Source: Myxococcota bacterium
GTDB taxonomy: Bacteria; Myxococcota_A; UBA9160; UBA6930
Assembly (NCBI GenBank): GCA_020027245.1
Contig: JAHRAN010000056.1
Location: 1-55,055 of the forward strand
Length of the DNA: 55,055 bases
Reading direction: 5' to 3'
Below, piece after piece: positions 1-55,055 of the stretch. The position numbers were made by a program, and so were the translations under genes. Position 1 is the stretch's first letter; the number at the start of each line of letters is the position of its first letter. Under the pieces are notes generated by a model, which was not told the origin of the DNA, ran no database searches, and worked only from the letters and a program-made list of their open reading frames with translations.

Positions 1-1038
1 GTCGAGTTGGCGTTGCCGCCCGGCGTGCTGCCGCCCGAGATTCCCGAGGACAATCCGCTCACCCGCGCGAAAGTCGAACTCGGGCGCCGGTTGTACTTCG
101 ACCAGCGGCTCTCCACGGATGGCACGGTTGCCTGCGCCACCTGCCACGACCCGGCGAGCGGTTTCGCCGACCCGCGTGGCGCGCCCACCTCGGCGGGTGT
201 CGGTGGTCAGCACGGCGAGCGCAACGCGCCGACGGTGCTGAACGCGGCCCTGCTGCTCGACCAGTTCTGGGACGGGCGCGCCGTCGGGCTCGAGGCGCAG
301 GCCGAGCAGCCGCTGATGAACCCGCTCGAGCACGGCTTCGAGAGCGCCGAGGCCGTCGTCCAGCACGCGCGCGCGCTGCCCGGTTACGCCGAGGCTTTCG
401 CGCGCGCCTTCGGTGACGACGAGGTGACGCTCACGCGCATCGCACAGGCCATCGCGAGTTTCGAGCGCACGCTGCTCTCGCTCGATGCGCCGATAGACCG
501 CTACCTCGCCGGCGATGAAGGCGCGCTGTCGGACGCTGCGAAACGCGGCTGGGAACTCTTCAACGGCAAGGCGCGCTGCAACAACTGTCACGGACACATC
601 GAGGTGCTGCCGCTCTTCAGCAACGAGGACTACCACAACCTTGGAGTCGGCATCGAAAAGTTTGACTTCGAGGCGGTGGCGCGCCGCGCCGAGGCGCAGG
701 TGGCCGCCGGTACAAAGGTCGCCGAACTCGCGCTCGACGCCGCGCAGTCGAGCGAGCTCGGGCGCTTCGTCGTGACCGGGGAGGGAAAACATATTGGAGC
801 CTTCAAGACCCCGCCGCTGCGCAACCTGGGCCACACCGCGCCGTACATGCACGACGGCAGCGAGGCCACGCTGCGGGATGTGATCGAGTTCTACGACCGG
901 GGCGGCAACGCCAACCCCTGGCTGGATGGCGGTATGCTTCAACTCGGTCTCTCCGAGGTGGAGAAGGCCGATCTGCTGGCGCTGCTCGAGAGCTTCGACA
1001 GCAGCGACTTGCATCGCTTCGATGGACTTGCGCCCTGA
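1..1038 (+). CDS. Di-haem cytochrome c peroxidase / MauG-family protein (5' end outside window)
   Basis: The frame is open from the window edge. It has two haem c motifs, CATCH and CNNCH. The block NPLTRAKVELGRRLYFDQRLS..ACATCHDP and the C-terminal TPPLRN..APYMHDG are typical of bacterial CCP/MauG. No signal peptide is visible, so the N-terminus is probably upstream. Confidence 0.85.
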   Translation, partial: VELALPPGVLPPEIPEDNPLTRAKVELGRRLYFDQRLSTDGTVACATCHDPASGFADPRGAPTSAGVGGQHGERNAPTVLNAALLLDQFWDGRAVGLEAQAEQPLMNPLEHGFESAEAVVQHARALPGYAEAFARAFGDDEVTLTRIAQAIASFERTLLSLDAPIDRYLAGDEGALSDAAKRGWELFNGKARCNNCHGHIEVLPLFSNEDYHNLGVGIEKFDFEAVARRAEAQVAAGTKVAELALDAAQSSELGRFVVTGEGKHIGAFKTPPLRNLGHTAPYMHDGSEATLRDVIEFYDRGGNANPWLDGGMLQLGLSEVEKADLLALLESFDSSDLHRFDGLAP

Positions 1039-1078
1039 CGCGGGGCGTAGAGAGGAGGGCATCGTGTACCGAAACAAC

Positions 1079-2209
1079 ATGACGCGCAAGGAGATCGAGC
1101 GGCGCTTTGCCGAGCGCAGGCCCGAGGACGAGAAGCTGCTGCGCACACTTCGGAACTGCGACCGGCGCCACTTTCTGCGCACCTCGCTGCGCTTCGCCGG
1201 CATGGCGGCGGCGGCGAGTCTGGTGCCGCATCAGAGCTTCCAGCTCGTGAATGTGGCGCACGCGGCCATCCCCGGCGCGTCGCCCGACCAGGCCTTCCGC
1301 TTCGCCTACATCTCCGACACCCATCTCTACGACCGCGGCCTCGATCACCGCTTCGTGACCAGCGTGCTGAAGGCGGTCGAGGATGTGAACGCGCTCGACC
1401 CGCAACCCGACTTCGTGCTCTTCGGCGGCGACCTCGCGCAACTCGGCCGCCCCGGCGAACTCGAACTCGGCAGGCAACTGCTCGGCGAAGTGCGCGCGCC
1501 GCTGCGCATGATCGTCGGCGAGCACGACTGGTATCTCGACCTCGGCGAGAAGTGGCGCGAGTTCTTCGGCCCCGACTACTACTCGTTCGACCACAAGGGC
1601 ATCCACTTCGTGGCGCTGAACAGCGTGGTCGAAAAGGATTTCTGGACGGAGAAGGGCTACACGCCCGAGGAGCGCATGGCCATCGTCGCCGGCCTCGACG
1701 ACAACCGGCAGAGCCCCTTCGAGGTCGGCGCGGAGCAGCGCGACTGGTTGCAGAAAGATCTCGCGCAGGTCGAGCGCAAGACGCCGATCATCGTCTTCTC
1801 CCACTCGCCGCTCTACAAACTCTACAAGCCTTGGAACTTCTGGACCGATGACGCCGACGAAGTGCAAGCGTTGCTGCGGCCCTTCAAGACGGTGACCGTG
1901 ATCCACGGCCACACGCATCAACTGTTGACCAACCGCATCCGCAACATCCAGTTTCACGGTCTGCTCTCCACGGCCTGGCCCTGGCCCTACGCGCCGGAGG
2001 GTTTGCCGGAGTACACCGTGCAGATGTTCCGCGCCGACCCCTTCAACGCGCTCGATGGCTGCGGCGACGGCGCGGTGGATGTCCTGCCGAATGGCCGCGT
2101 GGACAAGCACTACAACCTCTGGGCGCGCAACCCGCGCACAGTGACGGCGAAGCAGCTCGCAAAGCGTCGCCCGCCCGAGGGCGGCGGCCACCAGGGGCCG
2201 TCCTACTGA
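1079..2209 (+). CDS. Tat-exported metallophosphoesterase (calcineurin-like)
   Basis: In-frame ATG at 1079. A twin-arginine motif (DRRHFLRTSL) is followed by a hydrophobic stretch. Metallophosphoesterase motifs are present: YISDTH, GGDL, GEHDW, HSP and GHTHQ. The annotated ORF start at 926 overlaps the upstream gene and is unlikely. Confidence 0.8.
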   Translation: MTRKEIERRFAERRPEDEKLLRTLRNCDRRHFLRTSLRFAGMAAAASLVPHQSFQLVNVAHAAIPGASPDQAFRFAYISDTHLYDRGLDHRFVTSVLKAVEDVNALDPQPDFVLFGGDLAQLGRPGELELGRQLLGEVRAPLRMIVGEHDWYLDLGEKWREFFGPDYYSFDHKGIHFVALNSVVEKDFWTEKGYTPEERMAIVAGLDDNRQSPFEVGAEQRDWLQKDLAQVERKTPIIVFSHSPLYKLYKPWNFWTDDADEVQALLRPFKTVTVIHGHTHQLLTNRIRNIQFHGLLSTAWPWPYAPEGLPEYTVQMFRADPFNALDGCGDGAVDVLPNGRVDKHYNLWARNPRTVTAKQLAKRRPPEGGGHQGPSY

Positions 2210-2262
2210 GCGCGCGCCGCGCGGGGCTTGAAACCTTAAAACCACAAACAGGGAGCAAGGGC

Positions 2263-2994
2263 ATGACACGACGCAACCGCACCACCACACTCATTTTAAC
2301 TTTCTACTGCGCGGGCTTTCTGCTCGCCGCCATCGGTCTCGCCGTCGCCGCCTCGGGCGACGACGCCGTGGCGCGGCGCAGCGGCGACCCGGCCCTTCAC
2401 GAGGCTTGGGCCGCGCGGGTCGTCTGGGCCTGCGACCGGCGCAAGCTGGTGATCGTCGAGGGCGTGCGCCCGGACGAGCCGATTCCCCCGCAGCGCGCGC
2501 AACTCGTGGCGGACTTGCTGCAGGATCTGATGCGCTACTGCAACGAGGAGATCACGGCGCGGCTCGGCGTGGATCAGCGCATCACCGTCTCGGCGCGGGG
2601 TCTGGTGCACGAGGACTACCTGCCGGGCGGCCCGCTGCCGATTGTGCCCGCAAGCTACGGCGAGCCGACCCGGCGCGAGCGCCTGATCTGGGCCGCCGCG
2701 CTCGAGAAGCTGGTGACCGAGGGCGACCGCCTGTTCCACAGCGACGAAATCGGCAGCAACGGCATTGCATGCGCCATGTGTCATCCGCACGCCTCGGGCA
2801 CGCACCCCGAGACCTATCCGAAGTTCCAGACCCAGTTGAAGAAGGTGGCGCTGCTGCGCGACATGGTGAACTGGTGCATCCTGAACCCGCTCGAAGGCGA
2901 GGAACTCGCCGCCGATGACCCGCGCATGATGGCCCTCGAGGCCTACATCCTCGCCCAGCGCAACGGCAAGGTGATCGAAGTCGGCAAGCACTGA
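2263..2994 (+). CDS. Membrane-anchored mono-haem c-type cytochrome
   Basis: N-terminal TM helix (LILTFYCAGFLLAAIGLAVAA). There is a single CAMCH haem-binding motif followed by an NWCILNPLEG...ALEAYI block. It lies in the same operon orientation as the two upstream genes. Confidence 0.6.
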   Translation: MTRRNRTTTLILTFYCAGFLLAAIGLAVAASGDDAVARRSGDPALHEAWAARVVWACDRRKLVIVEGVRPDEPIPPQRAQLVADLLQDLMRYCNEEITARLGVDQRITVSARGLVHEDYLPGGPLPIVPASYGEPTRRERLIWAAALEKLVTEGDRLFHSDEIGSNGIACAMCHPHASGTHPETYPKFQTQLKKVALLRDMVNWCILNPLEGEELAADDPRMMALEAYILAQRNGKVIEVGKH

Positions 2995-3020
2995 CCGCGG
3001 TGCTTGCGCACCCCGCCCCA

Positions 3021-3053
3021 CCTTTTGACCGCCCCGAGCGGCTGCCGGATTCC
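3021..3053. repeat. Intergenic repeat family B copy (TTTTGACCGC..GAGCGGCTGCCGGA)
   Basis: ccttttgaccgccccgagcggctgccggattcc. The same motif recurs at 23871, 31095 (rc), 31869, 34075 (rc) and 46866. Confidence 0.7.
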
Positions 3054-3226
3054 TCCCTGCATAAGAGGGTTGGGGGGTTGAGGTCCGGGCGAGGGTTCAT
3101 AATTTTTTTGAAATTTATTTTAAATTTTGCTTGCACGGGTTGCTTTGTGCGTATAGAGTGCGCCCAACTTGAAGCCACTGGAGGTGCACTCGATGCCCGG
3201 CAACGCCGTAGCGAACTCTGTTTTGC

Positions 3227-6200
3227 GTGACAACTTTACCCCCCCCCCCCCCCGGGGGCGGCGATGGGCCGACTCATGAGGTCAACCGCGCACGGCTGAC
3301 CGGACGCCGCTCGGCGTTCCTCCGAAAAATTATTGCCGCGCTCACTCTGGGCGCGGCTTTTCTGTTGCACGCGCCAGCGGCCTTCGCGCAGACCGTCCCG
3401 ACCGTGCGAAGCCTTTCGATCACGAGTAACCCCGGTGCGGATGGCATGTATGTCACCGGCGACAACATTGAGGTCACCGTCACTTTCAGCGCGCGCATCC
3501 TCTCCTCCAGCGCGCAGCTCGAGCTGACCGTGGGTTCGGCACCCCGGCAGGCGCGATCCTCTGGCGTGGCGAATCCCTCATCCGGCCATAATCAGTTGGA
3601 GTTTCGCTACACCGTGATGGCGGCTGACACAGACACCGATGGCATCAGCATCGCCGCGAATTCGCTGGCCGGCGACATTGTCGATGGTGTAACGCCCCAC
3701 CCCAACGCCAATCTCAATCACCGGGCGCTCCCTGCCAACTCCGGTCATCGGGTGAACAGTGCGCAGACCACGCCGACCGGCCCGACTGCGGGAAGCCCGA
3801 CTGTGACAAGCGTTGCGCTCGCGACTCCCCCCGGTGATGACGGCATGCATGTACCCAACGAGGTCATTGACGTTTTCGTCACCTTCAGCGAGGCAGTCAG
3901 CGTCACCGGCACGCCGCAAATCGCGCTGACCGTGGGTTCGGTAACCCGGCAGGCGAACTACCGCAGTGGCAGCGGCACGGGGTCTCTGTTGTTTCAGTAC
4001 ACCGTGATGGCGGCAGATCGGGACACCGATGGCATCAGCATCGCCGCCAACGCGCTGCGCCTGAACGGCGGCATGATTAACTCCGCCACCAACAGCGCCA
4101 CCGCCGCCAATCTCATGCACGGGGAGGAGCCCTTCCCGGCGCACCGGGTGAACGTGACCGGCGCCCCGCCAGTGGCAGGCCCGACTGTGGAGACCCCGCC
4201 AGTGAACTGCCCGGCTGCGGACAGCCTGACCGTGCGCGACCTGGCGATCACAAGCCTCGCCGATGCGGACGGGAGCTATGCCACCGGCGACACCATCGCC
4301 GTCACCGTCAGCTTCAACGCATGCGCCACCGTTACCGGAGTGCCGCAGCTCGCGCTGACCGTGGGTTCGGCAACCCGGCAGGCGGACTACAACCGTGGCA
4401 GCGGCACGACGGCGCTGGTGTTCGAATACACCGTGGTGGAAGCCGACGCGGATATGAACGGCATCAGCATCGCCGAAGACAGCCTGACGGCGACGGGCGA
4501 TGACATCACCATCGTCGCCACCGCCGACGCCGACATCGCCGCCGAACTCGATCACGCGGCGCTCGCCGCCGACCCCGATCATCTGGTGAACGCCAGCATC
4601 CCGACCGTGAGCGGCCTGGCGATCACGAGCGACGCCGGTATGGACAACATGTATGTAACAGGCGACACCATCGCCGTTACCCTCACCTTCAGCGAGGCAG
4701 TCAGCGTCACCCGCACGCCGGAACGCATGGGCACGCCGGAGCGCATGGGCACGCCGGCGCGCACGCCGCAACTCGCGCTGACCGTGGGCACGGAAACCCG
4801 GCAGGCGGACTACGAGAGCGGCAGCGGCAGCACGGCGCTGGTGTTCGAGTACGAAGTGGTGGCGGCAGATCGGGACACCGATGGCGTAAGCGTCGCCGCC
4901 AACACGCTGCACCTGAACGGCGGCGGCATTAACTCCGCCGCGTCCGGCGCCATCATCGCCAATCGCGCGCACATGGCGCTCGCCGCCGACGAGGCGCAGC
5001 GGGTGAACATCGCGCCGATGGTGATCGGCACGCGGATCACGAGCAACCCCGGCAGCGATGGTATGTATGCCACCGACGACAACATTGATGTCACCGTCAG
5101 CTTCAGCGTGAGCGTCAGCGTTACCGGCACGCCGCATCTCACACTGACCGTGGGCTCGCAAACCCGGCAGGCGAACTACCTGAGCGGCGGCCACAGTTCG
5201 GCGCAGGCGTCTCCGGGAAACAGCCTCAACCGCAACCACGAGGGCGGGGGCGGCAGCCCCGGCACAGCGCTGGTGTTTCGCTACACCGTGGTGGCGGCAG
5301 ATCGGGACACCAACGGCATCAGCGTCGTCGCCGACAGCCTGACGGCGATGGGCGCCAACACCATCGTCGCCACGGACGGCGGGATGAACGCCGTGCTCGA
5401 TCACGCGGCGCTCGAAGCCGACAACGACCACTTGGTGCGCTACGAGCCGATCGGCCTGTGCGCCGACGACCCGATGGCGCGCAGCGAAGCGGTGCGCAAC
5501 GCAATTCTGGCGCGCCTGTCGGCCACTGCGGCGACGTGCGCCACCGTCACCGAAACGAATTTGAACAGCGTGAGCGGCCCGCTGGATATTTCCAGTCGGA
5601 GCCTCGCTGAATTTCTGCCGCGCGACTTCGCCGGCCTGGGTGCGGTGACCAGACTGGACTTGTCCGGCAATATGCTGAGCGTCCTGCCCTTCGATGCATT
5701 TGCAGGCCTGCCCACGCTGACCAGCTTGGACTTGTCCGGCAACTCGCTGGCCGGGCTGCCCGTGACGGTGTTCAACGGTTTGGACGCGCTGACCACATTG
5801 GACCTGTCCGACAACTCGCTGGCCGCACTGCCCGTCGGTGTATTTGCTGAACTCGACGCGCTGACCACCCTGAACCTGAACGGCAATGCGCGTTTGATGC
5901 TGCCGTCCGGCGCACTGAATCCGGTCATCAATACCCTTACAACGCTGAACCTGGCCAATACCCCCTACGCCCCCGCGCCGGTCATCAGCGTTGTGGTTCT
6001 GGGGGAGGCTCTCCATGCCTCCCCGGGCGCGCCGGCGACCTTCACGCTGGTCGCTACGCGCTCGCAGGTGCCGGTGGAGCTGCTCGCCGCTACGCAGGTT
6101 GCGTGGTCGGTGACGGGCGGCGGTCTGGCTGCCGCGCAGACCGGCACGAACACCATCCCCGCTGGCGGCAGCAGCGCGACCTTTACGGTTACGCCGACTG

Positions 6201-8713
6201 CAGTGGGTGATCTCACCTCCACGATTACCGCCATCCGTGCGCTTCGGGGAAGTGCAAACCCCATCACCAACACCGGCGTGGCGAATGCACTGGTCAACCC
6301 GACTGCCGGGCTGGCGAGCAACACCATACGGGTAGTAACCGAACCGATGACTGCCGAGTTCACTGGCAACACCGGCATGGTGACCGAAGACGCGAGCCTG
6401 ATCGCCGCAAGCGGTACCCTCACCGTGAGCGCCACCGACGATATGGGCAATGACATTGCGCTTAGGTTCGGCCCCACCATCTCGCCGGGGGCTTTTGGCA
6501 CTCTCACGGTCAATGCCGCTGGCGTGTGGACCTACACGCTGGATAACGCGAACCCCATGGTCAACGCGCTGGCGGAAGGCGCCACGCTGACCGACGACAC
6601 CACCAGGGCGAGCGCCATCAATACCGCCGAAAATGTCGGTGCCCTCGGTGAGGTCACCATCACCATCACCGGCGCGAACGATGCGCCGACTGCCGATGCC
6701 GGCGAGGCGCAAAACATGGTGGCCGATGGCGCGATGGTGACGCTGGACGGCAGCGAATCGAGCGACCCCGACAGCGGCGAGACCGAGACGCTGACCTACG
6801 CATGGTCGCAGACCGGCTCGACGCCAACCGGTACCACCGTCGAACTCACGGGCGCTGACACGGCCCAGCCGAGCTTCACGGCGCCCGAGGTGGCGGAAGG
6901 GATGATGCTGACGCTGACCTTCAGCCTGACCGTCACCGACGCGCAGGATGCGGCCTCGGCGACGGCCGACACCGTGGAGATCACGGTCGGCGGCATGCAA
7001 GACGCGCCGGTGATCGAAGATGTCGAAAGCCCGGAGCGTGTGCGCGTGGGCGACACGGTGGTGCTGACGGCCACCGCCAGCGACCCGGAAGGCCGGCGTC
7101 TGGCCTATTCATGGGCGCTCGACACGATGCTCCCCGCTGGCCTCAGCGTGGCGCTCGTGGGCGCCGAAACCGCCCGCGCTTCCTTCACCTTCAGCGAAGA
7201 ACTGGCGGCGGCGGTGCAGAGGCTGCGGTTCACCGTGACCGTCACCGACATCGCGGAGATGTCAACCGAGCAAAGCGTAACCGTCGCCATCAGCGGCCGT
7301 TACGAAGCCACCGAGGCGGCGCTTCAGGAACAGGTGCTGCCACAGGTGGTGCGCGCGATGATGACGCGCAGTGTGGGAACCATCGCGGGCCGCATCGAGC
7401 GGGTTGCCGAAAGCGCAGACAGCGGCGGCGGCGTCAAGAGCGCCTCGCTGAAGCTGGGCGGCGGTCTGCTCGGTCAGGCGCAGGCGCTGCGCGATGAGCA
7501 CTTCGACGCGAAGCAACTGCTCGCCGGCAGTTCCTTCGCACAGCCCCTGTCGTCGTTGAACATGAACGGGTCAGGTGGCGTGCTCTCGGGTCTCACCCTG
7601 TGGGGCGAGGGCGACTACCTGAGTTTTGACGGTAACTCCGGCGGCGTGGACTGGGATGGCGAGTTGTATGGCTTCCATGTGGGCGTGGATACCCAGTTGA
7701 CAAAGGAGTGGTTGGCCGGCGTGGCGCTCTCGTGGAGCGAGAGCGAAGTGGACTACCGGCTGGCCGCCGGCACTGCTGGCAGCCCGGCGGCCGACAGCGG
7801 CGAGCAGACGCTGTCCATGGTCAGCGTGCATCCCTACCTGAGCTTCTTCAGCCACGACGGGCTCGATCTCTGGGCGACGGTCGGTTACGGCACGGGCGAG
7901 TTGGAAGTCGAAGCGGCGGGCGAGGCCAGGGTGTCCCGGGACGCCGAGTTGTTCACCGTGGGGCTGGGCGTCAGCAACGCGCTGTGGGACAACGATGCGT
8001 CTGCGGTGCATTTCAAGGGCCGGGTGTCGCGTGGCGCGCTGGACATAGACGCGGCGAGCGAAGTGAACCTGATGTCGTCGGATGTGGCTGCCTACCAGTT
8101 GAATCTGGGGCTGGAAGCGAGCCACACCGCGCGGTTCGGCGACCGCGCGCTGGCGCTGGCGCTCGAAGCCGGCTGGCGTCACGAGGGTGGCGACGGGCGC
8201 GGCGGCAACGGCGCGGAAGTGACCGGCAGCATGCGCTACACGCATCCGGCCAGTGGCCTGAGCGTGGAACTGCGCAGCCACACCCTGCTGGGCCGTAGCG
8301 GTTACGATGAGTGGGGCATCTCGGGCGGCATCGTGCGCGAGGCGAAAGGCGGCCAGGGTCTGTCGTTCAGCCTGCGCCCGCGCATTGGCTACGCCCCGCG
8401 CACGCTGGACGCCCTCTGGCAGGACGCCGATGCCGCTTACTACGGGAGCGGAACAAAGGGCGAGGGCGCTTTGAGCGAGCACGGCCGGCGGCTCGAGATG
8501 GAACTGGGCTACGGCATCGGCCTCGGCTGGCGTGAAGCATTGCTGACCCCCTACACCGGCCTGACACTGGGCGAAGGCGCCCGCCGCTATCGCCTCGGCA
8601 GCCGCCTGCACACAAGCCAGCACTGGCGCAGCAGCGTGGAACTCCTGCGCGAAGATCGCCGCGACCGGTCAGCCGAGCACAGCATCCTGCTGAAACTCGA
8701 CCTCGACCTGTAA
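3227..8713 (+). CDS. Giant autotransporter-type surface protein (repeat modules + LRR + VCBS-like + PKD-like + C-terminal beta-barrel)
   Basis: 1,828-aa ORF. Signal peptide KIIAALTLGAAFLLHAPAAFA|Q. The last ~380 aa show the alternating beta-strand pattern of autotransporter translocators (LTLWGEGDYLSFDG, YGFHVGVD, AGVALSWSES, ELGYGIGL). The start is uncertain because of the poly-C tract (see findings). Confidence 0.85.
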   Translation: MTTLPPPPPGGGDGPTHEVNRARLTGRRSAFLRKIIAALTLGAAFLLHAPAAFAQTVPTVRSLSITSNPGADGMYVTGDNIEVTVTFSARILSSSAQLELTVGSAPRQARSSGVANPSSGHNQLEFRYTVMAADTDTDGISIAANSLAGDIVDGVTPHPNANLNHRALPANSGHRVNSAQTTPTGPTAGSPTVTSVALATPPGDDGMHVPNEVIDVFVTFSEAVSVTGTPQIALTVGSVTRQANYRSGSGTGSLLFQYTVMAADRDTDGISIAANALRLNGGMINSATNSATAANLMHGEEPFPAHRVNVTGAPPVAGPTVETPPVNCPAADSLTVRDLAITSLADADGSYATGDTIAVTVSFNACATVTGVPQLALTVGSATRQADYNRGSGTTALVFEYTVVEADADMNGISIAEDSLTATGDDITIVATADADIAAELDHAALAADPDHLVNASIPTVSGLAITSDAGMDNMYVTGDTIAVTLTFSEAVSVTRTPERMGTPERMGTPARTPQLALTVGTETRQADYESGSGSTALVFEYEVVAADRDTDGVSVAANTLHLNGGGINSAASGAIIANRAHMALAADEAQRVNIAPMVIGTRITSNPGSDGMYATDDNIDVTVSFSVSVSVTGTPHLTLTVGSQTRQANYLSGGHSSAQASPGNSLNRNHEGGGGSPGTALVFRYTVVAADRDTNGISVVADSLTAMGANTIVATDGGMNAVLDHAALEADNDHLVRYEPIGLCADDPMARSEAVRNAILARLSATAATCATVTETNLNSVSGPLDISSRSLAEFLPRDFAGLGAVTRLDLSGNMLSVLPFDAFAGLPTLTSLDLSGNSLAGLPVTVFNGLDALTTLDLSDNSLAALPVGVFAELDALTTLNLNGNARLMLPSGALNPVINTLTTLNLANTPYAPAPVISVVVLGEALHASPGAPATFTLVATRSQVPVELLAATQVAWSVTGGGLAAAQTGTNTIPAGGSSATFTVTPTAVGDLTSTITAIRALRGSANPITNTGVANALVNPTAGLASNTIRVVTEPMTAEFTGNTGMVTEDASLIAASGTLTVSATDDMGNDIALRFGPTISPGAFGTLTVNAAGVWTYTLDNANPMVNALAEGATLTDDTTRASAINTAENVGALGEVTITITGANDAPTADAGEAQNMVADGAMVTLDGSESSDPDSGETETLTYAWSQTGSTPTGTTVELTGADTAQPSFTAPEVAEGMMLTLTFSLTVTDAQDAASATADTVEITVGGMQDAPVIEDVESPERVRVGDTVVLTATASDPEGRRLAYSWALDTMLPAGLSVALVGAETARASFTFSEELAAAVQRLRFTVTVTDIAEMSTEQSVTVAISGRYEATEAALQEQVLPQVVRAMMTRSVGTIAGRIERVAESADSGGGVKSASLKLGGGLLGQAQALRDEHFDAKQLLAGSSFAQPLSSLNMNGSGGVLSGLTLWGEGDYLSFDGNSGGVDWDGELYGFHVGVDTQLTKEWLAGVALSWSESEVDYRLAAGTAGSPAADSGEQTLSMVSVHPYLSFFSHDGLDLWATVGYGTGELEVEAAGEARVSRDAELFTVGLGVSNALWDNDASAVHFKGRVSRGALDIDAASEVNLMSSDVAAYQLNLGLEASHTARFGDRALALALEAGWRHEGGDGRGGNGAEVTGSMRYTHPASGLSVELRSHTLLGRSGYDEWGISGGIVREAKGGQGLSFSLRPRIGYAPRTLDALWQDADAAYYGSGTKGEGALSEHGRRLEMELGYGIGLGWREALLTPYTGLTLGEGARRYRLGSRLHTSQHWRSSVELLREDRRDRSAEHSILLKLDLDL
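3239..3258 (+). repeat. Homopolymer tract C15 followed by G5
   Basis: Counted directly: C at 3239-3253 and G at 3254-3258. The tract lies inside the first 11 codons of the long ORF. Confidence 0.95.
3392..5450 (+). repeat. Five tandem ~125-145-aa passenger modules (coding repeat)
   Basis: Module starts are near 3401, 3797, 4226, 4600 and 5017. Each has the pattern ITS..G.DG.Y.TGD.I.VTV.F...V.VTGTPQL.LTVGS.TRQA.Y..GSG...L.F.YTV.AAD.DT.GIS. Confidence 0.85.
4715..4768 (+). repeat. 18-bp in-frame tandem repeat (TPERMG x2 plus partial copies)
   Basis: acgccggaacgcatgggc / acgccggagcgcatgggc / acgccggcgcgc / acgccgcaa. This is an insertion in module 4 relative to the VTGTPQ junction of the other modules. 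Confidence 0.9.
5582..5965 (+). other. Leucine-rich repeat block inside the autotransporter passenger
   Basis: 24-aa periodic LxxLxLxxNxLxxLPxxxFxGL units: LDLSGNMLSVLPFDAFAGLPTLTSLDLSGNSLAGLPVTVFNGLDALTTLDLSDNSLAALPVGVFAELDALTTLNLNGN. Confidence 0.85.
6349..6690 (+). other. VCBS-like domain segment
   Basis: G.VTED......SGTLTVSATD....FG......G.FGTLTVNAAGVWTYTLDNANP.VNALAEGATLTD......ITITGANDAP is the classical VCBS repeat pattern. Confidence 0.65.
6691..7300 (+). other. Two PKD/cadherin-like beta-sandwich segments
   Basis: ADAGEAQ.V.DGAMVTLDGSESSDPD..ETLTYAWSQT......F.APEV....TLTFSLTVTD, and a second VVLTATASDPEGRRLAYSWAL...RFTVTVTD. Confidence 0.55.
7560..8710 (+). other. Autotransporter beta-barrel translocator domain
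   Basis: The C-terminal region has amphipathic strands rich in G/Y/W/L. It is preceded by a helical linker (EAALQEQVLPQVVRAMMTRSVGTIAGRIE). Confidence 0.7.
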
Positions 8714-8821
8714 GCCCGCCGGACTGCCCCCGTCCGAGGTGGTTGCCGCCCCGGGCGAGGTGCTGATGCACCACCACCCCGTCATTCCCCGTCTATGCGG
8801 GAATGACGGGAAGCCCCGTCG

Positions 8822-8915
8822 CCCCTCCCTCTCCCTTACAGGGAGAGGGGAATTAACCAAGCGACGGAAGGGACCTCTGCTCCCTCTCCCTATGGGAGAG
8901 GGCTGGGGAGAGGGC
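8822..8915. repeat. Intergenic repeat family A, double-hairpin copy
   Basis: Hairpins cctctccc-ttaca-gggagagg and ctccctctccc-tat-gggagaggg are joined by aattaaccaagcg...acctctgc. Near-identical copies lie at 41192-41280 and, reverse-complemented, at 31021-31095. Confidence 0.85.
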
Positions 8916-8976
8916 ACTTCAGGCTGGTGAGGGGCGAAGCCCCTCGGGATTGGCTACACCCGATGTCCGTCTGCGC

Positions 8977-9053
8977 GGGGCGGTAGTTCAACTGGTTAGA
9001 GCACCGGCCTGTCACGCCGGAAGTTGCGGGTTCGACTCCCGTCCGCCCCGCCA
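8977..9053 (+). tRNA. tRNA-Asp (anticodon GTC)
   Basis: Cloverleaf folded by hand. Acceptor GGGGCGG/CCGCCCC, anticodon stem CCGGC/GCCGG with loop CTGTCAC, T-loop GGTTCGACTCC, and an encoded CCA. Confidence 0.9.
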
Positions 9054-9080
9054 CCGGCAATCCCCCTTCCCGGTGATGGG

Positions 9081-10925
9081 ATGAAAGGACAGAACATGGG
9101 CGACCCTGGCTGTGGTTTCACGCGCCGCGTGGCGACCCTGCTGGCGCTTTCGGGCGTCGCTCTGGTGCTGGCCGCTTGCGCGAGTCTGCCGGCCAAACTC
9201 AACCCCACTGCACCGCGCGCGCGCGCGCTGTTCGAGACCTTCTTCGAAGAAGAACTCGCGCAGAGTCCCGAGTGGCTCAGCATCCTCGGTCGGCCCGAGC
9301 GCTCTGGAGAGTGGGACGACTACTCGCCCGCCGGTATGGACGCGCGCCTGGCTTTGTTCGAGCGGCAACTCGAAAGGCTGCGCGCCGAGATTGACCCGGC
9401 GCAACTCGACCCCGACACCCGGCTGAGTTTCGATCTCTTTGTGTACAACCGCAGCCTCGCCCTCGACGGGCGCAAGTGGCGGGAGCACGACTACCCGGTC
9501 AACCAGATGTTCGGCGTGCACTCGTCGCTGCCGAGTTTTCTGATCAGCACGCACCGGGTTGCTGATGTTGCGGACGCGGAGGCGTACATCGCGCGTCTCC
9601 GGGGCATCCCGCAGGTGCTCGAAGATATTGGCGCGGGGCTCGAACGGCGCGCCGAGGGCGAGGTGATCCTGCCCGCCTTCCTCTTTCCCAAGGTGATTCG
9701 AGACATCGAGAACCTGCTCGCTGGTCGTCCCTTCGACGCCGATGCCAGCGAGGACAGCACGCTGCTGGCCGACTTCCGGGCCAAGGTAGAGGCGCTCGAA
9801 CTGCCCGATGCCGAGGCGCGCCGCCTGCTTCTGGCTGCGGGTGCAGCACTGAGCGACGCGGTCGGCCCGGCATACCAGCAACTGCGCGCCACCCTGATGC
9901 GTCTGCAGCGGCGCGCCGATGCGCGCGCCGGCGTGTGGAAGCTGCCCGAGGGCGCGGACTACTACGACTACCGGCTGCGTCTCATCACCGGCACCGATCT
10001 CTCAGCCGAGGCCATTCATCAGTTGGGTCTGCAAGAGGTCAGCCGCATCCACGAGGAAATGCGCGGCATCATGCGCAAGGTCGGTTTCGAGGGGGAGCTG
10101 CGCGACTTCTTCCGGCACCTGCGCAAGGGCAGGGCGTATCGCTTCGACGACACCGAGGCCGGGCGCGCGGGCTACCTGCAGATGACCCGGCAGATCATTG
10201 ACGGCGTGACGGGGCGGCTTCCCGATTGGTTCGAGCGGCTGCCCGCGGCCGGGCTGGAAGTGCGCCCGGTCGAGGCCTTCCGCGAGGCCTCGGCGGGCAA
10301 GGCCTTCTACCGCAGCCCGTCCGCGGATGGCGCGCGCCCCGGCATCTACTACATCAACCTGTCGCAGATGGATTCGATTCCCTGGTACGGGGCCGAGGCG
10401 CTGGCCTATCACGAGGCGCTGCCCGGTCACCACTTGCAGATAACGCTTGCGCAGGAGGCCGACCTGCCCTCGTTCCGTCGCTACGCCGGCCAGACGGCCT
10501 ACACGGAGGGCTGGGCGCTGTATGCGGAGTTGCTGCCCCGGGAGGGCGGACTTTACACCGACCCCTATTCGGATTTCGGGCGTCTCTCGATGGAGTTGTG
10601 GCGCGCCTGCCGGCTGGTGGTGGACACCGGCCTGCACGACCAGCGCTGGAGCCGCAAGCGGGCGATGGATTATCTCCGCGCCAACACGCCGAACAGCGCC
10701 GAGGACATCACGAAGTCGGTTGACCGCTACATCGTGATGCCGGCGCAGGCCACGGCCTACAAGATCGGGATGCTGGAGATTCTCGCGCTGCGCGAAGAGG
10801 CCCGTGAAGCGCTGGGCGACGACTTCGACATCCGCAAGTTCCACGCCCTGATTCTCGATGGCGGCCCGATGCCGCTGCCGATGCTGCGCCAGCGCGTGGA
10901 AGCGCATCTGGCTGCACGGCCTTAA
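9081..10925 (+). CDS. DUF885-family lipoprotein (metallopeptidase-like HExxGHH motif)
   Basis: ATG 9081 is chosen because the annotated start at 9024 overlaps the tRNA. Lipoprotein-type signal LALSGVALVLAAC. The YHEALPGHHLQ motif and overall length are typical of DUF885. Confidence 0.75.
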   Translation: MKGQNMGDPGCGFTRRVATLLALSGVALVLAACASLPAKLNPTAPRARALFETFFEEELAQSPEWLSILGRPERSGEWDDYSPAGMDARLALFERQLERLRAEIDPAQLDPDTRLSFDLFVYNRSLALDGRKWREHDYPVNQMFGVHSSLPSFLISTHRVADVADAEAYIARLRGIPQVLEDIGAGLERRAEGEVILPAFLFPKVIRDIENLLAGRPFDADASEDSTLLADFRAKVEALELPDAEARRLLLAAGAALSDAVGPAYQQLRATLMRLQRRADARAGVWKLPEGADYYDYRLRLITGTDLSAEAIHQLGLQEVSRIHEEMRGIMRKVGFEGELRDFFRHLRKGRAYRFDDTEAGRAGYLQMTRQIIDGVTGRLPDWFERLPAAGLEVRPVEAFREASAGKAFYRSPSADGARPGIYYINLSQMDSIPWYGAEALAYHEALPGHHLQITLAQEADLPSFRRYAGQTAYTEGWALYAELLPREGGLYTDPYSDFGRLSMELWRACRLVVDTGLHDQRWSRKRAMDYLRANTPNSAEDITKSVDRYIVMPAQATAYKIGMLEILALREEAREALGDDFDIRKFHALILDGGPMPLPMLRQRVEAHLAARP

Positions 10926-10927
10926 GA

Positions 10928-10995
10928 GCCCTCACCCGGCGATGGACTTTATGGCCCATCGCCCCCTCTCCCATAGGGAGAGGGGAAAAAGAGGC
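10928..10995. repeat. Intergenic repeat family A, single-hairpin variant
   Basis: cccggcgatgg..cccatcgcc followed by cccctctccc-ata-gggagagggg. The layout matches 14289-14352. Confidence 0.75.
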
Positions 10996-11000
10996 CCCGC

Positions 11001-11774
11001 CTAACCGTCGCCCCCGAAGAGCGGGCAGTGCGCGCGGTATTCGCACCAGCGGCAGAGTTGCGACTTGCGCGGCGTCCAGTCGCTTTCGTTGCGGATGCGG
11101 TCTATGTGCAGCGTCGTGTCGTTACGCAGCGCCTCGCGCTGCTCGGGCGTGCGCAGGGACGAGCGCATCTTGTCGGGCAACAGGTAGTGCCAAACCAGAC
11201 GCACCACGCCTTCTTCCCGCCACAGCTTGCGCAACCCCAACTCGTAGAGGCCAAGCTGGCGATCGTTGTCGAGTTCCTTTTGCCTGGGTATGCGCCGCCC
11301 GGTCTTGAAGTCGTGGATCTCGAGCACGCCGTCCCGGCTGCGCACAATGCGGTCAATGACGCCGCGCACGGTGTACTGCTCGGCGTCGTCGAGCGTGAAG
11401 TGGATGGGCTTTTCGAGCCCGAGGGTCTCGTCGGCGTCGAAGGGGTAGAAGCGCCGGTAGTAGTTTTCGAGCCCGCGCGCGCCGTTGTCCCGGTAGAAGT
11501 CGAGGCCCGCATCGTCGCGCACGATGCGCGTGCGCTCGGGGTCGAACCTGTCGTCGAAGCTCTGCCGGTAGCGCTGGAGCACCTTGTTCAGCGAGGGCAC
11601 CATGCCCCGACCCACAAAGCGGTAGAGCCGTTCGAGCACCTCATGCACGCGCTTGCCGACGAAAGCCTCGATGGTCTCCGTTTCCACCGGGAGCTTCAGC
11701 ACATAGCGGAAGTGGTACTGCTTCGGGCAGCGCTCGAAGCAACCGAGACTCGAAGGGCTGAAGGTTTTTTGCAA
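11001..11774 (-). CDS. PD-(D/E)XK nuclease, RecB/Cas4-like with Fe-S cysteines
   Basis: The N-terminus SPSSLGCFERCPKQYHFRYVL and the C-terminal CRWCEYRAHC give the 1+3 Cys arrangement of Cas4/AddB-type nucleases. Core residues GVIDRI ... EIHDFKTG fit D..(D/E)xK. Confidence 0.75.
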   Translation of the reverse strand: MQKTFSPSSLGCFERCPKQYHFRYVLKLPVETETIEAFVGKRVHEVLERLYRFVGRGMVPSLNKVLQRYRQSFDDRFDPERTRIVRDDAGLDFYRDNGARGLENYYRRFYPFDADETLGLEKPIHFTLDDAEQYTVRGVIDRIVRSRDGVLEIHDFKTGRRIPRQKELDNDRQLGLYELGLRKLWREEGVVRLVWHYLLPDKMRSSLRTPEQREALRNDTTLHIDRIRNESDWTPRKSQLCRWCEYRAHCPLFGGDG

Positions 11775-11807
11775 TTTGCGCGTCCCCGGTTGCGGCGCCG
11801 CCGGTGT

Positions 11808-12278
11808 TCAGAGCAGCGGCGGCTCGCGTGACTCTAGCAGCGCGCGCGCGCGCAGAACCATGTCGCGCTCGCTGTCGAAATCGAGCAGCGTGGCGGCGCT
11901 TTCGATGGGCGCCCAGAAGACGCGCTCCATCTCGCCGTCCGCCGGATGCCCGTGGCCCTGCCGCCAGGCCATCAGAAAGAAGCGCACGCGCTTGGCGACG
12001 CGCCGCGCCTCGCTGGCCTCGAACCAGGCATACGCCACCTCGCCGAGCGGCTCGAGGATGCGCGCCTCGATGCCGGTTTCCTCGGCGACCTCGCGCAGCG
12101 CGGCCTGCTCGGCGCTCTCGCCCGGATCAATGCGCCCCTTCGGCAGCCGCACCCGCCGCGCGCCGAGATTGCGGTCCCGCTCTTCGGCCAGCGCCACGAC
12201 CAGCCCCTCGGCCCGCCGGCGCACCACCACGCCGCCCGCGCTCCTCTGCGTCGGCCCGGAACCATAGCGCCTGGTCAT
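11808..12278 (-). CDS. NUDIX hydrolase
   Basis: Nudix box GRIDPGESAEQAALREVAEETGI (GX5EX7REUXEEXGU). The start is uncertain: ATG 12278 is preferred and the ORF is open to 12341. Confidence 0.85.
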   Translation of the reverse strand: MTRRYGSGPTQRSAGGVVVRRRAEGLVVALAEERDRNLGARRVRLPKGRIDPGESAEQAALREVAEETGIEARILEPLGEVAYAWFEASEARRVAKRVRFFLMAWRQGHGHPADGEMERVFWAPIESAATLLDFDSERDMVLRARALLESREPPLL

Positions 12279-12368
12279 GGCATCAAACCTTCCTGTGCAG
12301 CGCGCCGTGTGGCGGCGTTCGCTAGTATCCCCCGAATCCACGCCCCGTCACGAGGAATTTCAGCGTTG

Positions 12369-13235
12369 ATGAGCACGCGAAACGAGGAAGTCTACGAGCA
12401 GACCATCCGCGCGCTTTCGAGCGCCGGGGATGATGCGCTCAGCAAAGCCGACACCGAGGGCCTGCTGGACTGGCAGGAGGTTGCAGAATGGACCGAGCGG
12501 TGCAAGGCGCTGGTGCTGCATCAACGCGACCCGAGCGCGCTCAGAAGCGAGGTGCCCGCACTCGGCGAGCAGTTGCTGCGCCTGCTGCGGCGCCTGCCAC
12601 TGCCCGACGGGGCCGACGCCGAGCGCCTCGTTGCGGGCTTCATGAGCCGCTTGCCGGAGCTTCGCGCTTGCCTCGCCGAGGATGTGGAGGCGGCCTTCGA
12701 GGGCGACCCGGCCGCCAAGAGTTTTGGCGAGATCCTGCTCGCCTATCCCTCGATCCACGCCATCGCCATCTACCGCCTGGCCCATCTGCTGGTGACGCTC
12801 TGCGCGCCGCAGCTTCCGCGCATCATGTCCGAGCACGCGCACGCGCGCAGCGGCATTGACATCCACCCGGGCGCGCGCATCGGACGGCGCTTCTTCATTG
12901 ACCACGGCACGGGCGTGGTGATCGGCGAGACCAGCGAGATCGGCGACAACGTGCGCATCTACCACGGCGTGACGCTGGGTGCGTTCTCGCCGCGCCGGGG
13001 GCAGACCATTCGCGGCGTGAAGCGGCACCCGACCATCGAGGACGATGTGACCATCTACCCCGGTGCGACCATCCTGGGCGGCGGCACCGTTGTGGGGCGC
13101 GGCAGCGTGGTCAACGGCAACGCCTATGTCACCGAGTCGGTCCCGCCGGGCTCGCGCGTGGTGCCGGAGGCGCCGCGTCAGGAAGTGCGCCGCCCGGACG
13201 GCGCCGCGCCGGGCCAGTTGCGCTGGGATCTCTAG
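12369..13235 (+). CDS. cysE: Serine O-acetyltransferase
   Basis: In-frame ATG at 12369 (MSTRNEE). Hexapeptide-repeat core GIDIHPGARIGRRFFIDHGTGVVIGETSEIGDNVRIYHGVTLG. The upstream part of the annotated ORF is antisense to the Nudix gene. Confidence 0.9.
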   Translation: MSTRNEEVYEQTIRALSSAGDDALSKADTEGLLDWQEVAEWTERCKALVLHQRDPSALRSEVPALGEQLLRLLRRLPLPDGADAERLVAGFMSRLPELRACLAEDVEAAFEGDPAAKSFGEILLAYPSIHAIAIYRLAHLLVTLCAPQLPRIMSEHAHARSGIDIHPGARIGRRFFIDHGTGVVIGETSEIGDNVRIYHGVTLGAFSPRRGQTIRGVKRHPTIEDDVTIYPGATILGGGTVVGRGSVVNGNAYVTESVPPGSRVVPEAPRQEVRRPDGAAPGQLRWDL

Positions 13236-13250
13236 GGCGTGCCGCTTCGG

Positions 13251-13706
13251 ATGATGAAGCCGACTTTAACCACCACCACCACCGCGCGCGCGCTTTCGGG
13301 CCTGGTGTTTTTTGTTCAGCTCGCGCTGCTCGGCGTGCCGACGCCGCTCGCCGCCGAAGATCCGGATGGCTGGTCGTACCGGCTCGCACACGAAATCATG
13401 AGCCCCTGGTGTCCGGGGCTTTCGCTCTCCGATTGCCCGAGCACACCGGCAGCCGAGTTGCGCGTCTGGATCATCGAGCAGGAGCGCCACGGCAGAACGC
13501 GCAGCGAGACCGAGGCGCTGCTGCTGGAAAGTTATGGCGACACGCTGCGGCAAACCCCGGAGCCGCAAGGCGCCGGCCTGCTGGCGTATGCCATCCCCGC
13601 GCTCGCCCTGCTGCTCGGCGGCGTCGCCGTCGCCATCCTGTTCCACCGCGCAGGCCGCAGCGCGCAGGCGTTGCCCGTCCCGTCTGACCCGCAGGACAGC
13701 GCGTGA
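13251..13706 (+). CDS. CcmH/CycL/NrfF-like cytochrome c maturation family protein (atypical Cys spacing)
   Basis: It has a signal peptide. The block S.WCPGLSLSDCPS.PAAELRVWIIEQ...G.T..E....LLESYGD, followed by a TM helix, mirrors the CcmH layout. The canonical CxxC is replaced by C-x8-C. Confidence 0.55.
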   Translation: MMKPTLTTTTTARALSGLVFFVQLALLGVPTPLAAEDPDGWSYRLAHEIMSPWCPGLSLSDCPSTPAAELRVWIIEQERHGRTRSETEALLLESYGDTLRQTPEPQGAGLLAYAIPALALLLGGVAVAILFHRAGRSAQALPVPSDPQDSA

Positions 13707-14251
13707 AGCTCTACACGCGGCGCGGCGATGACGGCGAGACGGATCTTTTCGCCGGCGGTCGGGTGAAGAAGGATGCGCCGCGCATCGAAGCCATCGGCGC
13801 GGTTGACGAGTTGAACGCCGCGCTCGGGCTGGCGCTCGCCGCTTCGACGCAGAAGGATGTGGTGGCGCTCGGTCAAAAGCTCCAGAGCACGCTCTTTGAT
13901 CTCGGCGCCGCGCTGGCGACGCCGGACGAAGCGCGGCGCGCGCGAGAGGGTGCGTCGCGGGCCCGCGATGTTTCGGCGCTCGAAGCGGCGATAGACACCT
14001 TCGACGCCGCGCTGCCTCCGCTGCGCCGCTTCATCCTGCCGGGCGGCAGCGCCGCCGCTGCAGCTTTCCACTTTGCGCGCACCGTGTGCCGCCGCGCCGA
14101 GCGTCGCTGCGTGCGTTTGCAAGAACTCGAAGCGCGCGACGCCGCGCCGCTGCGCTACCTGAACCGGCTCTCGGATCTGCTCTTCGTGCTCGCCCGCGTC
14201 GAAAATCAACGCGCCGGTATTCCCGATGTGGAGTGGCAGAGCCACGACTGA
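13703..14251 (+). CDS. ATP:cob(I)alamin adenosyltransferase, PduO type
   Basis: MKLYTRRGDDGETDLFAGGRV.KD..RIEA.GAVDELNA and LPGGS...A.H.ART.CRRAER are PduO-family signatures. The GTG start overlaps the upstream stop. Confidence 0.9.
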   Translation: MKLYTRRGDDGETDLFAGGRVKKDAPRIEAIGAVDELNAALGLALAASTQKDVVALGQKLQSTLFDLGAALATPDEARRAREGASRARDVSALEAAIDTFDAALPPLRRFILPGGSAAAAAFHFARTVCRRAERRCVRLQELEARDAAPLRYLNRLSDLLFVLARVENQRAGIPDVEWQSHD

Positions 14252-14288
14252 AGCGGCCCCCGGGGTGCGTAGCACCCCGCGGCCGCCA

Positions 14289-14448
14289 CCCTCGCCCGGC
14301 GACGGGCTACAAGGCCCGTCGCCTCCCTCTCCCTTACAGGGAGAGGGGTTAAGAAAAGACCAACCGCCGCCTCATTAAAGTTCGGGTTCGGTTCCCTCTC
14401 TTTTCCGGTTCCCCTCTCCCCCCGGAGAGGGGTTAGGGGTGAGGGTTC
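14289..14448. repeat. Cluster of family A repeat modules
   Basis: ggcgacgggc-tacaa-gcccgtcgcc, tccctctccc-ttaca-gggagagggg, then ttcggttccctctc...cccctctcccc-ccg-gagaggggttaggggtgagggttcc. The last module resembles 46893-46945. Confidence 0.75.
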
Positions 14449-14449
14449 C

Positions 14450-15439
14450 TCATTTCTGATGTGGCGTCGCTCCGGTCAGGGCGGATTCGATGCGGGCGGA
14501 GAGTTCTTCGAGGAGCTGCATCCCCGCTGCATCGGGCTTTGCATCGAGGCGCTTCTGGATGGCGTCCACTCCTCCCTGGCTTTCGAGGCCGAAGCTGCCG
14601 AAGCGGCGTTCGAGGGTGTCGCGCACGAAGCGGTCGCGGCCCCGGCGACGGCGGCGCGCGTGCTCACCCGATTCGAGTAGCCAACTGTTGTGGGCGGCGA
14701 GCGCTTGCACGAGTTCGTCCACGCCGATGTCGTCGCGTGCGGAAACGCGCAGCACCGGGCGCTCCCAACCGTCCCCGCTGTGCTCGCCGAGCGCCAGGCC
14801 GGCCTTGAGTTCGCGCACCGCGCGCGCGGCGAGGGCTTCCTGCTCGGCCTTGTTCACGACCAGCAGGTCGGGCCATTCGAGCACGCCGGCCTTCATGAAC
14901 TGAATCAGGTCGCCGCTGTCCGGCTGCGCGACGAACACCAGCGTATCCACCAGATCCGCCACCTCGGCCTCGCTCTGTCCGACGCCGACGGTTTCGACGA
15001 ACACGCAGTCGAAGGCTGCTGCCAGCACCAGCACCGCGCCCCGCGCGCCCTCCGCGAGACCGCCGAGATGCTCGCGGCTGGCCATGGAGCGCAGGAACAC
15101 GCCGGGGTCGCCGGCGCCCGAGCGCAGACGCAAGCGGTCGCCGAGCAGCGCGCCGCCGGTGCGCCGGCTCGATGGATCCACCGCAAGCACGCCGACGCTT
15201 TCGCCCCCGGCGCGCACGCGGCGCAACACGGTGTCGAGCAGTGTGGACTTGCCGACGCCCGGCGCGCCGGTGAAGCCGATGCGCCGCGCCGGCTTGACCT
15301 GCGCTTCGAGTCGGGTCAGCAAGTGGCAGGCGGCCTGGCGGCTTTGCGGACGCCGGTCGTCGAGCAGGTTCAACGCCGGGGCGACGGCTTCCCGCTTGCG
15401 CAGGGTGAGTTGCTGCGCCAGAGCAAAGCCGTCGGGCAT
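14450..15439 (-). CDS. meaB: Methylmalonyl-CoA mutase-associated G3E GTPase (MeaB/ArgK)
   Basis: P-loop GAPGVGKSTLLD, the VETVGVGQSE switch and NKAE(D) motifs. It lies immediately downstream of the mutase. Confidence 0.9.
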   Translation of the reverse strand: MPDGFALAQQLTLRKREAVAPALNLLDDRRPQSRQAACHLLTRLEAQVKPARRIGFTGAPGVGKSTLLDTVLRRVRAGGESVGVLAVDPSSRRTGGALLGDRLRLRSGAGDPGVFLRSMASREHLGGLAEGARGAVLVLAAAFDCVFVETVGVGQSEAEVADLVDTLVFVAQPDSGDLIQFMKAGVLEWPDLLVVNKAEQEALAARAVRELKAGLALGEHSGDGWERPVLRVSARDDIGVDELVQALAAHNSWLLESGEHARRRRRGRDRFVRDTLERRFGSFGLESQGGVDAIQKRLDAKPDAAGMQLLEELSARIESALTGATPHQK

Positions 15440-15452
15440 GGCCTGTGCGGTG

Positions 15453-17450
15453 CTAGCCAGCGTGCGCCTCCTCGACCAGCGCGGTGATCTCTTCCATGAT
15501 CGCAGTCAGGTCGAAATCGCGCGGCGTATAAACCCGCGCAACGCCACGCGCTTGCAACGCCGCGGCGTCCTGCTCGGGAATGATGCCGCCGACCACGACC
15601 GGCAGCGAAAGCCCCGCGGCTTCGAGTTTTTCGATTACATCCGTCGCCAGCACCGCGTGCGAGCCGGACAGAATCGAAAGGCCGATCAGGTGCACGCCCT
15701 CGTCGCGCGCGCTCTGCACGATTTCGTCGGGCGTGAGGCGGATGCCCTCATAGACCACTTCCATGCCCAGATCGCGCGCGCGCACCGCAATTTGTTCGGC
15801 GCCGTTCGAGTGGCCGTCGAGGCCCGGTTTCCCGACCAGTATTTTGAGCGGGCGACCGATGCGCTCGCCCAGCGCCCGCACCCGCGCCCGCACTTTCGCG
15901 CTGCGCTCGTCCGCCAGCTCTGGTTTTCTCACGACGACTCCGGTGGGCGCGCGATATTCGCCAAAAACCGCGCGCAGTGTTCCCGCCCACTCACCCGTGG
16001 TGACGCCAGCCTGCGCCGCGCGGATCGAAGCGGGCATCACATTGTCGCCGTTTTTGAGCGCGTCGCGCAGCCCCAGCTCTGCGCTGCTGACCTCTTGCGG
16101 CGAGCGTGCGCTGCGAAACGCCTGAAGGCTTGCGATCTGCTCGCGCTCTGCCTCCGGGTCAACCTGCAGGATGTTCTCATAATCCGCTGCGTCGAGCGGC
16201 GAGGCTTCGCTCTCCTGCCAGGCGTTCACGCCGACCACGGTCTGCTCGCCGCTCTCGATGGCGCTGATGCGCTCCGACTGACTCTCGACCAGCCCTTGCT
16301 TCATGTAGCCGCTCTCGGTGGCGCTGATGGCGCCGCCCATCTCGAGCACGCGCGCGAGTTCCGCCTCGGCGCAGCGCAGCAGTTCAGCGACGCGCGCCTC
16401 CACCACCTTCGAGCCGTCGAAGAGATCCGGATATTCGAGCAGGTCCGTCTCATAGGCCAGCACCTGTTGAATGCGCAGCGACCACTGCTGATCCCAGGGG
16501 CGCGGCAGGCCGAGCGCCTCGTTCCAGGCGGGCAACTGAAGGGCGCGACAGCGCGCGCGCTTCGAGAGCGTGACGCCGAGCGCTTCGAGCACAATGCGGA
16601 TGACATTGTTCTCGGGCTGCGCTTCGGTCAGGCCGAGCGAGTTCACCTGCACGCCGTAGCGGAAGCGCAGCAGCTTTTCGTCGCTGACCCCGTAGCGCTC
16701 GCGGCCGATTTTCTCCCACAGCGCGCTCATCGCGCGGCCCTTGCAGATCTCTTCGATGAAGCGGATGCCCGCGTTCAGGAAGAACGAGATGCGGCCGAAC
16801 ACGCGCGGCAGCGCATCCGGCGCAAGGTCGCCACGCGCCTTCACGGTGTCGAGCACCGCGATGGCGTTGGCCAAGGCGTAGGCGATTTCCTGCACCGGCG
16901 TAGCGCCGGCTTCCTGAAGGTGGTAGCTGCAGATGTTGATCGGGTTCCACTTTGGAATTTCGTCGAGGGTCCAGGCCACCATGTCGCCGATCAGCCGCAG
17001 CGAGGGCTCCGGCGGAAAGACATAAGTGCCGCGCGACAGGTACTCCTTGATGATGTCGTTCTGCGTCGTGCCCGAGAGCGCACTTCGCTGTACACCCCGG
17101 CGTTCCGCCAGCGCCGCGTACAATGCGAGCAGCCAGGCGGCGGTGGCGTTGATGGTCATCGAGGTGTTCATCCGCTCGAGCGGAATCTCCTCGAAGAGCT
17201 TTTGCATGTCCCCGATGTGCCCGATCGGCACGCCGACCTTGCCGACCTCGCCCCGCGCCAGCGGGTGGTCGGCGTCGTAGCCGGTCTGCGTCGGCAGATC
17301 GAAGGCGATGGACAAGCCCGTCTGCCCCTTCGCCAGGTTGCGGCGATAGAGCGCGTTCGAGGCGGCGGCCGATGTGTGCCCCGAATAGGTGCGAAAGACC
17401 CAGGGCTGGTCTTTCGCCCGCGCTTCGCCTGCAGCGCCTGTTGCCGCCAT
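15453..17450 (-). CDS. B12-dependent acyl-CoA mutase, fused catalytic + B12-binding domains (Ecm/MeaA-like)
   Basis: Motifs seen: PWVFRTYSGHT, GQTGLSIAFDLPTQTGYD, SYHLQEAGATP, LPAWNEALGLPRPWDQQWSLR. The C-terminal GKPGLDGHSNG is the DxHxxG-type B12 site. GGGAGG lies 6 nt upstream of the ATG. The subfamily call is from memory of signatures only. Confidence 0.85.
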   Translation of the reverse strand: MAATGAAGEARAKDQPWVFRTYSGHTSAAASNALYRRNLAKGQTGLSIAFDLPTQTGYDADHPLARGEVGKVGVPIGHIGDMQKLFEEIPLERMNTSMTINATAAWLLALYAALAERRGVQRSALSGTTQNDIIKEYLSRGTYVFPPEPSLRLIGDMVAWTLDEIPKWNPINICSYHLQEAGATPVQEIAYALANAIAVLDTVKARGDLAPDALPRVFGRISFFLNAGIRFIEEICKGRAMSALWEKIGRERYGVSDEKLLRFRYGVQVNSLGLTEAQPENNVIRIVLEALGVTLSKRARCRALQLPAWNEALGLPRPWDQQWSLRIQQVLAYETDLLEYPDLFDGSKVVEARVAELLRCAEAELARVLEMGGAISATESGYMKQGLVESQSERISAIESGEQTVVGVNAWQESEASPLDAADYENILQVDPEAEREQIASLQAFRSARSPQEVSSAELGLRDALKNGDNVMPASIRAAQAGVTTGEWAGTLRAVFGEYRAPTGVVVRKPELADERSAKVRARVRALGERIGRPLKILVGKPGLDGHSNGAEQIAVRARDLGMEVVYEGIRLTPDEIVQSARDEGVHLIGLSILSGSHAVLATDVIEKLEAAGLSLPVVVGGIIPEQDAAALQARGVARVYTPRDFDLTAIMEEITALVEEAHAG

Positions 17451-17607
17451 CCGATACCTCCCGGTTTCGAGCAGATAGCTTAGTGCATGAAGGTTACTTG
17501 CTCCAGACTCATACCGCGAGTATTATAACCGAGAGCGCCTTGGCAATAGTGGGCTCTTGCAGATCCGCGAGCACGGCCGCGGACAGAAGATTGAAAGGAA
17601 TTGCACC

Positions 17608-18228
17608 ATGCGAGTCAAATTCTTGCTTGTCGCGGTAGCGTGTGGCTTGAGCATCAATTGCGCGGCTGGTGGCCAAGTTGGGAGTACTACCGAGCGCCTT
17701 GAACGGGAGTTGAGGAGTATTCCTGTGAGCGAGTACAAGAAGAACCTTGTCAGGTACAAGAAGTTGCTGCGCATGCATCCGGAGAACAAAAGGTATCAAA
17801 ACAAAGTAGCATTCTATGCGGACAAAATTGTTAACTGTGGTGGTTGTGATAGAGAAGTCGATCCGATTTTGGCGGCATGGAACGATGAAGATGCCCTGGA
17901 AGATCTTGTAAATCAGTGGGGAATGCGAGAGATGAGTAGCGCGAAGCTCAAAAATATTTGCAAGCGGATTGGAAGAGCGAGACTGAACAAGTACAGGTGG
18001 GCTGTGAATTCATTCACTCGAGAAGATATAGTTTCTCGGTCTCAATGCCATCGAGAAGACTCTTGCTCTCGTTGTGTGATGGTACCGGCTCGGTGTTATC
18101 AAGATGTCCGTTGCTCGATAGTCCCGACGAAACAAGTACAGCGATCGCTGTCCGGTCCAAGTGTTAGCTTGCTTCCAGTTAATCGGTTCACTATGGGGTA
18201 TATTTGTTACGGCCAGCACAGGATTTGA
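17608..18228 (+). CDS. Orphan secreted/lipoprotein-like Cys-rich protein in an AT-rich islet
   Basis: ATG 17608 is preceded by aaaggaa. Signal peptide MRVKFLLVAVACGLSINCAAG. 12 Cys follow the signal. About 44 % G+C in two hand-counted 60-nt lines. I recognise no family. Confidence 0.5.
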   Translation: MRVKFLLVAVACGLSINCAAGGQVGSTTERLERELRSIPVSEYKKNLVRYKKLLRMHPENKRYQNKVAFYADKIVNCGGCDREVDPILAAWNDEDALEDLVNQWGMREMSSAKLKNICKRIGRARLNKYRWAVNSFTREDIVSRSQCHREDSCSRCVMVPARCYQDVRCSIVPTKQVQRSLSGPSVSLLPVNRFTMGYICYGQHRI

Positions 18229-18323
18229 AGTGCTTCTGTGTGATCAGATCAAAAATTTCTACAACCGGTCGCGCACGAGTGTTGTAGTTCGTTTTCACCG
18301 GATAACTGGCTATAGGTCGTAAG

Positions 18324-19184
18324 ATGTTGCAGCGGCTTGACCACTTGCTGGTGGCGGTGTCGGATCTCGACGCCGCGGCGGATGCGTATGCGCGGTTGTT
18401 TGGTCGGCGGCCCGCGTGGCGGGGTGAGCATCCGGCCACGGGGACGCAGAGCGCGCTGTTCCGCCTCGAAAACAGCAGCCTCGCGCTGCTCGCGCCGGGG
18501 CCCGGTGAGGCGCACCCGCTCCGCTCGGCGATCAAAGCGCGCGGTGATGGCCCCTTCGGCCTGCTCTTCGGTGTGGACGATGCGGCGGCCTGCGCGCGCG
18601 CGCTCAAAGAAAAGGGGCTGGCGGTGACGGCGCCGCAGACCGGGCTCGGGCGCGATGTCGAGAGCGGCGCCTTTCGCGAGTGGACGGGCTTTGCGCTGCC
18701 GCTCGAAGCGACGCGCGCGGTGCCGCTCTTTGTGGTCGAGCACCAGACGCCCGCTGCGCTGCTGCCGCCCGCCGCCGCGCTCGCCGACGAGACCGCAACC
18801 GTCGCCGCGCTCGATCACGTGGTGCTGCGCACCCGCAACCCCGCCGCCACGCGCGCGCTCTACCGGGACGCCCTCGGCCTGCGCCTTGCGCTCGAACGCG
18901 CGGCGCCCGAGTGGAAGAGTCAGATGCTTTTCTTCCGCGTCGGCGGGGTGACGCTCGAAGTGGTGGCGCCCTTCGGCGTGGCTGATGCGGAGGCCACGCG
19001 CGATGAACTCTGGGGCGCGGCCTGGCGGGTGGCCGATGCCGGGGCCGCCCACGCGCGCTGCAGCGAGGCCGGCATCCCGGTTTCGGCGTTACGCCCCGGT
19101 CGCAAGCCGGGCACCCGCGTCTTCAGCGTGCGGGATGGAACCTGCGGCGTGCCGACCCTCGTCATCGAAACAGCAAAGCGCTAA
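18324..19184 (+). CDS. Two-module VOC (glyoxalase/bleomycin resistance/dioxygenase) family protein
   Basis: LDHLLVAVSDLDAAADAYARLFG at the N-terminus and a second LDHVVLRTRNPAATRALYRDALGL module. Confidence 0.75.
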   Translation: MLQRLDHLLVAVSDLDAAADAYARLFGRRPAWRGEHPATGTQSALFRLENSSLALLAPGPGEAHPLRSAIKARGDGPFGLLFGVDDAAACARALKEKGLAVTAPQTGLGRDVESGAFREWTGFALPLEATRAVPLFVVEHQTPAALLPPAAALADETATVAALDHVVLRTRNPAATRALYRDALGLRLALERAAPEWKSQMLFFRVGGVTLEVVAPFGVADAEATRDELWGAAWRVADAGAAHARCSEAGIPVSALRPGRKPGTRVFSVRDGTCGVPTLVIETAKR

Positions 19185-19220
19185 GCTGTCATCACATCGG
19201 CGCGCGCCCGGAGGGTGCAG

Positions 19221-20201
19221 ATGACCGTCAACCTCGAAAGCCCCGAAGCCTTGTTCCCGCGTGATCTCGAGGCGGAGATTCTGCGCCTCAAAGAAGAGCG
19301 CTCTGCGGTTCTGCTCGCCCACTACTATCAGGAGGACGAGGTTCAGGAGCTGGCGGACTTCGTTGGCGATTCGCTGGCGCTCGCGCAGCACGCGAAAAAT
19401 GTCGAGCGCGATGTGATCGTGTTCTGCGGCGTTCACTTCATGGCCGAGACGGCGAAGATTCTGAACCCGGAGCGTCGCGTCGTGGTGCCCGACCTCGATG
19501 CGGGTTGCTCGCTGGCGGACGGTTGCCCGCCCGATGCGTTCCAACAGTTCAAGGATGAACACCCGGGCGCGAAGGTGCTGACCTACATCAACTGCTCCGC
19601 CGAAGTGAAGGCGCTCTCCGATTTGATCTGCACTTCCTCGAACGCGGTGGCGATGGCGCAGGAGTTTCAGGGCGAGCCGCTGATTCTGGCGCCGGATCGT
19701 CATCTGGCGCGCTGGATTGCGCAGCAACTCGGGCGCGACGATTTGATCGTGTGGCCGGGCTCTTGCATCGTGCACGAACAATTCAGCGCCCGTGAGCTTT
19801 CGAAGCTGCGGGTGCGGCGCCGGGACGCCGAAGTGCTGGCGCATCCCGAGTGCGACGCCGCCGTTCTTGAGCAGGCGGATTTTATTGGCTCGACCTCTAA
19901 AATTATTGCGCGCTCAGTAGAAAGTTCAGCCGATACTTTGATCATCGCCACCGAGGATGGCGTGTTCCATCAGATCGAAAAGCAGTTGGCGAGGGCGGGA
20001 AAGCGCAAGGAGCTGCTTCAGGCGCCCGGCATGGACGAGAGTTGCGCCTGCAACCGCTGCCCTTACATGCGGCTCAACACCCTCGAAAAACTCTACCTGT
20101 GTCTGCGCGATCTGGAACCCGAGGTCACGGTGCCGGAGCCGATTCGTCTGCGCGCGCTGCAGCCCATCGAGAGGATGCTGGCGCTCTCAGGCCCGGTTTG
20201 A
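19221..20201 (+). CDS. nadA: Quinolinate synthase
   Basis: LLAHYYQ..EVQ..ADFVGDSL.LA, VFCGVHFMAETAKIL, and the CxxC..MR Fe-S ligands near the C-terminus. Confidence 0.92.
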   Translation: MTVNLESPEALFPRDLEAEILRLKEERSAVLLAHYYQEDEVQELADFVGDSLALAQHAKNVERDVIVFCGVHFMAETAKILNPERRVVVPDLDAGCSLADGCPPDAFQQFKDEHPGAKVLTYINCSAEVKALSDLICTSSNAVAMAQEFQGEPLILAPDRHLARWIAQQLGRDDLIVWPGSCIVHEQFSARELSKLRVRRRDAEVLAHPECDAAVLEQADFIGSTSKIIARSVESSADTLIIATEDGVFHQIEKQLARAGKRKELLQAPGMDESCACNRCPYMRLNTLEKLYLCLRDLEPEVTVPEPIRLRALQPIERMLALSGPV

Positions 20202-20205
20202 CTTT

Positions 20206-20424
20206 TTATTCGTAGAGTTTGATCACGCGCAGCGCGCCCTTTGGCGCGGCCTCGATGCAGAGATCGCAGAGCACGCACTCGTCGAGGTTGTCCTCGATAA
20301 TTTCGAGTTTTCCATTGCGCAGCGCGAAAATGTCCACGGCGCAGACCTCGCTCAGTTTCTGTGCGAGCTCCGCGTCGCTGGCGACGGCCTCGTCCACTTC
20401 GATATCAATGAAGATGCCCGGCAT
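20206..20424 (-). CDS. 72-aa ferredoxin-like protein (single Fe-S cluster motif)
   Basis: CAVDIF plus CVLCDLCIEAAP gives C-x21-C-x2-C-x2-C, the pattern of a half-ferredoxin. Its ATG overlaps the stop of the upstream CoA-ligase alpha gene (ATGA). Confidence 0.55.
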   Translation of the reverse strand: MPGIFIDIEVDEAVASDAELAQKLSEVCAVDIFALRNGKLEIIEDNLDECVLCDLCIEAAPKGALRVIKLYE

Positions 20425-21344
20425 CAGAGCGCAACTCCCTGCTCGGCGAGCTGGCGGCGCAGCAGCACGGGAATTTCCTCGATGCGCTCGACCACCGAGA
20501 TGCCGGCATCCTCCATGCGCGCGATTTTCTCGGCGCTGCTGTCCTCTTTTCCCTCGACGATGGTTCCCGCGTGGCCGAAGCGCATGCCCTTCATCTCGTC
20601 CATGAAGCGGCCAGCCATGAAGGCGACGACCGGCAGCCGCGTGTTGTTCGCCCGCACCCACTCGGAGAACTCGGCTTCCATGCGCCCGCCCGGCTCCGTG
20701 TAGATGGCGATGGCCTTTGTAGCCGGGTCGGCCTCGAAGAGCGGCATCAACTCGGCATACGTCGTGCCGACGATGGCGTCGCCGCCGATGGAGACGCAGG
20801 TGGACTGACCGAGGCCGCTGGCCGTCAGCGTCGAGGCGATTTCGGTGGTCATGCCGCCCGAGCGCGACATCAAACCCACGGGGCCCGGCATGTAGGCTTG
20901 CCTCGTGTTTTCGGCGGGGCCGCCCAGGCCGCCGAGCTTCGCCTCGCCCGGCGAGATGACGCCGAGGCAGTTGGGGCCGATGATGCGCGCGCCGCGCAAG
21001 CCGGCGAGTTCGACCATCTGCGCGACCTGCCGGCGCGGAATGTTCTCGGTGACGACGACCACGAGGCGGATGCCGTTTTCGAGCGCTTCGAACACGGCGT
21101 CGCGCGTGAAGCGGGGCGGCACCGAGACGATCGAGGCATCGGGTTGCCCCTGCGCGCGGATCAGGTCGCGCACGCAGTCGTACACCGGCACGCCATAGAC
21201 ATCGCGTCCGAAGCGCCCCGGCGTCACGCCGCCGGTAATTTTCAAGCCGCCGTAATTGAGGTTTTCGCGCGTCAGGTTCACGGCCTCGCGTCCGGTAATG
21301 CCCTGCACGATGCAGGTGGTGTCACGGCTTATCAGAATCGGCAT
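20424..21344 (-). CDS. ADP-forming acyl-CoA ligase alpha subunit (succinyl-CoA synthetase / malate thiokinase family)
   Basis: CoA-binding N-terminus IVQGITGREA. Phosphohistidine loop MRFGHAGTIVEG. The ATG at 21344 overlaps the stop of the beta gene. Confidence 0.85.
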   Translation of the reverse strand: MPILISRDTTCIVQGITGREAVNLTRENLNYGGLKITGGVTPGRFGRDVYGVPVYDCVRDLIRAQGQPDASIVSVPPRFTRDAVFEALENGIRLVVVVTENIPRRQVAQMVELAGLRGARIIGPNCLGVISPGEAKLGGLGGPAENTRQAYMPGPVGLMSRSGGMTTEIASTLTASGLGQSTCVSIGGDAIVGTTYAELMPLFEADPATKAIAIYTEPGGRMEAEFSEWVRANNTRLPVVAFMAGRFMDEMKGMRFGHAGTIVEGKEDSSAEKIARMEDAGISVVERIEEIPVLLRRQLAEQGVAL

Positions 21345-22549
21345 CAGCCGGCCCCGAGTTTTGCGACGGCGCGGCCCGCTGCATCGAACATCGAAACGCT
21401 GCGGTCGCAGTACGCGACGCCGTAGTGTTCGAGGATTTTGAAACCCTCGCCCTCCCATGAACCCGGGATGCGGAACACGGCGATGGCTTCCGAGGGGTTA
21501 ACGCCCGCGCGCAGGCAGCCCTTGATCACGCCGCGCGCCACGATGTCCACCCGCGTATTCGAAACCACATTCATCATCACCGCGATTTTTTCGACGCCCG
21601 GTTTCGAGAGGATCAACTCGGTGAGGTTTGCGGTTTTGGCGACGGAGGGGTTGCCTCCGATCTCGCAGTAGTTGGCGGGGCGGCCGCCCTGGCGGCGGAT
21701 GGCGTCGAAGAGCGTCAGCGAGCCGCCGCCGGCGCCGATGACCAGGCCGAGGTCACCATCGAACTCGACCACATTGCCGGCGACGCCACGGTGATCAATG
21801 GCGTTGCGGCGCGCGCCCTCGATTTCAAACGCGGTCGGCGGGCGCGCCAGCCGCGTTTCGGAGCTATCGATGCCGAGTTCGTCGAGCAGCGCCGCGTGCT
21901 CGCTCCGCGCCTCGGCCTCCATGTCCAAGTGGCCGTCGAGCACGATGAAGCGCCCGTCCTCGAGCCGCGCCAGCGGGTTGATCTCCGCGAGCGTCAGGTC
22001 GTAGCGCAAAAAAATCAGCAGCAGGCGGTGGACGATGGGGGTGAGCCGGTTCAGCGCCGCGCCGCTCACGCCCACCGCTGCGATGCCCTCCTTCGCAACG
22101 CGCTCTGTTACCGGCAGCAGCGACGAAAAGTGCGTGCGGGAGAGATGCTCCGGGTGCGACGCCGCCACTTCCTCGATGTCAATGCCGCCCATGTCGCTGA
22201 ACAGCAGCACGGGTCGCTTCGCGCGCCCGTCCCAGGTGACCGAGGCGAAGTACTCCTGCGCCACCCGGCTCTGCGCCTCGATGAGCACGGCGCGCGCGCG
22301 CTCGCCGTTCACGATAATCGGCAGCACCGCCTGATAGTGCGCGGCCGCCTCGTCGGGGGTGTCGGCGAAGCGCACCGCGCCCGCTTTCATCCGCCCACCG
22401 GAGAGCACCTGACTCTTCACCACCACCGGCCCGCCGATTTCGGCGGCAGCCGCGCGCGCCTCGTCGGCGGAGTTCACGACGCGGCGCGCGCCGAGCGGCA
22501 GGTCGTGACGCGCAAACAGCGCCTTCGCTTCATACTCGTAAAATCTCAA
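21344..22549 (-). CDS. ADP-forming acyl-CoA ligase beta subunit (ATP-grasp)
   Basis: (M)RFYEYEAKALFARH..P, PVVVKSQVLSGGR.KAG. A TTG at 22549 lies 8 nt after GGGAG. The alternative start is ATG 22588. Confidence 0.8.
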   Translation of the reverse strand: MRFYEYEAKALFARHDLPLGARRVVNSADEARAAAAEIGGPVVVKSQVLSGGRMKAGAVRFADTPDEAAAHYQAVLPIIVNGERARAVLIEAQSRVAQEYFASVTWDGRAKRPVLLFSDMGGIDIEEVAASHPEHLSRTHFSSLLPVTERVAKEGIAAVGVSGAALNRLTPIVHRLLLIFLRYDLTLAEINPLARLEDGRFIVLDGHLDMEAEARSEHAALLDELGIDSSETRLARPPTAFEIEGARRNAIDHRGVAGNVVEFDGDLGLVIGAGGGSLTLFDAIRRQGGRPANYCEIGGNPSVAKTANLTELILSKPGVEKIAVMMNVVSNTRVDIVARGVIKGCLRAGVNPSEAIAVFRIPGSWEGEGFKILEHYGVAYCDRSVSMFDAAGRAVAKLGAG

Positions 22550-22674
22550 GCGGCGGGCTCCCGGTGCGCGGACTCGTGCGGCGACCATACTTGCGCGCCG
22601 CCCCGGATGCAACGCCGCCCCGCGTGCTACGCTGCGCAGCCCCGGATCCACCGGTCTCGTTCACGGAGCATCAC

Positions 22675-23838
22675 ATGTCTGTCCCCGCGTACTCGATCAC
22701 CACCGACGCCATCGCCGCCGAGACGGAGCGCGCCGCAAAGAGCGGCAAGCCCTTCGATGTGGCGCGGGTGCTGACCCTCGATGAACTGAGCCTGCCCGCG
22801 CCCGGCGCAGGCGATGTGCATCTCAAAATTCTCGCGGTGTCGGCGGAGCACAACATTGATCACGCCAGCACCGCGGACACGGTCAACATCGCCGAGGTGC
22901 GCGGCGGGCGGATGATCCCGGGCAACAGCGCGCTCGCGGAGGTGCTGGCGGTGGGTGGCGGCGTCACAAAGTTCCAAGCCGGCGATGTGGTGATCACGCA
23001 CTGCAACGGCGGCCCGGACGCCGATGGTTTCCCGCTGCGCATCTGGGGCTACGACGCCGAGGACAGCGTCGGCTGGTACGCGAAGGAGGCCGTGGTTGCA
23101 GACTGGCAGTTGCTGCACGCGCCTCTCGATTGCGGTCTCAACCTGTGGGAGATCGCCGCGCTGCCGCTGCGCGCGCCGACCGCATACCATTTGTGGCGCC
23201 GCGCGCTTGGCATCTACCGCATCAAGGTGCCGCGCGAACGCCGCGCCCGCTTGAATGTGTTGAGTTTCGGCGGCGGCGTGGGCGAGTTGTTTCTGATGAT
23301 GGCGCGCGCCGAGGGTCACAACGCCTGGTTCTGCGCCGGCTCTGCCGAGCGCCGCGCTGCGCTCGAAGCGCAGGGCATCGCGGGCATTGATCAGAAACAG
23401 TTCAACCGCTTCACCACGCGCGATGATGTGCGCGCCTTCAGCAAACACTGCCGCGCGCTCACCGACGGTGAACAGATGCATCTGGTGTGCGACATGCTGC
23501 GCGGCCCGGTCTTCGACGCAGGTCTCGCGGTGGTGGCGCGACAGGGCGTGAATGTTTCCGCCGGCTGGCAGCTCTCGCAGAAGATCAGCTACAACTCGAC
23601 GCTGCTGAGCGTGAAGCAGGTGACCCTCGACCACACGCACTACGAAACGCTGGCAGGTTGCGCCGCCGCCACCGAGCTTTATGGCAGCGTCTTCCGTCCG
23701 ACGATCCACGACGAGATCTACAGTTGGAAAGACTTGCCCCGCGCCCACGCCGAAATGCACGCCAACACCCAGACGGGCATCCCGATTATCCGAGTTGCGG
23801 ACGAGTTGCCAGCGGCGGCGGAGCGCATCGTCCCGTAG
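22675..23838 (+). CDS. MDR-superfamily reductase resembling crotonyl-CoA carboxylase/reductase
   Basis: ATG 22675 follows GGAG. HCNGG.D..GFPLRIWGYDAEDSVGWYAKEAVV...QLL.AP, TAYHLW and the FGGGVG nucleotide loop are present. The C-terminal WKDLPRAHAEMH.N parallels the Ccr end. It is about 40 aa shorter than canonical Ccr. Confidence 0.6.
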   Translation: MSVPAYSITTDAIAAETERAAKSGKPFDVARVLTLDELSLPAPGAGDVHLKILAVSAEHNIDHASTADTVNIAEVRGGRMIPGNSALAEVLAVGGGVTKFQAGDVVITHCNGGPDADGFPLRIWGYDAEDSVGWYAKEAVVADWQLLHAPLDCGLNLWEIAALPLRAPTAYHLWRRALGIYRIKVPRERRARLNVLSFGGGVGELFLMMARAEGHNAWFCAGSAERRAALEAQGIAGIDQKQFNRFTTRDDVRAFSKHCRALTDGEQMHLVCDMLRGPVFDAGLAVVARQGVNVSAGWQLSQKISYNSTLLSVKQVTLDHTHYETLAGCAAATELYGSVFRPTIHDEIYSWKDLPRAHAEMHANTQTGIPIIRVADELPAAAERIVP

Positions 23839-23870
23839 TTGTGTCGCTGACCGGGGCGCTGCCGACCCCG

Positions 23871-23916
23871 TCCATCCTTTTGACCGCGCCGCGCCGCTGC
23901 TATCGGCCCTCAAAGG
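23871..23916. repeat. Intergenic repeat family B copy
   Basis: ccatccttttgaccgcgccgcgccgctgctatcggccctcaaagg. It lies between convergent genes and overlaps the stop of the hotdog-like gene. Confidence 0.65.
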
Positions 23917-24985
23917 CCGCGAGTTTCAGGCGGTAGTCGCCGACTTGCAGGCGGTTGTCGTCGGTGATGGCGGCGAGGGCTTTGCTGGCCTGCTGCCGCT
24001 CGTACTCGGCGCGGCCGATGGCGTTCACGTTGTTATAGACGGCGAGGTCGGCCGTCACGAGTTTAACGCCCGGTTGTCCGGGCCAGTCGCTGACTTCGCG
24101 CGTCGTGAGCGTTGCGGACAAATGCTCCGGCGGCTCGTCTTTGTGCGCCGGGTTCGCGTCTTCGCTGCGCAGCTTTTCGCTCAGGTAGACGGGCGCAATG
24201 TGCTTCGCCACATCGAGTCCCACGAGCAGGCAGGCGCTCAACTGCTCGGCGTAGTTGCGCACGCCGTAGAGCAGGGTGAGGAGACCCCACACGATGTAGC
24301 CCGAGCTGCGCGTGTAATGCGTCTTGGCGAGGTTGCCGAGGCCGCGCGTCAGCCAGAAGATGTCATCCGGTTGCAGCACGCTCGTGTACGCGGTCGGGAT
24401 GGTCTCGCCCACGCGAAAATCCTCGGCGGCGAGGGCAGCCGGCGCCGCTTCGCCCGGTTGTTCTTCCGGTCGCTCCTGCGGCAGCCGAGCCGTGGCCGGG
24501 TCGAAACAGGTGGTGATTTTCTCGCGGTCGTCCAGCGGCGCGCCATCGTCGGCCAGCCGCCAGCCGCGCCGCCCGTTCACGATGCACTCGCGGGTCCAAC
24601 TCAGAACGGGGTCTTCGCCCGGCGCGCCGATCACGCTTTGCACCTGACACACGCCGGTGTCGGCGCCCGGTGCGCGGAACTTGCGACCGAGCACGGTGGT
24701 CGTGGCCTCGAGCTCGAGGCTTGCCGGCGCGCGCCGGAACAGCACATTGCGCGCGCCGAGATTGGCGGGCGAGTTCTCGCTCACCGCCGTGGTCTTGCAA
24801 AAAGCGACGAGCTTGAAGTAGACCGGGTCGAGGCCACCCGTGGGCCGCCAGAAGAGTCGCCCGAAGCGCGCCTCGAAGGCCTCGGGCGTAATCGCAAGCC
24901 CCCGCCCGAGGGCGCCCCCCGGCAGCACCAGCCCCAGCTTCAAGTCCTCGATAAAAAGCCCGCTCTCGGCGCTGTGCTCGCTCAT
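23900..24985 (-). CDS. Hypothetical protein, possibly double-hotdog (MaoC-like) fold
   Basis: ATG 24985 is preceded by aggggaag. The 361-aa protein has two similar-length halves. The second half has a weak MaoC-like LQPDDIFWLTRGLGNLAKTHYT segment. G+C is like the core genome. The family assignment is tentative. Confidence 0.35.
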   Translation of the reverse strand: MSEHSAESGLFIEDLKLGLVLPGGALGRGLAITPEAFEARFGRLFWRPTGGLDPVYFKLVAFCKTTAVSENSPANLGARNVLFRRAPASLELEATTTVLGRKFRAPGADTGVCQVQSVIGAPGEDPVLSWTRECIVNGRRGWRLADDGAPLDDREKITTCFDPATARLPQERPEEQPGEAAPAALAAEDFRVGETIPTAYTSVLQPDDIFWLTRGLGNLAKTHYTRSSGYIVWGLLTLLYGVRNYAEQLSACLLVGLDVAKHIAPVYLSEKLRSEDANPAHKDEPPEHLSATLTTREVSDWPGQPGVKLVTADLAVYNNVNAIGRAEYERQQASKALAAITDDNRLQVGDYRLKLAAFEGR

Positions 24986-25028
24986 TCCGCTTCCCCTTTC
25001 CGGTTGACCGGCGCCGGCCGCTTCCGGT

Positions 25029-27956
25029 CTATCCGTTGCCGTTCGGAATGCGGGTGTGTTTGCCGCCGTGGACGCTGGGTTCGGCACACCACTTGCGGCG
25101 CAGCAGGTCGAGTGGTTCGAGTATGGCTTGGGGCAGACCGAGAAGCTCGACCAGCACGGCGCGGTCGAGGCTCTGGCGGGTCTCGTCTCGGTATGCCTCG
25201 TTCGCAGGCAGGAATTCCTGCTTCTTGAAGCGCTGGAAAATTTCTTTTGCCTGCTTGTGTTGCGTCGCGCTGAGTTTGCGGGTGTCGAGCACCGGCAGCT
25301 TCGGCAACTCGGTGATGGTGAGAATTGCCCGGCCCTGTTGTTGCCTGCTTCCACACCACCAGAACAGCATGATGCCGAGGGTGGTGTTCGCCCAGAGGAC
25401 AATCGCGTGCTCGTGTTCGGTTTTTTCCGGGATGAAATTCGGCCAAGCCCTGCCGCCGATGGCAGGTTTCGGCGTCACGCAAGCGGCGAGGCTCTGGGAG
25501 TTCAACCGAAAATCCCGGTTGAAGTGCAGTCTTGATGCCGTCTTCCAGACTTCCTGCGCCTTCTTTTCCATTCCAGCGCGCACAGTTCCCTGACGGTCCG
25601 GGTGAACAACGAGGCACCGCTCCCGCTCGGCATCATGCCCCCACAGGCAAGGCCATGTGGGTTGTCCGTGTATTCCTCCGATGTCAAAAGGGCCGCGCGG
25701 GCTTCCGTCGCTCTGCATCCCGTTTATGTCCATGTGGTAGAACCCTCGTTTCCCGATCTCGGTGATCTCGGCTATCGGTATGTTGCGCCTCCGCTTCGCA
25801 CCGGGCAGTGCGAGGCTCCCGTTTTCAAGCGCCTTGCAAGTTGTCACCAGTTCCGGGTCGCCGACGCCTGCCATGCCGCCATCGTGGAGCGTTCCGGACA
25901 TGACGGCACCCGCGCGGGTATCTCCAATCAGAAGATCGCCTTCCGAATTGATAATTCCCTGTGCGACGACAACGGCCTCTGCGACGCTTTTCGGTCGGCT
26001 TTGCAGCGATGCGAAGCGGACGGTTGCGTGTTCTACGATCCGCTTGGTCTCGCGCTTTTTCCCGATGACGAGCGCCTCGGCCATGCCGGTGTCGGCGGAA
26101 AAGGCTCTCATCGTCGCCCCAGTCGTGGCAAGCGAGACCACCGTGATGTCGTCATAGAACTGGTCGAGTAACTCCCGGCTCATTTTCCATGCCCGGCCCT
26201 GCGTCAGAGAAGCGGGGACAACCATTGCGAGTATTCCGCCCGGTTTCAGCTTGATGTTTGCGAGGTCCAGGAAATTCGAGGCAAGTCCTGCGTTCCCGTG
26301 CCCGGCGGTGTCTTTGATCTTGCTCTGCATTTTCTGAAGTCTCTGCGACATCACACGCTGCTCATCATCACTTGTATTGAAGCCAGCAAACGATGGAACA
26401 GGTACCCCAATTTTCTTAGCACTCTCGTGTCCCGTCGGTCTCGTGAACGGCGGGTTCATGATTACGAGGTCGCAGCTCCTGTGTTTAAGCTCAAAGTCTG
26501 GAAGTTTTGCTTTGGCTTCTACTTCGTGCTCGCCACGCCCACCGACTGCCCGGATTCCGGTGGTTACAAAAAGATCGGTGGCGTGCTCTGCTTCGATCAG
26601 GTCAAGTGCGCCCAGTGCCAACGGCTGAGGTTCGTCTCCTCTCTCTGGTGGCTTGCCGTAGGGAAGAACATGAATCTGCGTTTTGTGGAAAGTGATCCTC
26701 GGGTGTGTGCTCGACAGTATCGAGGTCGTAAGGTGCGTCGCGGCAGGCATGATGTCCGTGGCAATCAGTGATTTCTCCATCATCGGCCTGTGGAGTTCAC
26801 TGTCCGAGCCGCCCGCTCTTCGATGCCGCGCGAGCACGGCGTGATACGCCGCTGACAGCAGTGCTCCGGTGCCACAGGAGAGATCCGCAATTCGCAGCGC
26901 TTTGATCGCGTTGGCATCTCTCCAGTCAACCTCCAGCCTGCCGACGGCGAGTTCAGCCAGCAGGCTGGCGGACTCGGGCAGGGTGTAAAAGGTCGCCAGG
27001 AACTTGCGATCCGAGATCAAGCGTTGGAACATTCGGCCCGACAAGTCGTGTGATTGAGTGACACCAATGGCGGCCAACTCGTTGGCGACGTCAGCGAGGT
27101 TATCCAGAATCTTCGCCGCCACGGAAGCCGGTATCGGCTTCATCACTTTGCTGGCGATGTCGAAAATCGGCCAGTAGTTGATTTCATACAGTATCCGCTG
27201 CCACTCTTTGAGAACAGCATCACTGGGCAGCACGCCATTGGTGGTGCGCAATTCTGCGATGGTTTTTACATCGTGCGTTCCCGCGATGATGCCCTGAAAG
27301 ATCAGCGCGTTGGCGGCAATCGCCATCGCCATGCGTGTAGTCTGTACTCCATCTTTCTGATGAAGCTGCTCGGCAATTTTTTCATTGACTGCGGGCTTGC
27401 TCTTCAGCGCCTGTCTGAGCAGCCCCGCCGCCGCGCCGACACCCTTTTCCAGCGTGTCGAGGCTCTTCGCAATCACCTGCTCGGACAGAAATGCGTTTTC
27501 GATCAGGTCCGCAAGGTCGTCCACGCTGCCCTGCAGCCATCCCGTTGCAGGCCAGCGCACCAGCGGGTCGCCACTATCGTCGCCCGCCGAGAGAAGGCAG
27601 TACTCATAGGTCGCCTTTTCGATCGCCTGTTTCAGTCGCGCCTGCTCCACCGATTTCAGCGCTTTCGGTGCCCGCAGGGCGACTACACGCTTGATGGTCT
27701 TGCCCGTCTCGCTGGTTTTGCCTCCAAGGCGTGACTTCGCATCTTTCTCCACTTCTCTTGCTGGCAGATACTCGGTTTCCACCACGATGGGCGCATCCTC
27801 GGCCTTCGAGATCAGGATGTCCGGTGTCCCCCTTCCCTTGAGAACGCTGCTCGCTTCGGCAACGAGGGTTCGACCGGTTTTACGCCACTCCGGGTTCTTG
27901 GTGCGCAGAACCTCGGCCAACATGATGTTGAAGGTTCTCTCGTCGTTCTCCGCCAT
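25029..27956 (-). CDS. 975-aa N6-adenine DNA methyltransferase fusion (Type IIG-like single-chain R-M/defence candidate)
   Basis: ATG 27956 is preceded by agggag. Motif X-like FYTLPESASLL, motif I IADLSCGTGALL, motif IV DLVIMNPPFTRP, and post-motif LKPGGILAMVVPASL are present. There is an N-terminal ~110-aa PD..ExE nuclease-like segment and a ~400-aa C-terminal extension. G+C is lower and patchy: 48 %, 53 % and 72 % in three hand-counted lines. Confidence 0.8.
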   Translation of the reverse strand: MAENDERTFNIMLAEVLRTKNPEWRKTGRTLVAEASSVLKGRGTPDILISKAEDAPIVVETEYLPAREVEKDAKSRLGGKTSETGKTIKRVVALRAPKALKSVEQARLKQAIEKATYEYCLLSAGDDSGDPLVRWPATGWLQGSVDDLADLIENAFLSEQVIAKSLDTLEKGVGAAAGLLRQALKSKPAVNEKIAEQLHQKDGVQTTRMAMAIAANALIFQGIIAGTHDVKTIAELRTTNGVLPSDAVLKEWQRILYEINYWPIFDIASKVMKPIPASVAAKILDNLADVANELAAIGVTQSHDLSGRMFQRLISDRKFLATFYTLPESASLLAELAVGRLEVDWRDANAIKALRIADLSCGTGALLSAAYHAVLARHRRAGGSDSELHRPMMEKSLIATDIMPAATHLTTSILSSTHPRITFHKTQIHVLPYGKPPERGDEPQPLALGALDLIEAEHATDLFVTTGIRAVGGRGEHEVEAKAKLPDFELKHRSCDLVIMNPPFTRPTGHESAKKIGVPVPSFAGFNTSDDEQRVMSQRLQKMQSKIKDTAGHGNAGLASNFLDLANIKLKPGGILAMVVPASLTQGRAWKMSRELLDQFYDDITVVSLATTGATMRAFSADTGMAEALVIGKKRETKRIVEHATVRFASLQSRPKSVAEAVVVAQGIINSEGDLLIGDTRAGAVMSGTLHDGGMAGVGDPELVTTCKALENGSLALPGAKRRRNIPIAEITEIGKRGFYHMDINGMQSDGSPRGPFDIGGIHGQPTWPCLWGHDAERERCLVVHPDRQGTVRAGMEKKAQEVWKTASRLHFNRDFRLNSQSLAACVTPKPAIGGRAWPNFIPEKTEHEHAIVLWANTTLGIMLFWWCGSRQQQGRAILTITELPKLPVLDTRKLSATQHKQAKEIFQRFKKQEFLPANEAYRDETRQSLDRAVLVELLGLPQAILEPLDLLRRKWCAEPSVHGGKHTRIPNGNG

Positions 27957-28157
27957 GGTTTCGCTCCCTGTCGCCTCGGACTGCTGTATCTCGCCCGCAA
28001 GGCGCGAGGCCCGTCTGCTTCGCACCCTATACCGGCTTGCGCCCGCCTTCGCCAACTGCCCGGCAAAAAGCGGCTTGGGGCGCATGACACCGGGGCGGCG
28101 GGCTTCTATAGTGCCGCCCGTGCTTGTGCTCGCAGCGAACAGGACGGAAGTGCTCCC

Positions 28158-29288
28158 TTGATTGTCGCCGTGCCGAAGGAAGTGGCCGTCGCGGAGCGGC
28201 GGGTGGCGCTGGTTGCAGCCGGGGTGAAGGCGCTCGTGGCGGCGGGTCACGAACTGCGCGTCGAAGCCGGCGCGGGCCTGGCCGCCGGTGTTTCGGACGC
28301 GGACTACGAGGCCGCGGGCGCGCGCATCAGCGCCACGCCGCTCGAAGGCGCCGGGTTGCTGTTGAAGGTGCAGGCGCCGAGCGCGCAGGAGATCGCGGCG
28401 CTCGGTTCCGGCGCGGCGCTGATTTCGCTGCTGCAGCCGCTCGACAAACCCGAGCGCGCAGGCGAGTTGGCGCGCGCGGGCATCAGCGCCTTCGCCCTCG
28501 AACTGCTGCCGCGCATCACGCGCGCGCAGACGATGGATGTGCTCTCGTCGCAGGCCACTGTTGCCGGGTACCGCGCGGTGCTGCTCGCGGCGAGCCGCCT
28601 GCCGCGCATGCTGCCGATGCTGGTCACCGCAGCCGGCACCATCTCGCCGGCGCGGGTGTTCGTTATCGGCGCGGGTGTCGCCGGGCTGCAAGCCATCGCC
28701 ACGGCCCGCCGCCTCGGCGCCGTGGTGGACGCCTACGACACGCGCGCCGCCGCCGCCGAGCAGATCGAAAGCATCGGCGCACGCTTCCTCACGCTCGATC
28801 TCGAGACGGCCGACGCCGAGGACGCGGGCGGTTACGCGAAGGAGCAGGACGAAGCCTTCTACACGCGGCAGCGGCAACAGATGGGCGAGCAGGCGCGGCG
28901 CTCGGACATCATCATCACCACCGCGCTGGTGCCCGGTCGCCGCGCGCCGCTGTTGATTGACGAAGCGGGCCTGCGCGCCATGCGGCCCGGCTCGGTGGTG
29001 GTGGATCTGGCGGCGGCGAACGGCGGCAACTGCGCGCTGACCCGCGCCGACGAGGAACTCAATGTGGACGGCGTGCAAGTGCTGGGGCCGACCAATCTGG
29101 CCAGCGACCTGCCCGCCAACGCCAGCGCCATGTTCAGCCGCAATGTGGTCGCGCTGCTGCAGCATCTGGCGCCCGAGGGGCGGCTCGCGCTCGACCTCGC
29201 GGACGAAATCACCGACGCCGCCCTCGTGACACACGAAGGTGTCGTGCGAAACCCGGCGCTGCGCGCTGCGCTCGAAGGAGGCGCTTGA
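28158..29288 (+). CDS. pntAA: NAD(P) transhydrogenase subunit alpha part 1
   Basis: MIVAVPKE....ERRVALVAAGVKALVAAGHELRVEAGAG and the Rossmann loop VIGAGVAGLQAIATARRLGA. TTG start. Confidence 0.92.
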   Translation: MIVAVPKEVAVAERRVALVAAGVKALVAAGHELRVEAGAGLAAGVSDADYEAAGARISATPLEGAGLLLKVQAPSAQEIAALGSGAALISLLQPLDKPERAGELARAGISAFALELLPRITRAQTMDVLSSQATVAGYRAVLLAASRLPRMLPMLVTAAGTISPARVFVIGAGVAGLQAIATARRLGAVVDAYDTRAAAAEQIESIGARFLTLDLETADAEDAGGYAKEQDEAFYTRQRQQMGEQARRSDIIITTALVPGRRAPLLIDEAGLRAMRPGSVVVDLAAANGGNCALTRADEELNVDGVQVLGPTNLASDLPANASAMFSRNVVALLQHLAPEGRLALDLADEITDAALVTHEGVVRNPALRAALEGGA

Positions 29289-29581
29289 TGCTCGATAACC
29301 CCGCCACCGCGCTGACCATTCTGGTGCTCTCGCTGTTCATCGGCGTGGAGGTCATCACCAAGGTTCCGCCACTTCTTCATACGCCGCTGATGTCCGGGTC
29401 GAACGCGATCAGCGGCATCACCATCGTGGGCGCGCTGATCGCGGTGGCCAGCGAGGAGCCGTTCATCAAAACCGCATTCGGTTTTCTGGCCATCGTGTTC
29501 GCCACCATCAATGTGGTCGGCGGATTCCTGGTGACAAACCGCATGCTCGCGATGTTTCGCGGCAAGCGAGAGCGCCGGTGA
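29288..29581 (+). CDS. pntAB: NAD(P) transhydrogenase subunit alpha part 2 (membrane)
   Basis: ~97 aa with three TM helices and HTPLMSGSNAISGI. The ATG overlaps the pntAA TGA. Confidence 0.9.
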   Translation: MLDNPATALTILVLSLFIGVEVITKVPPLLHTPLMSGSNAISGITIVGALIAVASEEPFIKTAFGFLAIVFATINVVGGFLVTNRMLAMFRGKRERR

Positions 29582-30966
29582 TTCCGGCGGAGCTGCAGCA
29601 ACTGGCCTATCTGGCCGCCGCGGTCCTGTTCATTATGGGGCTGAAGGGGCTGTCGTCGGCGCGCACCGCGGTGCGGGGCAACGCGCTGGCCGCAACCGGC
29701 ATGGCGCTGGCCGTGGCCGCGGCGCTGCTCGACGCGGGCGTGCTCAACTGGCAGTGGATGCTGGCCGGCGCGGTGCTCGGCTCGGGCATCGGCGCGCTGG
29801 CCGCAACCCGCGTGCAGATGACCGCGATGCCCGAGATGGTGGCGCTGCTGAACGGCTTCGGCGGCGCGGCCTCGGCGCTGGTCGCCGGCGCCGAGCTGCA
29901 AAGCTACTGGAGTGGCGCCGATGCGCCGGGCCTGGTGGTGGCCGCCGCCATCGTGCTCGGCACGCTGATCGGCTGCGTCACGCTGACCGGCTCACTCATC
30001 GCCTTCGGCAAACTCAGCGAGCGCCTGCCGGGCGCTGCCCTGCGCTACCCCGGTCAGCAACTGCTGAACGGCCTGCTCGCGCTCTTCGTGCTCGGCCTCG
30101 GCGTGTGGATCACCCTCGAGCCGCTCGCAGCCGGGACGGGCTACTGGCTGCTGGTCGGGCTCGCGCTGCTGCTCGGCGTGCTGCTGGTGCTGCCCATCGG
30201 CGGCGCCGACATGCCGGTGGTGATCTCGCTGCTCAACTCCTACTCAGGGCTCGCCGCCTGCGCCACCGGTTTCGTGCTGGGCAACTCGGGGCTGGTGATC
30301 TCCGGCTCGCTGGTCGGCGCCTCGGGTCTGGTGCTGACCCGCATCATGTGCGACGCGATGAACCGCTCGCTCGCCAACGTGCTGTTCGGCGCATTCGGCG
30401 CCGAAAGCGAAACCGCCGCCGCCGGCGCTTCCCAGGGCGTGGCGAAGGGCTACACCCCCGAGGACGCGGCGGTGATCTTCTCCAACGCGCGCAGTTGCGT
30501 CGTGGTGCCGGGTTACGGCATGGCCGTGGCGCAGGCGCAGCACGCGGTGCGCGAACTCGCGGACCTGCTCGAATCGCGGGGCATCCGCGTGCAGTTTGCG
30601 GTGCATCCGGTGGCGGGGCGCATGCCCGGTCACATGAATGTGCTGCTCGCCGAAGCCGATGTGGCGTATGAGAAACTGGTCGAGATGGATGACATCAACC
30701 CGCAGTTTGCGGAGACGGATGTGGCGCTGGTGATCGGCGCCAACGATGTCGTGAACCCGCAGGCGCGCGAAGCCGGCAGCGCCATCTCCGGTATGCCGAT
30801 CCTCGATGTGGACCGCGCGCAGCACGTGTTCGTCATCAAGCGCAGCATGAACCCGGGTTTTGCGGGCATCCAGAACCCGCTCTTCTTCCACGACAACACG
30901 ATGATGATCTTCGGCGACGCCAAGGGCGTGGTGCTCTCGCTGGTGGAGGCGGTGCGCGCGTATTGA
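29578..30966 (+). CDS. pntB: NAD(P) transhydrogenase subunit beta
   Basis: Polytopic N-terminal half and C-terminal NADP(H) domain VPGYGMAVAQAQH, HPVAGRMPGHMNVLLAEA, GANDVVNP. GTGA overlap with pntAB. Confidence 0.92.
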   Translation: MIPAELQQLAYLAAAVLFIMGLKGLSSARTAVRGNALAATGMALAVAAALLDAGVLNWQWMLAGAVLGSGIGALAATRVQMTAMPEMVALLNGFGGAASALVAGAELQSYWSGADAPGLVVAAAIVLGTLIGCVTLTGSLIAFGKLSERLPGAALRYPGQQLLNGLLALFVLGLGVWITLEPLAAGTGYWLLVGLALLLGVLLVLPIGGADMPVVISLLNSYSGLAACATGFVLGNSGLVISGSLVGASGLVLTRIMCDAMNRSLANVLFGAFGAESETAAAGASQGVAKGYTPEDAAVIFSNARSCVVVPGYGMAVAQAQHAVRELADLLESRGIRVQFAVHPVAGRMPGHMNVLLAEADVAYEKLVEMDDINPQFAETDVALVIGANDVVNPQAREAGSAISGMPILDVDRAQHVFVIKRSMNPGFAGIQNPLFFHDNTMMIFGDAKGVVLSLVEAVRAY

Positions 30967-30990
30967 AGGGCTGCTTCGCAGCCCTTCAAT
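30962..30990 (+). terminator. Perfect 12-bp stem / 5-nt loop hairpin spanning the pntB stop
   Basis: attgaagggctg-cttcg-cagcccttcaat. No U-tract follows, so intrinsic terminator function is unproven. Confidence 0.4.
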
Positions 30991-31020
30991 ACCGCCAGCC
31001 TTGAGAACCCGAACCCCCGC

Positions 31021-31128
31021 CGTCTCCCATAGGGGAGACGGCGCTCTCCCGGGGGGAGCAGAGGCTGCCCTTTCGCGCTTGGTTAATTCTCTCCCTTCCG
31101 GCAGCCGCTCGGGGCGGTCAAAAGGCTA
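31021..31128. repeat. Family A double-hairpin copy (reverse orientation) fused to a family B copy
   Basis: The reverse complement of 31050-31092 reads gggagagaattaaccaagcgcgaaagggcagcctctgctccc. It is followed by cttccggcagccgctcggggcggtcaaaagg. Confidence 0.8.
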
Positions 31129-31138
31129 GGCTGCGCAG

Positions 31139-31843
31139 ATGCCCAGCGAAGAAAACGCCATCGGTTTCTTGGCCCACCCCTCGGACGGCCCGCACCCGGG
31201 CGTGGTGATGATTCCCGACGTCTTTGGCCTGGCCGACCACACTCGCGACATCGCCACGCGGCTTGCGGGCGAGGGCTTCGCGGTGCTGGCGGTGGACCCC
31301 TACCGCCTGTGCGGCGGCGTCGGCGCGTTCGATGGTCCCGCCGCCGCGCTGCGCTTCATCGAGGGGCTTTCCGACCCGCTGATCCTCGACACCCTGCAGC
31401 AGGGCATTGACTTTCTGGCCGCGCATAAGGCTGCGCGCGGCCAGCGCATCGGCGTCACCGGCTTTTGCATGGGCGGGCAATACGCCCTGCTCGGCGCAAG
31501 TGCTTGCACGGGGCTTTCCGCCTGCGCGCCCTTTTATGGCATGCTGCGCTACCCGGAGGGGCTCGACCCCGTGCGCAAACCGCGCTCGCCCCTCGACGCG
31601 CTGCCGGATCTTCGTTGCCCGGTGCTCGGCTTCTACGGCGCGGAGGATGAGATCATCCCGGTGTCCGATGTGCAGGCGCTGCGCCGTGGACTCGCCCGAA
31701 CGCCGCACAAGGGCGAGGTGCGGCTCTACCCGGGCGCAGGCCACGCCTTCATGAACGACACGCGCCCGCAGCTTTACCGCAAGGCGGCGGCGCTCGACGC
31801 CTTCGCCCTGCTGCACACCTTCCTGCACGCCGAACTCGGCTAG
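31139..31843 (+). CDS. Dienelactone hydrolase family protein
   Basis: GVVMIPDVFGL.DH..DIA.RLA.EGF.VLAVD.Y, nucleophile elbow GFCMGG, and C-terminal Y.GAGHAF. Confidence 0.85.
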   Translation: MPSEENAIGFLAHPSDGPHPGVVMIPDVFGLADHTRDIATRLAGEGFAVLAVDPYRLCGGVGAFDGPAAALRFIEGLSDPLILDTLQQGIDFLAAHKAARGQRIGVTGFCMGGQYALLGASACTGLSACAPFYGMLRYPEGLDPVRKPRSPLDALPDLRCPVLGFYGAEDEIIPVSDVQALRRGLARTPHKGEVRLYPGAGHAFMNDTRPQLYRKAAALDAFALLHTFLHAELG

Positions 31844-31868
31844 AGGCCCGGAGTGCTGACGCACGCCG

Positions 31869-31910
31869 CCCGTCCTTTGACCGCGGCGCAAGCCGCTGTC
31901 GGGAAAGCGG
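31869..31910. repeat. Intergenic repeat family B copy
   Basis: ccgtcctttgaccgcggcgcaagccgctgtcgggaaagcgg. Confidence 0.6.
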
Positions 31911-32693
31911 TCAGCGCTTGCCGGCGACGCCCTTGAAGATCGGCAGGTTGGCCTCGGTCGCCACGTAGATCACATTCGGGTTCTCGTTCAGCGTCTGAAT
32001 CCACAGATACTGAAGGTAGGAATCCGAAAGCGTTTCGCGGATGATGCGCTGCGCCTGCGCCGCGCCCTCCGCTCGCGCCACCTCGATCTCCGCTTCCTTG
32101 CGCGCCTGCTCGAGTTCGAATTGCTTCTGCTGCACGCGCTGCTCGGCGGTCAGCTTCGCTTCGATGCTGTCGCGGAAGCGCTGCGGCAACTGCACATCGC
32201 GCAGCAGCACATCCTCGATCTCGATGCCCCGCACTTCGAGGTTCTCGCTCAGGAATTGCTCGATGCGGTTCGCAATCTCCTTGCGCCCGACCTCGGAGTA
32301 GATGTTGCGCACCGGGTAACCGGCCACCACATCGCGCAGCGCGTTGCGGAAGTAGGGGACGACCAGTTGCGTCTCGTAGTTGCGCCCGATGGTCTTGCGG
32401 ATCTCCGGCGCCTTTACGGGGTCAACGCGAAACAGCAGCGAGGTCTCGAGCCCCACGATCAGGCCCTCGGAGGAGGGCACGTTCGCGGTTTCCTTGCGCT
32501 CCTGAAGTTTCACATTCCAGGTTTCGATGGTGCGGGCGACCGGCACCACGAAGGCGACGCCCCGCCCGACGGGTTCATCGTTGATTCTGCCGAAACTTTT
32601 CGAAACGCCGATCTCGCCGTCCTCGATGACGACGCAAGCCGTTTGCAAAGCCATGGTCAGGAGCAGGGCGATGCAGAGCAGGGTTCGCTTCAC
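31911..32693 (-). CDS. SPFH/Band-7 (prohibitin-like) lipoprotein
   Basis: GTG 32693 lies 7 nt after AAGGAG. Lipobox LTMALQTAC. The SPFH core EIGVSKSFGRI...VPV..T.ETW.V and a charged coiled-coil tail are present. Confidence 0.8.
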   Translation of the reverse strand: MKRTLLCIALLLTMALQTACVVIEDGEIGVSKSFGRINDEPVGRGVAFVVPVARTIETWNVKLQERKETANVPSSEGLIVGLETSLLFRVDPVKAPEIRKTIGRNYETQLVVPYFRNALRDVVAGYPVRNIYSEVGRKEIANRIEQFLSENLEVRGIEIEDVLLRDVQLPQRFRDSIEAKLTAEQRVQQKQFELEQARKEAEIEVARAEGAAQAQRIIRETLSDSYLQYLWIQTLNENPNVIYVATEANLPIFKGVAGKR

Positions 32694-32812
32694 GGGGGTC
32701 TCCTTCGCGGAAGGGAGGGGGTTAAATGAGCCGTGGCGGAGCATAGCGCCCGACCGCGCGCGCCGCGAGCCGGTACACTTCGGGGCGAGGCCTTCGAGCC
32801 GGGAGCCTGTAG

Positions 32813-34015
32813 ATGGATGAATCAGCCGAGAGGGACTGGCGGCGCTTCGACCTCGCCGAGCCGACGCCGGAGCACGCGCTGCTGGTTTCGACCGTGCGCG
32901 AGTTCACCCTCCGCGAGGTGGAGCCGCAGGCCGCGGCGCACGACCGCCACGAGCGCTTCAACCACGCCCTGTACCGGCGCGCCGGGGAGCTGGGCCTGCT
33001 GGGCGTGACCATCCCCGAGGCCTATGGCGGCGCGGGCCTCGACGCCCTGGCCGCCGTGCTGCTCTACGAGGGGCTCGCCGTCTCGGACCCCGGCTTCGCG
33101 CTCTCGTGTCTGGCCCACTCGATTTTGTTCGCGCAGAACCTGGCCGTGAACGGCAGCGAAAAACTGCGCCGCCACGCTCTGCCCAAGGCGGTTTCGGGAG
33201 AGTGGATCGGCGGGCTTTGCATGACCGAGCCCGAGGTCGGCACCGATGTGCTGGCCATGCGCACCCGCGCCACCCGCCGTGGCGCGCACTACCGGCTCGA
33301 CGGCGCAAAGACCTTCATCACGAACGGCGGCATTGACGAGAAAACGCCGGGTGATGTCTTCATCGTGTACGCGGCCACCGGCGAGCGCAGCATTTCGAGC
33401 TTTCTGGTCGAGAAGGACATGCCCGGTTTCAAACTCGGGCAGAAGTGGAGCGACAAGCTCGGCATGCGCGCGTCCGGCACCTTCGAGTTGCTCTTCGATG
33501 GCGTGGAGGTGCCGCTTGCGAACCGGCTCGGTGAAGAGGGCGAGGGCGCGCTGCAGATGATGCGCAACCTCGAGATCGAGCGGCTCACGCTGGCCGCGCT
33601 GGGGCTCGGCATCGGTCGCCGCTCCCTGCGCGTGATGATCGAATACGCGAACGCGCGCCACGCCTTCGGTGCGCCGCTGCGCGAGCACGGGCAGATCCAG
33701 CGCCACATCGCCGAGAACTTTGCGCGCTGGCGCGCGGCGCAGTCGCTGACCTGCGACACGGCGCGGCGCCTCGACCTCGAAGCGAGCGGTCAGCGCGTGG
33801 ACGCCGACGCCGCGAAACTCGTCGCCTGCCAGATGGCGAAAGCCGCCGCCGACGCCGCCATCCAGGTGCTCGGCGGGCAGGGCTACATGGGTGAAAATGT
33901 CGTCGAGCGTCTGTGGCGCGACTCCAAGCTGCTCGAGATCGGCGGCGGCACCCTCGAGGCGCATCACCGCAACCTGAGCAAAGACCTGTGCCGCGACCCC
34001 GCGCGCTTCTTCTGA
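32813..34015 (+). CDS. Acyl-CoA dehydrogenase
   Basis: GLLG.TIPE.YGG.G, CMTEP..G(T)D, FITNG, and the C-terminal QVLGG.GY......ER..RD.K...I..GT.E catalytic region. Confidence 0.9.
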   Translation: MDESAERDWRRFDLAEPTPEHALLVSTVREFTLREVEPQAAAHDRHERFNHALYRRAGELGLLGVTIPEAYGGAGLDALAAVLLYEGLAVSDPGFALSCLAHSILFAQNLAVNGSEKLRRHALPKAVSGEWIGGLCMTEPEVGTDVLAMRTRATRRGAHYRLDGAKTFITNGGIDEKTPGDVFIVYAATGERSISSFLVEKDMPGFKLGQKWSDKLGMRASGTFELLFDGVEVPLANRLGEEGEGALQMMRNLEIERLTLAALGLGIGRRSLRVMIEYANARHAFGAPLREHGQIQRHIAENFARWRAAQSLTCDTARRLDLEASGQRVDADAAKLVACQMAKAAADAAIQVLGGQGYMGENVVERLWRDSKLLEIGGGTLEAHHRNLSKDLCRDPARFF

Positions 34016-34074
34016 CCAGCGCCAGCAAGCCACACCCGCCGGGAGTCACCCCAGCGTCCGAGGCGCGTCAGCCG

Positions 34075-34112
34075 TCAGCCCTTCCGGCAGCGGCTCGGCG
34101 CGGTCAACGGGT
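34075..34112. repeat. Intergenic repeat family B copy (reverse orientation)
   Basis: cccttccggcagcggctcggcgcggtcaacgggtgg. Confidence 0.65.
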
Positions 34113-34123
34113 GGGGGGGCGCG

Positions 34124-35011
34124 TCAGCGCCCCGGAGGGCAGCTTTGCTGCACTTGCTTCGCCACCGGGAAGAAGAGCGGCTGACCGTCGCGCTCGAAGT
34201 TTTTGATGGTGGCCTGCCCTTCGGGCGAGAGTAGCCAGCGGCTGAAGCGCCGCGCGAGCGCCAGTTTCGCCTGCGGGTGACGCGCGGGGTTCAGGGCCAG
34301 CACGCCGTAGGGATTGTGCAGCAGCGGGTCGCCCTCGACGAGCAGCGCCATCTGGCCCCGCCGCTTGTGACTCAGCCAGGTGCCGCGGTCGGCGAGCAGG
34401 TAGGCGTCGAGTTCGCTGGCCATGTTCAAGGTGGCGCCCATGCCGTTGCCGCTTTCGAGATACCAGCGGTCCCGCTCAGCGCGCGGGTCGAGCCGCGCCG
34501 CGCGCCACAAGCGCCGCTCCGCCTTGTGCGTGCCCGAGTCGTCACCGCGCGACAGAAAGCGCGCGCCGCGTTCGGCGATGCGGCGCAGCGCCAGCGTCAC
34601 CGAAGCCAGAGCAAAGACCTCCGCCGGGTCGAGAGACGGCCCCAGCAGCACGAAGTCGTTGTACATCACCTCGCAGCGAAAGAGTCCGTGGCCCTCGGCG
34701 ACGAAGGCCAGCTCGCTCTCTTGATCGTGAACCAGCAGCGCATCCACATCACCGCGCCGCCCGTGTTCGAGCGCGCGCCCGGTGCCGGTCGCCAGCACGC
34801 GCACCGCGATGCCGCTCTCGGCCTCGAAGCGCTTCGTGAGTTCGGCCAGCAGCCCCGAGTCGCGGGTCGAGGTGGTGGAGGCGAGCAGCAGGAAGGGCCT
34901 TTCAGCCTCACCGGCGGCAAGCGGCAGCGCAAGCAGCGCGAGCAGCACGAGCAGCGCGAAGAGTGCGCAGCCGGCGAGCGCACGGGCGGCGCGTGCAAGC
35001 CTGCGCGTCAT
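34124..35011 (-). CDS. tupA: Tungstate/oxyanion ABC transporter substrate-binding protein (TupA-like)
   Basis: It has a signal peptide. ASTTSTRDSGLL..L...FE...G..V.V.A.GTG.AL..GR.GD.DALLVH matches the TupA-type TTTS motif family. Confidence 0.7.
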   Translation of the reverse strand: MTRRLARAARALAGCALFALLVLLALLALPLAAGEAERPFLLLASTTSTRDSGLLAELTKRFEAESGIAVRVLATGTGRALEHGRRGDVDALLVHDQESELAFVAEGHGLFRCEVMYNDFVLLGPSLDPAEVFALASVTLALRRIAERGARFLSRGDDSGTHKAERRLWRAARLDPRAERDRWYLESGNGMGATLNMASELDAYLLADRGTWLSHKRRGQMALLVEGDPLLHNPYGVLALNPARHPQAKLALARRFSRWLLSPEGQATIKNFERDGQPLFFPVAKQVQQSCPPGR

Positions 35012-35736
35012 ATTAAAGCAACGCCCTTCAGAAACTCGCGGGCCACGGCGCTTTGCGGCCGCGCGAAGAACTCGGTGGCTGCGCTCTGCTCGAGCAGTCG
35101 TCCACGGTGCAGGAACAGCACTTCGCCCGCCAGCCGCCGCGCCTGGGCGAGGTCGTGGGTGGTCATCACGATTTTGACGCCGCCCTCGTCGCGCAGCGTC
35201 TCGATTGCGTTTTCGAGCAAGCGCCCGGCGGCCGGGTCGAGTGCGGCGGCCGGTTCGTCGAGAAACAAGAGCCGCGGTTCGAGCGCCCAGGCCCGCGCCA
35301 ACGCGAGGCGCTGTTGCTCGCCCACCGAGAGCCGGCGCGCGGGACGGGCGGCGAGCTCCGTAAGCTGCGTGCCCGCAAGTGCGCGCGCGGTGCGGCGCTC
35401 GCGCTCGCGCCTTCCGATGCCCCGCACGCGCGATGGAAAGTCAACGTTCGCGCGCGCGCTGCGCCGCAACAAGACGGGGCGTTGAAACACCAGCGCCGAA
35501 GCGGCGCGCGCGGTCGCCACGGTGGTCGCCCAGCGCACGCGGCCGCTGGTCGGAGCGAGCAGCCCGTTGGCGATGCGCAGCAGCAGCGTCTTGCCCGCGC
35601 CGTTCGGCCCCAGGATGACGCTGATCGCGCCGGCCTCGATGCTGAAGTTGATGTCTTCGAGCAGCGTTTCGCCGCCCTGCTCGAAGCCGATGCCCTCGAA
35701 GCGCAGCGGCAGCAGCGCGTTCTCAGGCGCCGACAC
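35008..35736 (-). CDS. tupC: ABC transporter ATP-binding protein
   Basis: Walker A GPNGAGKT, signature LSVGEQQR, Walker B LLFLDEP. Confidence 0.85.
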   Translation of the reverse strand: MSAPENALLPLRFEGIGFEQGGETLLEDINFSIEAGAISVILGPNGAGKTLLLRIANGLLAPTSGRVRWATTVATARAASALVFQRPVLLRRSARANVDFPSRVRGIGRRERERRTARALAGTQLTELAARPARRLSVGEQQRLALARAWALEPRLLFLDEPAAALDPAAGRLLENAIETLRDEGGVKIVMTTHDLAQARRLAGEVLFLHRGRLLEQSAATEFFARPQSAVAREFLKGVALI

Positions 35737-36427
35737 GACGCATTCCCGCGCGCAACACCTCGACGCCGCCGTTGATCAGCACGGCGAAGCCGAGCAGCAG
35801 CATGCCGAGGCCCAGCGCCAGCGCAAAATCGCCCCGGCTGGTTTCGAGCGCGATGGCGGTGGTCATCACCCGCGTGTGATGCGCGATGTTGCCGCCGACC
35901 ACGATCACCGCGCCGACTTCCGAGATGGCGCGCCCGAAGGCGGCGAGCACCACGGTCGCCAGCGTGAAACGCCCCTCGTAGAGCAGCGTCGGAATCGCCC
36001 GCCATACACCGATGCCGAAAGAGCGCAGTTGCTCCGCGTATTCCTCCCACAAATCTTCGATCACCTGCCGGGTCAGCGCGGCGACGATCGGCGTGACCAG
36101 AAGGGTCTGCGCGAGAATCATCGCGGCGGGGGTGAACAGCCAGTGGAGCGCGCCGAGCGGCCCCGAGCGCCCGAGCAGCAGATAGACCATCAAGCCTGCC
36201 ACCACCGGCGGCAGGCCCATGCAAGTGTTCAGCAGCGCAGAGAGTATGTTGCGCCCCGGAAAGCGCGCGATGCCGAGCCCGGCGCCGAGCGGCAGACCGA
36301 GCGCCACCGAAAGCGCGAGCGCCGCGCCGCTGACGCGCAGCGAGAGCGCCACGATTTCGAGCAGCGTGGGGTCGCCGTGGAGGATCAGACCGAGCGCAGT
36401 CGAAAAGGCTTCGATGATGTCGCCCAT
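35723..36427 (-). CDS. tupB: ABC transporter permease
   Basis: ATG 36427 (MGDIIEAF). Five or six TM segments and an EAA-like loop (SFGIGVWRAIPTLLYE). It overlaps the ATPase gene. Confidence 0.8.
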   Translation of the reverse strand: MGDIIEAFSTALGLILHGDPTLLEIVALSLRVSGAALALSVALGLPLGAGLGIARFPGRNILSALLNTCMGLPPVVAGLMVYLLLGRSGPLGALHWLFTPAAMILAQTLLVTPIVAALTRQVIEDLWEEYAEQLRSFGIGVWRAIPTLLYEGRFTLATVVLAAFGRAISEVGAVIVVGGNIAHHTRVMTTAIALETSRGDFALALGLGMLLLGFAVLINGGVEVLRAGMRRVGA

Positions 36428-36452
36428 AATAAGTAGTGATAGCGGAAAGCGC

Positions 36453-38543
<2,091 letters not shown>

Positions 38544-38596
38544 TTGCGGCGAGTGTACCGAGTTGACCGCGACCGGTCGCTACTTTAACCACCCGA

Positions 38597-39427
38597 ATGT
38601 CTGCGGAACAAAGCGGCGGCGACGAGCGGAGCGCCATGCTCCTGCGTGCTGCCGTTAACTATGTCGCGCGCCACGGCGCGCCGCTCGACCGCCTGCATGT
38701 CGAGGTGCTGACGGGCAAGCGCCCGGCGGCGGCGCTGCTCGAAGGGCTCGCCGCCCGGCAAGGCAAAGACGGTGCGATTCCCGACTGGCGCGAGGCGGCG
38801 GACGACACGCCGGTGGTCGCCGCTGACGCCGCACAGCGCGGAACCCTGCGCGCGCTCGGCGTGCTCGACGGCCTGGGTCTCTACGATCACGCGCTGCCGG
38901 AGCGCGCGGTCGGTTGGCTTGCGGCGCAACAAGACCCGGACGGCGGCTTTGGCGGCGCGGCTGCCGCCCCGTCGCAGCGCATCGAGCTCACCGGCGCCAT
39001 GGCGGGTCTGCTCGCGCGCTCGCCCTTCGCCCGCGCCACGCTGCTGCGTCGGGCCGAGCGCTTTCTGGCCGCGCGCTGGGATGTTTCACTCGTACAAGGT
39101 CCGAACTACGGGCCGATTCGGGCCTATTTGCATTTGATGTCGGGCTTCGACTCCGAGCTTTCCGACGAGGTACTCAACTGGTGCGGGCGCGAACTCGAGC
39201 GCGGCTTTCGCACTCGTGTCTTCGATCCGGTCGCCGTGGCCCGGGTTTTCTGTCTGGCCCACGCGCGCGCGCTGCCCGGCGCCCGGCTCGAGCCGGCCGA
39301 AGTGCTCGGTGCCTTCGTGCAGCAGGCGGACGGAAGTTTTAATCCCCCCGCCTCCTCGCGCGACGACACGCCGCGCGACGCCACGCTCGACGCCATCGAG
39401 GCGTTGCTGCGACTTTCTCAACCCTGA
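38597..39427 (+). CDS. Hypothetical protein with prenyltransferase/terpene-cyclase-like repeats
   Basis: QW-like motifs ARQGKDGAIPDW and AAQQDPDGGFGG. The prediction is otherwise helical. The assignment is weak. Confidence 0.4.
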   Translation: MSAEQSGGDERSAMLLRAAVNYVARHGAPLDRLHVEVLTGKRPAAALLEGLAARQGKDGAIPDWREAADDTPVVAADAAQRGTLRALGVLDGLGLYDHALPERAVGWLAAQQDPDGGFGGAAAAPSQRIELTGAMAGLLARSPFARATLLRRAERFLAARWDVSLVQGPNYGPIRAYLHLMSGFDSELSDEVLNWCGRELERGFRTRVFDPVAVARVFCLAHARALPGARLEPAEVLGAFVQQADGSFNPPASSRDDTPRDATLDAIEALLRLSQP

Positions 39428-39481
39428 CCGCCGCCGCGCGCGCCGATACTTTAACACAAAGCGACTGGAAAAGTTAAATTA

Positions 39482-39519
39482 GAAAGGTTAAGATAGACCT
39501 GAAAGGTTAAAATAGACCT
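39482..39519 (+). promoter_or_regulatory. Two tandem 19-bp direct repeats abutting the start codon of the acyl-CoA synthetase
   Basis: gaaaggttaagatagacct / gaaaggttaaaatagacct (1 mismatch), directly followed by GTG 39520. A weaker third copy ggaaaagttaaatta lies upstream, in an AT-rich spacer. Confidence 0.5.
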
Positions 39520-41163
39520 GTGAACATCGGCGCCATTCACGAGGCCATCGCGCGCGCGATTCCCGAGCACGAGTGTCTGGTGTTCCGGGAGCGGCGCTTT
39601 TCTTGGGCGGAGGTCTCTCTGCGCACGCGGCGTCTGGCCTCGGTGCTCCGCGCGCACGGGCTCGGCTGCCGGCGCGAGCGCACGGAGCTCGAAAACTGGG
39701 AGAGCGGTCAGGATCACATCGCGCTCTATCTGCACAACTGCAACGAGTATCTCGAAGGAATGCTGGGCGCCTACAAGGCGCGCTGCGCGCCCTTCAATGT
39801 CAACTACCGCTATGTGGAAGAGGAGCTCAGCTACCTGTTCGAGAATGCGAACGCGCGCGCCGTCATCTTCCACGCGAGCTTTGCGCCGCTGCTCGAGAAA
39901 CTGCGCGCGCAGTTGCCCGAGGTGGCGTTGTGGCTCGAGGTGGACGACGGCAGCGCGCAGCACTTCGAGGGCGCGCTCGACTACGAAGCCGCGCTGGCGT
40001 CGGCGTCGCCCGCTCCGCCCGAGGGACTTTCGCCCGACGACCTCTACATCCTCTACACCGGCGGCACGACGGGGATGCCCAAAGGCGTGCTGTGGCGGCA
40101 GCAGGAAATTCTGCGCGCCGCGCTGCTGCCGCAGGGTATGGAGCCCACGCTCGATGCCATCGTTGCGCGCGCCCGTCGCCTGGCGGGTCGCGCGCGTGGC
40201 CTGCCGGCGCCGCCCTTCATGCACGGCGCCGCGCACTGGGCGGCATTCAGTTTGTGGCACGCGGGCGGCGCCGTATTTGTGCAGGATTCGCCGCAGCGTC
40301 TCGACGCCGCCGGCATCTGGCGGCTCATCGAACGCGAGCGCCTGACCCTGCTGACCATCGTCGGCGACGCCTTCGCGCGTCCGCTGCTCGATGAAATCAA
40401 GGCGGGTAATTATGATCTCTCCTCGCTGCGCACGCTGAGCAGCGGCGGCGCCATCCTGAGCGCGAAGGTCAAGGATGCCTTGCTTACGGCGCTGCCCTCG
40501 CTGCGCATTCTCGATGTGCTCGGCTCTTCCGAGAGCGGGCAGCAGGGCGCGCAGGTTTCGAAGTCCGGCGCGGCGGCGGTCACCGGTGATTTCGAGCCGA
40601 ACGCCGACAACGCGCTGCTCGCCGAGGACATGCAAAGCGTGCTCGAGCCGGGCGTTGCGGCGAGCGGCGCCGTCGGCTGGCTGGCGCGCAAAGGCCCGGT
40701 GCCGCTCGGCTACTACCGGGATCAGGCCAAGACCGAGCGAACCTTCCCGGTGGTTGGCGGCGTTCGCTTTGCGGTGCCCGGCGACCGCGCCGTGCTGACG
40801 GAAGACGGCGGCGTGCGGCTGCTCGGGCGCGATTCGGTGACGATCAACTCCGGCGGCGAGAAGATTTTCGCGGAGGAAGTGGAGCACGCGCTCAAACAGC
40901 ACCCGGATGTGTACGATGTCGTGGTCACCGGCACGCCCGACCCGCGCTGGGGGCAGCAGGTCACCGCCATCGTCGCGCTGCAGCCCGGTGCTCAAGAAGA
41001 CGAGGCGGCGCTTCGGGCCGAGTGCGCGCGCCACATCGCGCGCTACAAGCTGCCCCGCGCGTTCGTGTTCGTCGAAGCGCTGCAGCGCTCGCCGAGCGGC
41101 AAGGCCGACTACCGCTGGGCCTTCCAAACCGCCTGCACGCACCTCGGCATCGAGAAACCTTGA
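39520..41163 (+). CDS. AMP-dependent acyl-CoA synthetase/ligase
   Basis: AMP-binding motif ILYTGGTTGMPKGVLW, GDRA....DG, and C-terminal PRSPSGKADYR. Confidence 0.9.
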   Translation: MNIGAIHEAIARAIPEHECLVFRERRFSWAEVSLRTRRLASVLRAHGLGCRRERTELENWESGQDHIALYLHNCNEYLEGMLGAYKARCAPFNVNYRYVEEELSYLFENANARAVIFHASFAPLLEKLRAQLPEVALWLEVDDGSAQHFEGALDYEAALASASPAPPEGLSPDDLYILYTGGTTGMPKGVLWRQQEILRAALLPQGMEPTLDAIVARARRLAGRARGLPAPPFMHGAAHWAAFSLWHAGGAVFVQDSPQRLDAAGIWRLIERERLTLLTIVGDAFARPLLDEIKAGNYDLSSLRTLSSGGAILSAKVKDALLTALPSLRILDVLGSSESGQQGAQVSKSGAAAVTGDFEPNADNALLAEDMQSVLEPGVAASGAVGWLARKGPVPLGYYRDQAKTERTFPVVGGVRFAVPGDRAVLTEDGGVRLLGRDSVTINSGGEKIFAEEVEHALKQHPDVYDVVVTGTPDPRWGQQVTAIVALQPGAQEDEAALRAECARHIARYKLPRAFVFVEALQRSPSGKADYRWAFQTACTHLGIEKP

Positions 41164-41191
41164 CGGTGGCGCGTTGGTTCAAGCCCCGCCG

Positions 41192-41312
41192 CCTCTCTCC
41201 CAAAGGGAGAGGGGAATTAACCAAGCGCGAGAGTGACCTCTGCTCCCTCTCCCCCTGGGAGAGGGCGGGGTGAGGGTTCCTAAGGCTGGGCGGCGGGCGC
41301 AGCCCGCCGGGG
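41192..41312. repeat. Family A double-hairpin copy plus GC-rich palindrome module
   Basis: cctctctccc-aaa-gggagaggggaattaaccaagcgcgagagtgacctctgctccctctcccc-ctg-ggagagggcggggtgagggttcc, then taaggctgggcggcgggcgcagcccgcc (also at 46946-46973). The last module forms the 3' end of the DUF1499 ORF. Confidence 0.8.
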
Positions 41313-42068
41313 CTGCGCCCGCCGGTAAGCATCGCGGAAGCGTTGGATGCGCGCGGCGTTGGCGCCCAGATCGCCGCGGCCGTCGCGCGATTTGGAGCGC
41401 AGGTCGAGACGCGCGCCGCCGCCGGCGTCAGCGCGGACGCGAATCACCACATCGTCCACAAAGCGAAACAAGCGCGTGCTGTGCTGCGCCTGAATAATGC
41501 CTGCCGCTTCGTCCACATGGGTCACCTGCCAGCCGAGTTGGCGCGCGGTCCTAGCGGCCAGCTCGAGCGCATGCGTCGGCGGGTGCGCGCTTTCGATCGG
41601 CGCGAGCGCCGGCCAGGCCGCGCGGATCTGCTCGCGCCAGTTCGGGGGATAGTTCGGCGGCGGGTAGGTCATGTCGCGCCCGCGCCCCGACGGGTCGCTC
41701 GCGAAGCGCGGCGGGTTTTCGAGATCGGTGCTGATGTCGTTCAGCGTCGGCAGCTCGGCGCGCAGCACCGGCAGCAGCGCTGCCAGCAGTGCGACGACGA
41801 GCACGCCGCCGGTCGCCACGCCGAAGAGCGCCAGCCGACGGCCGCTGCGCCCGCTGGCTGTGCGCGTGGTGTAGAGGCCGATGCCGCCGAGCAGCAGAGC
41901 GAGGAGTCCGCAAAGTGAGCCGAGTTGATAGAAGAGCGTGAAGCTCTGCATCGCCTCGATCCACCCGAGTTGCCGCAGCACCAGGCCGAGCAGCACCCAG
42001 CCAAGCCCGAAACATCCACAACAACCCGCAACCCACGCGAGTTTCGACTTCGCTCCGTCACGCATCAT
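41280..42068 (-). CDS. DUF1499-domain membrane protein
   Basis: Four N-terminal TM helices. Then L.DISTD..NPP.F and the C-terminal RSKSRDGRGDLGANAARIQRF signature of DUF1499. Confidence 0.75.
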   Translation of the reverse strand: MMRDGAKSKLAWVAGCCGCFGLGWVLLGLVLRQLGWIEAMQSFTLFYQLGSLCGLLALLLGGIGLYTTRTASGRSGRRLALFGVATGGVLVVALLAALLPVLRAELPTLNDISTDLENPPRFASDPSGRGRDMTYPPPNYPPNWREQIRAAWPALAPIESAHPPTHALELAARTARQLGWQVTHVDEAAGIIQAQHSTRLFRFVDDVVIRVRADAGGGARLDLRSKSRDGRGDLGANAARIQRFRDAYRRAQPRRAAPAAQP

Positions 42069-42178
42069 CCAGCCCCCGTTTTTGCCGCGGGTTTTAAGCC
42101 GGTCATAATGCTACCGCGTCTTGCGCGATTTCAGCGGCGGGCGACCATGTCCGGCTGCAACCCACGAGGAGGGCGCTG

Positions 42179-43150
42179 ATGGCGCGCTTGCTGCTGACGG
42201 GAGCCGCCGGTTTCATCGGCGCGCATACGGCGCGCATGCTGCTCGAGCGGGGCGATCAGGTGGTGGGTGTGGACGCGCTCATCGGCCCGGCTTCCGGACT
42301 CGAGCGTCATCGCCTGGCCTGGCTGCGCGCGCACGAGCGTTTTCAATTCCTTCGCGCCGATGTGAGCGCGCGGGCGGCGCTCGAGGCCGCGTTGCCAGCC
42401 GGTGACTTCGACGCGGTTTTGCATCTGGCGGCGCACGCGGGTGTGCGCGCCAGTGTCGGAAACCCGCACGCGCATCTTGAGACCAACCTCGGCGGCACGC
42501 TGAACCTGCTCGAACTCTGTCGCACGCGCGGCGTTCCCAAACTGGTGCTGGCTTCGACCTCGAGCGTGTATGGCGACAGTCAGACGCTGCCCTTCGACGA
42601 AGCGCAGCATACGAGTCGGCCGCTGTCGCCCTACGCGGCGAGCAAGAAGGCCGCCGAGGCGCTGGCCTTCAGTTGGCACGCGTTGCATGGCCTCGATCTC
42701 AGTGTGCTGCGTTACTTCACGGTCTATGGCCCGGCCGGGCGTCCCGATATGGCGGTGTTCCGCTTCGTGCAGCGCATCGCCGAGGGTCGCACCGTCACCG
42801 TGTATGGCGATGGCGAGATGTCCCGCGACTTCAGTTATGTGGAGGATGTGGCGCGCGGCACCGTCGCTGCGCTGCGCCCGCTCGGTTACGAGATCATCAA
42901 CCTCGGCGCCGCCGAACCGCACAGCGTGCGCGAGTTGCTCGAGATCACCACGCGCCATGTTGGACGCAAGGCGCGGATCGAGAAACAGCCAGCGCATTCC
43001 GCCGACCCGCCGCAGACCCTGGCCCGCATCGAAAAAGCCGAGCGCCTGCTCGACTGGCGTCCGCTCGTCAACCTCGACGAGGGCCTGCGCCGCACGGTCG
43101 CCTGGTACCGCGCCGAGCGCGCCTGGGCCAGCAAAATCCCGACGGAATAA
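42179..43150 (+). CDS. NAD-dependent nucleotide-sugar epimerase/dehydratase (SDR, extended)
   Basis: LLTGAAGFIGAH Rossmann motif, catalytic YAASKKAAE, and FRYFTVYGP.GRPDM. Confidence 0.88.
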   Translation: MARLLLTGAAGFIGAHTARMLLERGDQVVGVDALIGPASGLERHRLAWLRAHERFQFLRADVSARAALEAALPAGDFDAVLHLAAHAGVRASVGNPHAHLETNLGGTLNLLELCRTRGVPKLVLASTSSVYGDSQTLPFDEAQHTSRPLSPYAASKKAAEALAFSWHALHGLDLSVLRYFTVYGPAGRPDMAVFRFVQRIAEGRTVTVYGDGEMSRDFSYVEDVARGTVAALRPLGYEIINLGAAEPHSVRELLEITTRHVGRKARIEKQPAHSADPPQTLARIEKAERLLDWRPLVNLDEGLRRTVAWYRAERAWASKIPTE

Positions 43151-43167
43151 AGCGAGAGGGCAGCTTC

Positions 43168-43935
43168 TTACTCGGCGGGTGGTGTAGCCCGCCGGAAGCG
43201 GCCGCGCTGCAGGAAGGTCAGCACCTGCTCTTGTACTTGCAGGTTGCGGGCGATGAAGGTGTGGGTGACGGGCAGGACGATGTGGGCCGTCATGCCGGGG
43301 AGGCGCGTGCTGGCGATGGAGACTTTGCCGTCGTCGTCGCCGGGGATGAGCCAGGACGAGACGGGGTCAATACTCCGGGAGCCGGCGATGACGCCGAGTT
43401 CGAAACTTATCGGGCCAAACAATCCGGCGCGGCTTGCGGGGTCGGTGGTGAGTTGCTGCCCCGCTGGCCCGTAAAAAGCGCGATAGAGGGCGAGCTTGTG
43501 CAGGCGGTCTGCCACTTCGCTGCCCCGGTTGGGTGGCGCCAGTTGCACGACGCGCCCGAGCTTCGGGGGACGGTGGCGGCTTGCGACGGCGCGCGCGACC
43601 AGTGCGCCCAGCGAGCAGCCGACCAGATGCGTGCGCGCGCCGGCTGCAACCTTCGCGCGGATTCGCTCGTGGATATGGCGGGCGAGTTCTTCGATGGGAA
43701 ACTCGCGCGCGGGGTAGTCCAGGTTCAGCACCTCGTACCCCGCGTCCCGCAGCCGGTCTTCGAGGGGTCGCATCTGCCGGCTCGTGCGCCCGATGGCGTG
43801 CAGCAGGACGACGGTTTCAACCGCGCTGTGCTTCGCCGGCATGGCGGCCGCCGTCGTGTCCGCCGCCGGTGCGGACCACGCGCCGCTTTGGAAAGTAACG
43901 ATGAGTATGAGCAGGGCGACGGGTGTTGCGCGCAC
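43168..43935 (-). CDS. Secreted alpha/beta-fold hydrolase (esterase/lipase-like)
   Basis: It has a signal peptide. VVLLHAIGR, and the nucleophile elbow GCSLGA (GxSxG). Confidence 0.7.
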   Translation of the reverse strand: MRATPVALLILIVTFQSGAWSAPAADTTAAAMPAKHSAVETVVLLHAIGRTSRQMRPLEDRLRDAGYEVLNLDYPAREFPIEELARHIHERIRAKVAAGARTHLVGCSLGALVARAVASRHRPPKLGRVVQLAPPNRGSEVADRLHKLALYRAFYGPAGQQLTTDPASRAGLFGPISFELGVIAGSRSIDPVSSWLIPGDDDGKVSIASTRLPGMTAHIVLPVTHTFIARNLQVQEQVLTFLQRGRFRRATPPAE

Positions 43936-43959
43936 GGGTTGAACGGTTTGATGCCGGTG

Positions 43960-44589
43960 TCAGCGGCGGGCGAAGTTCGCCAGGTAGGGCAGGGCGTTTG
44001 CGGTGCGTTCGATGGCGGGGCCCGCTTCGAGCAGGACGCGGGTGGCGTTCCAGTTGCCTTCGAGCAGCGCGGCGCGCACGCCGTCCCGCAGACCGCAGTT
44101 GTGCAAGCCGGCGCTCGAGCGAAGCGTGCAGTGCCCGATATCCAGTACCACCTGCTGCGCGGGGTTGCCCTCGAGCGCGTCCATCAGCGCAGCCAGATCT
44201 CCCGGTTCGAGCGTGGCGCAGGGCAGGCCCAGCGCGCTGCAGTTGCCGACAAAGATCTCGGCGAAGCTCTCGCCGATGAAGGCTCGGAAGCCTGCGCGCA
44301 TCAGACTCTGCGGCGCGTGCTCGCGCGAGGAGCCGCAGCCGAAGTTCGCGCCCACCACCAGCAGGCGGGCCCCGGCAAAGCGCGGGTCGTCGAGCGGGTG
44401 ATCACTTTTAACCCCCGCCGCCGCCACCGCCGCCGCCGCCTGCTTGCGGTCGTCCTCGAAGGCGTGCGCGCCGAGGCCATCGAAGGTGACGCAGCGCAGA
44501 AAGCGCGCGGGGATGATGCGGTCGGTGTCTATGTCGTTGCCCCGCAGTACGCAGGCGCGGCCCTCGACCCGGCGGATGCGCTCGCTCAT
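43960..44589 (-). CDS. leuD: 3-isopropylmalate dehydratase small subunit
   Basis: ATG 44589 ([31 protein letters not shown]) and [18 protein letters not shown] overlap with leuC. Confidence 0.9.
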
Positions 44590-46001
44590 CCGAGCAACTC
44601 CCGCACGTCGGTGACGCGGCCACGAAGCGCGGCGGCGGCGACCATCGCCGGCGACATCAGCAGCGTGCGCCCGGTCGGCGAGCCCTGTCGCCCCTTGAAG
44701 TTGCGATTGCTCGACGAGGCCGAGAGTTCGCGGCCGCGCAACTTGTCCGGGTTCATCGCGAGGCACATGGAGCAACCCGGTTCGCGCCACTCGAAGCCGG
44801 CGCTGCGGAAGATTTCGTCGAGCCCCTCGGCTTCGGCCTCCCGCGCCACGGCCTGCGAGCCCGGCACCACCAGCGTGCGCACCCCCGGCGCCACCTGTCC
44901 GGTGCGCGCCACCTTTGCCGCCTCGCGCAAATCGCTGATGCGCCCGTTGGTGCAGGAGCCGATGAAGGCGACATCAATCTTTGCGCCAAGAATAGGCTCC
45001 CCGGCGTGGAAGCCCATGAACGAAAGCGCCTCGCTGAAACCGCTGCGCTCCTCGTCCGGCACATCCGCCGGCAGCGGCAGCGCCTCGTTCACGCCGAGCG
45101 CCTGACCGGGGTTGATGCCCCAGGTCACGGTCGGCTCGATCTCCGCACCCGGGAAGGAAACCCGGTCGTCGAAGTCGGCGTCAGCGTCGCTTTTGAGTGA
45201 GCGCCACCAAGTGGCGGCGCGCTCGAAGGTCGCGCCCTCCGGCGGCGGCGCAAAAGCCCGCCCGCGCAGATACTCGATGCTGCGCTCGTCGGGGTTCGCA
45301 TACCCGACCCGCGCGCCGCCCTCGATGGACATATTGCACACGGTCAACCGCTCTTCCATGCTCATCGCTTCGATAACGGGGCCCGCGTACTCGTAGGCGT
45401 ACCCGACGCCGCCCTTCACGCCGAGCCGGCGGATGATGTGCAAGATGACGTCTTTTGCATACACGCCGCCGCCGAGGGCGCCGCCTATTTCGATGCGCCG
45501 CACGCGCGGCTTCGCAAGCGTCAGGCACTGGGTGGCGAGTACATCGCGCACCTGAGAAGTGCCGATGCCGAAGGCGATGGCGCCGAAGGCGCCGTGGGTC
45601 GAGGTGTGGCTGTCGCCGCAGGCCACGGTCATGCCCGGCTGCGTGAGCCCGAGCTCGGGGCCGATCACATGCACGATGCCCTGCTTCCCGCTGGCCGGGT
45701 CGAAGAGTTTGATGCCGTGCTCCCGGCAGTTGGCTTCGAGTGCGGCCATCATCTCTTCGCCCAGCGCGTCCTCGAGCGGGCGCTGCTGCGAATCCGTCGG
45801 CACGATGTGATCCACGGTTGCGAAGGTGCGCTCCGGGAAGCGCACCGGCAGCTCCATTTCGCGCAGCATCGCAAAAGCCTGCGGGCTCGTGACCTCGTGG
45901 ATCAGGTGCAAGCCCACGAAGAGCTGGCTCTGGCCGTCCGGGAACTCGCGCACCGTGTGCGCTTCCCATACTTTGTCGAACAGGTTGCGCTGGCTGCTCA
46001 T
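44586..46001 (-). CDS. leuC: 3-isopropylmalate dehydratase large subunit
   Basis: LFDKVW..H.V....G...[15 protein letters not shown] and aconitase-family Cys ligands (GDSHT, GSCTNGR, CSMCL). Confidence 0.93.
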
Positions 46002-46067
46002 GCGCGGAAACTAGCATACCGGCAGCGTGGCGAGCCGCCCACGAAAGTCACCTGTTACGCTGCAACC

Positions 46068-46745
46068 ATGGAGTTGCTCTACACCGCACACGTTCCGTCG
46101 GGCGCTGGCCCCTTCCCCACCATTCTCGCGCTGCACGGTTGGGGCGCATCGGCTCACGACCTGCTCGGCCTCGCGCCGCTCCTTCATCGGGGCGAGGCGC
46201 TGGTGCTCTGCCCGCAGGGGCCGGTCGGTTTCGAGATTGCGCCCGATCAACTGCCGGGGCAACTGGGATTCGGCTGGTGGCCGCTGCGCCAGAGCCGCGA
46301 GCTCGATCTCACAGCCTTCGCCCACGCGCGCGACCAGCTGCGCGCCTTCCTCGACGCCGCCTGCCAGCGCTATCCCGTTGACCCGCGCAAACTCGTCGTG
46401 CTCGGCTTCAGCCAGGGCGGGGTGCTGGCCTGCGATCTGGTGCTCGGCGAGCCCGAGCGCTTCGCCGGCCTGATTGCGCTTTCGACCTGGTTGCCGGAGG
46501 CCGCCCTGCGCGCGCACCCGGAGTGCTCTGCGCATCAGAACTTTCCCGCCCTGCTGTTGCACGGCAGCGAGGACCCGATGATTCCGGTCGAGCAGGCGCA
46601 GCGTGCGCGCGACGCCCTGACCGCGCGCGGCCTCGATGTTTCCTACCGCGAATATCCGATGCAACACGAAATCAATCAGGAGGCGCTGATTCAGATTGCG
46701 CGCTGGCTGGAGGAGAAGGTGTTCAACCTGATCCAACTGTTGTAG
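46068..46745 (+). CDS. Phospholipase/carboxylesterase-family alpha/beta hydrolase
   Basis: In-frame ATG 46068 (MELLYTAHVP). LHGWGAS..DL, nucleophile GFSQGG, and HG..DP.IPV. The upstream part of the annotated ORF is antisense to leuC. Confidence 0.8.
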   Translation: MELLYTAHVPSGAGPFPTILALHGWGASAHDLLGLAPLLHRGEALVLCPQGPVGFEIAPDQLPGQLGFGWWPLRQSRELDLTAFAHARDQLRAFLDAACQRYPVDPRKLVVLGFSQGGVLACDLVLGEPERFAGLIALSTWLPEAALRAHPECSAHQNFPALLLHGSEDPMIPVEQAQRARDALTARGLDVSYREYPMQHEINQEALIQIARWLEEKVFNLIQLL

Positions 46746-46788
46746 CCGGCGGGTGCGAAGCACCTCGGGGGGTTAGACTGGCGCGCAC

Positions 46789-46864
46789 CGGGGTGTAGCT
46801 CAGCGGCCAGAGCCGGATCTTTGGGGGGTCCGTGTCGCGGGTTCGAATCCCGCCACCCCGACCA
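46789..46864 (+). tRNA. tRNA-Pro (anticodon TGG)
   Basis: Acceptor CGGGGTG/CACCCCG, anticodon stem GGATC/GGTCC with loop TTTGGGG, T-loop GGTTCGAATCC, and an encoded CCA. Confidence 0.9.
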
Positions 46865-46865
46865 G

Positions 46866-46975
46866 CCCCATCTTTTTGACCGCGCCGCACCATTAAGGTT
46901 CGGTTCCCCTCTCCCTCCGGGAGAGGGGGTAGGGGAGAGGGTTTTTAAGGTTGGGCGGCGGGCGCAGCCCGCCGC
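46866..46975. repeat. Composite of family B, family A and GC-palindrome modules
   Basis: cccatctttttgaccgcgccgcacc (B), ttcggttcccctctccc-tcc-gggagagggggtaggggagaggg (A), taaggttgggcggcgggcgcagcccgcc. Confidence 0.75.
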
Positions 46976-47032
46976 GCTCCGCAAGCTGTTACCCTCGCCA
47001 ACTTTCCGGGCCGCGCGTCCGGTGGAGGCCCG

Positions 47033-49045
47033 ATGCAAACGCAGCCAACTCCGTCGCTGCGCAGCCGGATCGAGAACACCATCCGCGGGCTTGTGGTGGA
47101 CGCCGTGCAGGCGGCGGGCATCGGGCACCTCGGTGCGCCGCTGGGCCTTGCGCGTCCGGTCTTCCAACTCTGGGATCAGCACCTGCGCTTCGACCCGCAG
47201 GATCCCGCGTGGCTGCTGCGCGACCGCTTCGTGCTTTCGGCGGGCCACGCCTCGATGCTGCTCTACGCGCTGCTGCATCTCTTCGAGACCGGCCTCGAGC
47301 TCGAGGAGATTGCGAACTTCCGGCAACTCGGCTCGCGCACGCCCGGTCACCCGGAGTTCGGCGTGACGCCGGGGGTCGAGGTGACCACCGGCCCCCTCGG
47401 TCAGGGCATCGGCAATGCGGTGGGCATGGCGCTGGCCGCGCGCGTCACCCGCTCGCGCTTCGAGGGCGCAGCGGCGGGTCCCGGCAACCACTTCGTCTAT
47501 GTCGTCGCCAGCGATGGCGACCTGATGGAGGGCGTTGGCTACGAGGCCTGCTCGCTCGCCGGTCATCTCGGACTCGGCAACCTGATCGTGCTCTACGACG
47601 ACAACCGGGTAACGATTGACGGCCCGACGAGTCTGTCCTTCAGCGAGGATGTAGCGGGCCGCTTCGGCGCGCAGGGCTTTCAGGTGGAAAGTATTGACGC
47701 CGAAGATGTGGCTGCCCTCGACGGCGCCCTCGAAACGGCGCGCGCGGCGCGTGACCAGCCCTCGCTGTTGATTCTGCGCAGCACCATCGGGCGGGGCAGC
47801 GGCTGGGCCGGTCAGTCCCGGGCGCACGGCGGCCCCTTCGACGACGAGGAAGCGCTGCGCACCCGGCGGCGGCTCGGCCTGCCCGAGGGCGAGCGCTTCG
47901 TCGTCGAGGACGAGGTGCGCGCCTACCTGCGCGCGCGCGCCCGCGCGAAGCACGCCGAGCGGCTCTCGCGCGAGGCCGACTTCGAGGGCTGGCGCAAAGC
48001 GAAGCCCGCTGCGGCAATACTTTTTGATCGCGCGCGCGCGGGGGCGTTGCCCGACGACTTCATCCCCCAACTCGTGCGCGGCTTCGAGGGTCAGGCCGAC
48101 GCCACGCGCAAACATTCGGGCGCGGTGATTCAGCGTCTGGTCGAGATGGCGCCCGGGCGCTGGATTGGCGGCTCCGCCGACCTCGCCGGCTCCAACAACA
48201 CGACCATCCGGGATGGCGGCTTCATCGGCGAGGGCGACGACCCCTTCGCCGGCGCCAACATTCACTTCGGCGTGCGCGAGCACGCGATGGGCGCCATCAC
48301 CAATGGCATCGCACTCGACGGCACGCTGTTGCCCTTCGCCGGCACCTTCATGGTGTTCAGCGACTACCTGCGCCCCGCGCTGCGTCTGGCGGCGCTGATG
48401 CAAATTCCCTCGACCTTTGTGTTCACGCACGACTCGATTTTCGTCGGCGAGGATGGCCCGACGCACCAGCCGGTCGAGCAACTCGATGCGCTGCGGGCGA
48501 TTCCGGGGCTCACCGTGTTCCGTCCGGCGGACGGCGTCGAAGCGGCGATGGCCTGGGCCTTTGCGGCGCAGCGCGAGCGCGGGCCGGTCGCCATCGTGTT
48601 GTCGCGGCAGAAAGTCGCGGCATTGAAACGCGAGGCGGACTTCAGGCCCGGCGATGTCTGGAAGGGCGGCTACCTGCTGCGCGAGCCGGTCGGGCCGCCG
48701 GCGGTGGCGCTGCTGGCGACCGGCTCGGAACTGCCGCTCGCCTGCGACGCCGCCGTGCTGCTGGCCGAGCAAAGTATCGCCGCGCGCGTGGTGTCGCTGC
48801 CGTGTCTTTCGCTGCTGCTCGCGCAGGACGCGGCCTACATCGAGGAACTGCTGCCGCGCGACTTGCCGGCCGTCGCCGTCGAGGCCGGGCTCGGCGAGAG
48901 CCTGCGCGTGCTGGTCGGTCGCGACGGGCTGATTTATGGGCAAAAAAGTTTTGGCGCGTCGGCGCCCTGGACCACGCTCGCCGAGCACTTCGGCTTCACG
49001 CCCGAAAAACTCGCGCAGGCGGTGCGCGACAAACTCGGTCGCTGA
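47033..49045 (+). CDS. tkt: Transketolase
   Basis: GIGHLGAPLG, LSAGHASMLLYALLHL, the TPP motif GPLGQGI..AVG and GDG.LMEG, plus FTHDSI.VGEDGPTHQP.E. Confidence 0.95.
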   Translation: MQTQPTPSLRSRIENTIRGLVVDAVQAAGIGHLGAPLGLARPVFQLWDQHLRFDPQDPAWLLRDRFVLSAGHASMLLYALLHLFETGLELEEIANFRQLGSRTPGHPEFGVTPGVEVTTGPLGQGIGNAVGMALAARVTRSRFEGAAAGPGNHFVYVVASDGDLMEGVGYEACSLAGHLGLGNLIVLYDDNRVTIDGPTSLSFSEDVAGRFGAQGFQVESIDAEDVAALDGALETARAARDQPSLLILRSTIGRGSGWAGQSRAHGGPFDDEEALRTRRRLGLPEGERFVVEDEVRAYLRARARAKHAERLSREADFEGWRKAKPAAAILFDRARAGALPDDFIPQLVRGFEGQADATRKHSGAVIQRLVEMAPGRWIGGSADLAGSNNTTIRDGGFIGEGDDPFAGANIHFGVREHAMGAITNGIALDGTLLPFAGTFMVFSDYLRPALRLAALMQIPSTFVFTHDSIFVGEDGPTHQPVEQLDALRAIPGLTVFRPADGVEAAMAWAFAAQRERGPVAIVLSRQKVAALKREADFRPGDVWKGGYLLREPVGPPAVALLATGSELPLACDAAVLLAEQSIAARVVSLPCLSLLLAQDAAYIEELLPRDLPAVAVEAGLGESLRVLVGRDGLIYGQKSFGASAPWTTLAEHFGFTPEKLAQAVRDKLGR

Positions 49046-49064
49046 ACGGCGCGGCGCGGCGACG

Positions 49065-50462
49065 CTACGACCGCCCACCAAGCGCGCCGCCGAGACTCTG
49101 GAAGGGCTCCTTCGCCGGCATCATGTAGTCCGAGGGTATTTCGCGGCGCGCGACATGGCTCTCGTGCGCGGCCTGCGCCACCACGCGCGCGACGGCGCGG
49201 TGCACATCGCGGCGCAGCGGGTTCGGCACCAGTTCATAGGGCCCGGCGTGCTTTGCGATGCAGCGGGCCGCCGCCAGATACATTTCGTCGCTGATCTGCC
49301 GCGCGCGGGTGTCAATGGCGCCGCGCAGCAGACCCGGGAAGCCGAGCAGGTTGTTGACCGAGCGCCCGTCGGCGGCGAAGGCGGCGCCCGCCTCGAGCGC
49401 CCGCTCGGGGTTGATCTCCGGATGCGGGTTGGTGAGCGCCAGAATGCACATCCCCTTGCGCACGCTCGAAGCTTCGATCAGGTCGCGGCGGCCGGTGACG
49501 GCGACCAGCAGGTCGCAGCGCTCCATCAATTCCCGCTGGCTCTCGAGCACCACGCCGCCTGCGGCGCTGAGCCGCGCGCGGGCTTCCGGGTTCGGGTCGT
49601 AGCCGAACACGGGTGACGCGACCGCGCGCTGCATCATGCGCGCAATGGCGTTGCCCGCCGCGCCCAGACCGAGCACTCCTATGGGCATCTCCTCGATGCG
49701 CCGCCCGGCGCGCGTCGCAGCGTTGCTGGCGGCAGCCAGCGCGACCACCGCGGTGCCGTGCTGGTCGTCGTGCAGCACCGGCATGTCGAGGGTTTCGATC
49801 AGGCGCTGTTCGACCTCGAAGCACACCGGCGATTCGATGTCCTCGAGTTGAATGGCCGCAAAGCCCTCGGCGATGGCGCTGACCGCGTCCACAATGGCCT
49901 GCGGCTCGCGCAGGTTCAGCACAATCGGCCAGGCGGAGATGCCGACGAACTGTTGCAGCAGCGCGGCCTTGCCCTCCATCACCGGCAGCGCGGCCACCGG
50001 GCCGACGTTGCCGAGGCCGAGCACGCGGGTGCCGTTGGTGACGATCGCCACGCTCTTGCCGCGCACCGTGAACACATAGGATTCCTCTGGTTGCCCGGCG
50101 ATGGTGCGCACCACTTCGGCGACGCCCGGCGTATAGACGCGCCGCAGGTCGGCCACGCTTTGCACCGGATGTGTGGCGCGCACTTCGAGCTTTCCGTCTA
50201 TGTGCAGGTCGTGAACATCGTCAATCACCTCGAGCAGCTCGATGACCTCGAGACGCCGCACCAGCTCGACGACCCGGCGCAGCATCGCCTCGTCCGCAAC
50301 CAGCAGGTCGAGATCGCGCACGATGTGCTCGGGGCCGACCCAGATGGTGCGGATGTCGCCCAGATTCGCGCCCGCCTCGCCGATGCGGCTGGTGAGCAGG
50401 CCGAGCACGCCCGGCCGGTGCTTGTTGCGGACGCGCAGGGTGCGCAGCAGGCGGTCGGGCAT
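49065..50462 (-). CDS. NAD(P)-dependent malic enzyme with N-terminal ACT domain
   Basis: ATG 50462 follows GGAGAG. ACT-like [29 protein letters not shown]. Then [34 protein letters not shown] and the Rossmann loop LGLGAAG. Confidence 0.85.
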
Positions 50463-50661
50463 CTTCAAGCTCTCCGGCGCGGCCAGACCCCGTTGGGGGA
50501 GGCGCTTACGCACCGGCAAAGATAACAGGGCCCGGCTCGAATTGCCCCTTTAAATCCCCCCGAATTGTGCGTCGCGCCCCGATTAATGGGGTATGATATG
50601 CAGAGCGCAATGGGTCGGACAGACCACGCATCACACCGCGCAGAGCGGAAGGAGATCAGAA

Positions 50662-50919
50662 GTGAAGGTATGGCATTTCGAGCGAGCCGTCTGGGAACTG
50701 GATGGCGTTCGCGTCGTCGTTCGCGCGCCCTGGGAGGCGCAGGTGGGGGCCTACGATTACACGAACGCCGTCAAGAGCAACGTCAATGTCAAGACATTTC
50801 TCGCAAAGAGGATCGAGAAGAAAGTCGTCCCCTATGAAGTGGTGGTCGTGGACGGCCACGGCAAACTGGTACACGGAAGGATGTATCTCTCGAACCTGAG
50901 AGAATCCTACGGCGGCTGA
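50662..50919 (+). CDS. 85-aa hypothetical protein upstream of dinB
   Basis: GTG 50662 lies 7 nt after AAGGAG. G+C is lower than the surroundings. I recognise no family. Its stop is only 31 nt before the annotated dinB start. Confidence 0.45.
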   Translation: MKVWHFERAVWELDGVRVVVRAPWEAQVGAYDYTNAVKSNVNVKTFLAKRIEKKVVPYEVVVVDGHGKLVHGRMYLSNLRESYGG

Positions 50920-50950
50920 TTTCCGAGAGCGCCGGCTGGCGCGGCGCATT

Positions 50951-52183
50951 TTGCATGCGGACATGGATGCTTTTTACGCATCCATCGAGCAGCGCGACCA
51001 GCCAGAGTTGCGCGGTCAACCGGTGGTGGTGGGCGGCACGGGGCCGCGTGGTGTGGTGTCGGCGGCGAGTTACGAGGCCCGCGTCTCTGGCGTGCGTTCC
51101 GCGATGCCCACCGCGCAGGCGCGCAAATTGTGTCCGGATGCAGTCTTCCTGCGCGGCGACATGCCGCGCTATGTGCGCGAGTCGAAGCGCATTTTTGAAA
51201 TCTTTCGCACGCTGACACCGAAGGTCGAGGGCCTGTCGCTCGACGAGGCCTTTCTCGATCTGACGGGCAGCGAGCGCCTGCTCGGCCCGGCTGCCCAGGC
51301 GGCCGAGTTGCTGCGCGCGCGGGTGCGGCGCGAAACCGGGCTCGTGGTTTCCTGCGGTCTCGCGCCGGTAAAGCTGGTGGCGAAGATTGCGAGCGCGCTG
51401 GCCAAACCAGATGGTTTTATCGAAGTGCGTGAAGATGATGTCGCGCGCTTTCTCGAACCCCTGCCGGTCTGGCGGTTGTGGGGTGTCGGGCCGGTGGCGC
51501 GCGCCCGGCTCGAGCGGCTCGGCATCGAAACCGTGGGTGAACTGGCGCGCAGCGACGCAAAGCGGATCGAAGGCGCGCTCGGAAATGCGGGGCTCGAACT
51601 CGCGCGCCTCGCGCGGGGCGAGGGCCTGCGCGGAGATGAAAATGAAGAAGTTAAATCGGCCCGGGAAGCGGTGTCGCTGAGCGAAGAGAACACCTTCGAG
51701 CGCGATGTCTGCGATTCCCGCGTCCTCGAAGCGGCGCTGCGCACGCACGCGGAGGCGGTTGCGCGGCGGCTTCGTCGCAGTGGGTTGCTGGCGCGCAGCG
51801 TGGTGCTGAAATGTAAACTCGCGCGGCGCATAAAGACGGGGCCGCGCGGCTTTCGGCTGCGCACGCTCCGCGAAACCCTGCTCGAGCCAAGCGATGACGG
51901 CGCCGACATCGCCGGGGCCGCCCGTCGCCTGCTCGCGCGCGCACACATCGAGGAGCCGCTGCGATTGATCGGCGTCGGGGTGACCAACCTGATTCCAAAC
52001 GAGAGCGAGCAACTCTCGCTGCTCGAACCGGCCCGCGCGCGCGAGCAGCGGCGTCGCCTGAACCGGAGCCTCGATGAAATCAGCGAGCGCTTCGGCCCCG
52101 GCGCCGTGCGTCGCGCCGCCGAGGACGAGATCATCCGCCAGGCGCCGTCGCTCCAGATCAAACGGGGCGAAGCCGAGCGCTGA
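50951..52183 (+). CDS. dinB: DNA polymerase IV (Y-family)
   Basis: (RRI)LHADMDAFYASIEQRD.PEL.G.PVVVGG, SLDEAFLD, and the little-finger region. The exact start is uncertain: TTG 50951, CTG 50936 or ATG 50963. Confidence 0.9.
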   Translation: MHADMDAFYASIEQRDQPELRGQPVVVGGTGPRGVVSAASYEARVSGVRSAMPTAQARKLCPDAVFLRGDMPRYVRESKRIFEIFRTLTPKVEGLSLDEAFLDLTGSERLLGPAAQAAELLRARVRRETGLVVSCGLAPVKLVAKIASALAKPDGFIEVREDDVARFLEPLPVWRLWGVGPVARARLERLGIETVGELARSDAKRIEGALGNAGLELARLARGEGLRGDENEEVKSAREAVSLSEENTFERDVCDSRVLEAALRTHAEAVARRLRRSGLLARSVVLKCKLARRIKTGPRGFRLRTLRETLLEPSDDGADIAGAARRLLARAHIEEPLRLIGVGVTNLIPNESEQLSLLEPARAREQRRRLNRSLDEISERFGPGAVRRAAEDEIIRQAPSLQIKRGEAER

Positions 52184-52233
52184 GCGCCGCTTTGCAAGTT
52201 CACCCGCTGAGTGCGGCGCGCGCCGCCGTGCGA

Positions 52234-52872
52234 TCACTCGGGCTTGATTTGCGTGTGCCCGTTGCTGATTTTGACGCGGCCCTCGGCGATCAAACGAATC
52301 GCTTCCGGAAGCAACTCGCGTTCGAGCGCCTGCACCCGCGCGGCCAGGGTCTCGGCGGTGTCCTCCGCTTCCACCGGCAGCGCGCGCTGCAACAGGATGG
52401 GGCCGGTGTCGTATTCGTCGTCAACAAAGTGCACGGTGACGCCGGTTACCTTGGCGCCGCGTTCGAGCACGGCCTCGTGCACGTGGCGACCGTACATTCC
52501 GGGGCCCGAGAAGGCGGGGATGAGCGAAGGGTGAACATTGATTACCCGCCCCTCGTAGCGGCCGCGCACCTGGAAGGGTGACAGGAAACCGAGCAGCGCG
52601 ACGAGTTCCACTCCGTGCTCGCCGAGTGCTTTGTGGATGCGGTCGTTCATCGTGTCCACATCGAGTTCGCGGCGCGCCGCCGTAAGCGTCGGTACAGCCC
52701 GGCGCCGGGCGCGCGCGAGCCCGCCCGCTTCGCGCTTCGAAGAAATGACCACGACGACCCGGGCCGGCAGTCCGCGCGCCTCGATGTACTCGAACAAATT
52801 CTCGAGGCTCGTGCCCTCGCCCGAGAGCAGCACGCCGACGCGCAGCACGCGCTGCCCATTGTGCTTTGTCAT
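52234..52872 (-). CDS. purN: Phosphoribosylglycinamide formyltransferase
   Basis: ATG 52872. VGVLLSGEGTSLE.L, INVHPSLIPAF.G, TGVTVHFVD.EYDTGPI. ATGA overlap with metF. Confidence 0.9.
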   Translation of the reverse strand: MTKHNGQRVLRVGVLLSGEGTSLENLFEYIEARGLPARVVVVISSKREAGGLARARRRAVPTLTAARRELDVDTMNDRIHKALGEHGVELVALLGFLSPFQVRGRYEGRVINVHPSLIPAFSGPGMYGRHVHEAVLERGAKVTGVTVHFVDDEYDTGPILLQRALPVEAEDTAETLAARVQALERELLPEAIRLIAEGRVKISNGHTQIKPE

Positions 52873-53747
52873 CTGCCCTCGCTCCCGCGCAGGTTCTGGT
52901 GCACGCGGCGCGTCGCCGATGAGCGGTTCAAGGTATAGAAGTGGATGCCGGGGACGCCCTGCTCGAGCAGTTCCAGACACTGCCGCGTCGCCCACTCGAC
53001 GCCGACTTCGAAGCCGCGCTGCGTGTCCTGGCCAGCGTCTTCGAGCGCGCGCGCGAGTTCGGCCGGCGTCTCCGAGCCGGGCGACAGCCGCATCACCGTT
53101 TGCAGGTTGCGGATCCCGGTCATCGGCATGATGCCCGGCACGATCGGCGCCACAATGCCTTCGGCGCGCGCCCGTTCGAGGAAGCGAAAGTAGTGCGCGT
53201 TGTTCAGAAACAACTGCGTCACCAGAAACTCTGCGCCGGCGTCGAGTTTGCGTTTCAGGTTGTCGAGGTCGGCCTCGGCACTCGGCGCCTCGTGGTGCGT
53301 CTCCGGGTAGCAGCCGCCCCCCACCGTGAAGTCCCAGTGCTCGTGAATGAAGGCGGTGAGCTCGCTGGCGTAGCGGAACTCGTCCGGCCCCGGCCGCCAG
53401 CCCGGCTGATCCGGCGGCGGGTCGCCGCGCAGCGCCATGATGTGGCGGATGCCGGCCTGCTGAAGCTGGTCGAGGGTGGCGCCGAGTTCGTCCCGGGTCT
53501 GCGTCGCACAGGGCAGATGCGCCATGGCCGTGATGCCGAGTTCGCGCTGAATCTGAATCACCAGCTCGGCGGTTCTGGCGCGGTTTTCGCCGCGCGCGTG
53601 GCTGGTCACCGAAACGAAGCCGGGGCCCAGGGTCTTGAGCTCGGCGATGCTGCGGTAGAGCGCGCGGTAGCCGGCGTCGCTCCTGGGCGGGAAGAACTCA
53701 AACGAGTAAATCGTCCGGCCACTCTGGTAGAGCCCGGGGATTCTCAT
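52869..53747 (-). CDS. metF: 5,10-methylenetetrahydrofolate reductase
   Basis: ATG 53747 (MRIPGLY). SFEFFPPR, F.SVT and LRGDPP are present. The C-terminus has GIHFYTLN. Confidence 0.9.
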   Translation of the reverse strand: MRIPGLYQSGRTIYSFEFFPPRSDAGYRALYRSIAELKTLGPGFVSVTSHARGENRARTAELVIQIQRELGITAMAHLPCATQTRDELGATLDQLQQAGIRHIMALRGDPPPDQPGWRPGPDEFRYASELTAFIHEHWDFTVGGGCYPETHHEAPSAEADLDNLKRKLDAGAEFLVTQLFLNNAHYFRFLERARAEGIVAPIVPGIMPMTGIRNLQTVMRLSPGSETPAELARALEDAGQDTQRGFEVGVEWATRQCLELLEQGVPGIHFYTLNRSSATRRVHQNLRGSEGR

Positions 53748-53815
53748 CGCCCGAGTGTAGCGTTGACGGAAGCTGTGCGCGCGGGCAGACTGCCTGCGCC
53801 CGGGGAGGAGCCGCA

Positions 53816-54757
53816 ATGACGATTCTGTGCAGCGGCTCGGTCGCCGTGGATCACATCATGGTCTATCGCGGTCGCTTTCGGGATGTGATTCGCCCCGAGC
53901 GCCTGGGCCTGCTCAACGTGTCCTTCCATGTGCCGCAGCTTCAGCGCAGCTTCGGCGGCTCCGCGGCGAACATCGCCTTCAACCTGCGCCTGCTCGGCGA
54001 AGCGCCGCGTCTGCTCGCCACGGTCGGCGGCGAGGACTTCGGGGCATATGCCGAGTGGCTCGACGCAAACGGCGTGTCGCGCGCGCATCTGCTGCCGCTC
54101 GCGGGTGAGGCGACCGCTGGCGCGTACATCATCACGGACGAGGAGGGCAACCAGATCACCGGCTTTCACGCCGGCGCCATGGAGCGCGCGCACGAGGCGG
54201 ACTTCGAGCGCGCCGTGGCCGGCGCCGCGTTCGGCGTGGTGTCGCCCAACAGCAAGCGCGCCATGACCCTGCACGCGCGCGCCTGCAAGCACCGTGCGCT
54301 TCCCTGCGTGGTGGACCCCGGCCAGGGGCTGCCGCTCTTCGACGGCGCGGAGCTTCGGGAGTTGCTCACGGGCGCCGCCTGTTATGTGGTGAACGATTTC
54401 GAGTGGTCGCTGACGCGGGAGCGCACCGGCCTCGATGAAGCCGCCATCGGCGAGCGGGTCGGCGCATGGATCGTGACCCGTGGCGAAGAGGGCTCGACCC
54501 TGCACGAGGGCGGCGTCACCCGGCAGGTGGCGCCGGTGCGCGCGGCCCGCGTGGTGGACCCGACCGGCTGCGGCGACGCCTACCGCGCCGGTCTGCTGCG
54601 TGGTCTGCGGCGCGGCGCGTCCTTCGAGCTGGCCGCGCGGATGGGCAGCCTGATGGGCGCACTGCTCGTCGAGCGCCAGGGCACGCAGAGCCTGACCCTC
54701 GGCGAGGGCGAGTTCGCAGAGCGCTTCCGTCAGGCGTTCGGCGAAGACCCTGCCTAG
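53816..54757 (+). CDS. PfkB-family carbohydrate/nucleoside kinase
   Basis: GGAGGAG lies 6 nt upstream. The GG dipeptide region FGGSAANIA and the C-terminal DPTGCGDAYRAG anion-hole motif are present. Confidence 0.85.
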   Translation: MTILCSGSVAVDHIMVYRGRFRDVIRPERLGLLNVSFHVPQLQRSFGGSAANIAFNLRLLGEAPRLLATVGGEDFGAYAEWLDANGVSRAHLLPLAGEATAGAYIITDEEGNQITGFHAGAMERAHEADFERAVAGAAFGVVSPNSKRAMTLHARACKHRALPCVVDPGQGLPLFDGAELRELLTGAACYVVNDFEWSLTRERTGLDEAAIGERVGAWIVTRGEEGSTLHEGGVTRQVAPVRAARVVDPTGCGDAYRAGLLRGLRRGASFELAARMGSLMGALLVERQGTQSLTLGEGEFAERFRQAFGEDPA

Positions 54758-55055
54758 AACGCCCGCTGGTAACGGAACAGAAGTGAGAACTCGGTGTGGT
54801 TGCTGCGCGCGTGCTCCGGGTTCAGGGTGGCGAGTGCGGCGATGTTGAACGCGCCGTCGCGCCAGCTTCTCGATACGAATCCCCGGCGCGCCCGGCTGGC
54901 GGGCAGTGCGTAGGCCAGCTCGAAGTCGAGTTGCCGCGCCGAGGGTGTGAGCGGCAGCGTCGCTTCCTCGATGTTCAACTCCCGGTAGCGTGTGCGCCCG
55001 CTGACCCAGCGCAGCGAGAGGTCTCCCGACTCGATGCGCAGCGGTTGCGACAACC
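54754..55055 (-). CDS. Outer-membrane beta-barrel protein, C-terminal fragment (N-terminus outside window)
   Basis: It ends ...EFSLLFRYQRAF with a terminal Phe and an alternating hydrophobic pattern. The frame is open to the window edge. Confidence 0.45.
   Translation of the reverse strand, partial: LSQPLRIESGDLSLRWVSGRTRYRELNIEEATLPLTPSARQLDFELAYALPASRARRGFVSRSWRDGAFNIAALATLNPEHARSNHTEFSLLFRYQRAF

What the first reader, a model, noticed from the sequence alone, without database searches (positions are those of the whole stretch)
3180..3280. A C15G5 homopolymer separates a strong SD+ATG from the 1,828-aa autotransporter ORF: candidate slipped-strand phase switch
Seen in the sequence: 15 consecutive C (3239-3253) are followed by GGGGG. 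In the frame of the long ORF the only start upstream of the signal peptide is GTG 3227. That GTG has no purine-rich SD in the preceding 15 nt, and from it the tract is read as PPPPPGGG. A much better initiation site lies 34 nt upstream: GGAGG at 3180-3184, an 8-nt spacer, then ATG 3193. That ATG is in a different frame. It reads through the tract and stops at TGA 3277 after 28 codons. Deleting one C (C14) or adding two (C17) would fuse ATG 3193 to the full ORF. Established knowledge: homopolymer tracts at the 5' ends or promoters of adhesin and autotransporter genes drive ON/OFF phase variation in Neisseria, Haemophilus and Bordetella. Inference: the gene is captured in an OFF or low-expression state, or the tract length was miscalled by sequencing.
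Basis: partly seen in the sequence, partly recalled or inferred. Interest (0 to 1): 0.7.

Follow-up and report, generated by a model that had tools for sequence, protein, structure and literature searches.

The report
Poly-C frameshift switch before autotransporter gene
A run of 15 cytosines lies between the best ribosome start site and a 1,828-residue surface-protein gene of an uncultivated Myxococcota-like bacterium; this is the layout of the slipped-strand ON/OFF switches known from Bordetella, Neisseria and Haemophilus, but no second copy of the locus exists in public data to show that the run varies.

Summary
C15 (3239-3253) plus G5 is the only homopolymer longer than 7 in the 55-kb contig, and it is far beyond chance. 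It is not explained by coding for polyproline. It sits inside the 5' leader of an intact autotransporter ORF (3227-8713), downstream of both canonical starts. ATG 3193 has a GGAGGT Shine-Dalgarno 7 nt upstream but is out of frame at C15. GTG 3227 is in frame at C15, has no Shine-Dalgarno and is followed by three rare codons. The third frame has no start. Tract length therefore sets three registers: C14/C17 strong, C15 weak, C13/C16 null. Codon usage favours the ATG frame before the tract and the ORF frame after it. The contig's most AT-rich block lies 60-100 nt upstream of the ATG. The closest precedents are B. pertussis bapC (C14 then G11 at the 5' end), meningococcal nalP/mspA and H. influenzae licA. 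The defining test, tract-length polymorphism, could not be run. No orthologue or second copy turned up in the protein, genome or metagenome collections. A consensus miscall (true C14) cannot be excluded either. Verdict: a plausible new member of a known kind, of modest interest.

The parts
3092..3135 (+). AT-rich block (17% GC) with 11-nt phased repeats AATTTTTTTGA/AATTTATTTTA. Putative promoter or UP-element region.
   Evidence: Lowest-GC 41-nt windows of the whole 55-kb contig. 11-nt direct repeat at 3101-3122. The promoter role is inferred.
3131..3159 (+). Weak sigma-70-like pair TTGCAC, 17 nt, TAGAGT (7 of 12). It would place the transcript start near 3166, about 25 nt before ATG 3193.
   Evidence: Read from the sequence. 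The consensus scan at 9 of 12 found no promoter, so this is tentative.
3180..3185 (+). Shine-Dalgarno GGAGGT, 7 nt before ATG 3193.
   Evidence: GGAGG at 4-9 nt precedes at least 7 long high-GC3 ORFs in the window.
3193..3279 (+). Frame-1 reading frame from ATG 3193. At C15 it is a 28-codon ORF ending at TGA 3277. At C14 or C17 it becomes the N-terminus of the autotransporter.
   Evidence: Best codon usage of the three frames before the tract.
3227..3229 (+). GTG, the only canonical start in frame with the ORF at C15. It has no Shine-Dalgarno and lies inside the frame-1 ORF.
   Evidence: The following codons ACA ACT TTA are rare.
3239..3253 (+). C15 homopolymer, the proposed slipped-strand tract.
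3254..3258 (+). G5 run directly abutting the C tract.
   Evidence: Same C-then-G order as the two 5' tracts of bapC (PMC1891110).
3296..3388 (+). Core Sec-type signal peptide (LTGRRSAFLRKIIAALTLGAAFLLHAPAAFA, then QT). Homologues begin at about the position of CTG 3296.
   Evidence: The BLASTP alignment to P0001 puts its Met1 opposite L24. N-termini of 18 homologues.
3227..8713 (+). Intact 1,828-aa autotransporter ORF: about five 130-aa Ig-like repeats, LRRs, cadherin/VCBS, two PKD domains, and a C-terminal beta-barrel.
   Evidence: Pfam hits: LRR_8, K319L-like PKD, and Autotransporter PF03797 at 56.8 bits against a cutoff of 26. NCBIfam. Homologues.
7607..8218 (+). Pfam-matched stretch of the autotransporter beta-domain (residues 1461-1664, PF03797 positions 6-212 of 255).
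   Evidence: Barrel homologues at 31-41% identity carry PF03797.

Best explanation
The C15 run is a hypermutable simple-sequence tract inside the 5' coding leader of a surface autotransporter/adhesin gene.

Proposed mechanism:
- Slipped-strand mispairing during replication adds or removes C residues.
- Both usable start codons lie upstream of the tract, so each change moves the 1,828-codon ORF between three registers.
- C14/C17: in frame with ATG 3193 and its strong GGAGGT Shine-Dalgarno (full ON).
- C15, as sequenced: in frame only with GTG 3227. This start has no Shine-Dalgarno and is buried inside the translated 28-codon out-of-frame ORF (weak or effectively OFF).
- C13/C16: in frame with no start (OFF).
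- The population would therefore be a mixture of cells with and without this LRR-bearing surface protein.

Shown: the anatomy, the frames, the non-random tract, Shine-Dalgarno usage and the codon-usage switch across the tract.

Inferred: that the tract length changes, and that expression follows it.
For: - The tract is real and non-random.
- Polyproline coding does not explain it: P(5 x CCC) is about 0.007, and other PPP runs use CCG.
- GGAGG is used as a Shine-Dalgarno by at least 7 real genes in the window.
- GTG 3227 has no Shine-Dalgarno and is followed by rare codons, including TTA at 0.27 per 1000.
- Mean codon log-odds before the tract: frame 1 -0.28, frame 2 -1.70, frame 0 -0.83. After the tract the ORF frame is best at +0.29.
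- The contig's most AT-rich block lies just upstream of the Shine-Dalgarno and ATG.
- The ORF is intact over 5.5 kb with a complete signal peptide directly after the tract. This argues against both an old pseudogene and a chimeric join.
- Experimentally established precedents have the same layout. The bapC G11 tract varies within single colonies, and a C14 tract lies upstream of it (PMC1891110). nalP has polyC 6-15 and is ON at 7/10/13 (PMC3723659). licA has start codons in two of three frames upstream of its repeat (PMC2212159).
Against: - There are no data on tract-length variation. No orthologue, second strain or overlapping independent assembly of the tract was found.
- Either start gives an unusually long signal-peptide n-region. 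The hydrophobic core begins at residue 35 (GTG) or 46 (ATG at C14), against a median of 15 (range 4-38) in 18 homologues.
- The promoter scan found no consensus promoter.
- The sequence appears to be a draft contig from an uncultured lineage, so C15 is a consensus that could be off by one.
- A literature search found no report of homopolymer phase variation in Myxococcota.
Confidence: 0.55

Rival explanations
1. Consensus or sequencing miscall. The true (or dominant) allele is C14 or C17, so the gene is simply in frame with ATG 3193, and the apparent out-of-frame state is an artefact of calling a 15-base homopolymer in a metagenome assembly.
For: - The window is one whole 55,055-bp draft contig, and its relatives are all MAGs.
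- Codon usage and the Shine-Dalgarno favour ATG 3193 as the real start.
- The 1,828-aa product is absent from the protein collection, although six neighbouring products of the same contig are present from NCBI. This would fit annotators not accepting it as an intact CDS (inference).
- Meningococcal genome assemblies also sometimes fail at these tracts (PMC3723659).
Against: - Elsewhere the contig is accurate: it is 100% identical over 3,022 nt to an independent Logan assembly.
- The run-length spectrum shows no homopolymer compression.
- Even if the call is wrong by one, a 14-17 C tract in a coding leader would still be hypermutable. This rival changes the captured state, not the mechanism.
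Confidence: 0.2
2. GTG 3227 is the genuine start, and the tract merely encodes PPPPPGGG in a long signal-peptide n-region. ATG 3193 with its Shine-Dalgarno is a chance site or a small upstream ORF, and no switching is used biologically.
For: - The deposited sequence gives an intact ORF from GTG 3227.
- A few homologues have long, Pro-rich N-terminal extensions, for example P0029 with a hydrophobic core starting at residue 38.
- About 10 of 82 GGAGG sites in the window are followed by a start codon by chance.
Against: - There is no Shine-Dalgarno before the GTG, and rare codons follow it.
- The GTG lies inside a frame that a strong Shine-Dalgarno/ATG would keep occupied by ribosomes.
- Five CCC in a row is unlikely under local codon usage.
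- A C15 run would still frameshift at high frequency, as shorter C/G tracts do in Bordetella.
Confidence: 0.12
3. Recoding rather than, or in addition to, DNA switching. Ribosomes starting at ATG 3193 stall on the CCC-CCC-CCC-CCC run and slip +1 into the ORF frame, or RNA polymerase slips on the C15 template. The C15 allele would then still yield full-length protein at a set level.
For: - The shift needed from frame 1 to frame 2 is exactly +1.
- CCC-C sites are the classic +1-prone proline sites, normally restrained by m1G37 and EF-P (PMC4519876, PMC7577736).
- Every position in the run allows perfect re-pairing.
Against: - No stimulatory structure was found: the leader folds no better than shuffles (z = +1.6).
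- There is no conservation to show selection for frameshifting.
- Known programmed +1 sites are short, not 15-nt runs that are themselves genetically unstable.
Confidence: 0.08
4. The real start lies downstream of the tract, so the tract is in the 5' UTR and does not gate the frame. The start could be CTG 3296, possibly reached by termination-reinitiation through the overlapping ATGA (3276-3279) and CTGA (3296-3299) motifs. Alternatively it could be ATG 3276, if an undetected indel lies between 3279 and 3296.
For: - A start at 3296 would put the hydrophobic core at residue 12 and the first repeat motif at 43, matching the homologue medians of 15 and 44.
- The stop of the 28-codon ORF overlaps ATG 3276, and the stop of that 7-codon ORF overlaps CTG 3296.
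Against: - CTG is a very poor bacterial initiator, and no Shine-Dalgarno sits at a proper distance (GAGG is 14 nt upstream).
- ATG 3276 is out of frame, and no homopolymer in 3279-3296 would explain an indel error.
- The two overlap motifs are short and easily arise by chance.
Confidence: 0.05

Closest known systems
Bordetella pertussis bapC (BP2738) autotransporter, 5' homopolymeric tracts
   Same: - An autotransporter gene with a long C tract (C14 in Tohama I) followed by a G tract (G11) in the 5' coding region.
- The sequenced allele is out of frame, and a 1-base contraction restores it.
- The G tract varies within single colonies (PMC1891110).
   Different: - Here the G run is only 5.
- An alternative in-frame GTG makes the sequenced state possibly leaky.
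- The host is an uncultivated Myxococcota-like bacterium, not a mucosal pathogen.
- There is no sequence homology beyond the barrel family, and variation is unproven.
Neisseria meningitidis nalP and mspA autotransporters (polyC in the coding sequence)
   Same: PolyC tracts of 6-15 bp (nalP) and 6-14 bp (mspA) lie inside autotransporter coding sequences. One length in three is ON, confirmed by immunoblot (PMC3723659).
   Different: - Those passengers are serine proteases. This one is an Ig-like-repeat/LRR/PKD adhesin-type passenger.
- No strain collection exists for this locus.
Haemophilus influenzae licA (lic1) translational switch
   Same: Start codons lie in two of the three frames upstream of the repeat, so the repeat number selects which start, if any, reads the gene (PMC2212159). 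This is the same logic as ATG 3193, GTG 3227 and no start.
   Different: It uses a tetranucleotide CAAT repeat rather than a homopolymer, and the gene is a cytoplasmic choline kinase rather than a secreted protein.
Bordetella fim2/fim3/fimX promoter polyC tracts
   Same: Long C tracts (C12-C22) control a surface-structure gene (PMC1891110).
   Different: - Those tracts sit between promoter elements and act on transcription.
- Here no -10-like element follows the tract, and the tract lies downstream of the Shine-Dalgarno and ATG, so a translational frame switch fits better.

Membership tests
Simple-sequence-repeat contingency locus (translational phase variation) | A repeat tract long enough to be hypermutable (about 8 or more for C/G homopolymers) | tested here: met
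   C15 at 3239-3253. It is the only run longer than 7 in 55 kb and is absent from all shuffles.
Simple-sequence-repeat contingency locus (translational phase variation) | The tract lies between the initiation codon(s) and the body of the ORF, so that indels not divisible by 3 change the frame | tested here: met
   ATG 3193 and GTG 3227 are both upstream of the tract. The three registers were worked out.
Simple-sequence-repeat contingency locus (translational phase variation) | Tract length differs between strains or within a population | not testable with these tools
   No second copy of the locus was found in the protein collection, the GTDB genomes or the JGI metagenomes. The one overlapping Logan contig stops at window position 3022.
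Simple-sequence-repeat contingency locus (translational phase variation) | Expression switches ON and OFF with tract length | not testable with these tools
   This needs reporter fusions or immunoblots of C14, C15 and C16 variants.
Type Va (classical) autotransporter | C-terminal autotransporter beta-barrel domain (PF03797) | tested here: met
   PF03797 scores 56.8 bits against a cutoff of 26, residues 1461-1664. Barrel homologues carry PF03797.
Type Va (classical) autotransporter | N-terminal Sec signal peptide preceding the passenger | tested here: inconclusive
   A typical n-h-c pattern, RRSAFLRK-IIAALTLGAAFLL-HAPAAFA then QT, was read from the translation and aligns to homologue signal peptides. 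No signal-peptide predictor was available, and the n-region length depends on the unresolved start.
Type Va (classical) autotransporter | C-terminal aromatic residue of the beta-signal | tested here: not met
   The protein ends ...LLKLDLDL, whereas the homologue P0044 ends in F. This is a common but not universal feature, so it lowers certainty only slightly.
Promoter-spacer homopolymer switch (Bordetella fim type) | Tract located between the -35 and -10 elements of the regulated gene | tested here: not met
   No promoter-like site spans the tract. The tract lies downstream of the Shine-Dalgarno and ATG, and no TAnnnT element follows it.

The most novel reading that the evidence does not exclude
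This would be a genuine three-level (high/low/off) contingency switch on an LRR-bearing autotransporter adhesin in an uncultivated, environmental or host-associated Myxococcota-like lineage, a group in which a literature search found no such switch. The switch might be reinforced in two ways. A translation-dependent terminator-like hairpin (3335-3357 plus a T-run) inside the signal-peptide coding region could abort transcription when ribosomes stop at TGA 3277. Polyproline-stalled +1 slippage on the C run could also contribute. That would extend contingency loci beyond host-adapted pathogens. It would also show that MAG annotation systematically hides them.
Probability: 0.12. Interest if true: 0.55.

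Novelty: new member of a known kind. Interest (0 to 1): 0.3.

Why it matters
- If the tract does vary, this lineage would use the same bet-hedging device as mucosal pathogens to switch a large, LRR-bearing surface protein on and off.
- That would imply fluctuating selection on the protein, for example from phage, predators or a host.
- It would also flag a practical blind spot. The gene is absent from a 5.8-billion-protein collection although its neighbours are present, so such loci are easily lost from MAG-derived catalogues.
- As it stands, this is a well-formed candidate of a well-known mechanism, resting on one consensus sequence.

Tried and rejected
**Searches for an orthologue or second copy**
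1. Protein search with the fused N-terminus (135 aa): no hit, not even a self-hit.
2. Full-length protein search: the best hit is 41% identical over 38% of the query, a shared repeat domain only.
3. Beta-barrel search: best hit 38% identity.
4. GTDB genome scan with the first 700 aa: nothing.
5. JGI metagenome scan with a DNA pattern allowing an 8-30 nt tract: nothing. The protein scan also found nothing.
6. Exact look-ups of the ORF product with V or M as first residue found nothing. Look-ups of 8 downstream starts also found nothing, but 6 of those 8 were submitted with V or L as first residue, so they are uninformative.

**Synteny and other assemblies**
1. The mauG-like/metallophosphoesterase/SoxA-TsdA-like cytochrome operon is conserved in 24 loci. 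Nothing downstream of it is conserved, and there is no autotransporter homologue or long C/G tract there.
2. The only independent assembly of this organism (Logan SRR27685851) is identical to the window but ends at position 3022, before the tract.
3. Two start guesses for the downstream DUF885 gene, tried in order to find a contig entering from the other side, failed.

**Homologue loci.** L026 shows no long C/G tract and no tract before its gene starts. The DNA of L027 could not be read in that script.

**Alternatives tested and rejected**
- Structured leader or riboswitch: the fold is no better than shuffles, and Rfam gives only sub-threshold hits.
- Promoter-spacer switch: no promoter spans the tract.
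- Chimeric or poly-G artefact join. Rejected because the Shine-Dalgarno, ATG and AT-rich block on the left and a complete signal peptide plus 5.5-kb ORF on the right form one coherent gene start.
- Other contingency repeats in the window: none.
Full report
**What is there**

- GGAGG lies at 3180-3184 (GGAGGT to 3185), then 8 nt, then ATG 3193.
- That ATG reads in frame 1 through the tract and stops at TGA 3277 after 28 codons.
- Fifteen C lie at 3239-3253, followed directly by GGGGG at 3254-3258.
- The long ORF (3227-8713, 1,828 aa) is in frame 2. Its only canonical start upstream of the signal peptide is GTG 3227.
- The 20 nt before that GTG (CGTAGCGAACTCTGTTTTGC) contain no Shine-Dalgarno.
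- Deleting one C or adding two fuses ATG 3193 to the ORF.
- I add that the third register (C13, C16) joins the ORF to frame 0. That frame has TGA 3228 and no start codon, so it is a null state.

**Is it more than chance?**

- C/G run lengths in the 55-kb window fall off about five-fold per added base: 277, 42, 10 and 1 for lengths 4-7. Then there is a single run of 15.
- No dinucleotide-preserving shuffle produces even a C12.
- In 223 kb of loci from the nearest relatives, the longest C/G run is 8.
- Coding for polyproline does not explain the run. In 27 confident ORFs of the window, Pro is CCG 57% and CCC 37%. The three PPP runs are all CCG-CCG-CCG. Five CCC in a row has probability about 0.007.
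- TRF finds no other contingency-type repeat in the window.

**The gene**

- The ORF is a type Va autotransporter-like adhesin. Pfam gives LRR_8, K319L-like PKD, a cadherin-like domain, and the Autotransporter beta-domain at 56.8 bits against a cutoff of 26.
- The N-terminal 740 residues are about five copies of a 130-residue repeat. Giant surface proteins of many uncultured bacteria share this repeat at 36-41% identity.
- The ORF is uninterrupted for 5.5 kb and carries a typical signal peptide, RRSAFLRK-IIAALTLGAAFLL-HAPAAFA followed by QT.

**The organism and comparative evidence**

- The window is one entire 55,055-bp contig held under NCBI.
- The upstream operon (MauG-like peroxidase, metallophosphoesterase, SoxA/TsdA-like cytochrome c) has relatives at 65-80% identity only in MAGs, labelled Myxococcota, Deltaproteobacteria and the like.
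- Synteny ends at the cytochrome stop codon. Nothing downstream is conserved, and no relative has an autotransporter homologue or a long tract there.
- No orthologue exists in the collections I could search.
- Notably, the ORF's own product is absent from the protein collection, although six other products of the same contig are present from NCBI. I infer that the record's annotation did not accept it as an intact CDS.
- The one independent assembly of this organism (Logan, SRR27685851) is 100% identical over 3,022 nt but ends at window position 3022, about 217 nt before the tract.
- The test that would define phase variation, tract-length polymorphism, therefore could not be made. Neither candidate N-terminus could be checked against orthologues.

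**Which start?**

Internal evidence favours ATG 3193.
- GGAGG at 4-9 nt precedes at least seven long high-GC3 ORFs in the window, so this organism uses that Shine-Dalgarno.
- A GGAGG followed by a start codon also occurs by chance about 10 times in 82. I estimate a chance GGAGG-start pair in this 230-nt spacer at about 1-2%.
- Before the tract, codon usage is best in the ATG frame (mean log-odds -0.28, against -1.70 and -0.83). After the tract it is best in the ORF frame (+0.29).
- The three codons after GTG 3227, ACA ACT TTA, occur at 2.4, 1.9 and 0.27 per 1000.
- The most AT-rich 41-nt window of the whole contig (17% GC, 3092-3135), with 11-nt phased repeats, lies 60-100 nt upstream of the ATG. 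This fits a promoter or UP region.
- Only a weak TTGCAC-17-TAGAGT pair can be read there, and the consensus scan found nothing.

Evidence against either start being ancestral also exists.
- In 18 homologues with recognisable signal peptides, the hydrophobic core starts at median residue 15 (range 4-38).
- Here it starts at residue 35 from GTG 3227 and at 46 from ATG 3193 at C14.
- A start at CTG 3296 would give residue 12, and P0001's Met1 aligns exactly there.
- The tract-bearing leader therefore looks like an add-on of 20-30 residues in front of an ordinary signal peptide.

**Mechanism**

- Both canonical starts lie upstream of the tract. The tract therefore gates translation whichever one is used.
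- Only a start downstream of 3253 (non-canonical CTG or ATT, or ATG 3276 rescued by an unseen indel) would escape this.
- The best-supported model is a translational slipped-strand switch with three registers: C14/C17 strong, C15 weak, and C13/C16 off.
- In the C15 register, the SD-less GTG is also occluded by ribosomes translating the 28-codon frame-1 ORF.
- That long C/G tracts mutate at very high rates is established knowledge. The Bordetella bapC G11 tract diversifies within about 23 generations (PMC1891110).
- That this particular tract varies, and that expression follows its length, is inference.
- No RNA structure explains the region (z = +1.6). Rfam gives only sub-threshold hits.

**Rivals**

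1. The deposited C15 is a consensus miscall of C14 or C17. This would change the captured state but not the mechanism.
2. GTG 3227 is the real start, and the tract is a tolerated PPPPPGGG segment.
3. Recoding: +1 ribosomal slippage on CCC-C codons (PMC4519876, PMC7577736) or RNA-polymerase slippage gives leaky expression from C15.
4. The start is at CTG 3296, perhaps through the overlapping ATGA (3276) and CTGA (3296) stop-start motifs.
5. Decaying pseudogene or chimeric join. I consider both unlikely, because the ORF is intact and the two flanks form one coherent gene start.

**Comparison with known systems**

- The closest case is B. pertussis bapC, an autotransporter with C14 then G11 at its 5' end. 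It is out of frame in the reference genome and varies within colonies.
- Meningococcal nalP and mspA carry polyC tracts of 6-15 and 6-14 bp, with one length in three ON.
- The two-starts-in-two-frames logic is that of H. influenzae licA.
- The promoter-spacer type of switch (Bordetella fim) does not fit.
- A literature search found no report of homopolymer phase variation in Myxococcota.

**Verdict**

This is a new member of a known kind, of modest interest.

Noticed in passing
window 2995-3030; L001 end; L002 and L008 ends: Three independent assemblies end 28-38 nt after the stop of the SoxA/TsdA-like cytochrome gene: Logan SRR27685851 for this organism, and two related MAGs. Among 14 relatives nothing downstream of that stop is conserved. 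The operon end looks like a recurrent synteny and assembly breakpoint, so the autotransporter may sit in a strain-variable region.
   Followed up: partly
window 3335-3366 (and 3299-3372): A terminator-like hairpin, GCCGCGCTCA-CTC-TGGGCGCGGC followed by TTTTCTGTTG, lies inside the signal-peptide coding region. The same stretch gives a sub-threshold Rfam hit to suhB/mmgR (27.8 bits against a gathering score of 41). It could act as a translation-dependent attenuator that reinforces the OFF state, or it could be a by-product of Ala/Gly/Leu codons. The scan expects 0.7 such sites by chance.
   Followed up: partly
window 3276-3279 and 3296-3299: Two successive overlapping stop/start motifs. TGA 3277 of the 28-codon ORF overlaps ATG 3276. 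The TGA 3297 of that 7-codon ORF overlaps CTG 3296, which is in the autotransporter frame at the position where homologues begin. This is possibly chance.
   Followed up: no
window 3101-3127: An 11-nt phased AT-rich direct repeat (AATTTTTTTGA / AATTTATTTTA) lies in the lowest-GC spot of the contig. It may be curved DNA or a regulator-binding site upstream of the gene.
   Followed up: no
window 4713-4763: An in-frame 18-nt tandem repeat of 2.8 copies encodes TPERMG-TPERMG-TPA inside one passenger repeat of the autotransporter. It is a possible in-frame length-variable segment.
   Followed up: no
window 8778-8907 and 8977-9053: Three GC-rich hairpins (8778-8810, 8827-8849, 8884-8903, with the CCCTCTCCC/GGGAGAGGG motif) lie between the autotransporter stop and a tRNA-Asp gene. 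The gene is thus flanked by a synteny break on one side and a tRNA on the other, as accessory islands often are.
   Followed up: partly
window 3227-8713: The 1,828-aa product is not in the 5.8-billion-protein collection in any form, while six other products of the contig are present. Genes behind long homopolymers may be dropped systematically from MAG protein catalogues.
   Followed up: partly
L026 8001-9671 and other barrel homologues: The closest beta-barrel homologues are short proteins of 366-763 aa carrying little more than PF03797. One of them lies 1.5 kb upstream of a 7,796-aa LRR/Calx-beta giant gene.
   Followed up: no

What the first reader, a model, noticed from the sequence alone, without database searches (positions are those of the whole stretch)
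25029..28157. Lower-G+C single-gene insertion encoding a 975-aa methyltransferase fusion: candidate Type IIG-like or novel single-protein defence system
Seen: the annotated 1,401-aa ORF is really a 975-aa gene (ATG 27956, agggag SD), because its upstream part is antisense to pntAA. The central domain has gamma-class N6-adenine MTase motifs in order: FYTLPESASLL (variant of FYTP), IADLSCGTGALL (motif I), DLVIMNPPFTRP (motif IV), LKPGGILAMVVPASL. The first ~110 aa contain GTPDILISKAEDAPIVVETEY, which is a PD ... E-x-E arrangement reminiscent of PD-(D/E)XK nuclease cores but without the canonical Lys. About 250 helical residues link it to the MTase. About 400 C-terminal residues (…WPCLWGHD…, …LWANTTLGIMLFWWCG…, …LPKLPVLD…) could be a target-recognition domain. 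G+C is patchy and lower than the neighbours (48 %, 53 % and 72 % in three sampled lines). The gene is wedged between pntAA (divergent) and a core-composition hotdog-like gene only 43 nt downstream. Established: N-terminal nuclease + MTase + TRD in one chain defines Type IIG/IIL enzymes such as MmeI. No separate specificity, helicase or partner gene is present. The atypical nuclease and FYTP motifs leave open that this is a different, undescribed single-protein system or an orphan methylase.
Basis: partly seen in the sequence, partly recalled or inferred. Interest (0 to 1): 0.65.

Follow-up and report, generated by a model that had tools for sequence, protein, structure and literature searches.

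The report
Single-gene type IIG-like restriction-modification enzyme
This 975-residue gene most likely encodes a one-protein restriction-modification enzyme (DNA cutter, adenine methylase and DNA reader in one chain) from a large, unnamed family, and some cells of the same population lack it.

Summary
The real gene is window 25029-27956 (minus strand, 975 aa). It has lower G+C than its surroundings and sits between pntAA and a conserved 361-aa gene.

The predicted structure (pLDDT 84) best matches the type IIG enzyme BpuSI, then DrdV and PglX. The order of parts is an N-terminal PD-(D/E)XK-type nuclease fold, a helical spacer, a gamma-class N6-adenine methyltransferase (FYTLP, DxxCGTG, NPPF) and a C-terminal module.

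The odd 'PD...ExE' motif lies exactly where relatives have the canonical 'PD...ExK'. Among 127 divergent relatives, D46 and E60 are kept in 126, and position 62 is E in 104 and K in 21.

No partner gene is conserved within 10 kb in 84 related loci. The family is large (about 1,800 clusters at 50% identity, E<=1e-30) and has no name or own model in Pfam, NCBIfam or PADLOC. It spans more than 10 phyla, and many carriers are sponge-symbiont genomes. It sometimes forms tandem arrays whose C-terminal modules have been exchanged.

In the source sample (a cold-seep metagenome), a second allele has 134 nt in place of the 3,133-nt segment.

Verdict: a new sequence family and variant of a known kind (type IIG/IIL). 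Activity is untested.

The parts
25029..27956 (-). Gene for the 975-aa fusion protein (stop codon 25029-25031)
   Evidence: More than 4,800 homologues; the best 120 are full length at 50-57% identity.
27964..27969 (-). Shine-Dalgarno-like AGGGAG, 7 nt before ATG 27956
   Evidence: Read directly from the sequence.
27528..27956 (-). N-terminal PD-(D/E)XK-type nuclease domain (aa 1-143). Candidate catalytic residues are E6, D46, E60 and E62 (D46-E62 = nt 27771-27821).
   Evidence: The AF2 domain model has pLDDT 93.8 and topology a-b-b-b-a-b. The weak Foldseek hits are almost all PD-(D/E)XK nucleases. D46 and E60 are kept in 126 of 127 divergent relatives, and position 62 is E in 104 and K in 21.
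27012..27527 (-). Helical spacer (aa 144-315)
   Evidence: Helices 145-315 in the AF2 model. BpuSI and MmeI-type enzymes have a helical connector at this place (PMC3185434 abstract; PMC4833311).
26037..27011 (-). Gamma-class N6-adenine DNA methyltransferase core (aa 316-640): FYTLP 323-327, DLSCGTG 358-364, NPPF 501-504 (nt 26445-26456), FSADT 619-623
   Evidence: Motifs seen. NPP is kept in 204-205 of 205 sequences, and F504 in 202. Pfam Eco57I is hit by 35 of 49 divergent members. A family profile hits BrxX/PglX at 6e-5 and DrdV at 9e-4 in PDB sequences.
25032..26036 (-). C-terminal module (aa 641-975), inferred target-recognition domain; aa 641-760 is the most variable part of the protein
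   Evidence: Full-length Foldseek alignments to BpuSI and PglX span 1075-1089 columns. Mean pairwise identity is lowest in aa 641-760: 27.5% against 43% in the MTase core. Tandem paralogues are mosaic in this module.
24972..28104 (.). 3,133-nt segment that is polymorphic in the source population; an alternative allele carries 134 nt here
   Evidence: Logan contigs of run X1. One contig spans 24942-28134 (depth 95). A 194-nt contig (depth 39) shares only the 30 nt on each side. The flank contigs are unbranched.
28158..29288 (+). Flank: pntAA (divergent), followed by pntAB and pntB
   Evidence: Pfam AlaDh_PNT_N/C, PNTB_4TM and PNTB.
23900..24985 (-).
   Evidence: No Pfam match. Relatives are 63-68% identical. 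In L086 it lies directly beside pntAA.

Best explanation
The gene encodes a stand-alone, single-polypeptide restriction-modification enzyme of type IIG/IIL architecture, from a large sequence family that no library names.

Proposed mechanism:
- The C-terminal module reads a short DNA sequence.
- The central gamma-class methyltransferase (NPPF pocket, S-adenosylmethionine) methylates an adenine there at N6 and so marks host DNA.
- On unmarked incoming DNA, the N-terminal PD-(D/E)XK-type nuclease cuts at a distance set by the helical spacer. By analogy with MmeI/DrdV and BpuSI, this probably needs enzyme molecules bound at more than one site.
- In this clade the canonical Lys of the nuclease motif is Glu (E6...PD46...E60-x-E62), an acidic arrangement known from BamHI.

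Because cutting and protection travel in one gene, the unit can move between genomes on its own. Here it was acquired between pntAA and the downstream gene and is not fixed in the population.

Shown: domain order, predicted folds, motif conservation, absence of partner genes, presence/absence polymorphism, foreign base composition.
Inferred: DNA as the substrate, actual cleavage, specificity, defence phenotype.
For: - The AF2 model has pLDDT 83.9 and pTM 0.86.
- The Foldseek top hit is the type IIG enzyme BpuSI (3s1s, E 1e-16, 1089 aligned columns). Next come DrdV (6e-13), PglX/BrxX (2e-12, TMq up to 0.46), CamA, M.BseCI, LlaBIII and BsaXI.
- The N-terminal domain model (pLDDT 93.8) has abbbab topology, with D46 at the start of strand 2 and E60/E62 in strand 3.
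- The weak Foldseek hits of the N-terminal domain are almost all PD-(D/E)XK nucleases: Exo5, R2 endonuclease, NucS/EndoMS, Cas4, SfsA, AdnAB, McrC.
- In 205 close homologues E6, D46 and E60 are each kept in at least 97%; position 62 is E in 201 and K in 3; N501, P502 and P503 are kept in 204-205 and F504 in 202.
- In 127 divergent representatives D46 and E60 are kept in 126, and position 62 is E in 104 and K in 21.
- Plasmid homologues at 25-26% identity read PD...E-G-K.
- Pfam Eco57I is hit by 35 of 49 divergent members, best E 7e-14. A family profile matches BrxX, DrdV and BsaXI sequences.
- No neighbour is conserved within 10 kb in 84 loci. Neighbours are mostly housekeeping genes, with AAA_15/AAA_21-type defence ATPases next to about 1 locus in 10.
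- Tandem copies have near-identical N-terminal parts but diverged or exchanged C-terminal modules.
- Lower G+C and GC3; a site without the gene in a relative; a gene-less allele in the same sample.
Against: - No member of the family has been characterised, as far as these tools show. No source gives a name beyond 'hypothetical protein' or 'N-6 DNA methylase'.
- The window protein itself scores below Pfam's cut-off for Eco57I (19.1 against 25.3 bits).
- The N-terminal domain alone gives no significant structural match (best E 0.03).
- The canonical Lys is missing in this clade.
- The C-terminal 215 residues are well conserved, which is unusual for a region that sets specificity.
- Two distant plasmid homologues lie among plasmid-transfer and anti-restriction-type genes, where orphan protective methylases are common.
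Confidence: 0.68

Rival explanations
1. It is a solitary (orphan) or anti-restriction DNA adenine methyltransferase. The N-terminal nuclease-like domain no longer cuts and serves DNA binding or oligomerisation. The gene protects DNA (its own genome or a transferring element) or acts in epigenetic regulation.
For: - The canonical Lys is replaced by Glu in this clade.
- PGAP names a distant homologue 'N-6 DNA methylase'.
- The distant plasmid homologues sit beside an ArdC-like zincin gene, DUF5710 and DUF3560, or beside PRTRC genes and a second methylase. These are plasmid-establishment surroundings.
- The fold also matches the orphan methylases CamA and M.BseCI at E about 1e-10.
Against: - E6, D46 and E60 are nearly invariant across sequences that are only about 30% identical in this domain. 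That points to a working acidic metal site rather than a relic.
- E/K alternation at position 62 has a catalytically active precedent in BamHI (established knowledge, not tested here).
- CamA and M.BseCI lack any N-terminal nuclease domain.
- The mosaic C-terminal exchange in tandem arrays is what is expected for restriction specificities under diversifying pressure.
Confidence: 0.17
2. It is the methyltransferase subunit of a multi-gene defence system (BREX-like PglX or MADS-like Mad2) whose other genes lie elsewhere in the genome.
For: - The best PADLOC hit is mad2 (3.6e-10, MTase core only), and there is a weak PglX hit (1.4e-3).
- The highest TM-scores in Foldseek are to PglX/BrxX (TMq 0.41-0.46).
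- A family profile hits BrxX motif I at 6e-5.
Against: - No BREX or MADS partner, and no other gene, is conserved within 10 kb in 84 loci. Neighbours are mostly housekeeping genes.
- PglX is not known to carry an N-terminal PD-(D/E)XK domain (my recollection; not checked here).
- The gene is gained or lost as a single unit.
Confidence: 0.05
3. It is a selfish mobile gene, homing-endonuclease-like or transposon-like, in which the nuclease promotes its own spread rather than defence.
For: - Single-gene presence/absence polymorphism.
- Spread over more than 10 phyla at 47-57% identity.
- Multiple and tandem copies in some genomes.
Against: - There are no conserved non-coding ends, terminal repeats or target-site duplication.
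- Insertion sites are unrelated.
- An intact, invariant methyltransferase would have no role in homing.
- Selfish spread is in any case a known side of ordinary RM genes, so this is a gloss on the main explanation more than a rival to it.
Confidence: 0.05

Closest known systems
Type IIG restriction-modification enzymes, BpuSI / Eco57I type (PDB 3s1s; Pfam PF07669)
   Same: - One chain with an N-terminal PD-(D/E)XK nuclease, a helical connector, a gamma-class N6-adenine MTase and a C-terminal recognition module.
- No partner gene.
- Best structural match (E 1e-16, full-length alignment).
- Most family members hit the Eco57I MTase model.
   Different: - About 12% sequence identity.
- The window protein is below the Pfam cut-off.
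- BpuSI has PD-x15-ExK (PMC3185434 abstract); this clade has PD-x13-ExE.
- There are long insertions between MTase motifs I, IV and V.
- Activity is unknown.
MmeI family / type IIL (MmeI, DrdV; PDB 7lo5; Pfam MmeI_N, MmeI_hel, MmeI_Mtase, MmeI_TRD, MmeI_C)
   Same: - Same domain order and a single-gene system (PMC2582602).
- Foldseek E 6e-13.
- A family profile hits the DrdV sequence at 9e-4.
- Specificity modules that can be exchanged or altered are a known feature of that family (PMC4833311).
   Different: - No MmeI_N, MmeI_hel, MmeI_TRD or MmeI_C match at E<=1 for the window protein.
- Only 2 of 49 relatives touch MmeI_Mtase weakly.
PglX / BrxX, the BREX methyltransferase (PDB 8c45, 9ewz, 8q56)
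   Same: Large gamma-class adenine MTase with a C-terminal recognition region. It gives the highest TM-scores (0.41-0.46) and the best sequence-level PDB hit (6e-5).
   Different: PglX works with five or so BREX partner genes. None is linked here. The conserved nuclease-type N-terminal domain here is not, to my knowledge, part of PglX (recollection, not checked here).
BamHI active site (Glu77, Asp94, Glu111, Glu113)
   Same: A PD-(D/E)XK-fold nuclease in which the canonical Lys is Glu, giving E...D...ExE as here. This comes from established knowledge and was not tested here.
   Different: Unrelated in sequence and architecture. BamHI is a small type IIP homodimer with a separate methylase.
Mad2 of the MADS defence system (PADLOC PDLC04134)
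   Same: Best hit among defence-system models: 3.6e-10 over aa 285-637.
   Different: The hit covers the MTase core only. The multi-gene MADS context is absent.

Membership tests
Type IIG restriction-modification enzymes | Endonuclease and methyltransferase in one polypeptide | tested here: met
   One 975-aa ORF with a nuclease-type fold at aa 1-143 and an MTase core at aa 316-640. The full-length fold match to BpuSI has E 1e-16.
Type IIG restriction-modification enzymes | PD-(D/E)XK catalytic motif in the nuclease domain | tested here: inconclusive
   Topology and positions fit. D46 and E60 are kept in 126 of 127 relatives. Position 62 is K in 21 of 127 relatives but E in this protein and in 104 of 127. 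The domain alone has no significant Foldseek hit (best E 0.03), although its weak hits are nearly all PD-(D/E)XK nucleases.
Type IIG restriction-modification enzymes | Gamma-class N6-adenine MTase motifs in the order X, I, IV | tested here: met
   FYTLP 323-327, DxxCGTG 358-364, NPPF 501-504; kept in at least 98% of 205 homologues. Eco57I model hit in 35 of 49 relatives.
Type IIG restriction-modification enzymes | Target-recognition domain in the same chain | tested here: inconclusive
   Alignments to BpuSI and PglX run the full length. aa 641-760 is the most variable part. C-terminal modules differ or are exchanged between tandem copies. No domain-level fold search of the C-terminus was possible, and no DNA contact is shown.
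Type IIG restriction-modification enzymes | Sequence-specific cleavage at a fixed distance, affected by S-adenosylmethionine | not testable with these tools
   Needs purified protein or methylome data.
Pfam Eco57I (PF07669) | Score at or above the gathering cut-off (25.3 bits) | tested here: not met
   The window protein scores 19.1 bits, E 1.5e-3. 35 of 49 divergent relatives hit the model at E<=0.01, best E 7e-14. The family is therefore related to the model, but this member is below the line.
MmeI family (type IIL) | Matches to the MmeI_N, MmeI_hel, MmeI_Mtase, MmeI_TRD and MmeI_C models | tested here: not met
   No MmeI model at E<=1 for the window protein. MmeI_Mtase is hit weakly in 2 of 49 relatives.
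BREX (PglX) | Linked BREX partner genes (brxA, brxB, brxC, pglZ, brxL) | tested here: not met
   No gene is conserved within 10 kb of 84 loci. The families shown for 140 neighbour ORFs (the 25 matched by most members) include no BREX model. The window's own neighbours are pnt genes and metabolic genes.
MADS (Mad2) | Linked mad1 and mad3-mad8 genes | tested here: not met
   Only the MTase core hits mad2. The 3 neighbour hits to mad3 are AAA_15-type ATPases that score far better on other models.
Mobile insertion with defined ends (IS or transposon-like) | Conserved terminal sequences or target-site duplication | tested here: not met
   No flanking repeats in the window. No shared non-coding ends among 71-72 loci, apart from closely related genomes.

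The most novel reading that the evidence does not exclude
The ExE clade may not be a classical type IIG restriction enzyme. It could be a distinct single-protein system in which the all-acidic nuclease site has a different chemistry or trigger, for example nicking, a different metal requirement, or activation other than by an unmethylated site. Its strongly conserved C-terminal 215 residues could do something other than reading DNA sequence. Independently, the family may be a niche-wide mobile barrier to gene flow, shared by sponge-associated bacteria of more than ten phyla.
Probability: 0.15. Interest if true: 0.7.

Novelty: new variant of a known kind. Interest (0 to 1): 0.45.

Why it matters
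- Single-chain RM enzymes are the smallest self-contained defence units, and their specificities can be re-engineered (the MmeI family is the model).
- This family has about 1,800 clusters at 50% identity, has no name or family model of its own in the libraries searched (Pfam, NCBIfam, PADLOC), and has no characterised member that I could find.
- Characterising one member would annotate thousands of 'hypothetical proteins' and add a new scaffold with possibly new specificities.
- It would also test whether an ExE site works in a type IIG setting.
- The presence/absence polymorphism inside one natural population, and the spread across phyla of sponge symbionts, make it a usable marker for how defence genes move in host-associated communities.

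Tried and rejected
- **Sequence searches of PDB.** The protein and the A1 and A2 profiles gave nothing significant. Only the broader A5 profile reached BrxX and DrdV.
- **Fold search with the N-terminal domain alone.** No hit below E 0.03, so the nuclease assignment rests on topology, motif positions and E/K alternation, not on a significant fold hit.
- **A conserved partner gene.** All-against-all BLASTP of ORFs in 84 loci found none.
- **Element ends.** No terminal or direct repeats in the window and no shared upstream or downstream non-coding sequence among 71-72 loci.
- **A misreading of my own.** I first took the X1 contig joining 24971 to 28105 for a clean 3,133-nt deletion, and puzzled over an ATA at the expected start codon of the downstream gene. 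Searches show that this contig is 194 nt long, with 134 nt of other sequence between the two 30-nt anchors, and that it carries a normal Shine-Dalgarno and ATG for the downstream gene. The ATA puzzle and the '0 microhomology' reading are withdrawn.
- **Source names for the family.** None found.
- **Rfam and tRNA scans.** Nothing near the locus.
- **Literature.** Searches found no description of this family.
- **Not done.** A domain-level fold search of the C-terminal module (structure-prediction cap reached) and the second batch of neighbour ORFs.
Full report
**1. The observation**

The six-frame ORF 25029-29234 (minus strand) is 1401 codons long. Its first 426 codons lie antisense to a plus-strand gene at 28158-29288. 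That gene matches both alanine-dehydrogenase/PNT domains (E 5e-38 and 3e-61), and pntAB and pntB follow it.

The real gene starts at ATG 27956, with AGGGAG 7 nt upstream, and encodes 975 residues. All of the best 120 homologues are 956-1123 aa, and nearly all align from this Met.

The gene has 58.8% G+C against 67.2% for the window. Its GC3 is 0.70 against 0.83-0.90 in six neighbouring genes. The lowest-G+C 3.1-kb stretch of the whole 55 kb starts at about 24900. The next gene downstream starts at ATG 24985, 43 nt after the stop codon.

There are two corrections. The helical linker is about 170 residues, not about 250. The downstream 361-aa gene has no Pfam match at all, so 'hotdog-like' is unsupported.

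**2. What the protein is: sequence**

Sequence libraries barely see this protein.
- Pfam gives only sub-threshold Eco57I (19.1 bits against a cut-off of 25.3) and MTS.
- NCBIfam gives nothing useful.
- PADLOC's best hit is mad2 at 3.6e-10, over the MTase core only. It is followed by weak type II, type I, PglX and type IIG methylase models.
- No solved structure is found by sequence.

Yet the family is large.
- One search gave 4,871 proteins at E<=1e-3 among the 8,000 candidates scored.
- A profile search of 1.84 billion cluster representatives gave 1,812 representatives at E<=1e-30 and 3,539 at E<=1e-10.
- No source names them beyond 'hypothetical protein'.
- A profile built from divergent members (A5) ties the MTase core to known enzymes. 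35 of 49 members hit Pfam Eco57I (best E 7e-14). The profile reaches BrxX/PglX (6e-5), DrdV (9e-4) and BsaXI (6e-3) among PDB sequences.

**3. What the protein is: structure**

The AlphaFold2 model built on 43 homologues is confident (pLDDT 83.9, pTM 0.86). Foldseek against the PDB gives these hits, all at about 12% identity:
- first the type IIG enzyme BpuSI (3s1s, E 1e-16, alignment over 1089 columns, i.e. end to end);
- then the MmeI-family enzyme DrdV (6e-13) and PglX/BrxX of BREX (2e-12, highest TM-score 0.46);
- then CamA, M.BseCI, LlaBIII and BsaXI.

BpuSI is described as an N-terminal PD-x15-ExK endonuclease coupled through folded domains to C-terminal methylation and target-recognition activities (PMC3185434, abstract). 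MmeI is described as an amino-terminal endonuclease, a central methyltransferase and a C-terminal recognition domain (PMC2582602, abstract).

**4. The nuclease question**

A separate model of aa 1-158 is very confident (pLDDT 93.8). It has the order helix 6-20, strands 31-33, 47-51 and 54-63, helix 69-76, strand 90-96. This is the a-b-b-b-a-b core of PD-(D/E)XK nucleases, with D46 at the start of the second strand and E60-x-E62 in the third.

On its own this domain gives no significant fold match (best E 0.03). Nine of its ten best weak hits are PD-(D/E)XK nucleases: Exo5, the R2 endonuclease, NucS/EndoMS, Cas4 SSO0001 and SfsA. AdnAB, McrC, Bax1 and RecB appear further down.

The stronger argument is comparative.
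- In 205 distinct close homologues, E6, D46 and E60 are each kept in at least 97%. Position 62 is E in 201 and K in 3.
- In 127 divergent representatives, D46 and E60 are kept in 126. Position 62 is E in 104 and K in 21, for example PDVV...VLVEAKY.
- Two plasmid homologues at 25-26% identity read RPDV...IEGKF.

So E62 occupies the canonical Lys position of a true PD-(D/E)XK motif, and the acidic residues are under strong constraint even though the domain is only about 30% identical across the set. From established knowledge, BamHI uses Glu77, Asp94, Glu111 and Glu113, so an ExE site can be active.

One hint is not followed up. Position 95 is Arg or Lys in 80 of 104 ExE sequences but in 6 of 21 ExK sequences. 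The sequences are not independent, so this is only a lead.

**5. The C-terminal module**

The region aa 641-760 is the most variable part of the protein. Its mean pairwise identity is 27.5%, against 43% in the MTase core. The last 215 residues are well conserved.

Some genomes hold tandem arrays: two copies in L024, three in L056, three in L071, and two copies 3.4 kb apart in L081. Within arrays the copies are mosaic.
- L071 copies 2 and 3 are 95-100% identical over the first 500 alignment columns but 60-74% identical over columns 600-1000.
- L056 copies 1 and 3 are 96-99% identical over the first 600 columns and 80-86% over columns 600-900.
- L056 copies 2 and 3 show the reverse pattern: 72-86% over the first 500 columns and 89-98% over columns 600-900.

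Exchange of a C-terminal module on a constant catalytic body is what is expected of a specificity domain. This supports, but does not prove, that the module is the target-recognition domain.

**6. Solitary and mobile**

A scan of one genome per species found at least 573 loci. The best 80 are all metagenome-assembled genomes from more than ten phyla, at 47-57% identity to the query. Several genomes carry 2-3 copies.

All-against-all comparison of ORFs within 10 kb in 84 loci found no conserved neighbour.
- Contexts range from housekeeping genes to plasmid-like regions.
- About one locus in ten has AAA_15/AAA_21-type defence ATPases next door.
- There are no conserved non-coding ends and no flanking repeats.

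A distant relative (L086; proteins 61-77% identical) has pntB-pntAB-pntAA and the 361-aa gene side by side, about 150 nt apart, with no methylase.

The window's source run is labelled a cold-seep metagenome. Its Logan contigs show a bubble at this locus.
- One contig covers 24942-28134 (depth 95).
- A 194-nt contig (depth 39) shares only 24942-24971 and 28105-28134 with the window and has 134 nt of other sequence in between.
- The flanking contigs (1,059 nt and 1,587 nt, of which 1,396 nt lie in the stretch examined; depth 104) are unbranched.
- The known end of the 134 nt carries a Shine-Dalgarno sequence and an ATG for the downstream gene (M-A-E-A-P-H-A-E-S-G-L-F).
- This end resembles the left end of the 3,133-nt segment (GGGGAAG...ATGAGCGAGCACAG). 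The truly foreign DNA is therefore probably a little shorter than 3,133 nt.

The gene is therefore present in some and absent in other members of one population. The depths do not add up and contigs are not reads, so the allele frequencies are rough.

**7. Mechanism and rivals**

The best reading (confidence about 0.68) is an active single-chain type IIG/IIL-like RM enzyme, as set out in the Best explanation section.

The main rival (about 0.17) is a solitary or anti-restriction methylase with a retired nuclease domain. Two things suggest it: the missing Lys, and the distant plasmid homologues that sit among plasmid-establishment genes. The near-invariance of the acidic residues argues against it.

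Two readings are unlikely. A BREX-like or MADS-like subunit with distant partners is contradicted by the lack of any linked gene. A homing-like selfish element is contradicted by the lack of defined ends or a preferred site.

**8. Novelty**

The architecture is a known kind. What is new:
- a large, unannotated sequence family;
- a predominant ExE variant of the catalytic motif;
- its spread among uncultured bacteria of many phyla;
- the within-population polymorphism.

REBASE could not be consulted, so prior listing there as 'putative type IIG' cannot be excluded.

Noticed in passing
L005-L084 (genome-contig scan): The 80 nearest genomic relatives are all MAGs. Many have names that point to marine-sponge symbionts (Ca. 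Poriferihabitaceae, Ca. Porifericomitaceae, Latescibacterota, Dehalococcoidia, Longimicrobiales, Synechococcus SB0668 and others), across more than 10 phyla at 47-57% identity. The window itself comes from a cold-seep metagenome. Isolation sources were not checked, and database composition may bias this.
   Followed up: partly
L024 7016-12907; L056 3833-12958; L071 6821-16096; L081 10001-19142: Tandem or near-tandem arrays of 2-3 full-length copies. The L024 copies are 100% identical, which could be a true duplication or an assembly effect. The others are mosaics with exchanged C-terminal parts.
   Followed up: partly
window 23757-23900: The intergenic stretch between the ends of the 361-aa gene and the ccr-like gene has contig depths of about 1,000-1,900 in run X1, against about 104 around it, with several variant contigs and loose ends. 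This fits a short sequence shared by many loci or genomes in the sample. Its core GGGGCGCTGCCGACCCCG is not repeated in the window.
   Followed up: partly
window 17557-18228 (+): A second G+C dip (about 0.61) holds a 223-aa ORF with an N-terminal hydrophobic segment and only a faint ISL3-transposase similarity (E 0.04). It lies just after the methylmalonyl-CoA-mutase-like gene.
   Followed up: no
window 28084-28112 (+): The only sigma-70-like match in the region (ATGACA, 17 nt, TATAGT; 10 of 12) straddles the right edge of the polymorphic segment and faces pntAA. Its -35 lies in the acquired DNA and its -10 in the shared flank. About 0.6 such matches are expected by chance.
   Followed up: no
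window 14450-23838: The neighbourhood looks like a C2/C4 acyl-CoA assimilation cluster. It includes a MeaB-like GTPase (my reading of the translation), a mutase-like 665-aa gene (my reading of the translation), a succinyl-CoA/malate-thiokinase-like pair (one member hits Pfam ATP-grasp_2) and a crotonyl-CoA-reductase-like dehydrogenase (Pfam ADH_N and ADH_zinc_N). The order 361-aa gene, ccr-like, mtkA-like is kept in L088.
   Followed up: no
L029 4414-5916 (-): Next to a full-length family member lies a 500-aa truncated distant paralogue (27% identity). It has AD...E-A-E, DSRKFLATNYT and DPACGSG, but breaks off before NPPF. A 293-aa ORF at 6542-7423 looked to me like a tyrosine recombinase; this was not checked.
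   Followed up: no
L090 (Aminobacter sp. MSH1 pUSP4), L091 (Sulfuricystis pSTJ1), L092 (Nitrosospira pNRS527-2): Cultured bacteria carry family members on plasmids. Two ExK-type members (25-26% identity) lie among ArdC-like, DUF5710, DUF3560 or PRTRC genes. One ExE-type member (41% identity) lies right after type IV secretion genes and carries no annotation in PLSDB. Dinoroseobacter shibae plasmids hold only a C-terminal fragment (aa 726-941, 42% identity).
   Followed up: partly
protein position 95 (window nt 27672-27674): Position 95 is Arg or Lys in 80 of 104 ExE-type sequences, but in 6 of 21 ExK-type sequences, where it is mostly Leu or Val. This could be a relocated positive charge. It is not corrected for relatedness and not checked in the model.
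   Followed up: no
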